Virus record (IMG/VR): IMGVR_UViG_3300021962_006841
Reading direction: 5' to 3' (one strand)
DNA: 64,000 bases
Origin: an uncultured virus (IMG/VR IMGVR_UViG_3300021962_006841)
Taxonomy: Duplodnaviria > Heunggongvirae > Uroviricota > Caudoviricetes
Shown: piece by piece, positions 1 to 64,000 of the stretch
Numbering within the stretch: position 1 is the stretch's first letter
How the letters are laid out: each line of letters opens with the position of its first letter
Position numbers and translations under genes: made by a program
Notes under the pieces: generated by a model
Told to the model about the DNA's origin: nothing
The model's input: only the letters and a program-made list of their open reading frames with translations
The model's database searches: none

Positions 1-66
1 ATTTCAATAACTCCATATTTAACTAACTTAACAAATACTTGACATCACACTTATCAAGTAGGGCAT

Positions 67-95
67 ATTGTAGGCTACTTCAGACTAGAAGTCAA
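67..95 (-). promoter_or_regulatory. sigma70-type promoter for the gene beginning just left of the window
   Basis: Minus strand reads TTGACT-17 nt-TACAAT. A GGAG Shine-Dalgarno lies near the window edge. Confidence 0.6.
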
Positions 96-582
96 CAGGG
101 CGCTTTAATAATTTCTTGGCCAACTTGACCTTTTCGAGATATTCTCTTGTTAATCCACGTTCACGACCGAAAGCCTCAATCTCCCAAGGTTGGTCAAAGT
201 AGGCTACTCTATTAAGATTATACTTCTTATTCTTAAATACAGATACATTAAAATCTGTTGATGGAAGGTCGATTAGTTCATTTCTAACGAACTGTTTAAC
301 ATGGACCATCTCATGAGCAAGTGTACTGATGATATATTTTAGGGATGCCCTAGGTGGTGTATTGATACAGATGGTGAACCGTCTTGGTTGTCTATTGTTA
401 TCCATCCACTCAACATATCCGCACTCATCGCCATATTTAATTTCTGGCTTTTTAACAATCTTTAGTCTAACGGTAATTTGTTTATTAAGTGCTTCAGAGA
501 AGAATTTCTTACAGAAGAATCTAGCAAACTGTCTACAATGCCTCTGGTGTATCTCTGTTCCACCTTCGATTTGTAGTCTCAT
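85..582 (-). CDS. putative zinc metallopeptidase (HExxH) domain protein
   Basis: LAHEMVH motif with downstream PWEIEA third-ligand helix. Confidence 0.6.
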   Translation of the reverse strand: MRLQIEGGTEIHQRHCRQFARFFCKKFFSEALNKQITVRLKIVKKPEIKYGDECGYVEWMDNNRQPRRFTICINTPPRASLKYIISTLAHEMVHVKQFVRNELIDLPSTDFNVSVFKNKKYNLNRVAYFDQPWEIEAFGRERGLTREYLEKVKLAKKLLKRPVDF

Positions 583-592
583 TTGATAGCTC

Positions 593-1063
593 CTATGAAA
601 TTAGTATTAGTTCCGCTTTGCCAACTAAATTCAAATCATATGGTCTTTTGTTTATCAAATTGAACATGCTTGCTTGCTTTTGCTTACCATTCTCTTCAAA
701 TGCAACACCACCACTTATTACTAGCGCCTTGGTGTTTGGTTGAAGAACATAGTTAGTAACATTCATATAATGCCATTGAGCATCAATGAGTTTAGTGACC
801 AAACATATTGTATATCCAGATTCATGTACAAGAATTCTTCTAGGACGTAAATGACTTACACTTCTAAAGTCTAAAAAGGTTCCTGGACCATAAATTCTAC
901 CAGTGTGCTCGCCAACGTTATCCCACATCTCCAATGTTGGACCACCAACTAATGGAAAGCATGTAAAAAAAACAACATCATCAAACTCAACACTAGTATT
1001 TTTCAGAACATGTTGTTGTAATACACGAAATCCATTAAAATTAATTATATGGCTTGTAAGCAT
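593..1063 (-). CDS. hypothetical beta-rich (cupin-like) protein, paralog of 1286-1714 and 3201-3725
   Basis: C-terminal LQPNTKALVISGGV...GKAELILI pattern is shared with the neighbours. Confidence 0.55.
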   Translation of the reverse strand: MLTSHIINFNGFRVLQQHVLKNTSVEFDDVVFFTCFPLVGGPTLEMWDNVGEHTGRIYGPGTFLDFRSVSHLRPRRILVHESGYTICLVTKLIDAQWHYMNVTNYVLQPNTKALVISGGVAFEENGKQKQASMFNLINKRPYDLNLVGKAELILIS

Positions 1064-1266
1064 TAAACAACTTTTCCAAAAGGAATAATTATTGTTTCAA
1101 CATCCTGTAGTTTTCGTTCCTCCACAAATATACCCATCATTATTTTTCTAACAGCCTTTTGTGTCTTGTGGCCATTAGGAAATACAATTTGCACCTTGCC
1201 AATTTCAGTGATTTGACCAGTTGCCTTGAGAGTTGAAAGAGGAAATCCTTCCGGCAAATCTTTCAT
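1063..1266 (-). CDS. hypothetical protein
   Basis: 67 aa ORF whose stop overlaps the next start (TAATG). Confidence 0.55.
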   Translation of the reverse strand: MKDLPEGFPLSTLKATGQITEIGKVQIVFPNGHKTQKAVRKIMMGIFVEERKLQDVETIIIPFGKVV

Positions 1267-1285
1267 TATAATAGTTTAGTATCTC

Positions 1286-1714
1286 TTAGCTCTGTACGAT
1301 TGTAAATGTTGCAAGCTTACCAGAACCAGTTGCAACTGAACCTGGTTGAATAATGTGTACAGCTGTTTCAGCATCCAATAAAACACCATCGACCGTAACA
1401 GATCCCTCTAGTACAACACCATGGACATCAGAGGCAAGTGTAAGAGAATCGGTAACATCAACCAATGCAAGATTAGTAATTACTGGAGGTACATCCTTCT
1501 TTGTACCCATTATAATTACCGACACAACCTCGTCGGCACCAGCCTGAATAATCTCAACACCACTTTCGTGTAGAGTGATTGGTACTGGTTCTCCAGTAAC
1601 ACTATAAGCAATGTGGCCCTGGGCGCCGCCGAAACGATGGCTTTGATTAGCATTTAATTTTGTCTTATGGACAAAAAATAGATTTTGTTGTGTTGCTTTA
1701 CCGTAGAAGCTCAT
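1286..1714 (-). CDS. hypothetical beta-rich (cupin-like) protein
   Basis: AGGAG SD; C-terminal GVVLEGSVTV...GSGKLATFTIV. Confidence 0.6.
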   Translation of the reverse strand: MSFYGKATQQNLFFVHKTKLNANQSHRFGGAQGHIAYSVTGEPVPITLHESGVEIIQAGADEVVSVIIMGTKKDVPPVITNLALVDVTDSLTLASDVHGVVLEGSVTVDGVLLDAETAVHIIQPGSVATGSGKLATFTIVQS

Positions 1715-1780
1715 GGTTATATACTCCTAATTCTTGACTGTTTAAAATATGATAAATGCGTCTGCTGCAGGTTTATTATA

Positions 1781-2470
1781 TTAAAATCCATAATGTTTAT
1801 GGAAAGCTTCTCTGGCCTGCTTAAATAATGTTAAGTACTGATATGTAGTCTTTCTGAATATTTGAGGTTCATTGTCCTCATCATTCGCTATGATAACGAC
1901 TAAACTATTTATAGGCTCATTTGTCAGCTCATACCAAGAGCAAGCATAAGCAGCTGTTTGCATGAAATAATGCTGGATCCAATCCTCATTTTTAGATTTG
2001 CTAGATGTCTTGAAGTCAATAACACTAAGTTTACCATCAAACATACCAATACAATCCACTGTGCCGGCTACCTTTAGGTAGGGTGACCATAGCTGGGTTT
2101 CCAGCGCTCGGATTTCAGTAACATTTTTGTTTAGCGAATCACGTAATTTGTGAAATAGAATTTTAGCATCTGGCATTGCTTTCTGGTAAAGCCCATCAAA
2201 CTTATCATCATTCAAAATATACTTTTCAGCCAGATTATGAACTACAGTCCCTCTACCAGAAGCCTTTCTAGATATCTTATTTGCCTCTTGTTCGCCAACA
2301 CGAGAGCGCCATTTCTGGATACTGTCTTTTGTTGTTAGTCCTGTGACTGACGTAACAGACGGAACCTTACCTCCATCTGGTAGAACATACTGTCTTGGCT
2401 CACCATCAATTCTTTCGAGCTTGTGAAATTTATAGTTGTCTATTTTTATATCAAAGTCAATTCTATTCAT
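1781..2470 (-). CDS. PD-(D/E)xK exonuclease (T4-like phage, Cas4/RecB-like fold)
   Basis: PSVTSV, RGT.VH...E, AGTVDCI...IDFKTS and Q.AAY motifs. Confidence 0.85.
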   Translation of the reverse strand: MNRIDFDIKIDNYKFHKLERIDGEPRQYVLPDGGKVPSVTSVTGLTTKDSIQKWRSRVGEQEANKISRKASGRGTVVHNLAEKYILNDDKFDGLYQKAMPDAKILFHKLRDSLNKNVTEIRALETQLWSPYLKVAGTVDCIGMFDGKLSVIDFKTSSKSKNEDWIQHYFMQTAAYACSWYELTNEPINSLVVIIANDEDNEPQIFRKTTYQYLTLFKQAREAFHKHYGF

Positions 2471-3186
2471 TAATAAAACCAATCTAAATTTGTATTCGCG
2501 CTATAGATTTCATACTGATCGCTTTGGTCATTATATAGTTTATCATAAATTGTCTTCGCGATCTCACCATGTTCTTCTTTAGTCCAGTACCGAATCAATT
2601 CCCCTTCTTTTCTTTGCACTATGTTATCATACATTGTTGAGTTTGGAAAAATATAATTTGGTATGTCGATTCTAGGATTCATATTCCATGCATCAAACAT
2701 TAACCACTTACAACCTATTGTTTGTAGTCTTTGAGCAATAGCTAGGCACATAACAGTATGCATCTGGCTAAACCACATTTTATTAAAGAATGGGCCAAAC
2801 GCTAGGTCTGTTAGTTCTTTAGCTTTTGTGTCTACCGTTCTTTCCGACAAAGCGCTAAAGAATCTTTTGGTTACAAGATTGCCATCCACCTCATTGATAT
2901 CACCAGGTAGCTTTGGTGCTGGATGTTTGTGATTTAGGTTGACCCCAAACTCAAACCTCTGGTTATCAGATAGAGCTATGATAACAATATCATCTGGAGT
3001 CAGGGGCAGCGTCGCCACTAACCTTGCCATCCTCCAATTGCTACCACCTGGAACAGATAAGTTCTTATGTGGTAAAGAGAGGAGGTCAGCTAGCTGTCTA
3101 GGCCAAACTGACTCAATTCTTTCTTGCTCTACTTTGAAATTGAACCCATAGGTAAAGCTGTCACCAATAGCATACAACATTGCCAT
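2470..3186 (-). CDS. SGNH/GDSL hydrolase-like protein
   Basis: N-terminal GDSFTYG and NLSVPGGSN blocks. Confidence 0.6.
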   Translation of the reverse strand: MAMLYAIGDSFTYGFNFKVEQERIESVWPRQLADLLSLPHKNLSVPGGSNWRMARLVATLPLTPDDIVIIALSDNQRFEFGVNLNHKHPAPKLPGDINEVDGNLVTKRFFSALSERTVDTKAKELTDLAFGPFFNKMWFSQMHTVMCLAIAQRLQTIGCKWLMFDAWNMNPRIDIPNYIFPNSTMYDNIVQRKEGELIRYWTKEEHGEIAKTIYDKLYNDQSDQYEIYSANTNLDWFY

Positions 3187-3200
3187 AATATATTTTGAGT

Positions 3201-3725
3201 TTATACAACCTTAAATGTAATTAACTTACCGTTACCTTCAATTGTTCTTTCTTCTTCCCTTACGCCAAGAATGTATAGATCGACATTCGAATCAGCAGTA
3301 GTGTTGGATACAGTTATTGTTCCTTCTACAACTATAGCATAGGTGTTAGGTGGAATAGCATATGATCCATTAACTGCAATAGTTGCAACATTAGTTGCAT
3401 AACTGTTTGATTGTCTACCAAGAGTAACAATTGTTAACACTGGGACAACATTACCACTCTCTAGCTTGACAATGTTATTACCAAATACATTTTCTGGGAC
3501 ATATGCTGTTCCAGGTTGATATGAGAACCCGACTAAGTCACTATTTGTCTGGCACTCTGTTACAGTTATGGAGCCAGAACCTTCGCACACATATATAATA
3601 TCAGCTCTTGCTTTATATACGCTGTTTGAGTATGACATTGGAAGTGAGGTTATGTATTGATTTGCAACACCCTCATATCTCATAAGGTTTATGCCATCAA
3701 TTTGTTTTAGTCCATAATATCTCAT
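3201..3725 (-). CDS. hypothetical beta-rich (cupin-like) protein
   Basis: IPPNTYAIVVEGTITV...GNGKLITFKVV, similar to 1286-1714. Confidence 0.6.
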   Translation of the reverse strand: MRYYGLKQIDGINLMRYEGVANQYITSLPMSYSNSVYKARADIIYVCEGSGSITVTECQTNSDLVGFSYQPGTAYVPENVFGNNIVKLESGNVVPVLTIVTLGRQSNSYATNVATIAVNGSYAIPPNTYAIVVEGTITVSNTTADSNVDLYILGVREEERTIEGNGKLITFKVV

Positions 3726-3943
3726 AAGAAGTTACCTTTCTTAACTTCCATTTCGTGGGAGTGGATATATGTGTTAGTCGTTGGATCAACATAACCATAT
3801 ACCCATGTTTGTGTACCAGATATTTTAGACTGTATATCCACACGTTCAACTAAATCAGGATTACCACAAACTTTGTAAGTTGTAGTGTTACTGTTAACTA
3901 CAGTTACATCTGGAAATATAATAGACTGTTCTGGGCCTGACAT
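3722..3943 (-). CDS. hypothetical protein
   Basis: 73 aa ORF with ATGA overlap to the next gene; CATAAATA late-promoter-like site upstream. Confidence 0.55.
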   Translation of the reverse strand: MSGPEQSIIFPDVTVVNSNTTTYKVCGNPDLVERVDIQSKISGTQTWVYGYVDPTTNTYIHSHEMEVKKGNFL

Positions 3944-4016
3944 ATTGGAATCCCTGATAGTTATAATGCTACTGAAGGATATTTATGCTAAGTATATTTT
4001 AGCTTCAGAAGCTTAC

Positions 4017-4727
4017 CTATCCAAACCCTAATTCAGTCTTGGCAATGATGTACTTCTTAACAAATCCTGATCTCACTATATCATCTACCAAAAACTCAAT
4101 ATAGTCAACATCTGCCACAGTATTTAAGATCTTCATGAAGTCTTTTAGACCGGATTTATCTTTAGTTGATTGTAGATCAGTTTGCCTATAGTCTCCACAA
4201 AAGATGATCTTAGAATAGTCACCAACTCTTGTAATAACAGAATCAAGCTCACCAAATGTCATATTCTGGATTTCATCTACTAGGATAACTGTATTGTCTA
4301 ATGTAAGACCTCTAATGAACGATGTGGACATAAACTCAATAATACCAGCTTCCTTGAGAACATCATATCCATCAGCTCTCTGGGTCAAACAATTAACGAT
4401 TTCTCTATATGGTTGTTCATAGACACTTAATTTTTCTTCTAGTGTTCCTGGCATGAAGCCTACGTCTCTTGTGGGAACACAACTGCGGACTATGGCGATG
4501 CGTTTGAATGCTTTATGCTCTAGCACTTCTTTTAGAGCAAGGTAGAGGCTGACGAATGTCTTTCCTGTGCCTGCGATACCGTGTAGTAGTAAATGAGATT
4601 TATAGAATGACTCAAATACTTTCTGCTGCGCTTTTGTTATTGGATATATTTGATGTAGCTTGACTCCTTGCTGATGTTGGTTACCATTAACTGCTAATCT
4701 AAGTTTCTTCTTAGCTTTGTTTGGCAT
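4017..4727 (-). CDS. phoH: PhoH-like ATPase
   Basis: GIAGTGKT Walker A, GFMPGTLEEK, FIRGLT, DEIQN, GDYRQTDL, DIVRSG. Confidence 0.95.
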   Translation of the reverse strand: MPNKAKKKLRLAVNGNQHQQGVKLHQIYPITKAQQKVFESFYKSHLLLHGIAGTGKTFVSLYLALKEVLEHKAFKRIAIVRSCVPTRDVGFMPGTLEEKLSVYEQPYREIVNCLTQRADGYDVLKEAGIIEFMSTSFIRGLTLDNTVILVDEIQNMTFGELDSVITRVGDYSKIIFCGDYRQTDLQSTKDKSGLKDFMKILNTVADVDYIEFLVDDIVRSGFVKKYIIAKTELGFG

Positions 4728-4743
4728 TGAGTACTACCTTTTG

Positions 4744-4980
4744 TTACCATGTGTTGATGTTGCTCTTTTTATGATGGGATTTAATATTTTTAAGGACGTC
4801 ACGAAATCCAGCATCAGGCTTTTTAAGGCCGAGGCGGTGGGGATCTCCTATTGGCGGAGCCTGTGTGATTATGGTCTTCAAATGAGGGTTGGCAGCGAGG
4901 TACTCTTCTCGTGCGGAGATCGACATAAACTCCTCATGGACCTCACCCGTCTGGGTGTTTTCAAAAGTGTATGTAGGCAT
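4744..4980 (-). CDS. FmdB-like small protein common in T4-like phages
   Basis: MPTYTFENTQTGEVHEEFMSIS...KPDAGFRDVL. Confidence 0.7.
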   Translation of the reverse strand: MPTYTFENTQTGEVHEEFMSISAREEYLAANPHLKTIITQAPPIGDPHRLGLKKPDAGFRDVLKNIKSHHKKSNINTW

Positions 4981-4984
4981 GTTT

Positions 4985-5197
4985 TTATTTATCAATCTTG
5001 AAGTTTTTACCTGTAAGGTCATTAACAAATTCTAGAAATTTTTCGGCCTCTTGTCTTTTGCCACTAACAACCATAAAGATTACAGCTGCATTGACGCCAG
5101 CTAGTGTGCCTTTCATGGCGCCTTGGAAATACATCCAGGTACCAAAAGCACAGCTCATTAGGAACCATAGAATATGAATTGAATATTCTTCTATCAT
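4985..5197 (-). CDS. hypothetical membrane protein
   Basis: Two hydrophobic segments; operonic. Confidence 0.6.
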   Translation of the reverse strand: MIEEYSIHILWFLMSCAFGTWMYFQGAMKGTLAGVNAAVIFMVVSGKRQEAEKFLEFVNDLTGKNFKIDK

Positions 5198-5200
5198 TAA

Positions 5201-5401
5201 TTAGCGCCTATAGTCTAATTCGTAGTCGTCGTAAAAGTCTTCATCCATGTCGTCAGTTGATAGTCTCTTTAACGCATCTAGATCAGTGGTCCTCAAAGCA
5301 TTGCGGATATGCTTCTCACTACGGTCCTTTTGCTTTGGTTTAGATGGACGGTCCTCATAGTCGTCAAAACGTTGGTTACGAGAATACTTCTTAATCGTCA
5401 T
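5201..5401 (-). CDS. hypothetical protein
   Basis: GAGG SD; charged 66 aa ORF. Confidence 0.6.
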   Translation of the reverse strand: MTIKKYSRNQRFDDYEDRPSKPKQKDRSEKHIRNALRTTDLDALKRLSTDDMDEDFYDDYELDYRR

Positions 5402-5416
5402 GGAACTAACAACCTC

Positions 5417-5857
5417 TTACTTGATATCATTCGGTAGGATTTCAGGGAATGCTAACTTAGCAACATCAGCTGTGATTCCCTTATACAGCTTATGTAGTTT
5501 CTTGTCCTTGGCGGCAACGAGCATGTCTGCTTCTGCGCCAGGAAGAGATTCGAGAATAGTAATGAAGATATTTTCACGCTTCATCTTGGTCAAGTTCTGA
5601 CCAGGCTGGTCAACAAGATACCCAAACTTACGAGCCTCAGCGTGGATAAAGCCACGATGGTAGTCATCTTGTTGCTTTTCAATTCGCTTGAATGGTGGAG
5701 CCCCTTCTGGTAAGGCAGCAACAACATTGGGGTGAAATGCTAATTGAAGAACACTCTTTAGCGCAAATGAATCATTTGCCTTGAGAATGTCGGCGCGCTC
5801 TTGTTTAGTCTTTGCCTTACTAGCAACTTCCATTACATCACTTACATTACTATTCAT
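5417..5857 (-). CDS. conserved T4-like hypothetical protein downstream of RNase H
   Basis: LPEGAPPF, KRE.IFI.ILESL...EA..L...KDK.L...YKGIT pattern. Confidence 0.75.
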   Translation of the reverse strand: MNSNVSDVMEVASKAKTKQERADILKANDSFALKSVLQLAFHPNVVAALPEGAPPFKRIEKQQDDYHRGFIHAEARKFGYLVDQPGQNLTKMKRENIFITILESLPGAEADMLVAAKDKKLHKLYKGITADVAKLAFPEILPNDIK

Positions 5858-6723
5858 CAGAACTCTCCAATATTTTCCATTAGGTTCTTTAACTTGAACT
5901 TAATGAAGTAGTTAAATAGATCACCTTTCTTCTTACCCTCTTGCTCGTTATACTGAGCAAGAATGGTGTTGTAGACCTCAACTGGGATCTTAGATAGGTC
6001 TACAAGTGCCTCGTTTCTCTTATAGCCACGAAGCATATTCTGGTCACAAAACTCTTCTGGAGTTTGGGTAACCCATTTGTCTAGACTCTTCTGGCGAACT
6101 GGCTTTTGACGACCGCCTGAAATGAATACATCATCTGCAGACAAGAAGTTTGGAACTCCATCACCAGAGTCGCCCTTAAGAATATGCTCCTTCAAGTAGA
6201 CATCAGGGTTGTTGTGGGAGATGAACTTCTTACGGACAGGGTCATACTGCCTTACGTTTACAAACTTCTGAAGCTGGATGAAGTCCTTATCACCAGATAG
6301 GATAAGAATCTTTTCGGCATTGCCTGTCATTAGCAATGCACCATTATGGTGGACAAGTGTGGAGATGATATCATCTGCTTCTGCTGTTTCTACCTTCAGT
6401 ACTCTATACGGAAAGTATTCCTTTAGTTCCTCTCGGATCTTGTTAAAGCATTCGAAGATCGAATTCCAATCAATGTCGGATTCCTCTCTAGCCTTCTTTC
6501 GGTTGGCCTTATAGTATGGGTAGATCTTTCGACGCCAATAGTTCTTATCGTCACATGCAATAACAATCTCACCATACTCCTCACCAAACTTTTGTTTGTA
6601 GGAGCGGATGGCGTTTAAGACCATGTGACGAACAAGGCCCTCTTCAATCTTAGCATCCGTATGGTTGCCAAGTTGCATCATCAGGTTAGAAATCATAACC
6701 TGGTTTAGGTCAACAATAATCAT
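5857..6723 (-). CDS. rnh: T4-type RNase H (5'-3' exonuclease)
   Basis: IIVDLNQ, YWRR..YPYYKANR, EADDII, SGDKDFIQL, GDSGDGVPN. Confidence 0.95.
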   Translation of the reverse strand: MIIVDLNQVMISNLMMQLGNHTDAKIEEGLVRHMVLNAIRSYKQKFGEEYGEIVIACDDKNYWRRKIYPYYKANRKKAREESDIDWNSIFECFNKIREELKEYFPYRVLKVETAEADDIISTLVHHNGALLMTGNAEKILILSGDKDFIQLQKFVNVRQYDPVRKKFISHNNPDVYLKEHILKGDSGDGVPNFLSADDVFISGGRQKPVRQKSLDKWVTQTPEEFCDQNMLRGYKRNEALVDLSKIPVEVYNTILAQYNEQEGKKKGDLFNYFIKFKLKNLMENIGEF

Positions 6724-7106
6724 ATTGATTCTGGTCCTTCATCATCTGGATCTTGATCGGCATTATGCCATTCAGAATCCAAGAAATATTCAAGTTTATT
6801 AAAGTATTTATCAAAATCATCTACAAACGAATGTAGAGGGTGATGTTGTTCTCTATACCGTAGTATAATAGAAAACACGGCTTCCCTCAACAGTAAAACG
6901 TCTCTTCGGTCAAAGTCTTCTGTCTCAAACCCATAGGCTCTGAGCAACATCATTGTCTTATTGAACACATCAGTTGCCTCTGGACCAGCCTCGTGATAGC
7001 CTTCAACAAAGCTTTCTAGATGCTTAGTTCTCTTCAGCTTAGTCCCCATCTTCTTTTGACGGAACTCAGCCATACTAACGACATTGTCGTTATTCGAGGA
7101 TTCCAT
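6720..7106 (-). CDS. hypothetical protein
   Basis: Operonic ORF overlapping the rnh start. Confidence 0.65.
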   Translation of the reverse strand: MESSNNDNVVSMAEFRQKKMGTKLKRTKHLESFVEGYHEAGPEATDVFNKTMMLLRAYGFETEDFDRRDVLLLREAVFSIILRYREQHHPLHSFVDDFDKYFNKLEYFLDSEWHNADQDPDDEGPESI

Positions 7107-7305
7107 CTTCCTCTTCCTTGGCAGTCACCGTGTCAGTGAACAAGGGTGTGTTATAGGTAGGAACCATATCAAGTTCCGTGAAACCATCTTCCTTCATTTC
7201 TTTAACTAAGTTCAATGCCTCCATCTTGGAAAGATCAAAGAACTCGATGATACCACCGTCAGCGTTCTTAACAAAAACAGAATATGTATTAGAAGCCATG
7301 TGCAA
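7090..7305 (-). CDS. hypothetical protein
   Basis: Operonic 71 aa ORF. Confidence 0.55.
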   Translation of the reverse strand: MHMASNTYSVFVKNADGGIIEFFDLSKMEALNLVKEMKEDGFTELDMVPTYNTPLFTDTVTAKEEEDGILE

Positions 7306-7374
7306 ATCCTATAAAGAAGCCAATGAACCAAGGAGCAAGAGCAATAATAACAAGAGCAATTAGAAAGCGCTTCA

Positions 7375-8433
7375 TTACCAGACTCTCAAGAGGACAGTGA
7401 ACTCATTCAGTCGGCCATTCATCGGCTTAGCGACAGCCTTAATAGCATCGAACTGCTTGTTGAGTTGAGGCTTAGATGCATTCATTACAACCTTGAGGAA
7501 CTCCTCAGGCTTCCGAAGCTTCTTAGACACACACTGCTCAAGGTCAATGTTCAGAAGGCTTGAACGCTTAAACTGGATGTTGCTACCAACATAGCGGCCG
7601 AGCTGACGGGTCTTTGTATTAAAGACCCAAAGTTGCTCTGAGCCAAGAACCTTCTGAGGATGGATTGAACCAACCTTGAATTCAGTAGACTCCTTCAGGT
7701 ACTTGACCTTCGACAACATCTTCTCGACGTTTGGCTTACGGACCTTACGGACACGAGCAGCCTTCTTAGTTTGTTCAAGCTGGTTGAGGTCAGCCTCCAA
7801 CTTCTCGTAAAATGCAACAAGGACCTTGATAGCCTTCTTACCATAGGCCTCATAACATTCGACAACAGCTGGGTCGCCATCCTTGAGTAGAGCCATCTCG
7901 TTAAAGTTGAACTCAAACGCTTCTCGAATCACGCGAGCGTGGCCAGCCTTACAGCCTTGACCATTCAAGTAGTCATAGATGTTATCATCATATGGCTTGC
8001 CAGCAATGAAGTTATCGATCTGCTCATCGATCCAAGCGACATACGGAGTACAAGACTCCTTCAGACGGTCGCGAATCGAGATGACATTAGTCGGTACAAC
8101 ATCTTCCTCTTCCACATAGGTGGAGGATTCAATTGCCTTCATTGCAAAGGCAATGACACGAGCCTGCTCACCAGTTGCCACACCACGAGATTCCATTCGG
8201 GCAATGGCAGCGATAGCACGAGGCACATCACCATTCGTAGCCTTGGCAATGTCGCTCTTAGAGAACGACTTCTGCTGGGCAAGGAACTGCCGCAACCAAG
8301 TCTTATAGTTGCCATCATCGCTATTGTAATTGTACCAGTTAAGAGCCTCAATGAGGTTCAACTTGGTAGGTTCAGTAAACGTTGGTTCTTGGCCGAGTGC
8401 TCGGGCAAGAGAATCGTTACGCTGCTTTGCCAT
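7375..8433 (-). CDS. conserved T4-like phage hypothetical protein
   Basis: ALNWYNY N-terminus and LWVFNTKTR...KKLRKPEE...NGRLNE C-terminus. Confidence 0.75.
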   Translation of the reverse strand: MAKQRNDSLARALGQEPTFTEPTKLNLIEALNWYNYNSDDGNYKTWLRQFLAQQKSFSKSDIAKATNGDVPRAIAAIARMESRGVATGEQARVIAFAMKAIESSTYVEEEDVVPTNVISIRDRLKESCTPYVAWIDEQIDNFIAGKPYDDNIYDYLNGQGCKAGHARVIREAFEFNFNEMALLKDGDPAVVECYEAYGKKAIKVLVAFYEKLEADLNQLEQTKKAARVRKVRKPNVEKMLSKVKYLKESTEFKVGSIHPQKVLGSEQLWVFNTKTRQLGRYVGSNIQFKRSSLLNIDLEQCVSKKLRKPEEFLKVVMNASKPQLNKQFDAIKAVAKPMNGRLNEFTVLLRVW

Positions 8434-8836
8434 AAATCTTACTTTTTACCTGTGCTATGTGCTTACATTGATTACGGAATTCGAAACCTGTACAAGTGCA
8501 GGACCACTTCCCGCCCTTGGACATTACATTATACACGTTACCCTTACTGCCGGCAACAGTGCATTCAATAGTTAGTAATTTGCTAAATTCAGTCTTGTTA
8601 AGAGCTTTACCTTCTAGGATCTCAAGGTCAATAACCCTATGAGTATAGATCAGTGAGATAGGATGATAAGAGCGACCGGTCTCAACAGCAAACGTGTTAC
8701 CGACCTCGTTCTTCCAGTATACAGGAATCGGCACTACCCTACCTGTATGAGTGTTATCATCGAACTCACGTCCGGCAACGTTGCTCGGATACCGAGTCGT
8801 TACCTTAACGAGAGAACCTATAGAAGGGATCTGCAT
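8417..8836 (-). CDS. SWIM zinc-finger protein
   Basis: GSKGNVY...WSCTCTGFEFRNQCKH. Confidence 0.8.
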   Translation of the reverse strand: MQIPSIGSLVKVTTRYPSNVAGREFDDNTHTGRVVPIPVYWKNEVGNTFAVETGRSYHPISLIYTHRVIDLEILEGKALNKTEFSKLLTIECTVAGSKGNVYNVMSKGGKWSCTCTGFEFRNQCKHIAQVKSKIYGKAA

Positions 8837-8994
8837 TAGCGGACCTTATACTCGCCGTTCCTGTAATCTCGAATGATACGGCGAACTTGAGCAAGCGGAA
8901 TGTTAAGTTCTTCGGCAATGACCTCCTTATCGAGGTGGTCCACAAAGAACATTTCAAGAACCTGCATATCAAGAACCATAGTAGTTTTCATCAT
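8836..8994 (-). CDS. small putative helix-turn-helix protein (not in ORF track)
   Basis: MMKTTMVLDMQVLEMFFVDHLDKEVIAEELNIPLAQVRRIIRDYRNGEYKVR; TAATG overlaps at both ends. Confidence 0.6.
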   Translation of the reverse strand: MMKTTMVLDMQVLEMFFVDHLDKEVIAEELNIPLAQVRRIIRDYRNGEYKVR

Positions 8995-9296
8995 TAACCT
9001 ACGAACTTATCAATCACGCCAACGAGTTCGTGAGCGTAAACAGCGTTGACGATGTTGTCGTGGACGATCTCGACACCCTCGACTCGGTTCTTGCGAACAC
9101 GGAAGAACTGAACCTCATAGAGATCAGGGACAGCGTTGTACTTGACGTACACATAGCCCTTCCAGGGAGTCATGCCTGAAGTCTTGAACTTCAGGCCATC
9201 TTCCATCACCACAAAGTCCTTCGCACCCCAAGCGCAGAGCGCCCAAGCGTCGATTGCTTTGATCTGAGAGAGAATAGTCTTAGCGATATTCATCAC
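8994..9296 (-). CDS. hypothetical early protein
   Basis: Translationally coupled ORF in the early operon. Confidence 0.65.
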   Translation of the reverse strand: MMNIAKTILSQIKAIDAWALCAWGAKDFVVMEDGLKFKTSGMTPWKGYVYVKYNAVPDLYEVQFFRVRKNRVEGVEIVHDNIVNAVYAHELVGVIDKFVG

Positions 9297-9493
9297 GCTT
9301 CCACCTTTGCAAACATCTTACGACCAGCATCCATGAAGATGTTGAATGCAGTGAGGAACTCAATGCCCAACTTGGCTTCTCGGATATACCAAAGAGCACC
9401 ATACCTGTCGATGGTCTCGAGAAGTTCAAGAACACTAACGCCATCTCGCTTGGCTTGCTGTTCAATAATCTCGACTGCTTCGCTGATATTCAT
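9293..9493 (-). CDS. hypothetical early protein
   Basis: Coupled ORF. Confidence 0.6.
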   Translation of the reverse strand: MNISEAVEIIEQQAKRDGVSVLELLETIDRYGALWYIREAKLGIEFLTAFNIFMDAGRKMFAKVEA

Positions 9494-9765
9494 TAGGCAA
9501 CCACCTGCACACGCGGCTCAACATTCTTCTCTTCGGCAAGGTCATCGAAGAAATGATTGCCAGGAAGAGGAGCGACAAAGTAGTCAGGATAGACCTTCTT
9601 GCTATCAATCTTGCCCTGCCAAACTCGCTTGACAGTCTTAGCACGGAACGTGCTATCCATCTCACTGATGCCGACGACGAGGCCGACATAGTAGCAGTCA
9701 TTGACACCGACGAAGTCAAGGCTCTTGACGACGTCACCGATTCGTACTTGTTGTTTGCTTTCCAT
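9493..9765 (-). CDS. hypothetical SH3-like early protein, probably leaderless
   Basis: IGDVVKSLDF...YYVGLV; ATG lies 7 nt after TATAAT. Confidence 0.65.
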   Translation of the reverse strand: MESKQQVRIGDVVKSLDFVGVNDCYYVGLVVGISEMDSTFRAKTVKRVWQGKIDSKKVYPDYFVAPLPGNHFFDDLAEEKNVEPRVQVVA

Positions 9766-9772
9766 GCCGTCC

Positions 9773-9800
9773 ATTATACACTGTTGGTCAATAGATGCAA
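9773..9800 (-). promoter_or_regulatory. sigma70-type early promoter
   Basis: TTGCAT-16-TATAAT. Confidence 0.7.
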
Positions 9801-9818
9801 CAGCAACAGCTCCTTTAG

Positions 9819-9893
9819 AATCAAGGAGTTACACGTGTTTTAAAAACACCTGTAGAATCAGTAAGTTACAGATCCTTAAGAATCAAGGAGTTA
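9819..9893. repeat. three AATCAR-N4-TTA (IHF-consensus-like) boxes
   Basis: AATCAAGGAGTTA 9819-9831, AATCAGTAAGTTA 9856-9868, AATCAAGGAGTTA 9881-9893. Confidence 0.75.
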
Positions 9894-10558
9894 CAAGTCC
9901 ATAGGGAAACTGGCATGGTTTCAATGGTTTCTAGGCCTGGTGTAAAGCATGGAACCTCATAAGACATAAGATGATGGAATGCCTCATGCTTGATTTCGTA
10001 TGGTGGATTCTGACGACCTGACTGGGCAATAATGACAGTTGAGGTTTGACCCAGATCGGCTAGGTAGTTTAAGAGGTCGTCACTCGTCTGCTGGCCATAG
10101 ATAAGATCGGATGCAAAGATAACAGACTGCTCCGCAATCTTGGCTTTGAACAAATCTTTAATGTATGCTGTTACAATTTCATTATTACGATTGCTGTTAA
10201 CAGCAATAGTAAAATCGCTATACACACAACAATCAACACCAATTGAAATCTTGGCTCCTGCTCTCTTGGCAGCAATGGCAACAGTCCCCTGACCTGTTCC
10301 AACATCGTAGACGACTTTATCTTTAACAACAGTTGGATTGTCAAGAATCCATCTACCAAGAGCAACACCACATTCCCAAAGATAGGGCCATTGCCACGAG
10401 TGATGTGCATCTTGGAGTTGTTTCTTAACACCATCATCTTTTTGTTTAAGGCAAAAGAATTCCAGCTCTGGAAGAAGTGGATGTCTTCTCCAAGCAAAGT
10501 TACCTAATAGGTCTTCAACGCTTGGTGTTATAGAAGAGAATTTAGCAGGAATGTCCAT
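9866..10558 (-). CDS. class I SAM-dependent methyltransferase (family 16, lysine-MTase-like)
   Basis: WPYLWECGVAL..W, VYDVGTGQG motif I, ASDLIY. Confidence 0.8.
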   Translation of the reverse strand: MDIPAKFSSITPSVEDLLGNFAWRRHPLLPELEFFCLKQKDDGVKKQLQDAHHSWQWPYLWECGVALGRWILDNPTVVKDKVVYDVGTGQGTVAIAAKRAGAKISIGVDCCVYSDFTIAVNSNRNNEIVTAYIKDLFKAKIAEQSVIFASDLIYGQQTSDDLLNYLADLGQTSTVIIAQSGRQNPPYEIKHEAFHHLMSYEVPCFTPGLETIETMPVSLWTCNSLILKDL

Positions 10559-11472
10559 TCTTCTTTCCTCAAGTTCCAATCATAATTTCTGTCAAAGTAT
10601 TCCTTTTGGGCCTTTAAGTAATTTTCTACAGAGTTCTTTTTAACAACTTCAATTGCATGGTAGAGAATCTTAAAGAATGTGTTGGCATGGCTATTGACAT
10701 CTTCAGTGTAGTTATACATCAAGGCATAATTAGCACAAGTCTCAGGTAATGCAGCAAGAGAAGATGTTACAGTTAAGCATTGAGCTGACATAGCCTCTAG
10801 AGCACATAGGCAACTCGTCTCTTGCCAGATTGATGGGTAGGCAAAAATATGTGCCTTACCAATAGCTGCTCTTAGTTCTTCTTGAGAGACAGAACCATGA
10901 TAGGTCATACTTGGATGCTCTTCAATCTCCTTAAAGAGCTCCTGATACGGAACATCTCTTTCAGCCCAGCCATATAACTTAAAGCTCGAGAACACATCCA
11001 AATGAATATCAGGATGGTACTTTAGCATCTCCTTAAATACTGGTACTAGAATCTCCAAACCTCGGTGAGGCGTTGGATGATAGATCAATCTAATCTTTCC
11101 ATCTGGATCTTGCTTATTAATTAGTTCTGGTTGGATTGGCACAATTGCATTCTTGATTACTACACCTTCTGAATATGGAACACCAAGAACAGTGTTATAC
11201 ATCTGCTGCTGCCAATGGGATACAAATACAATTTTCTTAAATTGCTTTCTATACTCAGGATCCTTTAACTTAGCTGACTCTGGATCCCATGGTAGGTCAT
11301 GCAACCAAAGGATTGGAATCTTATCTGGATTGATTTCCCTAACCCTAGAAGGAATAATTTGAAACTTACTTAGTAGTTCCTTATCAACGTACTGCTCAAG
11401 CCTTTCAGCCATAAGCTCTGTACCACCCCTAGAATTCTTATTTGTTTCATTTCTTTCAATCACTAGTTTCAT
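10528..11472 (-). CDS. glycosyltransferase (GT-B, GT4-like)
   Basis: GGTE, LWLHD, FVSHWQ, HRGLE.L, YPSIWQETSCLCALEAM. Confidence 0.9.
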   Translation of the reverse strand: MKLVIERNETNKNSRGGTELMAERLEQYVDKELLSKFQIIPSRVREINPDKIPILWLHDLPWDPESAKLKDPEYRKQFKKIVFVSHWQQQMYNTVLGVPYSEGVVIKNAIVPIQPELINKQDPDGKIRLIYHPTPHRGLEILVPVFKEMLKYHPDIHLDVFSSFKLYGWAERDVPYQELFKEIEEHPSMTYHGSVSQEELRAAIGKAHIFAYPSIWQETSCLCALEAMSAQCLTVTSSLAALPETCANYALMYNYTEDVNSHANTFFKILYHAIEVVKKNSVENYLKAQKEYFDRNYDWNLRKEEWTFLLNSLL

Positions 11473-12304
11473 TTTCTTCTCTCACTTTGAATTCTGATGT
11501 TTCAATATTTAGTAGCGTTGCTCTCTTTCTAAATTTATTCATTATCAATTGAACTTTATCCTGAAGCTCGGGTGTATTAACAAGAGGCTCCATTTCGTGG
11601 AAAATAATCTTTCCTTCATCTCGTAACTTTTGAATGTAACGTTTATCAGGATGACCTTCAACAAGCATTCCGGCATGAGGGTTAGAGTTGCTACCCTTGA
11701 AGGATGGAACAGGTAAATGAAAACTACTTACTTCATTTACTTCACCATTCATCTCATACTGTACCTTACCTTCGAAGAAATCAAATCCAATAACATGAAG
11801 CTCCTTATACGAGCGGATAATATTTGTAAAATATGCTAATGTCAATGCACCCTGGGATGCTCGTTGATTAATATCGACTGTACCATAAGCAGTTTTAATC
11901 AATGCTCTTGTCTTCTTTATATCACCCATCACGAAGTAGTCTTTATATATCTCAAAATCTTCTTCATAGAAATGTTTGGATATTGTTGTCGTATTTTTCT
12001 TAGAGTCATATACAGATATCTGAGATATATTTAAAACCTGGTATGGTGTTCCCTTAAAATCTGGATAGTGATTGGCTCTCAATATAGAAAGAACCCATAC
12101 ATCTGTTTTACTGCCTAGATGTTCTTTAAACTCAGGCCAGGGGAATCCTTTACCAAGTCTAACTACAACATCAAAGCTGTCTATAAACTCACCATACGGT
12201 TTGTTAAACAAAGAAATCGAATTGCCAACAATGAGAACTCTCTTATTCTGACAGTATCCAATTAATCTATTTTCAAACTTGTCGTTGAGTCTTTTATTCC
12301 ACAT
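11456..12304 (-). CDS. GT29/sialyltransferase-like protein
   Basis: L-sialylmotif-like IVGNS...IDSFDVVVRL...GSKTD, plus GFDFF. Confidence 0.7.
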   Translation of the reverse strand: MWNKRLNDKFENRLIGYCQNKRVLIVGNSISLFNKPYGEFIDSFDVVVRLGKGFPWPEFKEHLGSKTDVWVLSILRANHYPDFKGTPYQVLNISQISVYDSKKNTTTISKHFYEEDFEIYKDYFVMGDIKKTRALIKTAYGTVDINQRASQGALTLAYFTNIIRSYKELHVIGFDFFEGKVQYEMNGEVNEVSSFHLPVPSFKGSNSNPHAGMLVEGHPDKRYIQKLRDEGKIIFHEMEPLVNTPELQDKVQLIMNKFRKRATLLNIETSEFKVREENETSD

Positions 12305-12996
12305 TAGAATCTACCATATTTTTCTTCTACCTTGTGTTTATAGAAATTAAATCTATCGGCAAATTCAACATTCTCATAACCTGGATGCCAGGGGCCTCCA
12401 TCTGTAAAGTGAATTGCCTTTGGATTAACTTCATCATTGTAGTAACCTACAAGATAGTTATATGTATGGGGAATAGAACCAATGTATTGATCATCACACC
12501 AATTAAACTCATGTAGATAACCAGCTGGTGATTCTGAAACAACTTGTGGTGTTAATCTTTTTGTGAATGCATGATCACAATTGAATACCATTAACGAAGA
12601 CCAATTCTTTCTTGGATACCAACTTTGTTTTTGGCCATCCATCTTGAATGGTTTAATTTGATCCTTCTGGATATTGTGTTTAACTACACTAACAGCTTTA
12701 GTTGGATCAATAACATCTAGAAGTTCAAGAGGGTCACAGTTCCAAATAAAGTCACTATCACAAAAGATAGCGTACCCATAAAACCCCTTGAGGTAGGGCG
12801 TTAAGAATCTTGTAAATGCAAACTCTGTACTACCTTCGGCTTGCTCCCTCCAGAAGTATCCTCTACTTACAACAGAAGTTAGATGTATTGTCTCAACTCG
12901 TATTTTTGAATAGTCTTCAATGGAGAGCCTGCAGGTATCAGCTACACTTGTCTGCTTACTATCATGTCCGATAAAGAGTTTTACCTTCTCTTTCAC
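12304..12996 (-). CDS. glycosyltransferase (GT-A, GT8/CDI-like)
   Basis: STEFAFTRFL.P, CDSD (DxD), YPRKNWSSLM, HFTDGGPW. Confidence 0.88.
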   Translation of the reverse strand: MKEKVKLFIGHDSKQTSVADTCRLSIEDYSKIRVETIHLTSVVSRGYFWREQAEGSTEFAFTRFLTPYLKGFYGYAIFCDSDFIWNCDPLELLDVIDPTKAVSVVKHNIQKDQIKPFKMDGQKQSWYPRKNWSSLMVFNCDHAFTKRLTPQVVSESPAGYLHEFNWCDDQYIGSIPHTYNYLVGYYNDEVNPKAIHFTDGGPWHPGYENVEFADRFNFYKHKVEEKYGRF

Positions 12997-13789
12997 TTGA
13001 CCTCTCCAGTATTGACATCAGTGTAGTATCCGCTTTGTACAGCATCATAATGCCAAATGATAAAGTTAGGAGAATTGTAAAAACGTAGTGATGTGTTGCA
13101 TGTTGGTTTCTTACCAACTGCTTCTAACTCTTTCCATCTTTCTTTGGAGACACTTGTTGGCTCTACCCATTCATTGTCGTTGTTTTGAATTAACAAAAAT
13201 GATCGGCCGCCACAATATTGCTTGATGGCGTCTACCCACCAATTCAAATCCTTAATGGTTGCATGGAGATTCTCTCCATCCTTAAACATTTTCTTAGCTG
13301 GGTTGGAGGAAATTGAGAATATGATTGTGCCATCTTCTTTGGTATAGTTACCAATCTCTGTTAGAACCTGAGGCACAAACTCTTCTGGCACATGCTCCAT
13401 AACATCAGCACAGCATGTAATATCAAACACATACCAGTTGGTGGTTTAGTTGCATACTGGGGTACGGCTGGGTCATAAGAATAATAGCATTGAATCATGC
13501 CATTTAATCTACCAAGTAGTGTCTTATTGCCGTGAGCTGAAAGGGGCATGTATGTGTGGATAGCCTTTCCACACCCATAGTCAAGTAATGTTACTGCCCT
13601 ACCTTTAGCATTGATTACTTGTTGAATGTAAGGTGGGAACTTCTTACCAAGCTGGGAACCATCAAACAAAGTTTTACCTTTGGATGGGTCTATTTCGTTG
13701 GTGTGGAGATTACCATCAAGCGCCAAGTACTTCTCGGCAGCAGTATGGATTCCCTGGTATCTTAAAATATACTCTTCTAATTTGTTCAT
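12993..13789 (-). pseudogene. class I SAM methyltransferase split by a frameshift at about 13428-13432
   Basis: Motif I LLDYGCGKA is in 13361-13789; FDITCCADVMEHVPE is in the other frame (12993-13430). Deleting TG from ATGTGTTT fuses them into 264 aa. Confidence 0.7.
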
Positions 13790-13824
13790 CTCAATTCCTA
13801 CTAAAGAAATAACTAATGCTATAT

Positions 13825-14037
13825 TTAGTCCTTCTTTAGATAGGGGCTAAGAAAATGTCTAATTAACTTATTGTTAATCATCGAAGGTATATCTTGGAAT
13901 GGTTGCTCAAGTAGATACCTACAACCACTAGACCAATTTGATTGCTTAATAAAGTTAGCATAATCCTCAACATGCTCGCTATTAGCTGGATCAAAATGAA
14001 TTCGTTCGCGTGGCTTCAACACACTTTCATTATACAT
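13825..14037 (-). CDS. hypothetical protein
   Basis: GGAG SD before MYNESVLKPRERIHFDPAN. Confidence 0.6.
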   Translation of the reverse strand: MYNESVLKPRERIHFDPANSEHVEDYANFIKQSNWSSGCRYLLEQPFQDIPSMINNKLIRHFLSPYLKKD

Positions 14038-14048
14038 GATATTACTCC

Positions 14049-14243
14049 CTAGGCAATCTTTCTTGCTAGTTCTAACACTTGATTTGCTATTGGATTGTTT
14101 CTGTTTTGAACGTATCCTGTTCTTATAAACCATCTTGCATTCAGTGGCGTAGCGGCCTTCCTGTCCTCTGGTACGTTTAGCTTTTGAATTAACTTTTCGT
14201 ATAATTCAACATTAGTGTCCTTGGTAACCTTGTTCATATACAT
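14049..14243 (-). CDS. hypothetical protein
   Basis: 64 aa operonic ORF. Confidence 0.55.
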   Translation of the reverse strand: MYMNKVTKDTNVELYEKLIQKLNVPEDRKAATPLNARWFIRTGYVQNRNNPIANQVLELARKIA

Positions 14244-14619
14244 GTTGCTCCAATTCTCTCATTTCTTCACTTAGACGCTGCACACAGCCCCTGTTGTATG
14301 ACCAGTAGAATCTTGAATCTTTATGATATGGATTCTCTCTATCACACAACTTGTATATGTCTGCCTGTCGATATCTTGGCTCTCTCCAACTTCTGTCGTG
14401 ATAGCCATATGTGTATCCTTGACTGTTACCTAGTACTTGTGGGCCAACATTATAGCCTATAATTGCTCCAAGTACTGTTGCCACCTTCTTCCCATCTCCA
14501 CCACCAATAGTGGAACCAAGGTAACCTCCTGCAATTGCTCCAAGAATTTTCTCATCCTCTTCGTTTGCATAGGCTGCTGGTGCTAAAATTAAAAGTGTTA
14601 GTAGTAGTAACTTTTTCAT
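14212..14619 (-). CDS. secreted glycine-zipper (2TM) protein
   Basis: Signal peptide MKKLLLL..., then GAIAGGYLGSTIGGGDGK..ATVLGAIIG; GGAGG SD; late promoter upstream. Confidence 0.75.
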   Translation of the reverse strand: MKKLLLLTLLILAPAAYANEEDEKILGAIAGGYLGSTIGGGDGKKVATVLGAIIGYNVGPQVLGNSQGYTYGYHDRSWREPRYRQADIYKLCDRENPYHKDSRFYWSYNRGCVQRLSEEMRELEQHVYEQGYQGH

Positions 14620-14641
14620 ACACCCTCCAAGATTATACGAA

Positions 14642-14649
14642 TATTTATA
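14642..14649 (-). promoter_or_regulatory. T4-type late promoter
   Basis: TATAAATA on the minus strand, upstream of a gene start. Confidence 0.7.
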
Positions 14650-15631
14650 TTGAATGTGGGGTATCAGAGAATATAACCTTAACATTATCTGGCATCGCAT
14701 TAACAATAGCGTTAATTAAACCAAGGCGGCTGCCTGCATCATGCTCCTTGGAGTCTTTAAGATATTTGTATGAACCAACTTGGTCTAGGATATCGATTTT
14801 ATTGACAATAAGTTGTGTAATATCATTTACTCTTGCAGCATATGCCATCTTATCAACATCAATCCAATTACACTTTCTCGGACGACCAGTTGTGGCGCCA
14901 AATTCTTGTCCTAGAATCTGAACTCTCAACAACTCTTCACAATGCATACCAAAAGGCTTTGTACCAACATATGTTTCATATGCCTTCGCAACACCAATAA
15001 TTTTTCTGATCTTTCTTGGTGAAACACCATTTAAAATAACAGAACCAATAGTACAATGGGAAGAAGTAACAAAAGGATAATCACCCCAATCAATATCCAA
15101 AGCAAAGCCCTGAGCACCTTCGGCAAGAACGCGAGCGCCAGTAAGAAGATCAAGACTATCCACAATGGTGAAATTATCAGTGTTAATAAGCTGATCGCCA
15201 ATACGAGTGCCAGTGCGTCCATACTTGTTTCTATAGGCCGGGCCTATTCCTTGTTTAGTTGTTCCTATAGCTGTATCGTTATTGTCTTCTGCTAAATGTT
15301 CATCAGTAACTAGATGAGCTCTCTTATCAATAAACAAAAGACGATCAGTCTTGAACCCATTTGCCTTGAGATAGGCAATTTCTTCTTCAAGCTTCCTTAC
15401 GTTTACTACACAGCCAATACCAATCAAAGATCGGATGCCGTAGAGAACTCCAGCTGGCACTTGATGTGTGACAATCTTCTCACCATTGTGGTAGATAGTA
15501 TGTCCAGCATTTGAGCCACCATTATATCGGAGAACCAGGTCGTACTCTCCACTACTTAGTAAAGAATGAGTAACCTTACCTTTCCCAGTATCACCTGACT
15601 GGAGGTCTACTACGGCATCACAATAAATCAT
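14645..15631 (-). CDS. purA: adenylosuccinate synthetase (short form)
   Basis: GDTGKGK, GGSNAGHT, IGTTKQGIGPAY, EGAQG, YPFVTSS, EFGATTGRPR, NKID. Confidence 0.92.
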   Translation of the reverse strand: MIYCDAVVDLQSGDTGKGKVTHSLLSSGEYDLVLRYNGGSNAGHTIYHNGEKIVTHQVPAGVLYGIRSLIGIGCVVNVRKLEEEIAYLKANGFKTDRLLFIDKRAHLVTDEHLAEDNNDTAIGTTKQGIGPAYRNKYGRTGTRIGDQLINTDNFTIVDSLDLLTGARVLAEGAQGFALDIDWGDYPFVTSSHCTIGSVILNGVSPRKIRKIIGVAKAYETYVGTKPFGMHCEELLRVQILGQEFGATTGRPRKCNWIDVDKMAYAARVNDITQLIVNKIDILDQVGSYKYLKDSKEHDAGSRLGLINAIVNAMPDNVKVIFSDTPHSI

Positions 15632-15816
15632 ACAGGATACTTCTCGTTATGACCGTTGTACCACAACTCCAAAGTATTAATTAGGTACCGCATCTCATGT
15701 GGAGTTGGCATATCATGGATAGAGTTATAAGCAGACATTTGTTTTGCAAACTCTCTAAGAACTTTAAGTTCCTCTATAGTGCCACGCGGGACTACTTCAA
15801 AATCACCATTAGACAT
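15628..15816 (-). CDS. hypothetical protein
   Basis: GAGGTG SD; ATGA overlap with purA; TTGTCT-17-GATAGT promoter upstream. Confidence 0.65.
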   Translation of the reverse strand: MSNGDFEVVPRGTIEELKVLREFAKQMSAYNSIHDMPTPHEMRYLINTLELWYNGHNEKYPV

Positions 15817-15872
15817 AAGTCACCTCATTACAAAAGTAGGGATACTATCCCATCACGACATTAGAAAGACAA

Positions 15873-16499
15873 CTAGTGATAAAAGATATGGTTACCAATT
15901 TGTCTAACCACCTTCTTAGTATTTGACCAAGCCGGGTCGACATAGGTAGCATGAAAGAACTTGGCTTGACCAACAACATTATATGACCTTTTGTTGATCA
16001 AAATGTTTTCGGCAATCTTTAGAGATTCCCTCCATGCAGGACCAGATCGAGCACGGAGGTCATTCTCACATACCCAAGAGAATTGACAGACGCCTCTGTA
16101 CTTTTGGTAAACAACACCACATACAGATCTAGGGAACTGATTACTCTTTACTCTGTTCATTGTAACTTGAGCAACAGCAAGTTTACCCTCACGAGGTTCT
16201 GAGCCAGCCTCGTAATAGATGTTCTTTGCAAGGCATTCTACCTCGCGCATAACTTTTTGCTTTTTGTCATAGGAGAGCTCAAGGAACTCCATGCGGCTGT
16301 TCATGTCCTCCATTTGAGCCATAAGAAAGATGTTTCTCTCTTGCTCAGCTTCGAGTTTGTCCATTGATTCAAAATGTATTGTGAACGGTACATAAAGAAA
16401 AAAGAACAAAGCTGCAAATAGTCCACCAAACCTAATAAACAAGTTATGGTTTCTATCAAAATAAGCTTCAATGCGATCTAAAATTTCTACTGCCTTCAT
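15873..16499 (-). CDS. SleB/Hydrolase_2 cell wall hydrolase with N-terminal TM and coiled coil
   Basis: CLAKNIYYEA, AVAQVTMNRV, CGVVYQ, CQFSW, FHATYV.P.W, IGNHIFY. Confidence 0.9.
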   Translation of the reverse strand: MKAVEILDRIEAYFDRNHNLFIRFGGLFAALFFFLYVPFTIHFESMDKLEAEQERNIFLMAQMEDMNSRMEFLELSYDKKQKVMREVECLAKNIYYEAGSEPREGKLAVAQVTMNRVKSNQFPRSVCGVVYQKYRGVCQFSWVCENDLRARSGPAWRESLKIAENILINKRSYNVVGQAKFFHATYVDPAWSNTKKVVRQIGNHIFYH

Positions 16500-16526
16500 G
16501 TTGTTACCTCCATTTATGCAGTTGGA

Positions 16527-16560
16527 AGAAAAAGGCGGACGGTTTTTACACCGCCGCCTC
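16527..16560 (-). terminator. intrinsic terminator after the tmRNA coding piece
   Basis: Minus strand AGGCGG-CGGTGTAAAAACCGT-CCGCCT then TTTT. Confidence 0.7.
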
Positions 16561-16858
16561 TAACCTTTCTGTTACCAAGCGGTTAACTCTGGAACCTATA
16601 CTGCAATTAAGCAGCTAGAGCCATTTCGTAGTAATCGTCATTTGCGTTTACTTTTTTTGCGCTGATTAAGTCAGTCGCCTCACTGGTAGCCGTCGGTTTA
16701 TTACTTGCCCTGTCGAAGCCATTTCTTCCCCGCAGAAGCACACTATGTGTCCGGTACAATCCGGCTCTTAACTCTTTCGAGTCAGTGTGCTTTTGGTGGA
16801 GAAGGTGGGAGTTGAACCCACGTCCAAGACACCTTTAGTCGTCAGTTTACTACCATTA
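16530..16858 (-). ncRNA. ssrA: circularly permuted (two-piece) tmRNA
   Basis: Acceptor piece with T-arm GTGGG-TTCAACT-CCCAC ends CTTCTCCACCA at 16794. The intervening segment is 16732-16793. The coding piece starts GGGGAAG at 16731 (G3.U70). The tag ANDDYYEMALAA-stop is at 16645-16607. Confidence 0.92.
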
Positions 16859-16861
16859 ACC

Positions 16862-17026
16862 TTATGCAACGATTCCGTACTGTTCGCGCAGAATCTTTTT
16901 ATATGGTCCACCTTCTTCAATCAACTTACTAACAAGCATCAGCTTGGCAGCAAGATCATTATCACCACTCTTTTCTAGAGCAGCAACAATAGTACGAAGG
17001 TCCACATTATCGATAGGAAGATCCAT
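16862..17026 (-). CDS. small conserved T4-like phage protein (not in ORF track)
   Basis: MDLPIDNVDLRTIVAALEKSGDNDLAAKLMLVSKLIEEGGPYKKILREQYGIVA; GAGG SD. Confidence 0.7.
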   Translation of the reverse strand: MDLPIDNVDLRTIVAALEKSGDNDLAAKLMLVSKLIEEGGPYKKILREQYGIVA

Positions 17027-17050
17027 TTGTTCAACCTCATCATTACCAAA

Positions 17051-17087
17051 TATTTATCATTATACAGGATTCAAATGGTCAAGTCAA
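17051..17087 (-). promoter_or_regulatory. overlapping sigma70 promoter and late-like promoter driving the small ORF and tmRNA
   Basis: TTGACT-17-TATAAT followed immediately by GATAAATA. Confidence 0.65.
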
Positions 17088-17596
17088 CCGTTTAACACTT
17101 TAGCAACAGCGTTAACAACTGCAGCAATTCTTCCAATATCGCGGAGTTGTTCAACTGTCATGCCTTCTTTCTTTAAGGTATCATAGTGAGCCTTGACACA
17201 GAAGTGGCATTTGCCCACGATTGAGGCTGCTAGAGAATAAGCTTCAAAATTTAACTTAGTTGTACCACCATGGCTTATGATAGCATTCATACGAAGGTTA
17301 GCTGGAAGACCCTTCAGTGCAGAGTCCTCAGCCATTTCAATATATGGATACCAAACATTGTTTTGAGCCATAGTGGCAGCAGCTGTCAAGGCGGCGACAC
17401 ATTCCTTATTGTCTTCCATACCTTGTTCAATTACAGCTAGTACCTTTCCATTACCAGTTGCCATTGCTGCAGCGACGGCACATCCATGTGCCACGACTGG
17501 ATCTAATGAGCTGCGTAAGAGAACAGCGTCAAGATTCAACTTTGTGTCTTTAGCGTATTCTGGCAATACTTCTTTAATTGTTTCTACCCAGCTCAT
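17084..17596 (-). CDS. ahpD: alkylhydroperoxidase AhpD
   Basis: PEYAKDTKLNL, MAQNNVWY, LRMN, SIVGKCHFCVKAH (CxxC). Confidence 0.92.
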   Translation of the reverse strand: MSWVETIKEVLPEYAKDTKLNLDAVLLRSSLDPVVAHGCAVAAAMATGNGKVLAVIEQGMEDNKECVAALTAAATMAQNNVWYPYIEMAEDSALKGLPANLRMNAIISHGGTTKLNFEAYSLAASIVGKCHFCVKAHYDTLKKEGMTVEQLRDIGRIAAVVNAVAKVLNG

Positions 17597-18009
17597 TTAG
17601 TTATCTCTCCTATCCTTTTATAACCGTTACTAGTGGGATGTATGCCATCTTTTGATAGAGATGGAATTCTAATAATCCAATCACCATACATTTCCGCAAT
17701 ACTTTCTACATGCTCTTGAATTCTTACAACAGGAATTTCGCTAGTCTTTGAATTACCAGCAGGAAGAATCCAATACACCTTTTCTGCTTGCACTCTTTCG
17801 CGCAGCTCGAACAGTTCCTTCTTAGTCTTAATGTGCTTATGATCATTACTACCAAGACTGATTACAACAACCTTACTACTAAATGTTTGTGGATATTTCT
17901 TATTAAATTGATAAGAATTGATACCACTCTTTACATAAGCAACACATTCAGGGCGAGTCTGAGCAGTGCCAACAGCAATACTATCACCGAGAATTAAACA
18001 CTCAATCAT
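17593..18009 (-). CDS. SGNH/GDSL hydrolase
   Basis: GDSIA, LGSND, DGIHP catalytic blocks. Confidence 0.85.
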   Translation of the reverse strand: MIECLILGDSIAVGTAQTRPECVAYVKSGINSYQFNKKYPQTFSSKVVVISLGSNDHKHIKTKKELFELRERVQAEKVYWILPAGNSKTSEIPVVRIQEHVESIAEMYGDWIIRIPSLSKDGIHPTSNGYKRIGEITK

Positions 18010-18155
18010 ATTTCTTTTTTATGTCCACAATGTGGGCAATACCATGTCCTTGGTTTCCAATTGTCGTCAGTTGCAAAACTCCACCAGAGCTTACATTGGG
18101 AGCACAAGAAGTGCCAAATGACTTCTTTGAATGGAGGTTTTGCTTCTGCTTCCAT
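18006..18155 (-). CDS. small zinc-ribbon protein
   Basis: CSQC...CPHCG; start overlaps the ahpC stop. Confidence 0.65.
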   Translation of the reverse strand: MEAEAKPPFKEVIWHFLCSQCKLWWSFATDDNWKPRTWYCPHCGHKKEI

Positions 18156-18730
18156 TAGGCCGCGTTTAAAGTTGCTTCGCCAACCTGACGGTTGCACTGG
18201 CAAAGTTCACCAGTCTGCAATGCATCGAGAATGCGAAGCGTTTCATCGGCATTACGGCCAACAGCTAAGCTGTTAACTGTAACATGCTGAATAACGTTGT
18301 TTGGATCAACAATAAATGTTGCTCTTAGAGCAGCACCCGCTGGGTTGAAGAACACACCAAGGTCAGAAACAAGACTTAGGTTTTCTACACCATAGTCAGC
18401 TGGTTCACGCTTCGTGTCAGCGAAGAACCAAGAAGTTGTCTTCTTTAAACCTTCATGTGCATTCTTCCATGCTAGCTTACAGAATTCATTGTCTGTAGAA
18501 CCAATTAGAAGAACTGCATCTCTATCAGCGAAGTCATTATTCAGCTTATCGTAAGCTACAATCTCTGTTGGGCAGACGAATGTAAAGTCCTTAGGATAGT
18601 AAACAATTACCTTCCACTTACCTTCGAATGACTTTTCTGTGATGTCTTCGAAAGCACCGTCTGGTGCTAGGGCACCAGGCTTAACACCTGTAATTACAAA
18701 CGGATTTAACTTATCACCTACTGTCTTCAT
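18155..18730 (-). CDS. ahpC: 2-Cys peroxiredoxin AhpC
   Basis: YYPKDFTFVCPTEI, RATFIVDP, VGRNADE.LR.LDALQ, LCQCN. Confidence 0.95.
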   Translation of the reverse strand: MKTVGDKLNPFVITGVKPGALAPDGAFEDITEKSFEGKWKVIVYYPKDFTFVCPTEIVAYDKLNNDFADRDAVLLIGSTDNEFCKLAWKNAHEGLKKTTSWFFADTKREPADYGVENLSLVSDLGVFFNPAGAALRATFIVDPNNVIQHVTVNSLAVGRNADETLRILDALQTGELCQCNRQVGEATLNAA

Positions 18731-18851
18731 TTTGTGTTTTCTCCTTAATGAGTTCCTTCTCAAGTTTACCAAATTCACGTCTATAAACCGTTTTACCCTT
18801 ATCAGGCGATTCATAGATGTATTTCTTTTCTTCTTGTTTTTGTTCTGTCAT
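18714..18851 (-). CDS. small phage protein with YIYESPD.GKTVYRR motif (not in ORF track)
   Basis: MTEQKQEEKKYIYESPDKGKTVYRREFGKLEKELIKEKTQNEDSR. Confidence 0.6.
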   Translation of the reverse strand: MTEQKQEEKKYIYESPDKGKTVYRREFGKLEKELIKEKTQNEDSR

Positions 18852-18860
18852 ATGTATACC

Positions 18861-18926
18861 ACTCTACTTTAAAAATATAGGCATATCCAATTCGTTGTTT
18901 CTTACAAACTGATAGAGATTTTCTAT
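18861..18926 (-). promoter_or_regulatory. ahpC operon promoter with OxyR-like box
   Basis: Minus strand ATAG-N7-CTAT-N7-TAAG-N7-GAAT abutting TTGGAT-18-TAGAGT. Confidence 0.55.
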
Positions 18927-19696
18927 TAGCCTATTCCCATCTCTTTTCTAATCTTAGTGGCAGAGATAGCTTGGATATCCTCAGGCAACTCTATCTTACT
19001 GATCGAATATCCTACATCCCGGCCATAAGAAATGTCAACGATATTAGGTACCCAAATGATCTGAAACTTACCAAGATAATTAGACAACTTCTTTAGGATA
19101 TATGCTTCTGTCTCTCTATGGCCAAATGGATTCTTTTCATCCTCAGGCATCTTTCTAACAAAGATAGCAACTTGACCAGTCTTCTTTAGAGCCTCCTCAA
19201 ACAATGCCTTATGACCATCGTGGAATGGCTGATAGCGACCCATCATCTGAACTGTTGGTTTAGTCCAATCAAAGTGCTCGCTAACAATCATATAGGCAAT
19301 ATCAAGAAGTTCATCTTCATAGTCCCAGCTATCGATCCAAAACATGAACTCTTTTGGTCGCTGGAAGATCTTATTTGTATCCTCAAATCTACCTTCCTTA
19401 ATTGTATCCATCCAAACGATAATATCACCTGCAAACAAGGACTGTGTCTCGTATGTTGGACATACGAAATCACAAATAGCATAACGACCTTGCTTATTAG
19501 AAGCTGCAGCAAAATCTTTCATTCTTTTTGCTTGCCGCATTCTACCTTCTGGTGAGAAGTCCCAATCATTATGCAATTGTCTTACCTTATCAGCATTATA
19601 CCAATCAACATTTTCACCAAGCAATGCTGCTAGTTTTTCAGCAAATGTCGTTTTACCAGAGCCTGGTAGGCCCATTACTAATATTGTACATGCCAT
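18926..19696 (-). CDS. cysC: adenylyl-sulfate kinase-like domain fused to a HIGH-family nucleotidyltransferase
   Basis: GLPGSGKTT, NADKVR...DWDFS.EGR.RQ; C-terminal GRYQPFHDGH and ISATKIR. Confidence 0.75.
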   Translation of the reverse strand: MACTILVMGLPGSGKTTFAEKLAALLGENVDWYNADKVRQLHNDWDFSPEGRMRQAKRMKDFAAASNKQGRYAICDFVCPTYETQSLFAGDIIVWMDTIKEGRFEDTNKIFQRPKEFMFWIDSWDYEDELLDIAYMIVSEHFDWTKPTVQMMGRYQPFHDGHKALFEEALKKTGQVAIFVRKMPEDEKNPFGHRETEAYILKKLSNYLGKFQIIWVPNIVDISYGRDVGYSISKIELPEDIQAISATKIRKEMGIG

Positions 19697-19697
19697 G

Positions 19698-20555
19698 TTA
19701 AATCTCCACTAAGTACTTGTGTCTATCGACATAATACAATGATTGCTGCCATGCTCCTAGTACTGGGGCTGGTAAGTCATCAGTTACAATTACTTTGTTT
19801 GTATTATGAGGAGTTGGCACAAGATGAACCTTCTCCTTTTGATACTGTTGAATATGCTGCTGTGTGATACCAAACTTCTCAAGCTGAAGAGGTTTGATAT
19901 TGTCCTCATATGATACGAGCTTGATGTGATTTTTAAATCTATCATATACGACACGCCACATGAATAGCTGACCAATAAAGACTTGTGTGTACATGTTCAA
20001 CCAACTGAATGGTATACGCATCGCATCATACTTGATACAATTATCTTCGTTTGTAAAGATAAACGTGCTGGACCGCACATTTGGTCTTTGATTTGGAAAC
20101 CTGACATAATTTTCGTCTTGCTGTATTCTATATCTAGCATTAACCTTAGATATAAATTGCTCAACAATATTTCTACGGTGGGTAAGATATACATCGACGC
20201 CATTGTCAATGCAATACTCAATAAAAGAGAAATCCATAGTTTGCTTTTCGAGCTGCTCTTTTATAGTCCAACTCTCGTTAGATTGTTTTAAAATTTCAAT
20301 TCTTTTTGACTTTGCCTTAAAGAAGCCAACATGATCATATCCATTTGTAGCCTCGTTATGGTATTTTGCTGTTATGCTAGTAGAGGAGAACTGTTTATAC
20401 AATTCACTCTGTCTCTGGGTATCATTGTTGTAGTTATATTGGCGAGCAAGACTATGTAAGCCTTCACCAAGATTAATGGTGCCTTGACTATAGGATATCA
20501 AATCAGTTAGTATGGTACTACCTGATCTATTTGTAAATAAGATTAAATTATTCAT
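19698..20555 (-). CDS. sulfotransferase-like protein
   Basis: N-terminal RSGST PAPS-binding loop, RRNIVEQFIS, YED. Confidence 0.65.
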   Translation of the reverse strand: MNNLILFTNRSGSTILTDLISYSQGTINLGEGLHSLARQYNYNNDTQRQSELYKQFSSTSITAKYHNEATNGYDHVGFFKAKSKRIEILKQSNESWTIKEQLEKQTMDFSFIEYCIDNGVDVYLTHRRNIVEQFISKVNARYRIQQDENYVRFPNQRPNVRSSTFIFTNEDNCIKYDAMRIPFSWLNMYTQVFIGQLFMWRVVYDRFKNHIKLVSYEDNIKPLQLEKFGITQQHIQQYQKEKVHLVPTPHNTNKVIVTDDLPAPVLGAWQQSLYYVDRHKYLVEI

Positions 20556-21387
20556 GCAGATTAGGAACTTCGTATTGTTTTAATATCTCGAGAATTTCTT
20601 GCCAGTTAGATATCTGGTCGCCAACATTATATCTATGTGTTGGTCTTAATGAAATTTCTTCCTTTCCATATGCCTGGAGCAAGTCAGGACTGACATCTAG
20701 TAGGCTATAATCTCCTCTAACAATAGTGTCTTCGTAGTACATTACTTTACCATACTTACCATAAGCATTGACATACGCTTTCCACATATTGTTAATAACA
20801 GTAAGTTTTACTATTTGTTCTATTGCCTGCTCTGGAGGAACATTTACAGGAGGGAATGAAATGTTCAAACTATTATTTGTATTAAGATATCCGCTAATCT
20901 CTGAAATTTCAAGTCTTCCTGCTTTCTTAGCTTTTCTATAAAAATTAGTCTTTACTTCTGCAAGTAGGATACTGTATAGCTGCTTCTTAAAGTTTCTTCT
21001 GCTTACAAAATATAACTCAAAATTGTTTTCTATAGCCCATTCTACTAGCCCAATCCCAGGTAACATAGCTGTTGGATAATATTTTACTATTACAGGATAT
21101 TTTTGTGTTACCTCTTTTACAAATTCAAACTTTTGATTGTAAAGATTGAATGTGTGGTAAAAATATGAATCTCTTTCTTTCTTATTTGTTGGCTTTGGCA
21201 AAGGATCTAGTAATGAACGTTCGCTCAGAATAGCTTTAATGTCGTCAGGTATCTTGTCGTATAGCACACTTCTTATTGTTGTGTCCAGCACCTCATCGAG
21301 GTTGATAGCATTGTACTTATAGGCGAGTAGATCGCTTATAATAGTGCTTCCAGACCTAGGTGTGAATACAACAAGAACATTAGCCAC
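20548..21387 (-). CDS. sulfotransferase-like protein (paralog of 19698-20555)
   Basis: TPRSGST, RRNFKKQLYS, YYED, ISNWQE. Confidence 0.65.
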   Translation of the reverse strand: MANVLVVFTPRSGSTIISDLLAYKYNAINLDEVLDTTIRSVLYDKIPDDIKAILSERSLLDPLPKPTNKKERDSYFYHTFNLYNQKFEFVKEVTQKYPVIVKYYPTAMLPGIGLVEWAIENNFELYFVSRRNFKKQLYSILLAEVKTNFYRKAKKAGRLEISEISGYLNTNNSLNISFPPVNVPPEQAIEQIVKLTVINNMWKAYVNAYGKYGKVMYYEDTIVRGDYSLLDVSPDLLQAYGKEEISLRPTHRYNVGDQISNWQEILEILKQYEVPNLHE

Positions 21388-21757
21388 CGCGTCTTAGCCT
21401 CTCACCACTACCAATTGTCTTAGGATCTGTTTCGTCAGTAACATACTGATAAGCGCCCTTGTTATAGGCAATAGCAATTCGCTTACTTTTGGCAATGATA
21501 GCCTCACGAACGTGCTCTGGCTCTTTAGCTAACACAGCAGCATCAGTCATTGATACACGACTAGTAAAACAAGCATTAGTCTCTAGCGACTTTGCCTGCA
21601 TGACGACCTCGCTTTCAGAACGAGGCGGGCGGTAATCACGAGGAGTGTATACAGACTTACTATCCATATACTTCTTGGCATCATACTTAGTGGCAATAAC
21701 GCCACGAACCTTACGCTTCTTTTTAGGCTTGAAACGAGCACGAGTGTATACTAACAT
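21380..21757 (-). CDS. conserved basic hypothetical protein, probably leaderless
   Basis: IAIAYNKGAYQYV motif; ATG lies 7 nt after TATAGT. Confidence 0.7.
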   Translation of the reverse strand: MLVYTRARFKPKKKRKVRGVIATKYDAKKYMDSKSVYTPRDYRPPRSESEVVMQAKSLETNACFTSRVSMTDAAVLAKEPEHVREAIIAKSKRIAIAYNKGAYQYVTDETDPKTIGSGERLRRGG

Positions 21758-21764
21758 ACTGTCC

Positions 21765-21824
21765 ACTATACGCACATTTGGTCAATAGGTCAACAACTAA
21801 ATTCCTAATAGAATCAAGGAGTTA
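21765..21824 (-). promoter_or_regulatory. sigma70 promoter with upstream IHF-like box
   Basis: TTGACC-17-TATAGT; AATCAAGGAGTTA at 21812-21824. Confidence 0.7.
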
Positions 21825-22266
21825 CATCAATCCCAGCTTGCCGCAGCGTTTTATCCACTTCTGCATCGACAACTCTCTGCCGTAATTCCGTCGTAGAAAA
21901 TGTATGTTCTCTTTTATTAAAGTAGAACTTAATACCACGCTCAATGCATTCGTTACGACCGGTGAATTCTCTATGCTCGTATTCGTTACCCAGAATGCGG
22001 ATATTAATTGGATATGCTAAGAGAATATCAACAAGATCTTTTTCTGTAGCATATACCACAACTTCATCAACATACTTACATGCCTGGAGCTGAACATATC
22101 TCTCGAAAATACTTTGCACTGGCTTATTCTTTTCCTTTCTATCAATTGTTGGATCTGTTTGTAAACCAACAATTAAATGGTCACATTGAGCCTTTGCTTC
22201 CTTCAACATAATAACATGTCCAGCGTGGAACAGATCAAATGTTGAACATGTGAATCCTACTTTCAT
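21814..22266 (-). CDS. tagD: glycerol-3-phosphate cytidylyltransferase-like (TagD family)
   Basis: FDLFHAGH, VGLQTDP, YVDEV, R.H.FSTT.LR. Confidence 0.85.
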   Translation of the reverse strand: MKVGFTCSTFDLFHAGHVIMLKEAKAQCDHLIVGLQTDPTIDRKEKNKPVQSIFERYVQLQACKYVDEVVVYATEKDLVDILLAYPINIRILGNEYEHREFTGRNECIERGIKFYFNKREHTFSTTELRQRVVDAEVDKTLRQAGIDVTP

Positions 22267-22658
22267 AATCCAATATTCCTTCTAGTAAATTTCACCAAAA
22301 TGTTGTCATTGTAGTATTTGTCTGACTCTAGAACCTCATTGGCAAACTGCAACTTAGCTTCCCAGTAGTTTGTTTCGCCTCGTGTCTTGCATAGCCGGAC
22401 GATTCTTCTAACAAATTTATCTTTACCAAACTTCTCAACATCTTCTAGCATACGAGGAGAAGACCCATAATAGTCTTTCCAATCAGACTCCTTACGTGTC
22501 TTTCTTTTTTTGCCTTTGACTTGTTTGGTACCGGCCTTTGTAAAATACTTACGACCTAGATACAGCTTGCTGTTTTCTAAACATTCAATCTCATAGATGA
22601 ATCCATAATGCCCTTTGACATCCTCATCCGTAAGCTCATGACCATTGTATAACCACAT
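22263..22658 (-). CDS. GIY-YIG-type (Seg-like) endonuclease
   Basis: GFIY...YLGRK, ESDWKDYYGSS, YYN.NI. Confidence 0.75.
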   Translation of the reverse strand: MWLYNGHELTDEDVKGHYGFIYEIECLENSKLYLGRKYFTKAGTKQVKGKKRKTRKESDWKDYYGSSPRMLEDVEKFGKDKFVRRIVRLCKTRGETNYWEAKLQFANEVLESDKYYNDNILVKFTRRNIGL

Positions 22659-22676
22659 AATATCACCTCTTGGTGA

Positions 22677-22684
22677 TATTTATA
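22677..22684 (-). promoter_or_regulatory. T4-type late promoter
   Basis: TATAAATA followed by GAGGTG SD. Confidence 0.7.
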
Positions 22685-23482
22685 CTAATTGTTAATCTTT
22701 AGTGGTTCTACTTTTAAACCTTTCATGAATCCAGGTGACACGCTTGCATTATAGGCAGCAGGTCGACCTTGAATAGTTGATATTCTATCACCAACTACAC
22801 ATACCACTGGTGGAGGGTCCATTACACATCTTGCAATACCAAAATTGTCATGGATCGAAAGAATACCATCAATTGTAGTATTAACTCCACCAAACTCTGC
22901 TGTATAATACCCCTGCATCCTATCAATCATATATCTTGCCATACCAGGTGTGATGGCATAGGCATGGGTACCTTCAAACTTATTAATGTCCATGAATTCA
23001 ATGGGGTCATTAGGACGCTGATAGTCGTCAGCTTTATTAACTCTGTACCCAAGCATTACTAGCTTATTATCTGGAATCTCGGTATCATACAAATAATCTT
23101 TCACTATTGCATCATGCTCAAATACGCAACACGCGTATGGTTGTTCTGCAATTGTGTGCCAGAGTTTAAGATGGCTTGCAGTACACCCCATTTCATTATT
23201 TTTGACAACCCAATGAAATCCAGTTTCTTCATCAAGATCCCTAGAGGCAGCATTTTCAATGCCCTTCCACAATGTATATGGTAGACCATACTTCTTACAA
23301 GATGCAGCACATTCATTAGCATACTCAATAGATTCAGGCTTATCAATGTAAATGATATAGGCATGTCTGATCTTGCCTGTATCGCCTGGTGCCTGTCTAT
23401 TAGATCTGTCTAGTTCCATGCTATCACCACCAATAACTTTATCGCCTTTGATCTTAACGCCTTTGACTGTAACAGAACCCAA
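22685..23482 (-). CDS. glycosyltransferase family 25-like
   Basis: EMGCTASHLKLW, VFEHDA, GTHAYAITP..A. Confidence 0.8.
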   Translation of the reverse strand: MGSVTVKGVKIKGDKVIGGDSMELDRSNRQAPGDTGKIRHAYIIYIDKPESIEYANECAASCKKYGLPYTLWKGIENAASRDLDEETGFHWVVKNNEMGCTASHLKLWHTIAEQPYACCVFEHDAIVKDYLYDTEIPDNKLVMLGYRVNKADDYQRPNDPIEFMDINKFEGTHAYAITPGMARYMIDRMQGYYTAEFGGVNTTIDGILSIHDNFGIARCVMDPPPVVCVVGDRISTIQGRPAAYNASVSPGFMKGLKVEPLKINN

Positions 23483-23487
23483 GTTAC

Positions 23488-24063
23488 TTACCCCTGTATC
23501 ATATCGTATGTTAACACTGCTCTAGGCGATAGCTTTGGTATACCAACACTATGCTTGATTGTACCATCAAATATTACAAGTCTATTTCTTTTTGGTTCTA
23601 CTTCTGTACGTAAAGTTCCATCGGTGTTATAGAATGCTGTAGTTCCATCTGCATCATTAATATAATATAGAACTACCCAATGATCACCTGGCAAGTTAAC
23701 ATGGGGGCTCTTATGGTCTTGTTGTATAGCCATTGGCACTTGCAAATACATTCTACCATGCAATGGTTTAAACCCATCCAATATCTTATTAGACAATAAG
23801 AACTTAGTGGACATATCATGCAATGCTTTCTTCATTCGCATCGTTGGGTCCTGCTCATTATACTGCATTTTGCTAGTATATACCATAGAAGCAAAACTAA
23901 TCATTCCAGGACTCGTCTTATCAATCTTGATCAGGAATGGTATTGAACCATTGACATCACAACTATCACTTTTTAAATTACCAGTACCAAAGACTATATT
24001 TGAGATTCTCTCAGCTATAGCCTCTGGTAGGTAATTGTTGAAGACATTAATTTGCCCAGACAT
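23488..24063 (-). CDS. 2OG-Fe(II) oxygenase-like protein
   Basis: PHVN, VLYYINDADG.T, PKRNRLVIFDG..KH...P...R. Confidence 0.75.
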   Translation of the reverse strand: MSGQINVFNNYLPEAIAERISNIVFGTGNLKSDSCDVNGSIPFLIKIDKTSPGMISFASMVYTSKMQYNEQDPTMRMKKALHDMSTKFLLSNKILDGFKPLHGRMYLQVPMAIQQDHKSPHVNLPGDHWVVLYYINDADGTTAFYNTDGTLRTEVEPKRNRLVIFDGTIKHSVGIPKLSPRAVLTYDMIQG

Positions 24064-25027
24064 CTTCCCATGAGCCACTCAAAGCACCCTTAGCATAATC
24101 TGTTGCTCTATTCTCAAAGAAATTCGTATGGGTAGGAGCATTGATCATCTCCTCAACCCATAGCAATGGATTCTTCTTAACTTTGAAGATACCTTTCATC
24201 CCAAGCGATATGAGACGTCGATCAGCGATGTATCGGATATATTTCTTGACGTCTTCCGAAGTAAGATCCTCCATCTCTCCTCCCTCGAACGCCAAATCAA
24301 TAAATTGATCTTCCAATTCGACCATCTTAGTTGCAATAGTATAAATTTCAGATTTGAGTTCATCATTCCACAACTCCCTATTCTCTTCGATATAGGTTCG
24401 GAACAACTTGATCATTGCTTCAGCGTGTTGAGTCTCATCAACAATACTCCAAGTAATGATCTGGCCCATTCCCTTCATCTTGCCATGGCGTGGAAAATTA
24501 AGTAGCATAATGAACGAACTAAACAACTGCATACCTTCAGTGAAAGCTGAGAATGCAGCAATGTTCTGTGCAATTCTCTTCTTATCACTCTTTGTAAACT
24601 TTGCTAGATAGTCATGCTTATCCTTCATTGCTTGATATTCTAGGAACTGATTGTATGTATCTTCTGGCATACCTAAAGTTTCAATTAGATGCGAGTAAGC
24701 AGCAACATGAAGAGCTTCGCGAGCTGCAAAGCCAGCTAACATCATTCTAATCTCTGGCTGAGGGAAGAATGGAAGATAGGTCTTGATATACCCACCAGCA
24801 ACATCGATATCGCCTTGAGTGAAGAACCTAAAGATCTGTGTTAGAAATTTCTTCTCGTTATTATTGAGTTTATTCTTCCAGTCCTTTAGGTCTTCTAGCA
24901 TTGGAACTTCAGTATGAAGCCAATGGCTCTGTTCATGCTTTAACCACGACTCATATGCCCATGGATAGTTAAATGGCTTGAAGTACGAACGCTCATCCGT
25001 AAGTACCAACTCTTGTTTTGTTGTCAT
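24047..25027 (-). CDS. nrdB: ribonucleotide reductase class Ia beta subunit
   Basis: FFTQGDIDV, EALH..AYS, EGMQLFSSF, DETQH, NFFENRATDY. Confidence 0.95.
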   Translation of the reverse strand: MTTKQELVLTDERSYFKPFNYPWAYESWLKHEQSHWLHTEVPMLEDLKDWKNKLNNNEKKFLTQIFRFFTQGDIDVAGGYIKTYLPFFPQPEIRMMLAGFAAREALHVAAYSHLIETLGMPEDTYNQFLEYQAMKDKHDYLAKFTKSDKKRIAQNIAAFSAFTEGMQLFSSFIMLLNFPRHGKMKGMGQIITWSIVDETQHAEAMIKLFRTYIEENRELWNDELKSEIYTIATKMVELEDQFIDLAFEGGEMEDLTSEDVKKYIRYIADRRLISLGMKGIFKVKKNPLLWVEEMINAPTHTNFFENRATDYAKGALSGSWEDVWAN

Positions 25028-25037
25028 TTTTATCTTC

Positions 25038-25667
25038 CTATTTCTCGATCCAACCAGTGATGATATATTTCTCACCACTTAAAGGTTGGTTGCCTCTATG
25101 AGCATGTGTAAAGTATGCAGGCCAAATTAACATCTGACCCATTATTGGTTTAAATCTAACTTTCTGATATAGAAATTCAGTTTCACCACCCTCATCAACC
25201 GTATTCAGGTTTAATGAGAATGCTAGTAATCTTCTAGGTGCTCTACCTGATGTTCCATGCTCATGATGCCATACATGATAACCTTGGCCAGGTACTGTCT
25301 TCTGTATCTTTGAGTCCTGTATTGAAAGCTTCTTCTCTGCATCAGGGAAGCCAGCCAATCCGGGATAATGTCTACAGTATTCCTTCAAGCACTGGTTTAT
25401 TAATACATTCGTAAACTCAGTTGAGTGATTATATATCTCAGCTATCTCAGGGTGTTTATTTATCATCCATTCAGAAAGGTGGTTACCATTTGCTGTTGTA
25501 GATAAGTCATCCTTTGAGAATGGCGATACGTTTTCACTATTCTGCCTGTTAACAACCATACCAGCCTTTTCAGCATTCTTGAAAAAGCGGATATAATTAT
25601 CACATTGCTGCTGCGTATAGGCTCCATCAAATATACCGATGAAGTCATCTCTAATTTCTACTCTCAT
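25038..25667 (-). CDS. 2OG-Fe(II) oxygenase
   Basis: QKT.PGQGYHVWHHE, LN.VDEGGETEFLYQ, THAHRGNQP, KYIITGW. Confidence 0.88.
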   Translation of the reverse strand: MRVEIRDDFIGIFDGAYTQQQCDNYIRFFKNAEKAGMVVNRQNSENVSPFSKDDLSTTANGNHLSEWMINKHPEIAEIYNHSTEFTNVLINQCLKEYCRHYPGLAGFPDAEKKLSIQDSKIQKTVPGQGYHVWHHEHGTSGRAPRRLLAFSLNLNTVDEGGETEFLYQKVRFKPIMGQMLIWPAYFTHAHRGNQPLSGEKYIITGWIEK

Positions 25668-26131
25668 TTAATTGCTCTCAGTAGTAATTTTAAAAACAGC
25701 CATGTACCAATAGCACATATAACTAAGACAGTTATGATATCAGCGACATTATGGGTTTCAAAAAAAACAATTATAGGTTGAAGCCTCTCTTTCAACCAAC
25801 CCAACAATTCCACTAATCCCCATATGCCAAACATTACAACAAGCGCGACACCTGTGCCAGTACCATCACCAGAAGATAACTTATCATAATCTCTTTTTGA
25901 TAGTTTGTACGGATCCTTACTCGATAATGTTTTCTGTGTTGTTTTATGCCAACCGTTAGCTCTTTCAGTAGTACGTATAACTGTCTTACCGTCTGCTCTG
26001 TGGGTAGTTGTAATTCTATGCCCTAGACCGCCCTTCTTTCCAGCTCCCTGGGAAGTAGAAGTAGTCCAGCCTTTACTAGTTGAAGTTCTAGTTATGCCGC
26101 CAGACTTACTTCTTTTCCTCCAGGTAGCCAT
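25664..26131 (-). CDS. hypothetical membrane protein with basic Thr-rich N-terminus
   Basis: Two C-terminal TM segments; coupled to nrdA. Confidence 0.6.
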   Translation of the reverse strand: MATWRKRSKSGGITRTSTSKGWTTSTSQGAGKKGGLGHRITTTHRADGKTVIRTTERANGWHKTTQKTLSSKDPYKLSKRDYDKLSSGDGTGTGVALVVMFGIWGLVELLGWLKERLQPIIVFFETHNVADIITVLVICAIGTWLFLKLLLRAIK

Positions 26132-27912
26132 CAGCCCTCACAGGCCAAACATTCAGTGCCTTCTGTTAGAGCCTTGATATCAATCTCCTGAATGATCTCA
26201 CGCTCAATCTTCTTGGCGACCTTATCAGCTTTACCAATCTTCTCAGAACGGCAATAGTAGAGAGTCTTTAGTTCATGCTTCCACGCCATATAGTGTACAG
26301 CATGAAGGTACTTAACATTAGCGTTTGGTCTAAAGAATAGATTAACTGATTGGCCCTGATCAATGAATTGCTGACGGTCAGCTGCATGTTCAATAATCCA
26401 TCGTTGGTCAATTTCCATGGCAGTCTTGAATACATCCTTTTCATAATCTTCTAACTCATCTAAATGTTGAACAGAACCATCATTAGCAATGATAGATGAC
26501 CAGATCTCTGGTAGCTTATCTTCACTATATTTACTCTTCAGTAAATTATTTAGATACTTGTTCTTATAGAAGTATGCTCCTGAAAGGGTGTCCTGTCTAA
26601 ACCCATTTGCTCTATAGGGCTCAATCGAAGGACTGGTGTTACCCATAATGATACTACTAGAAGCGTTAGGAGCAACAGCCATGAGGTGACTAAAGCGTAG
26701 ACCTGTGCCTTCGGCATCTGGTGCCTCTCCTCTTTCTTTTCCAAGCTGCTTATTGGCTTCATTTAACTTCTCTCTAATATTCTTAAACATTCTCATGTTG
26801 GCTGACTTAGCCATTGCAGATTCAAATGCGAGCATATTCTTCTGAAGGTAGGCATGGAACCCTAGAGCACCAACACCAATTGATCTTTCTCTTGTTGCAG
26901 AATAGACAGCTCTGTGAACTGGCTTAGGAGCATTATCGATGAAGTGCTGGAGAACATTATCTAACATCTCAGCAATATCACGAAGGAATCTTTTATCATC
27001 CTTCCACTCATCATAATACTCTAGGTTTACAGACGATAAGCAACAAACAGCTGTTCTCTTCTTATCGGTTGGTAGAATAATTTCAGAGCAAAGGTTTGAC
27101 TGCTTTACAGACAATCCCTTATCCTTTAACCACTGAGGAAGGTACTTGTTAGAAGTGTCAACAAAGTGAAGATATGGCTCACCAGTCATCATTCTTAGTT
27201 CAAGGATCTTCTGCCAAAGCTCTCTTGCTGATACCTTCTCCTTTACTTCACCAGAAGCTGGATCAACAAGTTCCCAAGCGTCATCTGCTTTTGGATCAGT
27301 CATACATTTCTCAATAAGCTGCATAAACTTATCAGGAATGTTGATGCCATGGTGGAGGTTCAAGCAACGGATGTTCTGGTCACCAGTTGGCTTTCTCATC
27401 TCTAAGAATGGAATAATATCTGGATGGCCAATATCTAGATATGCAGCATAAGAGCCTCGACGAGTTCTACCTTGACGGTAGGCAAGACAGGATGAGTCGT
27501 AGATCTTTAGGTGAGGCATAATGCCAGTTGACTTCTCGTCGGCTGATCTAATACCTAGACCAATACCTACACCACCACCAAGCATCGATAACCAATTGGT
27601 TTCTGATAGAGTGTCTACCAACCCTTGGGATGAGTCATCCATATAGTTAAGAAAGCAGGAGATAGGCAAGCCCTTAGATGTTCTACCATAAGAAAGAATA
27701 GGTGTGGAGTATGATAGCCAATGCTTGGAAGAATAATCGTATAACCTCTGCGCATGCTTTTCATCACTACCAAATGCTTTAGATACGAAAGCAAAACGAT
27801 GTTGAGGGGATGTTTCATCATCACGCATGTAAGATTCTTTCATTCTCTTCATGCCATGATCATCAAACAGAATGTCTCTTGAAAGGTCGATGTTGATGTC
27901 TAGATATTTCAT
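26131..27912 (-). CDS. nrdA: ribonucleotide reductase class Ia alpha subunit (no ATP cone)
   Basis: PISCFL, QSNLCSEI, APNASSS, KTLYY, C-terminal CLACEG. Confidence 0.95.
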   Translation of the reverse strand: MKYLDINIDLSRDILFDDHGMKRMKESYMRDDETSPQHRFAFVSKAFGSDEKHAQRLYDYSSKHWLSYSTPILSYGRTSKGLPISCFLNYMDDSSQGLVDTLSETNWLSMLGGGVGIGLGIRSADEKSTGIMPHLKIYDSSCLAYRQGRTRRGSYAAYLDIGHPDIIPFLEMRKPTGDQNIRCLNLHHGINIPDKFMQLIEKCMTDPKADDAWELVDPASGEVKEKVSARELWQKILELRMMTGEPYLHFVDTSNKYLPQWLKDKGLSVKQSNLCSEIILPTDKKRTAVCCLSSVNLEYYDEWKDDKRFLRDIAEMLDNVLQHFIDNAPKPVHRAVYSATRERSIGVGALGFHAYLQKNMLAFESAMAKSANMRMFKNIREKLNEANKQLGKERGEAPDAEGTGLRFSHLMAVAPNASSSIIMGNTSPSIEPYRANGFRQDTLSGAYFYKNKYLNNLLKSKYSEDKLPEIWSSIIANDGSVQHLDELEDYEKDVFKTAMEIDQRWIIEHAADRQQFIDQGQSVNLFFRPNANVKYLHAVHYMAWKHELKTLYYCRSEKIGKADKVAKKIEREIIQEIDIKALTEGTECLACEG

Positions 27913-27913
27913 T

Positions 27914-28099
27914 TCAGCCCTCGGGTGATTGTAGTTTAATAATAGAGCATTGCTTTCCATCATCTGATATAACCCATGCTAAATTATCACCCTCTTTCCA
28001 GCCCACATGCTTCATAAGATCAGCAGGAAATAAAATAACTAGTTCACCATTCTCTTCAACTACCTTCGTAGTCCATACTTTTGGTTCATATTCACTCAT
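27914..28099 (-). CDS. AbrB/MazE-like small DNA-binding protein
   Basis: GELVILFPADLMKHVGWKEGDNLAW. Confidence 0.7.
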   Translation of the reverse strand: MSEYEPKVWTTKVVEENGELVILFPADLMKHVGWKEGDNLAWVISDDGKQCSIIKLQSPEG

Positions 28100-29142
28100 T
28101 GTACTTTCTTCCATTTTTGTAGTTCTAATAATGCTTCCATGCCTTTCTTGGCATTTCGATATACTATACCAGAAATCTCTTCTTGGCTCAACCCATTTAG
28201 GACCATATCATTAACATCTTTATGTTGAATGTTACTTGGCCAAAAAGTCACTCTGTATCCTTTATCTATCATCTTTTTCATACGCTTGACAGTATCCACG
28301 TTACGTGGTTCATTATCAAAGCAGAAAATAAGTTTGCTATCCAATCCCAACTTCTCCACATCCCCATTGTCACCGCCAGCCATAGCAATGGCATTAGGTA
28401 GGAACAATGAATCGATAGGACCTTCTACAACTATAACATCTTGGTTGATATCAAGAGTATCTAATCCAAATACTCTTGGCTTACTTTCATCCAAAACGAT
28501 GGTTATGTATCTAATCTTGTCATTGGACAATGCTCTACCTTGATAACCAAACAATGTACCTTCACGGTCTATCAATGGTATCAGCAATCGACCACTATCA
28601 ATATCAGTGTTCTCAAACTTACCAGGAATCAACCTATTGGTAAACTCTTTGAACTTAGGACAGTAGTAGAGCATATAGTGCTTATTGGAAGGGATCTGCC
28701 TACTGACCACATACTTCTTGGCAATATGGTCTGGTTGTAGTTGGGAGACCTTCTTTAGCTCTTTCAATGGCTCAAACTTCTCAAATCTCCTCTTAGCAAA
28801 CTTTGACATATCCGGCTGGAATACATTCGCAGAAACTGTGGAGGTAACGGCTTGCGTTGCTCTCTCCTTATATTTCTCGAGAACATATTCCTTATGTAGT
28901 ACTGGGTCGACAAATTTAAGAGCATTGTCGAAGCTCGTAGAAGTGCCACAATTGTGGCAATGGTAGACCACATATCCCTTATTATTTTCTAAGAGATATC
29001 CTCTTGTCTTATATTTATTGTTCTTAGAGTCGCCGCAGTACACGCAGCGAAAGTTAGCCTGGAACGGCTTCTGCTTTTTTACCTTATACCGGGGGAACTT
29101 GCTCGAGGCAAGGTTAGCGTACTTAATATCAATCCAAAGCAT
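28096..29142 (-). CDS. gp61: DNA primase (T4 gp61)
   Basis: NFRCVYCGDS...YHCHNCG zinc finger, GYQGR, VEGPIDSLFL, DNEPRN, KDVNDM. Confidence 0.95.
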   Translation of the reverse strand: MLWIDIKYANLASSKFPRYKVKKQKPFQANFRCVYCGDSKNNKYKTRGYLLENNKGYVVYHCHNCGTSTSFDNALKFVDPVLHKEYVLEKYKERATQAVTSTVSANVFQPDMSKFAKRRFEKFEPLKELKKVSQLQPDHIAKKYVVSRQIPSNKHYMLYYCPKFKEFTNRLIPGKFENTDIDSGRLLIPLIDREGTLFGYQGRALSNDKIRYITIVLDESKPRVFGLDTLDINQDVIVVEGPIDSLFLPNAIAMAGGDNGDVEKLGLDSKLIFCFDNEPRNVDTVKRMKKMIDKGYRVTFWPSNIQHKDVNDMVLNGLSQEEISGIVYRNAKKGMEALLELQKWKKVQ

Positions 29143-29174
29143 CTTATGACCCTAATCAGAATGGCGACACGCTG

Positions 29175-29203
29175 ATTATACAGAGAGAGGGCTAGAAGGT
29201 CAA
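29175..29203 (-). promoter_or_regulatory. sigma70-type promoter for primase/nrd operon
   Basis: TTGACC-17-TATAAT. Confidence 0.75.
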
Positions 29204-29395
29204 CTATTTCCTTTTGCTATGCATATTGATGAACCAATGTGCAAGCTGCTTCTGTCTTGGGGATGCGGTCTTGGACGATCTAACTTTCTTTAGTTGGGAG
29301 ATTGACTTTCCCTTTAGACCGTGACGCGCCATATCACCCTTATCTTGAGGGTTACGGCCATCCATAAAGTTTTCTAGGAATTGCTTGAATCTCAT
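29204..29395 (-). CDS. small basic protein with capsid-targeting-like N-terminus
   Basis: MRFKQFLE then NFMDGRNPQDKGD...QLAHWFINM. Confidence 0.65.
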   Translation of the reverse strand: MRFKQFLENFMDGRNPQDKGDMARHGLKGKSISQLKKVRSSKTASPRQKQLAHWFINMHSKRK

Positions 29396-29571
29396 ACAAC
29401 TATGTGAATTCGCTCTTGTTGTTCTCTGAATCGTTCTATTTGGCGTTTGACTTCTTCTGGGGAGGTAGCTAGTAAGCTATTGTCAGATGGCTCTACTCTA
29501 GCTTGCTCTCTTCTTAGTTCAATATACTTTTCCCACATTGCTGCATTATAAATTGCATCAACAGGGGTCAC
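29392..29571 (-). CDS. hypothetical protein
   Basis: GTG start overlaps the upstream TGA; stop overlaps the next ATG. Confidence 0.45.
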   Translation of the reverse strand: MTPVDAIYNAAMWEKYIELRREQARVEPSDNSLLATSPEEVKRQIERFREQQERIHIVV

Positions 29572-29912
29572 TTTCCCAGCAGAGTTTTGGAAAACGTTGA
29601 TACTACCCAGGCGACCAGTGCGGCTGCCCCTACTACGATCCAACGCCATTTGTTCAGGTCCTCAATCTTTTGTCTTTCGATAACATGCTGCTTGGCCATA
29701 TCATCTCTGAGAGCTTTAATCTCTTCCATGATATTGTCTTGCAACTTTGCCATAGTCTCGTTGATTTCTTTTCTGTCTTCAACTTGACGTTCATCTAACT
29801 TATCAAGTGTTCTATCAAACTTTTCGTAGATTACAGAAAAGAAGCTGACCTTCTCTTTCATGGCTGCTACATCCATTTCAATTTTTGAAAGCCTTGACTC
29901 AAAGTCAACCAT
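29568..29912 (-). CDS. coiled-coil protein with C-terminal TM (holin/XhlA-like)
   Basis: Coiled coil followed by KWRWIVVGAAALVAWVV; AGGAG SD. Confidence 0.7.
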   Translation of the reverse strand: MVDFESRLSKIEMDVAAMKEKVSFFSVIYEKFDRTLDKLDERQVEDRKEINETMAKLQDNIMEEIKALRDDMAKQHVIERQKIEDLNKWRWIVVGAAALVAWVVSTFSKTLLGK

Positions 29913-29939
29913 GTTTGCTTCTCCTACGAGTATGTAGGA

Positions 29940-30224
29940 TTATTTATTAGTCTTGTGATTTTCCATCAAAATTGCAAGCTCTCTATCTGACAATCTGCTA
30001 TAGATGCTTGGTTCTTCATACTTCTTTTCAATAATGCCGTACATGTGTTTTAACATATAGGCTCTGGTTGCATTATCGCCTATTCTTTCTTTGCAAAGTT
30101 CATCGCTTGCTTTTGTTTTCCACACATTTGGTAGCAATCCATGAACAAATAAAACAAAAGCATACTTCCATGCATATAATAAATGTTCAAAATAGCTACG
30201 GCCTACTTCATTTAGGTGAGACAT
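29940..30224 (-). CDS. hypothetical protein
   Basis: MSHLNEVGRSYFEHL..AW...VHGLLP motif. Confidence 0.6.
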   Translation of the reverse strand: MSHLNEVGRSYFEHLLYAWKYAFVLFVHGLLPNVWKTKASDELCKERIGDNATRAYMLKHMYGIIEKKYEEPSIYSRLSDRELAILMENHKTNK

Positions 30225-30399
30225 CTTTTGCACCCTCTTGTGGTGGTTGAGCTGGCTTTTCAATTGTTTTTAGTTCCTGAGGTGGCTTCATTAGCTCCTC
30301 AGGTAGATTAACTTTTTCAAGTTTTGGTAAAAGTCTTGTTAATCCTTTACCACAACCAGCCAACATCAAAGACATAAAAATTACTAGAAGGTACTTCAT
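30208..30399 (-). CDS. o-spanin-like lipoprotein
   Basis: Lipobox LAGC; Pro-rich LPEELMKPPQEL; directly follows the i-spanin candidate. Confidence 0.7.
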   Translation of the reverse strand: MKYLLVIFMSLMLAGCGKGLTRLLPKLEKVNLPEELMKPPQELKTIEKPAQPPQEGAKDVSPK

Positions 30400-30956
30400 T
30401 GCTGGCCCCCCTTCTTCCATGGCAAGTCTGGTAGTTTAATATCAATTCCACGCTTCTTATTTTCCTCGTCAATTTTTTCATTGACTTGGATTAAATATTT
30501 TTGTAGAGATGTTAGCTGCTGAGCATTTTGTAAACAAATAGAATAATTTTCTACAACTGTTTGAAGAGCAACATTGTCTTTAACAAAAGAACTTGTGCCA
30601 TCAGCAGCTAAATTTAAATCGAGATCAATTTTAGGAGAAGCTGCAGCGTTGTGTGCGTGTAACCAACCATTAGACATATCATACTGTCCAGGGACTGTCT
30701 CAGCTGCTGCCTGTACAATTTTAGTTTCTTTTTCTTTAATTTTTGTAACTCTGTCAACGTATTCTACCTTGACTACTTCGCGAATCATTGCTTGTTCTTT
30801 TTCGAGAGCTAACTTGAGATCTTCAGCCTCGTTAGCAACACGCTGAATTTCTAGCTCTCCAGCCTCACCGCCTTTCTTATAGCCAGCAGCAAATGCGCCA
30901 CCTACAATCATTGCAAACAATAAAATTCTATATGGTAATGGTATAATACTTAACAT
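30396..30956 (-). CDS. i-spanin-like membrane protein
   Basis: N-terminal TM, coiled coil, VVENYSIC..NAQQL..LQ. Confidence 0.7.
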   Translation of the reverse strand: MLSIIPLPYRILLFAMIVGGAFAAGYKKGGEAGELEIQRVANEAEDLKLALEKEQAMIREVVKVEYVDRVTKIKEKETKIVQAAAETVPGQYDMSNGWLHAHNAAASPKIDLDLNLAADGTSSFVKDNVALQTVVENYSICLQNAQQLTSLQKYLIQVNEKIDEENKKRGIDIKLPDLPWKKGGQQ

Positions 30957-30964
30957 AGGTTACC

Positions 30965-31381
30965 TCATTCACACCATGACTTTTTGGCTTCTCCAAAGTA
31001 TGGTCTTGCTAGATTCTTTTTGATTAATTCTTCACTTAGCTTTTTGCCATCAATGATTACATCACCCAAAACTCGGCCACCAAACTTATCCCATTCTTTA
31101 ATTTCAATCTGAACTTTTTTGGCTTCGTTGACAGCTTTCTTTGTAAATTCTGTTGCAGCTAATCCTGCTGCAGCTTCTTTATCACATTTGGCTCTTGGAG
31201 CCTTCTCAGGTGTATCAACACCAAGGACTCTGATCTTTAACTTATCACCAAGTTCAGGGGGAAGGAACTTGGCTTCAAATTCTACTGTATCACCATCAAG
31301 GACTCTTGTTACTTTCCAATCATAAGGATTGGCTAGAGCTGTTGTTGGGATTAAGGCTAGTACAAATAAAAACTTTTTCAT
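30965..31381 (-). CDS. secreted thermonuclease (SNase family)
   Basis: Signal peptide, RVLDGDT, IRVLGVDTPE, DKFGGRVLG. Confidence 0.9.
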   Translation of the reverse strand: MKKFLFVLALIPTTALANPYDWKVTRVLDGDTVEFEAKFLPPELGDKLKIRVLGVDTPEKAPRAKCDKEAAAGLAATEFTKKAVNEAKKVQIEIKEWDKFGGRVLGDVIIDGKKLSEELIKKNLARPYFGEAKKSWCE

Positions 31382-31391
31382 GGGTCACCTC

Positions 31392-31421
31392 AAAAAGTTG
31401 GGGCGAGGATTCCCTCGCCCC
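31392..31421 (-). terminator. intrinsic terminator
   Basis: Minus strand GGGGCGAGG-GAAT-CCTCGCCCC then AACTTTTT. Confidence 0.8.
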
Positions 31422-31434
31422 ATTCACAGTATTA

Positions 31435-31638
31435 TTACTCTACTGCTGGTGCTTCGGCTGCTGGAGCCTCGGCTGGTGCAGCTGCATCTGCTGGCACGCC
31501 ACCAACTTCTGCTGGGGCTGCTTCGGCAGCTGGAGCCTCGGCGGCTGGAGCTGCTTCTTCAACTACAACGGCCTCTTCCTTGGCGGCGCATGCAGTTAGG
31601 GCTAGTGCTAGAACAGACAATGCAATAAACTTCTTCAT
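31435..31638 (-). CDS. Ala/Pro/Glu-rich lipoprotein
   Basis: Lipobox LTAC, AEAPA repeats, AGGAG SD. Confidence 0.8.
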   Translation of the reverse strand: MKKFIALSVLALALTACAAKEEAVVVEEAAPAAEAPAAEAAPAEVGGVPADAAAPAEAPAAEAPAVE

Positions 31639-31661
31639 TTAATATACTCCTTGTTTAAAAA

Positions 31662-31886
31662 TTACTTCTTGGCAAACTTTTCTGCTACAGTTGTACCAAG
31701 ACCTGCTACGACAATCATCATCATTGAGTCATACATGTTAGCATCAACATCTAAATCCCAGAATAGATTTAGCACGAATGCTAAAGCTACTAGGAATGTT
31801 GCCATAATTGTAATAACTCTCTTTGAAGAGATTGATCCATCTACACCATCTGATATCATTGACTTTAAATTTGCTAGGATACTCAT
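31662..31886 (-). CDS. small 2-TM holin-like protein
   Basis: SSKRVIT...two TMs...AGLGTTVAEKF. Confidence 0.7.
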   Translation of the reverse strand: MSILANLKSMISDGVDGSISSKRVITIMATFLVALAFVLNLFWDLDVDANMYDSMMMIVVAGLGTTVAEKFAKK

Positions 31887-31896
31887 ACTTGTCTCC

Positions 31897-32067
31897 TTAT
31901 AGACTTGTTATAATGGTATGAATAATAACAAACGCCGGCAACACTATCAGAAAGGTATAATATAAAATCTTTTCTACTTTACCTGATTTGTTCTCGATTG
32001 GACAACTATCACAACAACATTTATGGTCGCCCTTGGACCCTAATCTCGTACGTAATTGAGTAATCAT
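31897..32067 (-). CDS. hypothetical small membrane protein (start uncertain)
   Basis: Cys cluster and C-terminal TM. Confidence 0.35.
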   Translation of the reverse strand: MITQLRTRLGSKGDHKCCCDSCPIENKSGKVEKILYYTFLIVLPAFVIIHTIITSL

Positions 32068-32191
32068 TCTTCTTGACCAAATTAGATATATGCTCAGCAT
32101 ACCTACGGTTATAAGTTACTAAAAGTATTTTGCCCTTATTAGCAACGATATATCGTTTTTCACAAAGAGGTATGTTTAAGGTTTCCATCAT
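32021..32191 (-). CDS. hypothetical protein immediately after late promoter (not in ORF track)
   Basis: MMETLNIPLCEKRYIVANKGKILLVTYNRRYAEHI..., 56 aa. Confidence 0.4.
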   Translation of the reverse strand: MMETLNIPLCEKRYIVANKGKILLVTYNRRYAEHISNLVKKNDYSITYEIRVQGRP

Positions 32192-32199
32192 TATTTATA
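32192..32199 (-). promoter_or_regulatory. T4-type late promoter
   Basis: TATAAATA. Confidence 0.6.
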
Positions 32200-32209
32200 T
32201 AGTCAATAT

Positions 32210-32749
32210 CTACTTTGCCAGAGGGTTTTCCCAAGCTTTTTGAATCTTCTCATCAACCTTCTTTTCTAACTCTTTTAGCTTTTGGTCTGTTTCACGCTCA
32301 ATTGCTCTCAAACGAGCTGACATATCGCGGTCAGTTACACCAACAAATCCACGAACCTCTTTATCTAGCTCACGATTGCGTCTTTCAGCAGCATCTACAT
32401 CTGCTTGCAGGCTATCAATGTCACCCTTTAGGTCGGCTCTAACATCACGAATAATATCACCGCTTTCGTCAACCATAACTACAGCATTATCAACACGCTC
32501 TTCCATTTTAGTAATACGTTCTTGAATAGCTGATAGGTCTGGAGCAACATACTCCTGAATCTGTTGCTTCATATCCATGTAATCTTTATAGAACTCAAAT
32601 GCGCCATAAAGACCACCTAATACTGTAGACACGATACCACCAGCAATCATAAGTTTTGCTGGAGTGAAACTATATCCACCAATGCTAATTACAGTATTTG
32701 GGTCAACAGCAGCTTCTAACTTATCGACCTTTTCGTCTAAATCGCTCAT
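32210..32749 (-). CDS. membrane-anchored coiled-coil protein
   Basis: TM STVLGGLYGAFEFYKDY, then a long coiled coil ending ENPLAK. Confidence 0.75.
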   Translation of the reverse strand: MSDLDEKVDKLEAAVDPNTVISIGGYSFTPAKLMIAGGIVSTVLGGLYGAFEFYKDYMDMKQQIQEYVAPDLSAIQERITKMEERVDNAVVMVDESGDIIRDVRADLKGDIDSLQADVDAAERRNRELDKEVRGFVGVTDRDMSARLRAIERETDQKLKELEKKVDEKIQKAWENPLAK

Positions 32750-32773
32750 TTGTATTGCTCCTTGTTTTATACT

Positions 32774-33217
32774 TTATCTAGTTATCAGATAAACAAATCC
32801 AAATAATCCACCAGCAAACATAACAAATAAAATTCCTATACAGATCATCAGCGTAATTTCTTCTTGCCTTTGCGCGGCCTCAATTTCAGCGCGTCGTCTT
32901 GCTTGCGCTGCTGCTAATTCCATCTGCGCATGCATTTTCTGAAACTTCACCCAATCATCCCATAATCCAGGGCGCCCAGCAATCAGCATATAGTCTTTAA
33001 GTTCTCTTTCTTTTCTTCGTACTTCTTCTAATGCAAAAAATTCTTCTAGTCGGCTACGCTCATTTGCAGGTGTTTCAACAACTTTCTTTTCTAACTTTCG
33101 TTTACCTTCAAAGAAACTTCCTAGTTGACTGGCGCACTCGCCAAGCTCTCTACCGTTACTCACCACTTCTTTGATGACAACATATGCTGCATTGACTGCT
33201 GCTAGTTCTGCTAACAT
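32774..33217 (-). CDS. hypothetical protein with C-terminal TM
   Basis: MLAELAAVNAAY..IK...NGREL...GRPGLWDDW.KFQ. Confidence 0.7.
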   Translation of the reverse strand: MLAELAAVNAAYVVIKEVVSNGRELGECASQLGSFFEGKRKLEKKVVETPANERSRLEEFFALEEVRRKERELKDYMLIAGRPGLWDDWVKFQKMHAQMELAAAQARRRAEIEAAQRQEEITLMICIGILFVMFAGGLFGFVYLITR

Positions 33218-35379
33218 TACTTATACTGCTCCTCAACCATCTTTTTATAGGTGTCGGTATTTCCCTTTTCAAGGAAATATGCGCCACGGGCATTGTCCTT
33301 AATAATAACACCTTTGTAGATGTCTTCTGGTCTATAGAACGGTACATCTGGAATTCTTTGTGTTAGATATGAACTTACATCTGCATCTACTGCAATTGCT
33401 GATACAATGCCTGATTGATCAGCGTCCATATAATTTGCATTAATCGCATCTTGTTGCTCTTTATTAGCAGCAACTACCTGCTCTGCTCTAACTTCAGCAT
33501 CACTCTTTTCTTCTATTGGCTTGATAATTCCAAGGAATTCAAGACTCATAGCATTTGGTGCTTGGTTGAATGTGTTTGCCATTGCTAATGCTGGATCAAC
33601 CATTGCTGTTGTTACTTCTGCGTCTTTGCTTGATTCATCATCAAATGCGCTTTGTTCTGCTGTGGCACGACTGGCTTCTACAATTGCAAGTGCCTCGTCT
33701 GTTTCTGCAGCATCAACAACTGGACCACGAACAAATGATTCAGCAAGCATCTCGGCTTCTTGTTCAATCTGGCTTGTTGTTTCACTTGTTGTGAACTCAA
33801 CTGGTTGCCCCATATCTGTTTGCACTTCTGCGCCAGAATCAGCAACCATTGTTTCTTGTTGTGTTACATCTTCTAAATTAGTAACTGAAATGGTATCGGT
33901 AGATTGATTTGTTCCCGATGCTTCACTTGAGAATGCTGCAATTGATTCAGCTTCTCTGGAAGAATCATTAGAAGCAGCTTCACTTGCAGTTAATATTTCT
34001 GATAATGCTTGTTGACCTAATTGTCTACCAGTTTCTAGAATATCTAATCCAGTATCAGAAGCAGATGAACCGTCATCTTTTTGTTCTGTGGGGGCACTTG
34101 TAGCCGCTACTGTTTCAGTTGACTCAGCTGCACTTGATTGGTCATTAGATGATCTGGTTGTTGTTGTAGTAGTTGTTGAACTTTCTGCTGCAGGACCACC
34201 AGCAGCATTGGTATTTGATGAGCCAACTTCTGATGCAATTGTAAGGGCATTTTGTAGCACATCTTTTGAAATTGCATCAGCAAGAATCTGAGCCTTTTCT
34301 TCGTCAGTTAATTCTCTATAGGTTGCAACGACGGCTGGCTCTCCTAGATCTTCTGCATCTTCAACAAGTGAAATGTCTTCTTCATTTGTTTCTTCAGCAA
34401 GCATTTCTTCTAGGTCTGCATCAAGAAGTTCTTCTGTGGCTTCCTCATTAGCAACTAGGACTTCTTCTTCCTCAACATATTCAGATCCATCATCTGAACC
34501 ATCATCACTTCCATCGTCAATTGATTCTTCAAGTTCTTCTTGAGCTGCTTCCTGTTCTTCAATTGCAGCTAAAATTTCTTCTGGGTCTGTATAGTCAATC
34601 ACACCATCATCAATACCAATACTATCAATCACACAAGAAGGGTCGTATGGATTTGTAGTACAATCAGGTGCTAGTGGTGTATCTGGTGGCAATGGAACAA
34701 TCTCTGATGACTGTACAAAGTACGTTGTGTTTTGTAAAGATGATGGATTGTTGCCCCAATAAAATTGAGTGAATTCTGTGGCAGTGTCACCCTGAAAACC
34801 AGAGGTAAATGTTCTACCTGTTGCCATTGTATAATCAAACGAACCGTAATTTATAGAAAAACTACTATCAGCAAATAAACTAATTTCAAAATCAAATTTA
34901 TTTGGTGAACCTAATTCATCAACACCATACCAACCAACTACAAAAGAGTTTCCTGTAGACTTATAATATGGATTGCCTGGATTGTTAAAATCAGCAAGAT
35001 CACTCCACATAGCAAAAATGCTATTGTTTAAATTATAGTATGATTGATTAGATAAAAATGGCAGTTCATTACCGCTGCAGCAACCATTGGCATTGCTGGT
35101 AAAACTTATCAATCCATTTTGCGAGATATAAACTGAATCAAACAAACTGCCAAAATAGTAAAAATCAAATGGCAATTGAATTGGCTGGAAAGTAGAACCA
35201 TCATCATACAATGTTAATGGCGTACCACCAGATTGATTAATATTTTGTAATGGTGTTTGTGGTTGTGTAACAGTATATGTCTGTTCAACCGTAGGGTCAT
35301 AAGTTGTTATTGGGGGTGGCAAACCCTGCCCAAAGGCAGGAGCCACCGCCAATAGTAGTAGAGCGAGAAGCCGCTTCAT
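33217..35379 (-). CDS. large secreted acidic protein with NIDO-like N-terminal domain
   Basis: Signal peptide; LPFDFYYFG..FDSVYISQNGLISF...IFAMWSDL; long D/E/S/T-rich region. Confidence 0.75.
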   Translation of the reverse strand: MKRLLALLLLAVAPAFGQGLPPPITTYDPTVEQTYTVTQPQTPLQNINQSGGTPLTLYDDGSTFQPIQLPFDFYYFGSLFDSVYISQNGLISFTSNANGCCSGNELPFLSNQSYYNLNNSIFAMWSDLADFNNPGNPYYKSTGNSFVVGWYGVDELGSPNKFDFEISLFADSSFSINYGSFDYTMATGRTFTSGFQGDTATEFTQFYWGNNPSSLQNTTYFVQSSEIVPLPPDTPLAPDCTTNPYDPSCVIDSIGIDDGVIDYTDPEEILAAIEEQEAAQEELEESIDDGSDDGSDDGSEYVEEEEVLVANEEATEELLDADLEEMLAEETNEEDISLVEDAEDLGEPAVVATYRELTDEEKAQILADAISKDVLQNALTIASEVGSSNTNAAGGPAAESSTTTTTTTRSSNDQSSAAESTETVAATSAPTEQKDDGSSASDTGLDILETGRQLGQQALSEILTASEAASNDSSREAESIAAFSSEASGTNQSTDTISVTNLEDVTQQETMVADSGAEVQTDMGQPVEFTTSETTSQIEQEAEMLAESFVRGPVVDAAETDEALAIVEASRATAEQSAFDDESSKDAEVTTAMVDPALAMANTFNQAPNAMSLEFLGIIKPIEEKSDAEVRAEQVVAANKEQQDAINANYMDADQSGIVSAIAVDADVSSYLTQRIPDVPFYRPEDIYKGVIIKDNARGAYFLEKGNTDTYKKMVEEQYK

Positions 35380-36731
35380 TAGCCGCCTTCTGATGCTTCT
35401 GGAAGATCAGTTGACTTTTCTTGCTCGCCCTTTTCCCAAAACTTCCACCACTTCTTCTTGAAGTCAGGACGTTCTTCTTTATTGCCTGTCCACTGTTCAG
35501 TTGCTTCCTTACCAATCTTACCCATGTAAGGGCATGGTGTTCCAGCCATTTCCATAGCCTTGAACACACGCTCATCCTGACACATCATTGATACAGCAGC
35601 AACCTTCATACCCATGTCGTATAGAGTCTTAGATAACTTCAATCTTTCGCAATTCATATCGCGAACTGCTTTACCAGCAGAAAGACCAAAGACCTGAGTC
35701 TGAACGGCTCCAGAGACACCGCTTACGCAAACATCCTGACTATATGTTGAGATCATTGGAGCAATAGCAGAAGCAGGAGGTGCTTTGATTGTTGTTTCTG
35801 ACTTTGTAATATTCTCGTTTCTGTTAATATTTGTATTTGTGTTATCTGTCTTTACATTTGATTGGCTTGTGCTCTCAGACTTATTCACATTCTCGTTCTT
35901 GTTTACAGCAGTTGATGTGCTCACATTTACATTGTTATTATTATTTGTGGCAACAGAAGTACTGTCGTTCTTGTTCACATTTGTATTAGTTGAAGTGGAG
36001 ACATTATTATTGTTATTTGTGTTGGTAGATGTAGAGACATTGTTGTTATTGTTAGTATTTGTTGAATTAATATTCGTGTTGTTATTATTATTGTTATTAT
36101 AAGTCACCTCACCAGACAAATTGTTATTATTGTTATTTGTGTTTGTTGAGGTTGATGTGCTCACATTGACATTATTGTTATTATTGGTGTTATTAGATGT
36201 CGTTGTGTTCACATTGTTATTATTATTTGTGTTATTAGATGTCGTAGTGTTCACATTATTGTTGTTATTTGTCAAAGTACCAGATTGAATGTTGTTATTT
36301 GTATTCACATTCGTGTTCGTATTTGTACTGTTCACAACAGAATTGTTGTTATTATTATTCGTAGCAGTACTAGTAGAGGTATTGTTATTGTTGTAATTTA
36401 CTGTACCACTGTTAATGTTATTATTCGTGTTAACATTCGTATTGGTGTTCGTAGAAGTCGAAGTGTTTGTATTCACATTCGTGTTGGTATTATCAGAAGT
36501 CGAAGTAGAAGTATTCGTATTCTGATTAATGTTCGTTGCAGTACCAGATTGAATGTTATTATTTGTATTCACATTCGTGTTGGTATTGTCCGATGTCGAT
36601 GTGGAGGTCGAAGTCGAATTTGTTGTCGTATTGACATCGGAGGTCGTATTGACCGTAGAAACTGTTGTAGTTTGACCGTAGGCTTGGACTGCGCCTACCG
36701 CGAATAGTAGCGCAAGAAATAACTTCTTCAT
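35379..36731 (-). CDS. secreted Asn/Thr-repeat protein with Cys-containing C-terminal domain
   Basis: Signal peptide MKKLFLALL, about 290 aa N/T/S/V repeats, then CVSGVSGAVQTQ...NCERLKLSKTLYDMGMKVAAVS.MCQD...AGTPCP. Confidence 0.8.
   Translation of the reverse strand: MKKLFLALLFAVGAVQAYGQTTTVSTVNTTSDVNTTTNSTSTSTSTSDNTNTNVNTNNNIQSGTATNINQNTNTSTSTSDNTNTNVNTNTSTSTNTNTNVNTNNNINSGTVNYNNNNTSTSTATNNNNNNSVVNSTNTNTNVNTNNNIQSGTLTNNNNNVNTTTSNNTNNNNNVNTTTSNNTNNNNNVNVSTSTSTNTNNNNNNLSGEVTYNNNNNNNTNINSTNTNNNNNVSTSTNTNNNNNVSTSTNTNVNKNDSTSVATNNNNNVNVSTSTAVNKNENVNKSESTSQSNVKTDNTNTNINRNENITKSETTIKAPPASAIAPMISTYSQDVCVSGVSGAVQTQVFGLSAGKAVRDMNCERLKLSKTLYDMGMKVAAVSMMCQDERVFKAMEMAGTPCPYMGKIGKEATEQWTGNKEERPDFKKKWWKFWEKGEQEKSTDLPEASEGG
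35810..36640. repeat. low-complexity coding repeats
   Basis: NTNVNTNNNI(Q/N)SGT x3, NNNNNVNTTTSNNT x2, NNNNNVSTSTNTN x2. Confidence 0.85.
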
Positions 36732-36844
36732 TGTAGCTCCTGAATTTTGAGTTTGCATTGCAAAATCATTGTTGCCCAACACTAGGGGCAAAAAAATCAG
36801 GAGTTATATAATGACAGTCAAAATTCCATTGATTTATATAAACG

Positions 36845-36852
36845 TATTTATA
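36845..36852 (-). promoter_or_regulatory. T4-type late promoter
   Basis: TATAAATA upstream of the Asn-rich gene cassette. Confidence 0.65.
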
Positions 36853-36855
36853 ATA

Positions 36856-38025
36856 TTACACAGCAAAGCCAGGTTTGTATACTGTCTTTCCCTTTTCCAT
36901 CACGGCAGTCAAAATCTGCTTTCTTTGCTTACCAGAGGAAGCATAGCTAGCATGGACCCAACCACTATTTGGACCTTCTTTAGGATTATAAAATTCTAGA
37001 ATGACTTGGTCAAAGTCTAGATTATCAGCAACCCATTTTGCAAGATCAAGATTTGACATACCATCAATCTCAAAGTCTACAGCTTCACCATTGCAGTGTT
37101 GTGACTTAGCAGAGCCACCAACAGCCGCATTTAGCTTTGGACCTCTATAAGCTGAATTAATTTGCACTGGCTTGCCAAAATGCTTTCTAACTGGCTCTAG
37201 AATGTTTTTACATACTAGGGTTAGGTTATGCATATGAGTTGGGTTTGGTGTATTATCAATACCCTTTCTTGTTGCCGTTTCTGATCTTGTTAGTTCCTTC
37301 AGGGAGAAGTGTTCTGACAAGTTACCAGGCTTAATAACGCCTGGTGCTGCAGCTGGCTTGGCAACTGCTACAGCTGGTTTAGCTGACGCAGGAGCTGCAT
37401 CAACCTTAACACCCTTTAATAGGCTATAGTACTTCTTTGTCTTAGTTGATCTATCATCTAGACCATGTGTACCACCATTGATCTTCTTTGTGATAGAAAG
37501 GATTGTAGCATCGCTAACACCCTTGTCACAAATATCCCAAAGCTTATTCTTATCAAAGAACCAGATGGCTGATTCAAAGATATACTCTGTAGCAACTAGA
37601 TCTGGATTTGAAAGAATCTCTGGCTTACCAAGATAGGTAGCAAGAGCTTTATAGTTATCTTTACCAGTTAGCTGGAGAGCACCACGGCCTCTATATTTCC
37701 AGCCATCACCTGAGGATTCTGGACCGTTGCCCATTCTGCCACCATATACTTTGTTGGCAATCTTTTCTGGCTTTCTCTCATATGCAACAGCCATCTGATC
37801 TGTTGGGAAGTATTTGCCAAAGATACCACGAAGGCCTTTAGCACCATAGTTTAAGTTCTCTTGAAACTTAGCAAAGCCACCAGACTCGTGGTTAGTCTGA
37901 GCAAAGAAGTGTGCTGCCCTCTCAGGCGTCATCTTATAATACTTCATTGCTGCTTTCAGAACTTCAACACCAAACTTAGGGTCTGGCGCAACTCCAATCT
38001 TATTGCAAAACTTCTCAATACTCAT
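36856..38025 (-). CDS. endolysin: GH19 glycoside hydrolase fused to peptidase M15A
   Basis: HFFAQ..HESGG..ENLNY, YRGRGALQLTGK.NY, INGG..GL.DR; Ala/Pro linker; SAYR...SQHCNGEAVD...WVHAS. Confidence 0.9.
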   Translation of the reverse strand: MSIEKFCNKIGVAPDPKFGVEVLKAAMKYYKMTPERAAHFFAQTNHESGGFAKFQENLNYGAKGLRGIFGKYFPTDQMAVAYERKPEKIANKVYGGRMGNGPESSGDGWKYRGRGALQLTGKDNYKALATYLGKPEILSNPDLVATEYIFESAIWFFDKNKLWDICDKGVSDATILSITKKINGGTHGLDDRSTKTKKYYSLLKGVKVDAAPASAKPAVAVAKPAAAPGVIKPGNLSEHFSLKELTRSETATRKGIDNTPNPTHMHNLTLVCKNILEPVRKHFGKPVQINSAYRGPKLNAAVGGSAKSQHCNGEAVDFEIDGMSNLDLAKWVADNLDFDQVILEFYNPKEGPNSGWVHASYASSGKQRKQILTAVMEKGKTVYKPGFAV

Positions 38026-38033
38026 TTTTTACC

Positions 38034-38357
38034 TCAGGCGATTTCGTCTTCTACTTCCTCAACAACTTGCTCAGCAACAGTTTCCTGTGGCTTGGCTGGC
38101 TCTTCTGGCTTCTTCTCATCTGGCGATTTGCCCAGCATGATACCAGAAAGGATACCAGTTAGGAATGTAGCGATAGGTGTGATCAATTCAAAGAACTTGG
38201 CGTCATTTGGTGACTGTGTCATTGGTTGGACAACAAAGATCAATGAATATAGAACCACAAATACGATACCAGTTAGTGTTGCTGCCAATGTTAGGCCAAC
38301 AATAAACTTTAATCGTGCCATCAACTCGTCAGGTGTATATCTTGGTCCATTAAACAT
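38034..38357 (-). CDS. 2-TM membrane protein (holin candidate)
   Basis: Two TMs, QPM.QSPNDAKF; directly upstream of the endolysin. Confidence 0.65.
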   Translation of the reverse strand: MFNGPRYTPDELMARLKFIVGLTLAATLTGIVFVVLYSLIFVVQPMTQSPNDAKFFELITPIATFLTGILSGIMLGKSPDEKKPEEPAKPQETVAEQVVEEVEDEIA

Positions 38358-38359
38358 AA

Positions 38360-38614
38360 TTACTCTCCTGTTTCTTCACTAGTTGGTTGTTCACATGGAG
38401 CAGCTGGAGCTGTTTCTTCAGCTGCTTCAATCTTACCTTGTGTTAAGTCAACTTCTCTGCCAGTTAATTGATCTGGGCAGATTCCCTCAGCCTCGCAGCG
38501 AGGTCTTTGACATTCTTCTGTGTTCCAATTTGCTGGATCTTGACATGGATAACGATAATGATCTTCACAGCCAGCAATTAATAATAATGAAAGTGCTAAC
38601 ATTACAGCTTTCAT
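38360..38614 (-). CDS. Cys-rich lipoprotein
   Basis: Lipobox IAGC; YRYPCQDPANW...C..P.C...G.CP. Confidence 0.75.
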   Translation of the reverse strand: MKAVMLALSLLLIAGCEDHYRYPCQDPANWNTEECQRPRCEAEGICPDQLTGREVDLTQGKIEAAEETAPAAPCEQPTSEETGE

Positions 38615-38615
38615 A

Positions 38616-39455
38616 TCATTCCCCTTCGTTTACTTTAAAATGTTCATTCTCGTGATGCTTCTTCATAGCAGCTTGTGCTTGCGTAATTTTATCATATCTC
38701 TTACTTTGCCAACCACATCCAGATTCCGAGCAACCAGCGTGATATGCCTTAGCACCATACACATCTGTTTCATATACCAACCCTTTAGCCACACGTGGTT
38801 TTTTTTCTTCTTCAGCAACAAAGTTAACAAATCTCTTGCCCATTCTTGATGGGGCTAGCTTTTGATTAGCCTTCTTATATCTAATCATTGCCTTTTTCTT
38901 TACGCCAATTGAATCTGGCTTTAGACCAGCGATACCAGCTGTAGAATTTGTTACAGCTTGTTCCTCTTCAACCTTTTTAATATTTTGGTTAACAAAATTT
39001 AGAAACCCCTTTGCGTTAGGTGTTTCTTTTTTATTTGTTTCTCTATATTTTTTTTTGTCTGCTTTTGCTTTATCTTTTGTGTGGGGACTTACTAACGCCT
39101 CCACTTCTTCTATAGCCTCTTCCAGCATTAATGCTACTTGCTGCTCTGAAGGTTCATAGCCTTCCTTTAAATTCTTCTTTGGATATTCTTTTAGCAATAG
39201 ATAGGCAGCAGCATATGTTGCAATAGCTGACTTACCACCTGGCAACTTACCCAAAAGCTTTCTTAGGTTTAATGTTACAACATCAAAGTATCCTAAAGCA
39301 TCCTTTTCTTCTTGCTTTAGTCTATCCTTTCTCTGCTTAACAATGTTTCCATCTTTATCAATCAAGCCAAGCTTATACGCTGGCCACTTCTCAAAAGGAG
39401 TGACAAGATTCTTTAAGAACTTGTATGTGATTGCCAAATCAATTACTTGATTCAT
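38616..39455 (-). CDS. conserved T4-like hypothetical protein
   Basis: YKFLK.LVTPFEKWPAYKLGLIDKDGN; C-terminal zinc-finger-like C..C...H. Confidence 0.75.
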   Translation of the reverse strand: MNQVIDLAITYKFLKNLVTPFEKWPAYKLGLIDKDGNIVKQRKDRLKQEEKDALGYFDVVTLNLRKLLGKLPGGKSAIATYAAAYLLLKEYPKKNLKEGYEPSEQQVALMLEEAIEEVEALVSPHTKDKAKADKKKYRETNKKETPNAKGFLNFVNQNIKKVEEEQAVTNSTAGIAGLKPDSIGVKKKAMIRYKKANQKLAPSRMGKRFVNFVAEEEKKPRVAKGLVYETDVYGAKAYHAGCSESGCGWQSKRYDKITQAQAAMKKHHENEHFKVNEGE

Positions 39456-39846
39456 GGAACTCTCTTAGTTTCTTTACTACTACAGTATCTAGTGGTATGT
39501 CGCTGTTTCTTATAATATCATCATTACCAACATTAAAAATAACATCTGGCATATAACCAAGATAAACCAAAAACGGTTTAAGGACATGCCACTGACCCTG
39601 CATTTTCAATAAGCACATTTTTACAGTTGCTTCTGGGCCAAACAAATTGTTTAACAAGTTCAGGTGGTTGAGGATTAATCTCTCCTTCAACTCACCTGAT
39701 TCTTGGTACCTAGTTAGCAGCCTCTTAATATACTTTAGTGTATTAAGATCATCCTCAAACTCCGCCACATCTATACATGATGGGTTATCATAATGTCTTG
39801 CTGCATATAACAAAAAGTTTTCTTCAGTCAATCTTTCATTATTCAT
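39439..39846 (-). CDS. conserved T4-like hypothetical protein
   Basis: LTEENFLLYAA.HYDNP.C....EFEDDL...KYIKRLL.RY...GELKERLILNH. Confidence 0.8.
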   Translation of the reverse strand: MNNERLTEENFLLYAARHYDNPSCIDVAEFEDDLNTLKYIKRLLTRYQESGELKERLILNHLNLLNNLFGPEATVKMCLLKMQGQWHVLKPFLVYLGYMPDVIFNVGNDDIIRNSDIPLDTVVVKKLREFHESSN

Positions 39847-39864
39847 TAATAAAGTACAGTCCTA

Positions 39865-40428
39865 TTATTGTGGGAACTGTGCATCTTCTGCGTCGTTGTT
39901 TGGATATGCTGTTAGAGCTACTAGTGCTTCTCTATGAACACGACCTGCACGACCACCTAGGGTGATTGTTAGCGTTAAGCTTGAACCACCAGATGTGTTA
40001 CCGTTTGTTGAGTTAGATGGTGCAGTTGAGTTAGCAACTTGGACAACAATGTGACCTGTGTTTGCAAAACCTGAACCATTTGCTGTCAACGTTAGTGCTG
40101 TTACGCCACCAGTTGAGTTTGTTGTGATTGTGGCTGTAGCATTCGTTGTACCATTTGAAAGTGTTACAACTTCAGCATTTACGTAGCCTGAACCGCCAGC
40201 ATTCTTTGCAATAGTTAGGATGCCGCCTGTACCGTATTGCTGTAGAACCCAACCTTGCGCAACTGGCTTATTATCTGTTGCACGAGCATATTGTGATTCT
40301 GCTGCGTCTACACCAAACACGCCTGTCTTTGCGCCACCAAAAATAGCATTAGCGATAGCACCATTTGAGGCCAAGCCTGTAAACTTAGGTGCACTTGCTG
40401 CTGCGTCTGTTTTTCCCCAAAGTGCCAT
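39865..40428 (-). CDS. putative virion structural protein
   Basis: MALWGKTD N-terminus, GSGY/GSGF repeats, GGRAGRVHREALVA. Confidence 0.7.
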   Translation of the reverse strand: MALWGKTDAAASAPKFTGLASNGAIANAIFGGAKTGVFGVDAAESQYARATDNKPVAQGWVLQQYGTGGILTIAKNAGGSGYVNAEVVTLSNGTTNATATITTNSTGGVTALTLTANGSGFANTGHIVVQVANSTAPSNSTNGNTSGGSSLTLTITLGGRAGRVHREALVALTAYPNNDAEDAQFPQ

Positions 40429-40432
40429 ATCT

Positions 40433-40696
40433 CTATCTCCTGTTAAGTTTTGTATTATGATCTAGATAATCAGATTCTTTATTGATTACAAAATAGCTAG
40501 AAAGTCTTTTATCAATTGCAACAATCTCTTTGCTGCCATCAGTATTTTCTTTTACTTCAAAATTATCTGAGGTTCTTAACTCTGATAATGACTTAATAGC
40601 AATCACATTGTGTGTTGGTACTACTGGTACTTCCACTGTTGGTTTCTCATAAACTAGCTGAGAACCAGTAATAAATTTTCCTGCTACTATACCCAT
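40433..40696 (-). CDS. hypothetical protein
   Basis: ORF after an AATAAATA late-like site. Confidence 0.55.
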   Translation of the reverse strand: MGIVAGKFITGSQLVYEKPTVEVPVVPTHNVIAIKSLSELRTSDNFEVKENTDGSKEIVAIDKRLSSYFVINKESDYLDHNTKLNRR

Positions 40697-40713
40697 CTAA
40701 GTATTTATTGACC

Positions 40714-42252
40714 TTATTGTTTAGAAGCCCACATATTATCAATCATATTAGGGTAGCTTCTACCAGCTCTGGCTGCTCTTGCTCTTGCTTTAGCTTTTTG
40801 ATCAGCAGAAAGTGAGCCTTGCTTCTTAGAATCAGGCATTGGCTTATCCCAAACTTCTTCATGCATTGTTGCTACATCTTTTTCTGCAGCTGTGACAGCA
40901 TCCTTATAAGATTTTCTATTCTTCAGGTGATATCTGATAGCTGTCTGCATGCGTGGTGGCTGTTTCTTAAAATGAGCATCGTTTTCCTTAGCCTGTTGGG
41001 ATCTTAGATCTGGACCCATCAGCTCATCAATCTGCTCCTCTTCCAGAGCCTTTTCCATTGGACCAATTCTAGGTACCTTTGACTTCTTTTCTTCAGATAC
41101 TGAGTGACCAGCCTTCATAGCTTTCGTTGCTAATCTCTTAGCAAGGTTGCGGGCACTCTTTGGTTTACCTGGACCGCCAATAGCAGATGACTTAGGCTTA
41201 ACTGGACCACCTAAAACTTCAGCTGCGTGGGCTGCTAGCCTATCATCTTCAGCTTTGTCAGTAGCAATGTCCTTCATCTTACCTTCCATCATTGGGTCGC
41301 CAAGTGTACCCGTGAATCTTTGTCTGCCTTGCATATATGAGTAGAGACTTTCCATATCGCCATGTAGCTTAGATAGCTTGTTTTGGTACCACTCTTCCAT
41401 ATCTGTACCAGCTTCTACTGCCGCAATAATCTCTTCTGCTGCATAGTGGATAAAATGTAACTGGGTTAGAGCCATATCATTTTCTTCTGCTGGACTATTG
41501 TATTCATTCTCTTCTCTCATTGAAGGAAGCTTTCTATACATGTCAGCAATCTTGCTTGACATCATCTTTGGGTCTTTCATTACCTTTCTGCCAGTCATCT
41601 TTGGTGAACCAGCATCAGCGCCATGCTTAATATAGGCGTGCGTTCCAACTTGTCTAACAACATTATCCTTCTTAGCCTTATTTTCCATGTTGCGCTCATC
41701 TAGCTCGACTTCTTCTTTAGCCAATCTATCAATTGCTTTGATAACGCCAGACTGTCTCCTCATAGCCTTTTTATCTTGAGCTAGACGCTCTGGATCTTTG
41801 GCGGACATTGTGCCAGCTGTAAATGAATGATAGCTAACATCGTCTGTTGCTTTCTTGGCATATGAAGCAAGAGTTGACTTCTTTAACTCATCAATTTGTT
41901 CTTCCTCAACCATTGCCTTACCTAGACCCTCTTTACGGTTCTTGGCGGCAAATGATCTTAGCTTCATCAATCTTTCACGCTCTGTTTCTTCATTAGCCTT
42001 AACTAATGTCTGCATCTTCATTGGAGCAACTGCCTTCTTAGAAGCCTTACCTGGATTTGCCTCGCCGCCTTGAGCATCAGCGACAGCTTCACCGCCATAA
42101 CCAGCATCTGCTGTATCGATAGGTCTAACCTCTTCTTTACCCCTTGGAGTATAGACAAGACCTTGGCTATGCGCATGGTATGGGCTAGCCTTTTTAGACA
42201 TATGCTTGTGTGGTGATAAAACTTGTTCGCTGAACTTTTTCATATTACTCAC
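40714..42252 (-). CDS. multi-segment protein with repeated EEEQIDE/EEVELDE motifs (putative internal head protein)
   Basis: MKKFSE start, EEEQIDEL x2, EEVELDE, C-terminal AGRSYPNMIDNMWAS. Confidence 0.65.
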   Translation of the reverse strand: MSNMKKFSEQVLSPHKHMSKKASPYHAHSQGLVYTPRGKEEVRPIDTADAGYGGEAVADAQGGEANPGKASKKAVAPMKMQTLVKANEETERERLMKLRSFAAKNRKEGLGKAMVEEEQIDELKKSTLASYAKKATDDVSYHSFTAGTMSAKDPERLAQDKKAMRRQSGVIKAIDRLAKEEVELDERNMENKAKKDNVVRQVGTHAYIKHGADAGSPKMTGRKVMKDPKMMSSKIADMYRKLPSMREENEYNSPAEENDMALTQLHFIHYAAEEIIAAVEAGTDMEEWYQNKLSKLHGDMESLYSYMQGRQRFTGTLGDPMMEGKMKDIATDKAEDDRLAAHAAEVLGGPVKPKSSAIGGPGKPKSARNLAKRLATKAMKAGHSVSEEKKSKVPRIGPMEKALEEEQIDELMGPDLRSQQAKENDAHFKKQPPRMQTAIRYHLKNRKSYKDAVTAAEKDVATMHEEVWDKPMPDSKKQGSLSADQKAKARARAARAGRSYPNMIDNMWASKQ

Positions 42253-43255
42253 CCTTTGGTGCTAGAGACTCTGTTAGCTGCTCAACAAACTCTTTCATTG
42301 TCTTCTTCTTGCTTACACCACGACCAACCATAACATCGGCGTGTGTAATCTTATCATGTGGAGCAGCTAGGGCAGCTAGATCCTTTTCTTTTGCTGTCTT
42401 TGGAATGGTATGGGCCTTAGCTTCAGCAACCTTCTTAGCTGTTGCTGTGGCAATTGCCATCTTCTTACCCATTGGCATACCTGGCTGGTCACGCTCGATT
42501 GCCTTAGCAACTTCTTCGCGCTTCTTCATCTCAGCCTTTGTTAGAGTCTTCTCTTCAATCTCTGTTTCTTCTTCCATCTTGCCTTGTGACTTTAGCATAG
42601 CCAGATAGGCCTTTGACTTCTTCTTTTCCATGATTGCCTTTAGCTTCTCTAGTGGCATTTCTGGCTTGCCCTTCTTTGAAGCCTTAGAGGAATCTTCACC
42701 GCCAGCTGGGGTTACTGCTTCTTCTTCCATTGCTGGCTTCTTCTTCTTTGAAGCATGCATGTGGGACTCAGAAACTACAACTGTTAGATCGGCTACTGGA
42801 ACATCTTGCTCAATACCATGCTCGAACATAACATCATAGTGAGTTACTGTGCCATCTTCAAGCAATGTATGCTCACCGGCGATGCACTGGCCCTTACCCC
42901 ATGTCTCGTGAACAACATGCTTGGCACAATCGTGCTTAACTAGTTGGTCCACATTTGCTTTGTTCATATCTTCGCTCATGGCTGAGTCTCCTTGTTTCTT
43001 TTGTAGTTGTCTTAAATCTTGTTTAACCATTTGTCTTGTAGTACTATCATCCTTTACAACATTCAACAAACGGTCAAATAATTTGTAAAGTTTGTCTCTA
43101 AGAATTGGATTCTTCATTGAGGCTTCGCCGTAACGGATAGCTCTCTTTACATCTTCCATTTCTTGTGGGTCAGCCAAGCCAGCGCGCAACAGATCCATTG
43201 TTTTAGGATCTGTGAAACGTTGCTTTACTTCCTCAAAAATCTCGTTATCAGTCAT
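42245..43255 (-). CDS. multi-segment hypothetical (putative internal head protein)
   Basis: HDCAKHVVH..WGKGQCI..YDVMFEHGIE domain; KE-rich segments; GGAG SD; late promoter upstream. Confidence 0.7.
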   Translation of the reverse strand: MTDNEIFEEVKQRFTDPKTMDLLRAGLADPQEMEDVKRAIRYGEASMKNPILRDKLYKLFDRLLNVVKDDSTTRQMVKQDLRQLQKKQGDSAMSEDMNKANVDQLVKHDCAKHVVHETWGKGQCIAGEHTLLEDGTVTHYDVMFEHGIEQDVPVADLTVVVSESHMHASKKKKPAMEEEAVTPAGGEDSSKASKKGKPEMPLEKLKAIMEKKKSKAYLAMLKSQGKMEEETEIEEKTLTKAEMKKREEVAKAIERDQPGMPMGKKMAIATATAKKVAEAKAHTIPKTAKEKDLAALAAPHDKITHADVMVGRGVSKKKTMKEFVEQLTESLAPKGE

Positions 43256-43279
43256 GGATTTCTCCAAAATTAGTCAAAA

Positions 43280-43287
43280 TATTTATA
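43280..43287 (-). promoter_or_regulatory. T4-type late promoter
   Basis: TATAAATA. Confidence 0.7.
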
Positions 43288-43906
43288 TGAACACTTTTCT
43301 AGTGTCGTATACCCTAGGCCAGCCTAGATAGTTAACCTTCCATTCAATCTGATCATCTGCTGGCAAATGCTCCCACACATCTCTCTTTTTATGAAAGATA
43401 TTGGCTACATTCACCCAATCAGTTCTAAGTATTAGCCTTTCAGCCAGGTACTTCTGATCCATAATATCTTCGTAACTACGTCTATCGACTTCAATATGGA
43501 ATAATTCCATAACAGTCTCACCGACATAATCAATGTTAAAATCTATTCCCCACTTAGGAACAATTGCCAATAACTTCTTTAGCTCTCTTCTGTAATTAGA
43601 AGCTATTTGCAATTCCTCTCTACCTTCACCAATATAATCATGTCTCATTTGTAGGCAGCTATGATCAATCATAACTCTTGGATCATCATTTGGGTCATGC
43701 TCTATCCACTTAATATGGTTTGCAGTGTGGTTCAAGTGCTGCTCACCTATATCAATCATATTACGTCTATATAATGCCTGCTCCAATTCATTCAACTCAA
43801 ATCCATCTCTATCAAAAAAATCCATTGATAGTTTATAATATTGTTCTTCCTGTAGTCCTAGAGGTAACCCTAGGAATCTACTAAAACTATTGCTTGTAAC
43901 TCTCAT
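43283..43906 (-). CDS. hypothetical protein
   Basis: FFDRDGFELN.LEQ..Y, IDHS, PKWGIDF.IDY. Confidence 0.7.
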   Translation of the reverse strand: MRVTSNSFSRFLGLPLGLQEEQYYKLSMDFFDRDGFELNELEQALYRRNMIDIGEQHLNHTANHIKWIEHDPNDDPRVMIDHSCLQMRHDYIGEGREELQIASNYRRELKKLLAIVPKWGIDFNIDYVGETVMELFHIEVDRRSYEDIMDQKYLAERLILRTDWVNVANIFHKKRDVWEHLPADDQIEWKVNYLGWPRVYDTRKVFI

Positions 43907-44303
43907 AGATTGATGGCTTAGCCCTTCCGTAGTTTCTCATCATAACACCAGCTTCACTGTTTGCTTCATTTTCGCATGTGCTACCAGTCTCACCGGCCAT
44001 TGCCACATCCTCTAGCTCGCCATTCATATCCTGTCTATAGTGAACCATTTCGTGTGCTAAAGTTCTTAGAATATCAACTGGATGTCTACCAGCAATGTTT
44101 ACTCTAATTGTCTTCTCGCCAGGATAGTATCCACCAAAGCTGGCATTCTCTTGAGCAACTCTTTTATTGTTTACAAGTTCTATTTTTGGTAGTTCCTGTA
44201 GACCCAAATGTTCCTTTGCATGGCCCATAAAGTCATCGACATGCTGCTGAACCATTTGTTCGTGCTGCATATCCTCAAGTATCATTTGCTTAAATCTTAG
44301 CAT
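43887..44303 (-). CDS. HExxH metallopeptidase-like protein with CTS-like N-terminus
   Basis: MLRFKQMILE; RHPVDILRTLAHEMVHYRQ...ENEAN..AG. Confidence 0.75.
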   Translation of the reverse strand: MLRFKQMILEDMQHEQMVQQHVDDFMGHAKEHLGLQELPKIELVNNKRVAQENASFGGYYPGEKTIRVNIAGRHPVDILRTLAHEMVHYRQDMNGELEDVAMAGETGSTCENEANSEAGVMMRNYGRAKPSIYESYKQ

Positions 44304-44304
44304 G

Positions 44305-44901
44305 TTACCAAGCCTTGCAAGACCAGTATCTTGCCTTATGTCTTGGACCTGGATTATCGCAATTGTGTCTTGCTCTAAAAGATTTTCTTCTGGAAGGAAT
44401 ATTCTTTTTGATAGTCATGTTAGGGTCGCCAAAACTCACCTTAACTACATTGCCAGACTCTGGATGTTTAACATAGACTGCTCTCTTCTTTGGACCACCT
44501 GGTGTTAGGAATGGCTTGCCAAGCTTGACCTTGCGGCCACCCTTCTCAGCTTCTTCTAGCTCTTCGACCTCATTCCAGTCTTCATAGACTTCTTCACCAG
44601 TAACTTCAAACTCTTCTTCAGTGAATCCAAAGTCAATCTCGTCGACGTACTCTTTGAATGAAATAAAACCTTCTGGCATAAACTTTACCTTCTTCTTAGG
44701 GTGGGTTGTAGGCTTCTTAGGTTTAGCTGGTGGACCAGACATAGCCTTTGCAGCTTTGTTTAGACCTTTCTTTGCTAACTTGTATCCACCATATCCAGCA
44801 ACTGCACCAGCTAATGGAACACCCATGGCTGCTCCAACTCCTAGACCAACACCGGTGGCAAGCATTGTACCTAGTCCAACCTTTTCGTTAATGTTACTCA
44901 T
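44305..44901 (-). CDS. hypothetical protein with conserved C-terminal basic domain
   Basis: GRKVKLGKP...VYVK...VKVSFGD...RRKSFRARHNC...ARYWSCKAW. Confidence 0.75.
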   Translation of the reverse strand: MSNINEKVGLGTMLATGVGLGVGAAMGVPLAGAVAGYGGYKLAKKGLNKAAKAMSGPPAKPKKPTTHPKKKVKFMPEGFISFKEYVDEIDFGFTEEEFEVTGEEVYEDWNEVEELEEAEKGGRKVKLGKPFLTPGGPKKRAVYVKHPESGNVVKVSFGDPNMTIKKNIPSRRKSFRARHNCDNPGPRHKARYWSCKAW

Positions 44902-46837
44902 CGATGCTATCCTTTAATGCCAACGAATTAGCAATAACATCAATCTCTGCTGCCATTTGAAAATCAAGACCCGTTAAACCATCAACATCTGTAGTTGACA
45001 ACTTGACTGTTGCCTCGTTATAGAAATTGCTTACCTCTGGAAAGTGATCCATCTCCACAGCAAGCTTGTTTACCTCTTTCATAAACATTTCAATGTCAAT
45101 ATAATCCTTACCAACAAACTTCTTGGATAGGTGATGGCCTTGAATCATATCCCAAGATGGCGTTCTTGCTCTTCTGATTTGCTCAGCCTGCATAATGTCT
45201 AGCTTGTTACTTCTATGTGGATCATATGGAGCTTCAATTGCTTCCTTCATGAAATCTTTGAAAGAGAGTTTACCTTGACCTGGTGTATCTTTCTTTAGCT
45301 TGGCAACTAGTTCAGGTGTACCTTCATACCCAGCACCACCTTCTTCTGCTACAGTTTTCTTGCCCTTCTTATGCAGCTGCAATGCAGCCTTTTGTGCTCT
45401 CTTAACATCCATCGCACCTTCAGCCAAATCCTTGTCTGCTGTGTGGTATGTTAGACCTTCATGGATGAAGGAGTTAACTCTATTGAATGCCCACTGCTGA
45501 GGAGTTAGAGTTGGTCTATGGCCTGCTGCAAAGTCAGCTAGACCACGATAGTAAACAGTTTCTAATATATCATACTGAATACCATGCTGGTCTGATTTCT
45601 TTTGTAATGATTCGACAACTGACGATGTTAATGGCTGCTGCTTAATAAGGATATCGAGCGCTTCCCTTACACCAGCAACACCTGCCATTGCCCCAAGACC
45701 CCTTGGTGACTTGAATGCCTGACCTGGTTTTCTTCTCTGCTCGGCTGACGATATTCTTGGTAGCAACTTCATTGCTAATCTATTAACAGACTTAGATTTA
45801 ATCTTTAATCTTCTATCCAAGGAGGCTCTGGCTGAGTAGGATAAATCAGAATACTTTTGACCTCTTAGCATTCTTGCTCTCATAAACTTACGAGCAGTTC
45901 TTTGTGCTCTTTTTTGTAGCTGAGGTCTTGAAGCTCTTCTCTTTAGTGCTCTCTTTCTGCCCATTGCAAGACGACCTTTCATCATTCTTGCTCTAGCAGC
46001 TTTCTTGATTCTTGTTTGAACGCTAACTACTTCCATCAACTCTTCTGGAGTTAGCTCTTCATTCAACGCACCACGGAGAGTATCCATTACTTCTTTGTGG
46101 TGCTTCTGAAGATTCTTTGGCAAGCCTTGCTGAAACTCTTTATGCTTGCCAGCTGATGCTAATGATCTCATCTTAGAGGCTGACATACCCTCTACCCCTT
46201 CTGCATCTGGATCTCTTGCACCGGCTGACTTGACTTCAATCTTCTTAAAGTTGAAGTCCTTATCTGGACCATTGTAAGAGCTAGCAATTCTCTTATAATC
46301 TTCAACTCTATCATCACCAGCAATTAATGTGGCATGAGTGTAGCCTTGGTTATGCAAATGCTTTAGAATACCAAAGACATTTGAATGGCCTTCGGGAGTA
46401 TGCTTGACTACAGAGCCAAATGCCTTCTTGGCAAATGCATGCTTTGTTTCGTAGTCTAGTGGGTTCTTCTTTTTGTCATGTGACTTGGATAGGTAAATAT
46501 GGGCTTCGCCGCCAACCTTCTCCGCATGAGCTTTAATTGTATCAACTAGCTTTTCATGACCAACTGTTGGAGGGTTCATTCTACCAAATGCAAAGACAAC
46601 ATGCTTTTCTTTTTGCTCATAGACTGACCACGTTGTATCCATCTGAGGATTCAACTCAATGTCATTCTTTGGCATGCCAGTATCTGTCTTACCAGTGGCC
46701 TTTTTATCGTCTTTCTTTTTGGATTTCTTTACTTCTGGGTCAACAGCATCTGTTTCGGCTGTTGCATCTTGGCTGGCCATTGCTGCTGCGGCTTGGCGCG
46801 TAACCACGAATTCTTGTAGACTGAGTCTCTTTTTCAT
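44894..46837 (-). CDS. multidomain cytidyltransferase-family protein with C-terminal PCD-like domain
   Basis: FGRMNPPTVGH, KNPL, AGDDR, SAGARDPDAEGVEGMSASKMR; Arg-rich block; VYYRG...QWAFNRVNSFI; PCD-like tail. Confidence 0.8.
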   Translation of the reverse strand: MKKRLSLQEFVVTRQAAAAMASQDATAETDAVDPEVKKSKKKDDKKATGKTDTGMPKNDIELNPQMDTTWSVYEQKEKHVVFAFGRMNPPTVGHEKLVDTIKAHAEKVGGEAHIYLSKSHDKKKNPLDYETKHAFAKKAFGSVVKHTPEGHSNVFGILKHLHNQGYTHATLIAGDDRVEDYKRIASSYNGPDKDFNFKKIEVKSAGARDPDAEGVEGMSASKMRSLASAGKHKEFQQGLPKNLQKHHKEVMDTLRGALNEELTPEELMEVVSVQTRIKKAARARMMKGRLAMGRKRALKRRASRPQLQKRAQRTARKFMRARMLRGQKYSDLSYSARASLDRRLKIKSKSVNRLAMKLLPRISSAEQRRKPGQAFKSPRGLGAMAGVAGVREALDILIKQQPLTSSVVESLQKKSDQHGIQYDILETVYYRGLADFAAGHRPTLTPQQWAFNRVNSFIHEGLTYHTADKDLAEGAMDVKRAQKAALQLHKKGKKTVAEEGGAGYEGTPELVAKLKKDTPGQGKLSFKDFMKEAIEAPYDPHRSNKLDIMQAEQIRRARTPSWDMIQGHHLSKKFVGKDYIDIEMFMKEVNKLAVEMDHFPEVSNFYNEATVKLSTTDVDGLTGLDFQMAAEIDVIANSLALKDSIDE

Positions 46838-46880
46838 CGATATTCCTCAAGGGGTTGGCGTACCCTAACCTTGTACGGAA

Positions 46881-46888
46881 TATTTATA
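46881..46888 (-). promoter_or_regulatory. T4-type late promoter
   Basis: TATAAATA. Confidence 0.7.
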
Positions 46889-46893
46889 AGAAC

Positions 46894-47400
46894 TTATTCT
46901 TTATCAAATATTCCTGAATAATCTTCTTCATCATCCCAGAAAGGCTCTACCTCTAGGTCCTCATCTAGGTGTTCGTAATCTTCGTCATCTTCCTCATCAT
47001 CTTCTAGGTCTTCATCAGCAATTCCATTAACATCTAGCATATCTACTAGCTTTGGCTCATGAACATCACGGAGATAGTATTCATGGTTTTCAAGATCGCC
47101 AAGTTCCTCTAGAACTTCTTCTGCAGCCGTAGCATGCATATCATAATCTTCAAGATCCTTTTCAGTGGAATAGCCTCTTTCAATGGCCTTTGCTTCTACT
47201 GCTAGAGCTTCATCAACATGCTTTGCTGCTTCTTCCGCTTTGGCCATATCTACACCCTGTTCTTTCATTAGGTTATTGAAGGCCTCTGTGGCACCTGGGC
47301 ATAGAGGAAAGTTCTCGGTCTCATAGGAACCCACGGTAATATTTTTACCCTCTTGTTCCTCGAAGTTTAGCTCTTCGGTATAAAGACTGAAATTCTTCAT
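46894..47400 (-). CDS. acidic hypothetical protein with CTS-like N-terminus
   Basis: MKNFSLYTEE; YETENFPLCPGA..AF. Confidence 0.7.
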   Translation of the reverse strand: MKNFSLYTEELNFEEQEGKNITVGSYETENFPLCPGATEAFNNLMKEQGVDMAKAEEAAKHVDEALAVEAKAIERGYSTEKDLEDYDMHATAAEEVLEELGDLENHEYYLRDVHEPKLVDMLDVNGIADEDLEDDEEDDEDYEHLDEDLEVEPFWDDEEDYSGIFDKE

Positions 47401-47408
47401 ATAGCCCC

Positions 47409-48713
47409 TTATGTGAACTCTTGCCAATCCATAGATGCAACAACATTACTTGTTGCAGTGCGAGATGTCATTGCAAGTGTAAAGATGACTGGTGTATTAG
47501 CTAAACCATTTCTCTCTAGCTGAAACTTAAACATCTCTCCATCTAAGTTTACGCCAGCTGCTGACTGGTTAGTAGAATTATAGATGCCTGACATTATTGT
47601 CGTGCCACCACTCATTGTTGATGAGTTGTTTGCATCATACTCTACACACGAATCATTACCAGCCGATGTCCAAGATCCACCAGTTATTGTTGGGTTAACA
47701 ACAATCTTATATTTATAGAGTGCTTGGTTTAGAGCTGCAATTGAAATATCCTTAGGAACAGCGATACCATCTAACTTTGTAGACTTCAATCTTAATGATA
47801 TCACTGGATAGTAAGTGCCAGCTGTAGCAAGTTCTCTTTGTGTTGTTGGCTCCTGGCCATATGTTCTTGGCCTACCTCTAAGTTCATAACCACCTTCAGA
47901 AATAACAGTGGTACAAATTTGCTTTAGAGTAGCAGAGGCATCCGTTGTGCCTGTATTCTCAATTTCATATCTTACTGGAAGACATGCTGTCGTCATATAA
48001 GTGCCAGCTGTTATATTGGCATGGTGGAATGAATGACAATGGACTAACTGACCATTAATCACAAAACCACATCTAACTGTACCAACACCTAACCACTCAA
48101 TATCAGTCCAAAAAATTTGAGCCTTAGTTAAATCAAGAGTTAGTTGCGATGGTGAGGACGGGACAGCTCCAAGTAATGTGTCAATATTCCAGTCTGCCTG
48201 ATTGGCATACTCGTATTGAACTGAACCGTTAACATTTGATCTGATACCAAATCTAATTGTAGTACCAGTCTGTTCTAAGAATACGCCATTGAGGTCGTTA
48301 TAGTAACCAACTCTCTGAGCAAGGTTAGCTTGGGGTGCATTCATAACAAACGTATTCATAATCAGCAAGCTCTTACCTGGCTGATAGGCAAATACTCTTG
48401 TTGTTTCTCTTTGAACCTTAGCACCAGATGTTGTATCTACAGTGAGAGACATTGTAGCTGCATTAGCATTGAAAGAATATGTTGCTGTGGCAGTATTGGC
48501 AGTAGAGAATTTGTCGTTATCTTCATAACGATTGAATGAATCAAATAGTGTTACTGGTTGTGACTGTCTGGCTCTACCAAAAGCATCAACAGCTGTACCC
48601 GATGGGTTAGCTGGACCAATACGGTTACCATACTGGTCAGCAAGCATCACTACTTCAAATAGTGTCTTGTTATCAGGCAAGTATTGATGTTTATCTTTTC
48701 TAAACTGTGCCAT
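47409..48713 (-). CDS. putative virion structural/beta-rich protein
   Basis: DAFGR.R.S.P.TLFDS, QT.R.F.YQPGKS, IDIEWLGVG.VR.GF pattern. Confidence 0.7.
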   Translation of the reverse strand: MAQFRKDKHQYLPDNKTLFEVVMLADQYGNRIGPANPSGTAVDAFGRARQSQPVTLFDSFNRYEDNDKFSTANTATATYSFNANAATMSLTVDTTSGAKVQRETTRVFAYQPGKSLLIMNTFVMNAPQANLAQRVGYYNDLNGVFLEQTGTTIRFGIRSNVNGSVQYEYANQADWNIDTLLGAVPSSPSQLTLDLTKAQIFWTDIEWLGVGTVRCGFVINGQLVHCHSFHHANITAGTYMTTACLPVRYEIENTGTTDASATLKQICTTVISEGGYELRGRPRTYGQEPTTQRELATAGTYYPVISLRLKSTKLDGIAVPKDISIAALNQALYKYKIVVNPTITGGSWTSAGNDSCVEYDANNSSTMSGGTTIMSGIYNSTNQSAAGVNLDGEMFKFQLERNGLANTPVIFTLAMTSRTATSNVVASMDWQEFT

Positions 48714-48714
48714 T

Positions 48715-49914
48715 CTATCTAGCCCTTAGGAAGTTAGCTTGGGAGAATGCAGCATGGCCGCCTCTTCCAACTCCTGATCTTCTAACTAACTTAGTTGGTC
48801 TATTGTTCCTGATTGATACAAACCCTTCTGGTCCAGCTGGTCTACCATGGATCGAATGTTCATATCCATGGTGATCTAGACTCGAAAGATGATCGACTAA
48901 TTCATTTTTTGCATTTTCTAGATGGTCATGAATATTTAGAATTCGATGAAAATGAGCCTTATTCTTCTGAACGTGGGCTAGGTCTTCATCCATAGCCTGT
49001 TGTCTTCTTGCCTTACCGGCTGGTGTCTTTAGTTTATCCACCTCAGCTTGATGCTTATTCTTTAGCCAGGCCATATAGGCTGTAGCTGATCTTTTGGCAC
49101 CAGTTCTCACTGTACTATTAATGAATGTCTTTAGGTTGACTCTATGGTTAGTAATAGCGTTATGGGTTTCTTCAGTGGCACCTTCAAACTCTTCAACAGC
49201 TTTCTTCATATGGTGTTCAAACTTTGTCTTTGGTGCCTTAGCTGCATGAACTACATGGACTGGCAATACATGAACATCTGGGTGATGCTTGAATCCACTA
49301 TCCTCTCCGTGTGGATCAAAACCGTAGTGCGCCTGCATTGATTCAAGATCACCATGGCCTTTATACTCAGTATGAATAGCTACACCAATCTTAGCTTTCT
49401 TAATCTTTTTGCCTTCTGGTGAATCTGCTTTCTGAGAATAGGTAATCGTGTTAGGCGTAAAGTGATATTTACTGTCATGGTGGGTAACATCATTGTGTGT
49501 ATACATGATGTCGCCCTGGAACACACGACCCTTTGGTGTTACTTTCTTGAGGTGATCGTAGGCTGCCTTCAACTTCTCAACTAGGCCTGGTGCGTGGCCA
49601 TGGTTCTTTTCAATATCTTCGTGGGAGTAGTTAATCTTTGGTTCTTTATTGAATGCAGACTTAGATGCTACAAAGAATTGACCCGTCTTTGGATGGTGGC
49701 CAAAGATTAGAGAAGGCGATCCATCATACTTAATTACATTCTTAGTTGAGGAATGAGTAGCACCCATGACAGCATTATGTGTATCGTTGAGTGTATGGAA
49801 GGCATGCTTGAATCCCTCAGTACCAGAGTCAATGATATGCTCTTCATTATGCTTTAAATGAATTAGCTTGCTTTCGTCATCAACTGTTTCTACTAGGTAC
49901 TGAATAAAGCTCAT
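48715..49914 (-). CDS. His-rich protein with ligase-like nucleotidyltransferase motifs
   Basis: MSFIQYLVE; HLKHNEE, IKYDGSPS (KxDG), VFQGDIM, PEGFV, TKLV. Confidence 0.6.
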   Translation of the reverse strand: MSFIQYLVETVDDESKLIHLKHNEEHIIDSGTEGFKHAFHTLNDTHNAVMGATHSSTKNVIKYDGSPSLIFGHHPKTGQFFVASKSAFNKEPKINYSHEDIEKNHGHAPGLVEKLKAAYDHLKKVTPKGRVFQGDIMYTHNDVTHHDSKYHFTPNTITYSQKADSPEGKKIKKAKIGVAIHTEYKGHGDLESMQAHYGFDPHGEDSGFKHHPDVHVLPVHVVHAAKAPKTKFEHHMKKAVEEFEGATEETHNAITNHRVNLKTFINSTVRTGAKRSATAYMAWLKNKHQAEVDKLKTPAGKARRQQAMDEDLAHVQKNKAHFHRILNIHDHLENAKNELVDHLSSLDHHGYEHSIHGRPAGPEGFVSIRNNRPTKLVRRSGVGRGGHAAFSQANFLRAR

Positions 49915-50636
49915 AGGTTTACCATTACTGCTGATGCTGGTGTATCATCTGTTACAACTATACGGCCGGCGCTATCTCCCTTTGATGGCGACTTACCATA
50001 TATCTTTGGAGTCCCCATACTATCCTTTGCTGTTGGATCAAAGCGTTGATCTTCTCTACGTGCTCTCAATCTAAAGTATAGTTCTTTAGAATTAGCATAT
50101 GATTCTGCCTCATACATTGAGCCAGAAATCTTCAATCTATTTTTGGCACTATCATATTGCTTTGTAACATCCATTGGTCCAATGTACATATAGTCAATTG
50201 GGCCACCCATAGCCTTATTGCCAACAACAATTTTCAACTTGTCTTGTTTACTTATCTTACCATAAACATCAGGTACTTTATCACCAACCTTGAGTTTCTT
50301 TTTAGTCTTTAGATGCTCGAAGGCTTTTGTCATAAACTTCTTTGCAATACCTGGTACAGCCAACTCTAAGCCTTTCAATCCACCACCGGCTAGCGAAGGG
50401 GCAGACTCGCCTTTGCAGGAAAGATTCAAAGTTTTTGTACCACGGTATAGCATAACATCTGTATAAGGTTCAGAGCCACCAGCCTGTCTGCCACCATACT
50501 TCTCAGCTTTTGTGACACCTGATAAAGTTAAGTTTTCAAATACTACAGTAACAGCATTGTTCTTGTTAGCCTTGACAGCATCATTGATGGCTTTAATTAA
50601 ACCATTTTCCTGTCTTTCTGATGAGGCACCAGCCAT
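49911..50636 (-). CDS. hypothetical, possible PD-(D/E)xK nuclease fold
   Basis: ERQE, EPYTDV...LSCKG.SAPSLAGGG. Confidence 0.6.
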   Translation of the reverse strand: MAGASSERQENGLIKAINDAVKANKNNAVTVVFENLTLSGVTKAEKYGGRQAGGSEPYTDVMLYRGTKTLNLSCKGESAPSLAGGGLKGLELAVPGIAKKFMTKAFEHLKTKKKLKVGDKVPDVYGKISKQDKLKIVVGNKAMGGPIDYMYIGPMDVTKQYDSAKNRLKISGSMYEAESYANSKELYFRLRARREDQRFDPTAKDSMGTPKIYGKSPSKGDSAGRIVVTDDTPASAVMVNL

Positions 50637-50669
50637 GTAGTTCTCCCAATTATGATACTTTATATATGC

Positions 50670-50690
50670 AAAACCCCCTTTCGGGGGCTT
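50670..50690 (-). terminator. intrinsic terminator after guaC
   Basis: Minus strand GCCCCC-GAAA-GGGGGT-TTT. Confidence 0.8.
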
Positions 50691-50693
50691 TGT

Positions 50694-51713
50694 TTAGAGT
50701 GACACTGTATAGGGTTCCATCGACCTATTGTATTGGTTATTGACCCTAATGAACTCTGTATACATGTGAAGCTGAGAAACTCTATATGCTCCAACATACG
50801 CACAGCACGATCTAATACCACCAAGAACATCCAGTATTGTATTCTTTACAGGGCCTTTATATGGCATTGATACTGTTCTACCTTCTGAGGATCTATAGCT
50901 AGCTAGTTCACCCTTATGCTTGACCTGAGCTGTCCTAGAACTCATACCATAGAACACAATCTTATTGTTTACGATTGGCTGCTCACCTTCATCGTGTCCA
51001 GCTAACATAGAGCCAAGCTTAACATACTTTGCCCCAGCACCAATTGCCTTACAAACATCACCTGGGTTTGTAATACCACCATCAGCAACAATCTCAGACT
51101 TATTACAGGCAAGCGCACATTCAGCCACAGCACTAAACTGAGGATAGCCAATACCCGTCTTGATACGAGTAGTACAGACGGCACCAGAACCAATACCAAC
51201 CTTAATTAAGTTGGCACCAGCTGCTTCTAGTCTTGTTACGGCCTTAGGTGTAACAACACTACCAGCCATAATAATACTATGTGGATTTTCATCTCTCAGC
51301 TTGGCAACAAAGTCATAGAACTGCTGCATATAACCATTAGCAACATCAACACAGATGTTAGCCGTCTGGCCAGTTCGTTGTTTGATCTCTCTAATGATTG
51401 AGGATGTTAGTTTATAATCATCCGGGCTAATACCAGTAGAGACATAACAATACTTAATAGGATCAGTATCATCTTCATTCAAACATTCGTTGATGAATTG
51501 AATCCACTGATCGAGAGTGTAGTGTTTGACGATAGCAGTGCTAGCACCATGTCTGCACAAAGCCCTTGCCATGGAGAATGTTCCAACACCATCCATATTA
51601 GATGCAATGATAGGATTGTAGTCCATTACAACTTTGGATCTACTGTCGATATCAGAGAACTTAGGGACGATCAGAACATCACTATAGTCTAATTTAGGAA
51701 CATCTTGAATCAT
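50694..51713 (-). CDS. guaC: GMP reductase
   Basis: LDYSDVLI.PK, NMDGVGTF.MA, DVANGY, KVGIGSGAVCTTR..TG.GYPQ.SAV, FYGMSS, YRSSEG. Confidence 0.92.
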   Translation of the reverse strand: MIQDVPKLDYSDVLIVPKFSDIDSRSKVVMDYNPIIASNMDGVGTFSMARALCRHGASTAIVKHYTLDQWIQFINECLNEDDTDPIKYCYVSTGISPDDYKLTSSIIREIKQRTGQTANICVDVANGYMQQFYDFVAKLRDENPHSIIMAGSVVTPKAVTRLEAAGANLIKVGIGSGAVCTTRIKTGIGYPQFSAVAECALACNKSEIVADGGITNPGDVCKAIGAGAKYVKLGSMLAGHDEGEQPIVNNKIVFYGMSSRTAQVKHKGELASYRSSEGRTVSMPYKGPVKNTILDVLGGIRSCCAYVGAYRVSQLHMYTEFIRVNNQYNRSMEPYTVSL

Positions 51714-51895
51714 AATCCAATACCTAGTCTGTCAGCAATCTTGATCTGGAAGTCTACAAGGTTTTCGTATACAGTCCTAACATACTCAGTGCTTACGCTA
51801 TTGGCTCTTGCTGCATACTCAATTGCTTCTTGTTTACATAGTCCTTCATTTTCAGCTTCAATCAAACTCATTTCAATAACATGATTAAGTTGCAT
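51710..51895 (-). CDS. hypothetical protein
   Basis: GGAG SD; ATGA overlap with guaC. Confidence 0.6.
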   Translation of the reverse strand: MQLNHVIEMSLIEAENEGLCKQEAIEYAARANSVSTEYVRTVYENLVDFQIKIADRLGIGL

Positions 51896-51898
51896 TAT

Positions 51899-52885
51899 CT
51901 ACTCCCTATAGTTCCAAACGACATGATCCTCAATTAGCTGACGATGCTGGATCCAGTACTTAAAGTTACCAGACCACATAGCACCGCTTCTATCAGAATG
52001 AGTTACACCCTTCTCCCAACTATCACAACTACTACAGCTATTTGTGAGGTTAGTCATTGGAGTTGCTTGGTGTTCCAAAGGCGAGGCATGAACAGGCTTA
52101 GATTCAACTAGACGCTGGAAGATGTCTCGTGCTTTGGCAATATCGGTGTTTAGAATTCTATAGGAAACTTGAGCACAGCAAGAGGCTGAAATCATAATAG
52201 CCTGCTCAGCAGTCAAGTATGTTTTTACAATCTGCTTCTCTAGGTTGTCTTGTTCTTCCCAAATGTAATACTGAAGCCCTAGCTCACTATCCTCACGAAG
52301 GATGTAGGGCACATGCCATTCGCCTTTGGCAAGGCCAACTGGATTGCTCTTATTGTATGCATCCCACATTACGGTAGCCAATTCTTTAATCTCTGGCTGG
52401 GCATCTGGATGCTTACGAAGATGGAAGAAGTTATCATAGCTGGTAGCAGTACAGACTACCTTAATCAATTGGTATGGCTCTAAGATTCTATTAGAGACTT
52501 GCTTATGGAGATTGAGAGCATCAAACTTTCTGGCAGTGTTGCTTGTTGCCCTTGCAATCTCATCCCATAGCTGAGTTGCCTGTAACAGCTCAGGCATATC
52601 AAGCTGTTCATTTGCCTGCATGCCCTTAATATTCTTACCCCAATGGATTGGCCTAGCTGGACTTTGCTCTACCAACTTTACCAACTTGGAAATAGGAATT
52701 GCTCTCGAGGAAGCAGCGTTCCTAGAGAGCATGCGGTGAGTCATAAACTCACTATGAATGAATCTTGGGTATTCTAATTCAAATGTTGTTATTCTAGTTG
52801 CTGTTCTTGTACAGACTGAGTCTTGAATAACTTTCGCTGTGATTCCATTCTTACCAGTAGAAGTTACGTAGTTGTTCTCGTCCAA
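51899..52885 (-). CDS. thyX: flavin-dependent thymidylate synthase-like (phage ThyX type)
   Basis: YPRFIHSEFMTHR..SRNAASSRAIP, LRKHPDAQPEI, HASPLEHQATP. Confidence 0.8.
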   Translation of the reverse strand: MDENNYVTSTGKNGITAKVIQDSVCTRTATRITTFELEYPRFIHSEFMTHRMLSRNAASSRAIPISKLVKLVEQSPARPIHWGKNIKGMQANEQLDMPELLQATQLWDEIARATSNTARKFDALNLHKQVSNRILEPYQLIKVVCTATSYDNFFHLRKHPDAQPEIKELATVMWDAYNKSNPVGLAKGEWHVPYILREDSELGLQYYIWEEQDNLEKQIVKTYLTAEQAIMISASCCAQVSYRILNTDIAKARDIFQRLVESKPVHASPLEHQATPMTNLTNSCSSCDSWEKGVTHSDRSGAMWSGNFKYWIQHRQLIEDHVVWNYRE

Positions 52886-53066
52886 GGTTCATCCTCACTG
52901 CATGTGCTATTAGTACGTTTAGTTCTTGGGGTACATCACCATTGAGGTCATTGAGCAATTGCTTCTGAAGACCTAGAGCATGTATTATACGGATTTTGTC
53001 GACAATGGCAACAAGAGCCGACTCATATTTATCCATCTCTTCGTCAGTTAAGTCTTTGTATTCCAT
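52851..53066 (-). CDS. hypothetical protein
   Basis: GGAG SD; operonic. Confidence 0.6.
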   Translation of the reverse strand: MEYKDLTDEEMDKYESALVAIVDKIRIIHALGLQKQLLNDLNGDVPQELNVLIAHAVRMNLGREQLRNFYW

Positions 53067-53093
53067 CTTATTACTCCAAAGAGAAAGGGGCAG

Positions 53094-53351
53094 TCATTCC
53101 TGACTGCCCCAAAGACTGATAGACTGTACAGCATCTACCTTGAATGAGCGCCACTCATTCTTTTCAACATCGAAGACTGGTACGACGTCGGTATTTGCCT
53201 CCTTCACTCTATCGGTCTTTTTAACATACGGTACTACAAGATCTTCACGAAGTGTACACTTCATAATTCGCTCGGTACCATCCGACTTGGTGAACCTGAC
53301 CTCGGCAACATTTGCCTTGAGGAAGTCCATGATCTTATCTTTAGTGAACAT
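53094..53351 (-). CDS. WYL_2/SH3-like T4 family protein
   Basis: V.FTKSDGTERIMKCTL...VFDVEKNEWRSF. Confidence 0.85.
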   Translation of the reverse strand: MFTKDKIMDFLKANVAEVRFTKSDGTERIMKCTLREDLVVPYVKKTDRVKEANTDVVPVFDVEKNEWRSFKVDAVQSISLWGSQE

Positions 53352-53529
53352 CGCTGTAACTCTTCATCCAGGCAAGAACATACTGCTTGGCTTGGTGACG
53401 ATTAAAATCAAATGCCTCTTGGACATAAGGACCAGCACCAAACATATTGACCTTACCAGAGTCACGAAGCATATTAAGGAACGCAAAGACCTGGTCTTGA
53501 CAATCCAACTTCTCAGTAGTATCACTCAT
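53341..53529 (-). CDS. conserved phage hypothetical protein
   Basis: FL..LRDSGKVNMFGAGPY. Confidence 0.75.
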   Translation of the reverse strand: MSDTTEKLDCQDQVFAFLNMLRDSGKVNMFGAGPYVQEAFDFNRHQAKQYVLAWMKSYSDVH

Positions 53530-53644
53530 TATCCTTTCTCCAATCCTCTTGGCACTCTAAGAAGAACTGCCAGAGCATACAACTAACATAACCAAGCATG
53601 AAACCAGCAATCAAAATAAACGTAGGTACAAATTCAGCTAACAT
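53522..53644 (-). CDS. small membrane protein (not in ORF track)
   Basis: AGGAG SD; MLAEFVPTFILIAGFMLGYVSCMLWQFFLECQEDWRKDNE. Confidence 0.45.
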   Translation of the reverse strand: MLAEFVPTFILIAGFMLGYVSCMLWQFFLECQEDWRKDNE

Positions 53645-53656
53645 TGTTGTCTCCTA

Positions 53657-54898
53657 TTAGAACGGGATGTCATCAGCATACGGATCGGCATTGTTTGCCG
53701 CCGTCACTGGGTCGTTGTAGGTGTTGAGGTCAACTTCAGCATCGACCTTGGTGTAGAGGTCTAAGAACGATGTCTTAGTCTCATGGTCAAAGCGGTTCAA
53801 ACAAAGTTCCACAGCCTCGAGGCGGTTACGGAAGATCGCAAACGCACTAACAATATGAACAAGTCGCCGAGTAGAGATAACTTCGTTTGTAGCACCGTCA
53901 GCAAACGACTTACGGATTACTCCAGCCCACTTAACGAGGTTCTCGGCAAACTTCTCGTCCATGCAATTGAACTTATGCATGTTACGAGTCAAGATCTTGA
54001 GTTCCGTCTTCTCGGGCGGATAGTCCTGCTCAAACGTAATCGGGAAGCGCTCAAGGAACGCCTCGTTCATAACCTTGGTACCGATGAAGCGACCATCATC
54101 GCTACCCTTACCCTTTGTATTAGCAGTGGCGAAGATATTGAAGCCGACAGCAGGGAAGACCTTCTCGCCAGTCTTCTTGATATGGTAGGGCTTACCCTCC
54201 ATAATTGACTGCAAGCACATGATCTTCGTAGCATTAAGATCACACTCGTCCAAGATTAGAATTGCACCACGACGCATTGCAGTTAGGACAGGACCTTCGC
54301 GATAGACGATTGACCCATCGACAAGAGTGTTACCACCAACGAGGTCATCCTCATCAGTCTCTTCCGTAATGTTAACACGGATGCACTCACGCTTCAGCTT
54401 AGCACAAGCCTGTTCGATCGATAGAGTCTTACCGTTACCAGACAAGCCAGTGATGAACACAGGATAAAAGATCTTCGAGTCGATGATCTTAGCAATCTTA
54501 GAGAACGGACCAAACTCAACGTAGGTTGCGTCCTTCGATGGAATAAGATTCTCAACAAGAGCGGCAAGGTTCTGCTTACGGTTGATTGGAGTCACAGTGG
54601 CGACCATTGCAACAGCCTGGTCAGGTTCGACCTGAGTGTTGGCAAACATCGATGGCTCAAGATCAACAGGGCCAAGTTTTTCTCGCTTGGATGGCTTCGT
54701 GATAGAAGCAGTGGTCGAATAAGAACCTCGACCAACATTTCGGCTCTTGTCGTTCAAGAACCAATAGGGAATAGGGAATCCCTTCTCGCCAGCAAGTTCG
54801 AGAACCTGCGAGCGGCTAACAGTCTGACCAAACCGAACGGTCAGGTCATCTACAAACTGACGCTTGGCGTTAGCGTCATAAAATCCAGTCTTCGACAT
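53657..54898 (-). CDS. cobS: CobS/MoxR-type AAA+ ATPase
   Basis: GLSGNGKT, RVNIT.ETDEDDL.GG, ILDE, ATANTKGKGSDDGRF.GT, NEAFLERF, ISTRRL. Confidence 0.9.
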   Translation of the reverse strand: MSKTGFYDANAKRQFVDDLTVRFGQTVSRSQVLELAGEKGFPIPYWFLNDKSRNVGRGSYSTTASITKPSKREKLGPVDLEPSMFANTQVEPDQAVAMVATVTPINRKQNLAALVENLIPSKDATYVEFGPFSKIAKIIDSKIFYPVFITGLSGNGKTLSIEQACAKLKRECIRVNITEETDEDDLVGGNTLVDGSIVYREGPVLTAMRRGAILILDECDLNATKIMCLQSIMEGKPYHIKKTGEKVFPAVGFNIFATANTKGKGSDDGRFIGTKVMNEAFLERFPITFEQDYPPEKTELKILTRNMHKFNCMDEKFAENLVKWAGVIRKSFADGATNEVISTRRLVHIVSAFAIFRNRLEAVELCLNRFDHETKTSFLDLYTKVDAEVDLNTYNDPVTAANNADPYADDIPF

Positions 54899-54930
54899 AA
54901 CAAACATACCTCTTTTTACGGTAGGAGCAT

Positions 54931-55029
54931 CATCCAACAATCTACGGGTCTAGGCAACTGGGGTTTCATGTGATTTAGTAAAGTCGTTATGAATCAACAA
55001 GTTATAGACCCTTACAAATCAATAGGTTA
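54931..55029 (-). promoter_or_regulatory. sigma70-like promoter with two IHF-like boxes
   Basis: TTGCCT-17-GATGAT; AATCAACAAGTTA 54992-55004 and AATCAATAGGTTA 55017-55029. Confidence 0.55.
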
Positions 55030-57393
55030 GGCAGCCTCGGCGAGAGCCTTACCAAAGTGAACAAGAAGGATTCGGTTCAACTGTCTCTTAGTCTGCTTGT
55101 CAATGAATCCCTTGGTCAAGCTCTTATTAGAGACGTTACCGTTATGACGCTTGCTCAATGAATCGAACCATTCATCATCGTCATCGGTATCGTTAATCGT
55201 ACCGGTGCTCGAGATATAGAAGTAGTCATTGAAACCGTATGTGGTCGAATGTAAGAACTTATCTCGACGATACTTAGACTTCAAGAAACTATGATGTGCT
55301 TTCCAGTCACCAGGAGTAGTAGATTTAGCGCTAGTGTCGTGGCTGGTTGCATTGTAAAGGAACGATAAGCCCTCAGCCAAGTAGTAGCCAATGTAACGGG
55401 CACCAGTTACCTTACGAGCGATCTTCAACATATGGTAGGTCGAGAAACCAGCGCGGCACTCACCAGGCTTAATGATATACCGAGTACCGCTATGATGGGT
55501 AACCAAACTTGCAGTCTTACAATCGCGATTGACATACCCATCGCGCATACCATACTGACCACGTTCACCATGATAGCGAATGTTATTAGCATGATCATCT
55601 TCACCATCAGTTAAGAAGATGTTAACCATGTTCTCGATGTTATACTTAGCTACAAACTCATTACTGATCTGTTGAGAGAGGATGATAGCCTCATTCAGCG
55701 GAGTAGCAGAAAGCTGCTCACCAACTTTCTTGAGATCAAGACTCCAATACAGCTGCTCAGCACGAGCCTGGGCATCGCCAGTAATATTACCGCGTCTGTG
55801 GAGGCCGCAGTAGGCTTCGTAGTAACACTTCAACATTAAAATGTTATTGAACGCAGTCTTATAGTCTCGGGCATTGAGTTCGCTAGAGATGTACTCCTTC
55901 AGATGGAAGTTATGCTTGATCTGAATTGCACCAGGCTTACAATCATCTTGTTCCAAGGCAAAGCCAGAAACAATGTGCTCGCGAATAAAGTGCAATGAGG
56001 TTTCCCCGTCTGAGAAACCATAAACGCGGAAAGGAATGTTAACCTTCTTACAGAACTCAGAAAGAATAAGAACCTGGTTGAATACACCACTGATCACATT
56101 TGCCATTGAACCAGAAAGGTCCACGTACATAACCATACCGTGGTTCTTACCTTCAGGGAAGCTCATCACCCGCTTAAAGATATCATCTGAGAGACGATAC
56201 TTGTGCAAGCGCGAGACATCGATCTTACCAGTCTTAGAGACCTTACCACGATTTAGCATACGAGCATTCTTACGCATCTCAAATTCCTTAATCAGGAAGT
56301 TGATATACGCCATGTTATCGTTACGGTAGTCAGTCAGCGCTTGGTTGATGAACTGATCGTAAGAACTATACGGAAGTGTCTGAGGAATGACCCTGTTCCT
56401 GTTAGCTTCAATATATTGATTGAACATCGTACGAACGCCAAGATCAATAAGTGGACTCAGCTTACTAGCAGATATCACGTAATTATCAAGATTGTATTTA
56501 CCAATCGTGATTGAAGCAGAACCAGTATCATAGTTGTAGTGATCATTCTTCTTGGCGTTGGCAAACATCTCGCTTTCCTTCTTACGGAAAGTCTGATCAG
56601 TCTGAGAAGGCGCAACGGACTCACTATTATCACCGGCGTCTGAATCATCCTTGTCGTCAGAAGAATTGCTCTCCTGGTCCTCTTCGCTCTCAGAGTCGCC
56701 TTCCTGTGAGCTGCTTTTCTCATCAGAACGCTCGCCACCAGACGAGTCTGACTTCTTGCCATCAAGCGGATTATTTTGAGAGTTAGGTTTAGCAGCACCC
56801 TCTTCCTGCTTCTTGTTCTTCTTGCCCTGGCGACCAATTAGCTTCTTGGCAAACGCAACTACCTCGTCCCAGGTCTCTAGGGAGTACGCTTCCTCAACAA
56901 GAGCCTTCTCCTCGTCATCAAAATCAACAAGAACATGGGCACCAACCTTTGCCTCAACATTAAGGCGGTCGATGAAATCCATCTTGTTGATTCGAGCCTG
57001 GAGATCCTCACCAAAAAAGTTCTGGTTGACAAGTTTCTTATATGCGTTGGCGAATGATCGACGAAGGCCAGGATACTCAGCCTTGATCTTACGCTCGATG
57101 CGAATGTCTTCGATGACATTGAGATAGGTCTTCAACGTCTCATTGATCTCACCATTCTCCTGGATTGCAGAATGAAACCCTTCAGCAGGAGTCTCACGAG
57201 CATGACCAACCTCGTGACCTTCGAAAAGGTCAAGAAGATCGTCATCAAGATTCTGGATGAGAGGAATATGAATCGTTCGGCTCTTCAGATCGAAGAACGC
57301 GGTTGGATACTTGGCCGAGTACTGAACAGACAAGTTCTCGGTCGCCAGCAGTCGTGCAAGAGCAGACTTTTCGTTAAGTTTGGTGTTCAACAT
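55027..57393 (-). CDS. CobT-like protein: N-terminal HExxH peptidase domain plus vWA domain
   Basis: LARLLATENL.V, GHEVGHA, NVIEDIRIE; KNHG....DLSGSM MIDAS, TPLNEA, LTDGE. Confidence 0.85.
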   Translation of the reverse strand: MLNTKLNEKSALARLLATENLSVQYSAKYPTAFFDLKSRTIHIPLIQNLDDDLLDLFEGHEVGHARETPAEGFHSAIQENGEINETLKTYLNVIEDIRIERKIKAEYPGLRRSFANAYKKLVNQNFFGEDLQARINKMDFIDRLNVEAKVGAHVLVDFDDEEKALVEEAYSLETWDEVVAFAKKLIGRQGKKNKKQEEGAAKPNSQNNPLDGKKSDSSGGERSDEKSSSQEGDSESEEDQESNSSDDKDDSDAGDNSESVAPSQTDQTFRKKESEMFANAKKNDHYNYDTGSASITIGKYNLDNYVISASKLSPLIDLGVRTMFNQYIEANRNRVIPQTLPYSSYDQFINQALTDYRNDNMAYINFLIKEFEMRKNARMLNRGKVSKTGKIDVSRLHKYRLSDDIFKRVMSFPEGKNHGMVMYVDLSGSMANVISGVFNQVLILSEFCKKVNIPFRVYGFSDGETSLHFIREHIVSGFALEQDDCKPGAIQIKHNFHLKEYISSELNARDYKTAFNNILMLKCYYEAYCGLHRRGNITGDAQARAEQLYWSLDLKKVGEQLSATPLNEAIILSQQISNEFVAKYNIENMVNIFLTDGEDDHANNIRYHGERGQYGMRDGYVNRDCKTASLVTHHSGTRYIIKPGECRAGFSTYHMLKIARKVTGARYIGYYLAEGLSFLYNATSHDTSAKSTTPGDWKAHHSFLKSKYRRDKFLHSTTYGFNDYFYISSTGTINDTDDDDEWFDSLSKRHNGNVSNKSLTKGFIDKQTKRQLNRILLVHFGKALAEAA

Positions 57394-57401
57394 ATGCGTC
57401 C

Positions 57402-57487
57402 ACTATACAGAAATCCGTAGGAAAGACAACACTAAGAATCAGGAAGTTATAACCCCTTGATTTATAAGGACACGTAACTTGTTGATT
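57402..57487 (-). promoter_or_regulatory. sigma70 promoter with three IHF-like boxes
   Basis: TTGTCT-16-TATAGT; boxes at 57437-57449, 57450-57462 (inverted) and 57475-57487 (inverted). Confidence 0.7.
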
Positions 57488-57490
57488 TTA

Positions 57491-58867
57491 TTAGTTAAAG
57501 TCGAACTTACCAAACTTGGCGGCAACAGAAGGCTCATATTCGGTGCTATAACTAGAGCCAGGGGCATCCATAATGTTATGTTGGGCACTTCCCTCTACAT
57601 CATACAATTTCATCTTGGCCTTATCGACTCCGACAACAAATCGTTTATACTTTGTTGGATCACTATAACGATTCTTCAACTGCTTAACCATAATCTGATT
57701 CAGCTTATCCAACTCTTCAGTAGCAATAAGAGCGAACATGATATCAGCAGTCGCAGGAAGACCAAACGACTCAGATGTATCCTCTAGTCCAACATCAGTA
57801 TTGGTATAACCAGTTCTATTCGTCTGAGTAGCAGAAACAATAGGAACATCAAACTCTACTCCAAGGCCTCTTAGCTCTTCAGCAATAGCCTTAACGTAGG
57901 TATAGGAGTTGACATTGGCACCAGCCTTCAATCTAGACGAACTACAAATATTCAAATAGTCGATATAGATGATATCAGGCTTGAAGTTTCTCTTCAGTCT
58001 TAATTCATTAATTAAATGCCTAAAGTTTGCACTACCAGCAGACGCAGTAGGATACTCTTTAATGATTAGCTTACCAGTTGTCTTACTTCTAAACCTTTCA
58101 ATCTTTTTCTGATAGGCATCCTTTGTAAGGACTGCAAGCTCATCCAATGTGACATCTAGAAGATTGGCGTCAATTCTTTCAGCAATCTTCTCTTCAGCCA
58201 TTTCCATCGTAATGTATAAAACATTCTGGCCAGATGATAGGTTGTGAGCAGCCATATGACACATCGCCAACGACTTACCTACACCAGTACCAGCCAGGAT
58301 AATATTTAGAGTCTTACGAGGAAGGCCGCCCTTAGTAATCTTGTTCAAGAACTCAATATCGAAGGGAATCCTTTTCTCCTTCTTATGATAATTCTCAAAA
58401 CGAACTACAGAGTCCTCTAGGAAGTCATGGCCAATATGCTGGTCGAACGAAACAGCCAAGGCATCGGAAAGTAGTTTCGGTATTGTACCTCTACTTTGCT
58501 GCTCCTTTTGGTTATCCATGATTTTAATCGAATCCATAATGGCATTATAGATTGCCTTATCTTGACAAAACTTTTCCGTGTTGTCTAACAGCCATTGTTC
58601 ATCGACTGTTGGATTCGTTCCTAATTGTTTGATACACTCTTTGGCTTGATCATAGGTGGTCTGGTTCAAGCCTTTTAGTTCATCAAGATCTACACTAAGG
58701 ACGGCCTTATTAGGGACTTTGTTATACTTCTCTACAAACTGCTTAACAAGCTCAAAGATAACCTTCTGACCATCATCAGAAAAGTAATCTTTCTTCAAGA
58801 ATGGTAGAGTCTTTCTAGCAAACTCATCATTCTCAACTAACGTAGAGATAATATAATTTTCAATCAT
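57491..58867 (-). CDS. gp41: replicative DNA helicase (T4 gp41)
   Basis: AGTGVGKSL, ITMEMAEEKIAERIDAN, IDYLNIC, SATQTNR, SESFGLPATAD. Confidence 0.95.
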   Translation of the reverse strand: MIENYIISTLVENDEFARKTLPFLKKDYFSDDGQKVIFELVKQFVEKYNKVPNKAVLSVDLDELKGLNQTTYDQAKECIKQLGTNPTVDEQWLLDNTEKFCQDKAIYNAIMDSIKIMDNQKEQQSRGTIPKLLSDALAVSFDQHIGHDFLEDSVVRFENYHKKEKRIPFDIEFLNKITKGGLPRKTLNIILAGTGVGKSLAMCHMAAHNLSSGQNVLYITMEMAEEKIAERIDANLLDVTLDELAVLTKDAYQKKIERFRSKTTGKLIIKEYPTASAGSANFRHLINELRLKRNFKPDIIYIDYLNICSSSRLKAGANVNSYTYVKAIAEELRGLGVEFDVPIVSATQTNRTGYTNTDVGLEDTSESFGLPATADIMFALIATEELDKLNQIMVKQLKNRYSDPTKYKRFVVGVDKAKMKLYDVEGSAQHNIMDAPGSSYSTEYEPSVAAKFGKFDFN

Positions 58868-59022
58868 ACAACTTCTTCAGCGATTCCTAAAATTTCAGCA
58901 AGGATCAACAAGAACCCTGCCATCACAACATACTGGCCAATCAATACGGCGCCAGCTAAAATACGAAGACTACTCTTCGCCAGACTCCACTTCAAGTGAT
59001 TCTTCGGATCCGGATGCTCCAT
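58864..59022 (-). CDS. small membrane protein
   Basis: HPDP..H...SLAKS.LRI.AG...AEILGIAEE; overlaps the uvsX end. Confidence 0.65.
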   Translation of the reverse strand: MEHPDPKNHLKWSLAKSSLRILAGAVLIGQYVVMAGFLLILAEILGIAEEVV

Positions 59023-60028
59023 AACTAAACTCCTTCTTTGCGGCTTCATCAATTGCCTTCAATACTTCTTCTGTGTAATACTTCTCTGGATCTTCAAGAA
59101 TGTTCTTACCAAAAACCTTAGATCCATCTGGCATCTCATACCGAGTAGATACTTTCTTAAAGATACCATACTTCTCAGCTAGATCAAGAAGACCGTAGTA
59201 GCGATCAAGACCAGAACTATATGTCAATAGACACTCAACCTGAGCATTCTCCTTAGAGAGTCTTGACTTATACATCTTAACCTTGATGACATTACCAACT
59301 ACTTCGTTGTCAACCTTTTCCTTTCTCTTCGACAACATTGCAATAGTAGAAGCAGCATACTTCAAGCCAGTACCACCAGAGATCTCATTCATTGGAACAT
59401 AAGAACCAACGACAGCATAGACATGGTTAGTTACCAACATTGGTACCTTATACTTTGCACACTTCAATGTCAAGACTCTGAATGCAGCCTTGATGACCTG
59501 ACTCTTAGTCATGTCTCTAGTATCCTTACCTTCGAGTGAGTCAGCCATTTCTTTAGAAGTCGATAGCATACCCAAAGAATCTAGAACCATCATCATAGGA
59601 GGACGGTCACCTTCTTCTGTCTTACCATATGCTTCCAAGAACTTCAAAGCATGTTCTCTAAACTTCTGAATAGTATCAGGCTCGGCAATAATTACTCGCT
59701 TTGTATCAATACCACGCGACTTCATCATATCTCTAGTGACAGCAGCTTCAGTGTCATAATAGATGACACCAGCATCTGGATTGCTATCTAAGAAACTCTT
59801 TACAATACCTAGAACAAAGAACGTCTTACCAGTAGCACTTTCACCAGCAAAAGCAGTTATCTTGTTATTAGGAACGCCACCAAAGATTGACCCACTAAGA
59901 GCAGCATTAAGAGAATAGCTACCACTGTCAATGCTGCCTGTGAACTCAGCACTACCAGCACCGTCCTCAGCAATAGATGTATCTTCATCTTTAATCTCTT
60001 CAATCAAATTACGGAAAAACTTAGACAT
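58970..60028 (-). CDS. uvsX: UvsX RecA-like recombinase
   Basis: AGESATGKTFF, YYDTE, LDSLGMLST.KE, RDMTK, TNH.Y, SGG.GLKYAAS. Confidence 0.95.
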   Translation of the reverse strand: MSKFFRNLIEEIKDEDTSIAEDGAGSAEFTGSIDSGSYSLNAALSGSIFGGVPNNKITAFAGESATGKTFFVLGIVKSFLDSNPDAGVIYYDTEAAVTRDMMKSRGIDTKRVIIAEPDTIQKFREHALKFLEAYGKTEEGDRPPMMMVLDSLGMLSTSKEMADSLEGKDTRDMTKSQVIKAAFRVLTLKCAKYKVPMLVTNHVYAVVGSYVPMNEISGGTGLKYAASTIAMLSKRKEKVDNEVVGNVIKVKMYKSRLSKENAQVECLLTYSSGLDRYYGLLDLAEKYGIFKKVSTRYEMPDGSKVFGKNILEDPEKYYTEEVLKAIDEAAKKEFSYGASGSEESLEVESGEE

Positions 60029-60041
60029 AATAACCTCAATG

Positions 60042-60875
60042 TTATAACTTCAGTATCTCTTTCTTATTGACTACTATACCACGTTTTCCAAGTTTTCTCA
60101 ACTCTTGAATACGTTTTTCTTGTTGAACTTTCTTGTCTCTATTGACAAAGTTAGAATTGGCGGCGATCAGAAGAATGACAGCAAGAGGGTCAAAGACCAA
60201 TATAAGAAGTATAATAACCATCCGCACAGCGCTGCCAAAATGGCTTTCGGCATCAGATCCATAAACCAACTCCGCAATATACTTTAGTGGACCAACTTCA
60301 ACTTCAATCTTTTTAACTTCTGACTCTAGCTTATTCCTTTTGGATTTCAGTTCAACAAGCTCTTGCTCAACATCCTTTCGTTCTTGCTCAAGCTGTTTAC
60401 GTTCACCATCTAGTCTTCTCTTCTCTTGTAGGCCCTTTGTCACAGAGCCCATCTCAATATACTTAACTAGAGTATTATCAATGTTTTCAATTTGTTTTTC
60501 AACTAGAACTTTTGTGTTTGTTCTTGATTCAATTGTATCATTAAGCGTTTGTAATTCAGCACTAACATCAGATGTCATAAGTGCTTGAGTCTCGAGATGA
60601 GCTTTGGACAAGTAACCAAAGATACCCATTGATGTGATGAACATCAAGACAATGATTGCTACCGATAGATAATACTTAATTAGCTTTGGTGCTTCTTCCC
60701 AGTTTCTGTAGAGCCAGCTAGCAGCGACTAACTTACCAAGCTCAAGGGCTGAGCCCATCACTACTACAGATATAAATGCACCACTAAAGATAGCTGCCAA
60801 GCCTACTACCGAATAGTAGGCAGCAACACCAGAAAGGATTAGTGCAACTGCTAGGACTAGATAATCAAGAAGCAT
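60042..60875 (-). CDS. membrane protein with coiled coil
   Basis: AYYSV.GL..IF, LE.GKLV.ASWLY.NW, ITSMGIFGYLSKAH, EVGPLKYIA, VFDPLAV. Confidence 0.75.
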   Translation of the reverse strand: MLLDYLVLAVALILSGVAAYYSVVGLAAIFSGAFISVVVMGSALELGKLVAASWLYRNWEEAPKLIKYYLSVAIIVLMFITSMGIFGYLSKAHLETQALMTSDVSAELQTLNDTIESRTNTKVLVEKQIENIDNTLVKYIEMGSVTKGLQEKRRLDGERKQLEQERKDVEQELVELKSKRNKLESEVKKIEVEVGPLKYIAELVYGSDAESHFGSAVRMVIILLILVFDPLAVILLIAANSNFVNRDKKVQQEKRIQELRKLGKRGIVVNKKEILKL

Positions 60876-61167
60876 CTTTAGCGATTGTGAATAACTTCTC
60901 TAGCTCGGACTTAAACAACTTCATCTTCTCGACTCTATTTGGCCAATAGATATAGTTCTTGTCTGGATTCAACATTAGATTATTAAGCAATGGCGTAATC
61001 ATCTGCTGAATCTGAACAACAGTGTCCTTATAGAGCTCAGCATTAGTAGCTTGCTCATCGAGAAGCTTTGAAAGCTCTTCGGTTTCCTGTTCGGCGCCAG
61101 TGAGCTTCTTTAACTCTTCTTCATCGACTGCGCTGAAACCAAAATCAAAGTTATAACCTTTTTGCAT
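60865..61167 (-). CDS. conserved hypothetical protein
   Basis: FDFGFSAVDE, PLLNNL..NPDK.YIYWPNR. Confidence 0.75.
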   Translation of the reverse strand: MQKGYNFDFGFSAVDEEELKKLTGAEQETEELSKLLDEQATNAELYKDTVVQIQQMITPLLNNLMLNPDKNYIYWPNRVEKMKLFKSELEKLFTIAKDAS

Positions 61168-61171
61168 ATAA

Positions 61172-63718
61172 TTACCCGAACATGTCTTCTAGAGTTAATT
61201 GTTTCTCGCCCACTTCCCAACCAATGTTATCTGTAATTGACCTCATTGGTTCGATGAACGACTTCTCAAACTGAGTATCATGATCAATATATCCATCCAT
61301 ATTGAATTGCTTTGGTAATGCACCAGGCGATGATATCACATTAGTGGAAAGTGGATTAGGTGTTCTCAAATAACAGAACTTAATCTTATCACCATCTTGT
61401 ATCTTGTTGTGCTTTTTGTCGAGACCATACTTATTTATGAAAGTATTGTAAACAAGAGCGCCACGAACATGGATTGGGATTGCCTTACCACCTATCTGAT
61501 GTTTTGTCACACCCTGGCAACTTCTTGGAAAAGCAACATCTTCAAATGGTAGACTATCAAACTCTTGCTTGAAGTCTTCGACATACTGTCTAAATTCATC
61601 CTTAGTGCCATTCATAATAATGTCAAGCGACTTCTTAATTGCTTCCTTGATCTTGGCAGGAGTCGATGACTTCACAGCTTCGATACCTTTCATCTTTAGC
61701 TTTGGCTTCTCATATTGAACACCTTCTTCGTTGAAGACATTCAAGATGTATCTCTTCTTAGCAACCCAGATACCCTTATCAGCGATAGACTCTCGCTTCA
61801 TCTGCATGCGCTGACTATAGATCAACATATGGTTTGCTAGGTCATCATAACTCTTTTCGATGAATGGTTGGAAGACTTCATCACATGCCTTATCAAGCAT
61901 ACGGATGACTTTATCTCTTTCTGGTACCTTACCACTGTACACTTTCTCTACAAACTTATCGAGAGTAATATACAACGAGTCCGTGTCGACAGCGATAACG
62001 TAATCAATGTTGTCGGTCTTGAGAGTCTTATTCAAGAACTCATTCATCTTCGCCTGCATCCAACGAATTGATACCTGGCCTGATAGCGTAATTGCTTCAG
62101 CAAGATCTGTATCAAAGAATCGGAAGTAGATATTAGATAAAGCACCATAACAACTATTCAGCTGAATCTTCTTCGCCATCTGCATATTGTTATACTGAAC
62201 GTACTTCTTCTCATCTTCTGGGTCTTTCGATAGCTCATACTTCTGCTTTGCTTCAAGCATCAGCTTCTTATACTTCTTTCTATCGGCAAAGACCTTTTCC
62301 ATTAGTGCTGGTAGGAAGCCGAGCTTGTCCTTTCTATACATTGTACCATTAGCACAGAGTGTATAGTCGAGACTCTTTGCATCATCCTTGGCCATCTGGT
62401 ATGAACCTGTATTGTCAAGACAATCTTCTGGTGTAAGGTCAACCTTATTGATCTTTGTGTCAGGTGAAATGTTATACTGCATGATCAAAGATGGGTACAG
62501 AGATGTCAAGTCAAATGAGACAACATACTTATACATTCCAGGCTTTGGATCTTTTACATAAGCGCCTTTGATTGGTTGATCCTTCTCTTCTCTAACCAAC
62601 TTGAGTTCTTCCTCATTCTTTGAAAGAGGAACAACGATATTGTTATCGATTAGATAGTTGTGGATAATCATATCCCACATACGGACAGTACGAAGGGTGT
62701 CGATGTAATCGACCTTTGCATCATATGCAATAGCAAGTACTTGATCAATAAGCTTCATCTTATCATCAAGTTGGCTTACAAGGGTAACGTCGTGGATATT
62801 ATACTCAATGAACTTTTGGAAGTCGTGCTTATAAAGATCGAAGAGACTTTCATACTCAGAGTAGTCAATCTTTTTTTCACCGAGCTCAAGATGAGCAATA
62901 TGGTTAAGAGAATAGCTTTCTGTATCGGAGTATGTAAACTTTCTATAAAGTTGCAAGTAGTCAAGCACCGAGATTCCTCTCAATGTCTTGGCCTTGAGAG
63001 TCTTACCAGAGCCTCTCATAATAATTTCTTTATCGTCGACGATCTTCCAAGGCGAGAGCTTTTTTGACATCTTACCTTCGTCATTGAATACTCTATCGAT
63101 TCTATTGACAAGGTATGGAATATCGAACCCCTCTACGTTCCATCCAGTTACAATGTCTGGATCGACAAGAGGAGAATCCCAAAGTGTTAGGAACTTCATA
63201 ATCAAATCACGCTCGTTCTTACACTTAGCATACATAATGTTGTCAGCAGAAGGAGTATAGTCACCACAACCAAATGTGTAGTACCTATCCTTAACCTTGA
63301 TAGTGATAGCAGTTAGTGCCTTATCAGCTTCATCGATGTTAGGGAATCCTTCGTCAGCTGCGACCTCGATATCGAGGTGGACGATGTTCATTAAAGACGC
63401 ATCGTACTGAATCTCGCCAGGATAGTATTCATGGATGAATGGATAGATGAGAGAACTCTTTGATGTCATCCCATAGAGTTTGATTCCCTCTACACCCTCA
63501 TACATCTTCATATAATCCATCATCTCGTTGATAGATTCGAAGTCCTTTCTATCGGCTGGATACCCATCGATAGTTTTATAAGGAGCATTAGGATTGCTCG
63601 ATCGCTGGAAACAAAAAGGTTGATATGGGATGTCAGTATGGACTCTACGACCATCCTCATAACCACGAAGGAGAATCTTATTCCCTCGGATGCTTACATT
63701 TGTATAGAACTTGCTCAT
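61172..63718 (-). CDS. gp43: family B DNA polymerase (T4 gp43)
   Basis: DIE exo I, GWN..FDIPY, SFDLTSLYP, KIQLNSCYG, DTDS, KKRY. Confidence 0.97.
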   Translation of the reverse strand: MSKFYTNVSIRGNKILLRGYEDGRRVHTDIPYQPFCFQRSSNPNAPYKTIDGYPADRKDFESINEMMDYMKMYEGVEGIKLYGMTSKSSLIYPFIHEYYPGEIQYDASLMNIVHLDIEVAADEGFPNIDEADKALTAITIKVKDRYYTFGCGDYTPSADNIMYAKCKNERDLIMKFLTLWDSPLVDPDIVTGWNVEGFDIPYLVNRIDRVFNDEGKMSKKLSPWKIVDDKEIIMRGSGKTLKAKTLRGISVLDYLQLYRKFTYSDTESYSLNHIAHLELGEKKIDYSEYESLFDLYKHDFQKFIEYNIHDVTLVSQLDDKMKLIDQVLAIAYDAKVDYIDTLRTVRMWDMIIHNYLIDNNIVVPLSKNEEELKLVREEKDQPIKGAYVKDPKPGMYKYVVSFDLTSLYPSLIMQYNISPDTKINKVDLTPEDCLDNTGSYQMAKDDAKSLDYTLCANGTMYRKDKLGFLPALMEKVFADRKKYKKLMLEAKQKYELSKDPEDEKKYVQYNNMQMAKKIQLNSCYGALSNIYFRFFDTDLAEAITLSGQVSIRWMQAKMNEFLNKTLKTDNIDYVIAVDTDSLYITLDKFVEKVYSGKVPERDKVIRMLDKACDEVFQPFIEKSYDDLANHMLIYSQRMQMKRESIADKGIWVAKKRYILNVFNEEGVQYEKPKLKMKGIEAVKSSTPAKIKEAIKKSLDIIMNGTKDEFRQYVEDFKQEFDSLPFEDVAFPRSCQGVTKHQIGGKAIPIHVRGALVYNTFINKYGLDKKHNKIQDGDKIKFCYLRTPNPLSTNVISSPGALPKQFNMDGYIDHDTQFEKSFIEPMRSITDNIGWEVGEKQLTLEDMFG

Positions 63719-64000
63719 TCAGTGACTACTTTACGCCATTTCCCATTAACTTTCAAGTACAATTCTCCATCAGGACCTGGCTTGAACGAAACATCAACAT
63801 GCTCAACAGTTCCAGGAACAAACTCTGGTGTTTGATGACTAAAAACCGTTAGTTTGTTAGTTGGGTTTATTGTACCGAGGCCAACCTTCTCGCCATATGT
63901 TGCTCGCAATTGTAAGTGCGAGCCGCCATCAAGTTGTTCAATATGCTTTGGCTTATCCTTAGGAAGGATAGCTGCAGCAGCGACAACGCCACCTGTGGCG
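63715..64000 (-). CDS. hypothetical protein, 5'-truncated by the window edge
   Basis: Frame is open to the edge (ATGGVVAAAAILPKDKPK...), consistent with the end of a signal or TM segment. Confidence 0.6.
   Translation of the reverse strand, partial: ATGGVVAAAAILPKDKPKHIEQLDGGSHLQLRATYGEKVGLGTINPTNKLTVFSHQTPEFVPGTVEHVDVSFKPGPDGELYLKVNGKWRKVVTE

Follow-up and report, generated by a model that had tools for sequence, protein, structure and literature searches.

A probably functional, circularly permuted tmRNA gene of beta-proteobacterial type in an uncultured T4-like aquatic myophage

Results

Identity of the gene

The window, by which we mean the whole 64-kb stretch of DNA analyzed here, comes from an uncultured virus and carries one tRNA-like gene, called by ARAGORN as a permuted tmRNA on the minus strand (16516–16886) with an intact tag, ANDDYYEMALAA. 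tmRNA is the RNA that frees stalled ribosomes. The order of its parts is permuted: on the minus strand, the T arm and the CCA, which ends at 16794, precede G1 at 16731. When the 64-kb window was scanned with the covariance models of Rfam release 15 (cmscan, with the lower-scoring overlapping clan match suppressed), the only families above cut-off anywhere in it were RF04321 (tmRNA_permuted), matched over the full model length with 141.8 bits against a cut-off of 47 (E = 7.4e-28), and RF01850 (beta_tmRNA), matched over model positions 1–331 with 128.7 bits against a cut-off of 84 (E = 6.7e-39). The latter was the best-scoring permuted subtype model above cut-off for the gene. Subtyping of 20 sampled viral relatives returned 17 beta and three alpha types.

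That the locus holds a phage-encoded, circularly permuted two-piece tmRNA, as the initial annotation had proposed, is supported by these two independent detectors, by covariation and by conserved synteny in phage contigs. Its further suggestion that the permutation might have arisen independently was not upheld. The existing beta_tmRNA model matches the gene from end to end, and because both the gene and the 17 relatives are of the beta type, the permutation is, to judge from sequence, the known beta type, inherited rather than independently acquired.

Genomic context

Of the 91 non-overlapping ORFs of the window (selected greedily), 82 lie on the same strand. PHROG and Pfam scans identified a T4-type DNA polymerase, UvsX, DnaB, a primase and RNase H, together with ribonucleotide reductase, thymidylate synthase, PhoH, a CobS-like ATPase and cell-wall hydrolases. 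The DNA polymerase reaches at best 49% identity, to Synechococcus myophages of the Kyanoviridae, and a virion protein reaches at best 51.5% identity. A neighboring gene bears the PHROG label PurZ; this label was rejected, as ordinary PurA structures match the gene far better. A blastn search of a 601-base region found nothing at E 1e-5 among 50,697 isolate-phage records. The gene alone, searched at E 0.01, matched 82 records, mostly at tRNA-Ala genes and only through a T-arm stretch of about 35 nt, and none of the 82 covered 80% of it.

The nearest record, virus contig G001 (63 kb, with a CheckV completeness of 38%, from which a full phage of about 165 kb is estimated), contains an identical copy of the tmRNA, and a homologue of the cell-wall hydrolase (56–91% protein identity) lies directly downstream of the tmRNA in 5/5 related contigs. 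Because the ORF content is that of a phage, the copy in G001 is identical and the synteny with the hydrolase is kept despite protein divergence, the tmRNA gene is a stable, vertically kept part of the phage lineage; the same observations rule out a host flank or an assembly chimera. On the other side of the gene, the stop codon of a small ORF lies 5 nt ahead of the first paired tmRNA base, and the promoter-like sequence upstream of this ORF is the probable source of the tmRNA precursor transcript.

A Pfam domain scan found no SmpB among 82 ORFs of the window, nor was SmpB found in any of five records (G001 and four large contigs with related tmRNAs), three of which are 96–100% complete; in a control, the search detected the family in 10 genomes. 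Since no SmpB was found in the window or in the five records, the RNA would have to work with host SmpB, and we assume that it is compatible with host SmpB and AlaRS. No integrase was detected in the PHROG scans of 52 and 20 window ORFs or in the Pfam scan of 82. A permuted tmRNA was found in none of the five isolates nearest by polymerase or structural protein (Sf-CH5, ACG-2014a, S-SRM01, S-RIM8 and S-WAM2), so the gene is dispensable in that phage group.

Table 1 Features of the tmRNA locus, in window coordinates.
Feature	Position	Strand	Basis or detail
Sigma-70-like promoter TTGACT-17-TATAAT	17059..17087	−	11/12 matches; upstream of small ORF
Small upstream ORF, 54 aa, function unknown	16862..17026	−	PHROG match (phrog_38428)
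Complete circularly permuted tmRNA gene	about 16856–16529	−	ARAGORN and Rfam
Predicted acceptor piece, ~63 nt	16794..16856	−	Rfam alignment begins at 16854; 5′ end uncertain
Distal cross-piece helix, 5′ strand TGGTAGT	16849..16855	−	Pairs with 16684–16690
Proximal cross-piece helix, 5′ strand TGTCTTG	16825..16831	−	Pairs with 16706–16712
T arm	16805..16821	−	GTGGG 16821–16817, loop TTCAACT, CCCAC 16809–16805
Acceptor 3′ strand	16794..16804	−	CTTCTCC 16804–16798, A73 16797, CCA 16796–16794
Intervening segment (62 nt), predicted to be excised	16732..16793	−	Fold and covariation
Closing stem of intervening segment	AAGCACAC 16792–16785 / GTGTGCTT 16743–16736	−	95.4% paired
GAAA-loop hairpin in intervening segment	16784–16779 / 16774–16769	−	Compensatory changes
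CCGG hairpin in intervening segment	16764–16761 / 16754–16751	−	Compensatory changes
Predicted coding piece, ~200 nt	16529..16731	−	G1 16731 to end of terminator T run
Acceptor 5′ strand GGGGAAG	16725..16731	−	100% paired in 77-sequence set and clade
PK1 region	16659..16684	−	Hairpin and weak second stem
Tag reading frame	16607..16645	−	GCA resume codon 16645, ANDDYYEMALAA, TAA 16609–16607
3′ pseudoknot	16560..16589	−	GAG 16589–16587 / CTT 16579–16577; TTAACC 16586–16581 / GGTTAG 16565–16560
Intrinsic terminator	16528..16558	−	GC-rich hairpin 16558–16534, then T run
Cell-wall hydrolase (Pfam Hydrolase_2; PHROG endolysin)	15873..16499	−	Downstream neighbor of tmRNA gene

Covariation among viral relatives

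To collect relatives, we searched IMG/VR with a degenerate pattern of the permuted layout (T loop, CCA, a gap of 40–70 nt, then GGGG..G...TGG.TTCGAC), which identified 97 loci. ARAGORN called a permuted tmRNA in 94–95 of the 97, and the set contained 78 unique sequences. The alignment used below has 77 rows, namely the window and 76 unique relatives; one truncated locus (L049) and one identical to the window (L067) were left out. Across the 77 sequences the named structure was 88.0% paired, compared with 71.3% in column shuffles and 41–59% when the structure was slid along the alignment, and double-sided changes numbered 493 against 139.5 expected; 0/500 shuffles did as well. The invariance of GGGG, G3.U70 and CCA in this set is imposed by the search pattern, and it is the variable positions that carry the evidence.

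Within a 10-sequence clade the full anatomy could be assessed. Here 92.3% of the structure was paired against 80.9% after shuffling, a value reached in 0/500 shuffles, and 30 pairs had double-sided changes compared with 12.7 in shuffles. Covariation in the clade extends to the PK1 hairpin, 3′ pseudoknot and terminator, each with compensatory changes. At the protein level the tag is kept in relatives through synonymous codons (AAT/AAC, GAC/GAT and CTA/CTT). Among the 78 unique viral tags, 68 begin with AND and 74 end in AA; the 12-residue length of the window's tag recurs in 8 of the 78, and 39 have 10 residues.

The closest relatives form an IMG/VR clade (L092, L016, L076, L061/L069, L024/L025/L077, L080 and L060) with 72–98% identity to the window gene over 277–366 nt. 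Their tags are the same or nearly so (ANDDYYEMALAA, ANDDVYEMALAA, ANDDSFTPMALAA) and their genes occupy the same place upstream of a hydrolase gene, but several have a wholly different intervening segment, with a CCACCAC/GTGGTGG hairpin.

Anatomy of the RNA

Every helix and feature described in the initial annotation is present on the minus strand, exact to the base (Table 1). The acceptor piece comprises the 5′ strands of both cross-piece helices, the T arm, the acceptor 3′ strand, A73 and an encoded CCA. It is joined to the coding piece by a 7-bp acceptor stem (pairs CG, TA, TA, CG, TG, CG and CG), in which the G3.U70 wobble is made by G16729 and T16800. Both cross-piece helices show compensatory changes in the 77-sequence set and in the 10-member clade: the proximal helix is 96.5% paired in the former, the distal helix has 74.0% of its cells paired, each has double-sided changes in 6/7 pairs, and each is 98.6% paired in the clade. 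The T arm is 100% paired with double-sided changes in 3/5 pairs, its loop and two pairs being fixed by the search pattern.

The PK1-like element claimed to precede the tag is seen best in its hairpin (16678–16671/16665–16659), in which A16675 is bulged and which is 97.1% paired in the clade, with double-sided changes in 3/7 pairs. The second stem (16684–16682/16671–16669) is merely 3 bp long in the window copy and shares A16671 with the hairpin; across the 77 sequences the two PK1 elements are 64–66% paired. Downstream, the tag frame and the terminator fall where they had been placed, and between them is a 3′ pseudoknot whose first stem is 100% paired in the clade. In its second stem the four core pairs are 92.5% paired, all with double-sided changes in the clade, as have 5/7 pairs of the terminator stem.

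The intervening segment

The 62-nt segment between the two pieces, with its closing stem, also has the coordinates first given for it. Seven of the eight pairs of the closing stem have double-sided changes among the 77 sequences, and one relative (L076) has compensatory changes in the GAAA-loop and CCGG hairpins alike. The segment has a minimum free energy of −22 kcal/mol (z = −3.68), and 0/200 shuffles fold as well.

Its pattern of descent differs from that of the mature parts. Over 2,926 pairs of genes the mean identity is 56% for spacers vs 67% for mature parts, yet in 80 pairs the spacers are at least 85% identical, and in 74 of these 80 the spacers are more similar than the mature parts, whose identity is below 80% in 41. 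Examples are L023/L090 (spacer 100%, mature parts 74%), L072/L089 (97% and 61%) and L016/L028 (90% and 66%). Close relatives of the window (L061, L080, L060 and L024) have a quite different spacer, and the spacer family of L024 includes the distant L097. Clustering of the spacers of the 77 genes gave 15 families (49 sequences) and 28 singletons, and the window's tag type was found with four spacer families.

We mapped the spacer-family labels onto a tree of the mature parts, built from the full 77-row alignment after removal of the spacer columns. The labels required 23 changes, where the minimum, with every family a single clade, is 14 and shuffled labels gave a mean of 36.8 (range 32–39 in 200 shuffles); the mature parts are themselves mosaic, so that a single tree is a rough model of their history. 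Five families, picked after the pairwise identities had been seen, were tested for monophyly by the AU test. A single clade was rejected for F0 (p 0.007), for F1, the window's family (p 0.010), and for F5 (p 0.028), and was not rejected for F3 (p 0.165) and F11 (p 0.194). As for the spacer being a free-standing element, a pattern of the window-type core had four matches, and 4/4 lay inside tmRNA genes already found; that idea was discarded.

Expression, host and habitat

Contigs on the tmRNA region were present in 4/4 freshwater RNA runs from four studies. These are assembled contigs, which do not show RNA ends and may include DNA. One contig (16529–16725) covers the predicted coding piece from the terminator onward, stopping 6 nt before G1, and a contig from a second study is also bounded at 16725, a boundary 6 nt inside the predicted 5′ end. 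Three contigs bridge the intervening segment (16691–16948, 16580–16824 and 16696–16858), so that an uncut form, or contaminating DNA, is present; one extends from 16948 into the tmRNA gene and may be of DNA origin. These contigs are a weak hint that cut and uncut forms both exist. Gaps in the cover at 16300–16528 and over most of 16949–17100 carry no meaning, and depths are not comparable. A further candidate, record 6 of X19, matched the window over 33 nt only and was then unlike it, and was set aside as coming from another organism.

A scan of bacterial genome contigs with a pattern of the clade's 5′ piece (GGGG..G..ATGGCTTCGAC.GGGCA) gave eight loci. According to ARAGORN, two Synechococcus single-cell contigs carry a permuted tmRNA of the cyano type (tag ANNIVRFSRQAAPVAA) and three loci carry one-piece tmRNAs; the remaining three, among them a third, truncated Synechococcus contig, gave no call. 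None of the eight resembles the window gene beyond 26–41 nt, and the scan found no bacterial genome with the clade's 5′ piece within a beta-type gene. The beta type suggests a host among betaproteobacteria with a two-piece tmRNA, although such inference can fail, as it does for the phage Melnitz discussed below. At least half of the sampled gene words were present in 14 runs from aquatic metagenomes, and the 20 runs in which the sequence recurs came from 13 studies; their habitat labels (freshwater, plankton, estuary and marine) are a loose indication that the phage is aquatic.

Discussion

A probable ribosome-rescue RNA

We consider it very probable that the gene is a functional permuted ssrA of beta-proteobacterial type in an uncultured T4-like aquatic myophage; anatomy and conservation let us infer a ribosome-rescue function with high confidence. 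By analogy with the two-piece tmRNA of Caulobacter and with general tmRNA biology, one precursor would be transcribed, probably starting from the promoter at 17087–17059 and including the small upstream ORF, and would end at the terminator (16558–16528). Host tRNA-processing enzymes would excise the structured 62-nt segment, with RNase P cutting at G16731 and 3′ trimming to the CCA at 16794, and the resulting acceptor (~63 nt) and coding (~200 nt) pieces would stay associated through the 7-bp acceptor stem and both cross-piece helices. Host AlaRS would charge the RNA through G3.U70 and A73, and host SmpB and EF-Tu would bring it to stalled ribosomes, where translation would resume at the GCA at 16645 and append ANDDYYEMALAA, a ClpXP-type degradation tag. 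The phage may benefit in that ribosomes are kept free, or truncated proteins are recycled, while host transcripts are being degraded.

The RNA could instead be a decoy or a means of retargeting that competes for SmpB and stalled ribosomes against the tmRNA of the host. In that role it might weaken a host response relying on trans-translation, or its different tag, with an extra E-M before ALAA, might alter the fate of the tagged protein. A phage that brings no SmpB would have to share that of its host, and a 12-residue tag is a minority length among the viral genes. The tag frame is, however, intact and conserved, with the AND start and ALAA end that are typical of degradation tags, and covariation keeps the parts for normal function; the tag, PK1 and 3′ pseudoknot would be superfluous in a pure decoy. 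We judge a decoy role unlikely.

Another origin would be the chance capture of a host ssrA, as through imprecise excision of an ancestor that had integrated at ssrA; the gene would since have been carried without function for the phage. Host ssrA is a common integration site, with fragments found in prophages (PMC9004378), and the lack of the gene in the five nearest isolates would also suit a passenger. Such a passenger would hardly be expected to remain full length with compensatory changes in its helices and synonymous changes in its tag, or to be retained at one genomic position while the protein encoded next to it diverged to 56% identity; nor was a close bacterial source found in our scan, or an integrase among the scanned ORFs of the window. 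We regard this origin as very unlikely. Still less credible is that the sequence serves as an attP, an attachment site for integration into host ssrA. Although tmRNA genes are frequent integration targets (PMC9004378, PMC11915505), a 3′ fragment would suffice for attachment, whereas here the permuted gene is whole and has its promoter, tag and terminator. The phage is T4-like, no integrase was detected in the 64 kb, and the bacterial sequences that match the 5′ piece most closely belong to unrelated tmRNAs.

Relation to known tmRNAs

The initial annotation had taken phage tmRNAs to be mostly one-piece, and on this premise it overstated the novelty of the gene. A 2021 survey of isolates, covering 18,146 phage genomes and published in 2022, found tmRNAs in 402 of them, with 133 unique forms, 53 of which are two-piece, and 50 of these 53 are marine or aquatic (PMC9004378). 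The forms tabulated there as 'Permuted' include those of the Synechococcus myophages S-CRM01, S-SSM7, S-CAM1 and S-CAM3, and also of pelagimyophages and phiCbK-like Caulobacter phages (PMC9004378). The tmRNA database paper from which RF04321 originates includes 79 sequences from bacteriophages and counts 11,946 permuted genes (PMC11915505). The window gene is thus a clean further example of a class already described in many aquatic phages. T4-like aquatic phages often carry two-piece tmRNAs that depend on host SmpB, and the window adds a well-resolved example. It is useful for annotation because the gene lacks a cultured representative and blastn finds no match to it among isolate phage genomes, and it may serve to test what advantage a phage draws from encoding a ribosome-rescue RNA.

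The nearest described parallel is the T4-like marine myophage Melnitz, which infects Methylophilales and has a two-piece ssrA (PMC9004378). Like the window phage, Melnitz and the pelagimyophages Mosig and HTVC008M are non-integrative T4-like aquatic myophages with a complete permuted tmRNA (PMC9004378). The Melnitz gene lies directly downstream of an early promoter (PMC9004378), a placement that the promoter at 17087–17059 suggests for the window gene as well. The two differ in type: the Melnitz ssrA groups with the alphaproteobacterial lineage in the phylogeny of that paper, carries a glutamine riboswitch and exemplifies a phage tmRNA whose type can differ from that of the host (PMC9004378), whereas the window gene is matched best by the beta model, and no riboswitch family, of the Melnitz glutamine type or other, reached its Rfam cut-off in the 64-kb window. 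The one-piece tmRNAs of other phages (cluster C mycobacteriophages, and the tag-less DS6A) are also phage-borne and reliant on host partners, but their gene order is the standard one or the tag is missing, in contrast to the permuted order and full tag seen here.

The window gene shares its gene order and tRNA-like domain with the cellular genes of RF01850, as well as both cross-piece helices, the PK1 hairpin ahead of the tag, the single 3′ pseudoknot, whose loop is of the CUUGGUAACAGAAAG type, and the terminator; the start of its intervening segment also resembles the model consensus. It differs from them in being phage-borne, in its 12-residue tag with the E-M insertion, in the weak second stem of PK1, and in the intervening segment, where at one point the cmscan alignment has 35 nt against 2 in the model. 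Its score of 128.7 bits is well below that of the best viral relatives, which reach 162.8 bits.

A possibly exchangeable spacer

The spacer may prove of greater importance than the gene itself. Its distribution is most simply read as the outcome of phage tmRNA genes recombining at their conserved flanks, together with selection for a spacer that can fold. A stronger version, in which the intervening segment is a selected, structured RNA module exchanged as a cassette between diverged phage tmRNA genes, is possible but in our view doubtful; ordinary recombination at conserved flanks could give the same mosaic. Such a module may direct or time the processing of the precursor, or may be set free as a small RNA that has a separate role. 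If spacers are indeed conserved and exchangeable, the processing of two-piece tmRNA precursors is under selection in a manner undescribed in the portions of the literature searched. In those portions of the two-piece tmRNA literature we found no description of such spacer families; the oddities of intervening sequence that the tmRNA database paper records are of another kind, namely a tRNA-Ala gene and a repetitive element (PMC11915505).

Spacer families and mature-RNA relatedness

Fifteen sequence families cover the spacers, the segments intervening between the two tmRNA pieces, of 49 of the 77 viral permuted tmRNA genes compared (that of the window, whose spacer lies at 16732-16793 on the minus strand, and those at loci L002-L098 from IMG/VR), and the groupings they define cross-cut those given by relatedness of the mature RNA. 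Spacer identity reached at least 85% in 80 of the 2,926 gene pairs, and in 74 of these 80 the mature parts, taken without the spacer columns, were less alike than the spacers themselves. When the spacer family of the window was constrained to a single clade on the mature-RNA tree, this arrangement was rejected (AU p = 0.010).

A 26-nt pattern in the 5' piece is common to the phage clade and three Synechococcus single-cell-genome contigs (L100, L102, and L105), but the likeness between these contigs and the phage tmRNA is confined to the 5' end. The genes called by ARAGORN in two of the three contigs are ordinary cyano-type permuted tmRNAs with the tag ANNIVRFSRQAAPVAA; in the truncated contig L102, it called no gene.

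Genes around the tmRNA unit

Genes in the surroundings of the tmRNA unit and elsewhere in the window
Feature	Coordinates	Strand	Remarks
Sugar-handling genes	10528-12304, 18926-19696, 21814-22266, 22685-23482	-	loose cluster
ORF matching C-terminal half of methyltransferase family phrog_24759	12993-13430	-	profile 112-197
ORF matching N-terminal half of phrog_24759	13361-13789	-	profile 5-109
Adenylosuccinate-synthetase-like protein	14645-15631	-	328 aa; PHROGs label PurZ-like, phrog_1211
Hydrolase_2 (SleB-like) cell-wall hydrolase	15873-16499	-	adjoins tmRNA gene
Carboxymuconolactone-decarboxylase-family protein	17084-17596	-	directly upstream of tmRNA unit
AhpC/TSA peroxiredoxin	18155-18814	-	upstream of tmRNA unit
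SegE-type GIY-YIG homing endonuclease	22263-22658	-	Pfam PF19835, E 1.5e-38
Endolysin-like protein	36856-38025	-	389 aa, two-domain; second, separate cell-wall hydrolase

The decarboxylase-family and peroxiredoxin genes, both situated immediately upstream of the tmRNA unit, are probably oxidative-stress auxiliary genes. In T4-like phages, homing endonucleases of the SegE type stimulate gene conversion at nearby sites. The sugar-handling cluster, which comprises group-1, family-29, and family-25 glycosyltransferases, a kinase, and a cytidylyltransferase-like protein, may have a role in modification of DNA or of the cell surface.

The adenylosuccinate-synthetase-like product matched ordinary PurA structures with an E-value of about 1e-60, as compared with only 1e-15 to 1e-21 for the solved PurZ structures; we therefore rejected its PurZ-like label as a sign of a 2-aminoadenine genome. 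The match is split over two stretches, and the protein is approximately 100 residues shorter than PurA. The gene is a shortened PurA-type auxiliary gene. The two ORFs that carry the halves of phrog_24759 overlap, and the methyltransferase gene is either split or frameshifted, or contains a sequencing error.

No tRNA gene was identified by ARAGORN across the 64-kb window of this large T4-like phage with a tmRNA; in several related contigs (L010, L021, L040, L043, and L087), tRNA genes immediately adjoin the tmRNA. The G+C content is 46-47% at 8001-10000 and 54001-56000, as compared with about 37-42% in the rest of the window.
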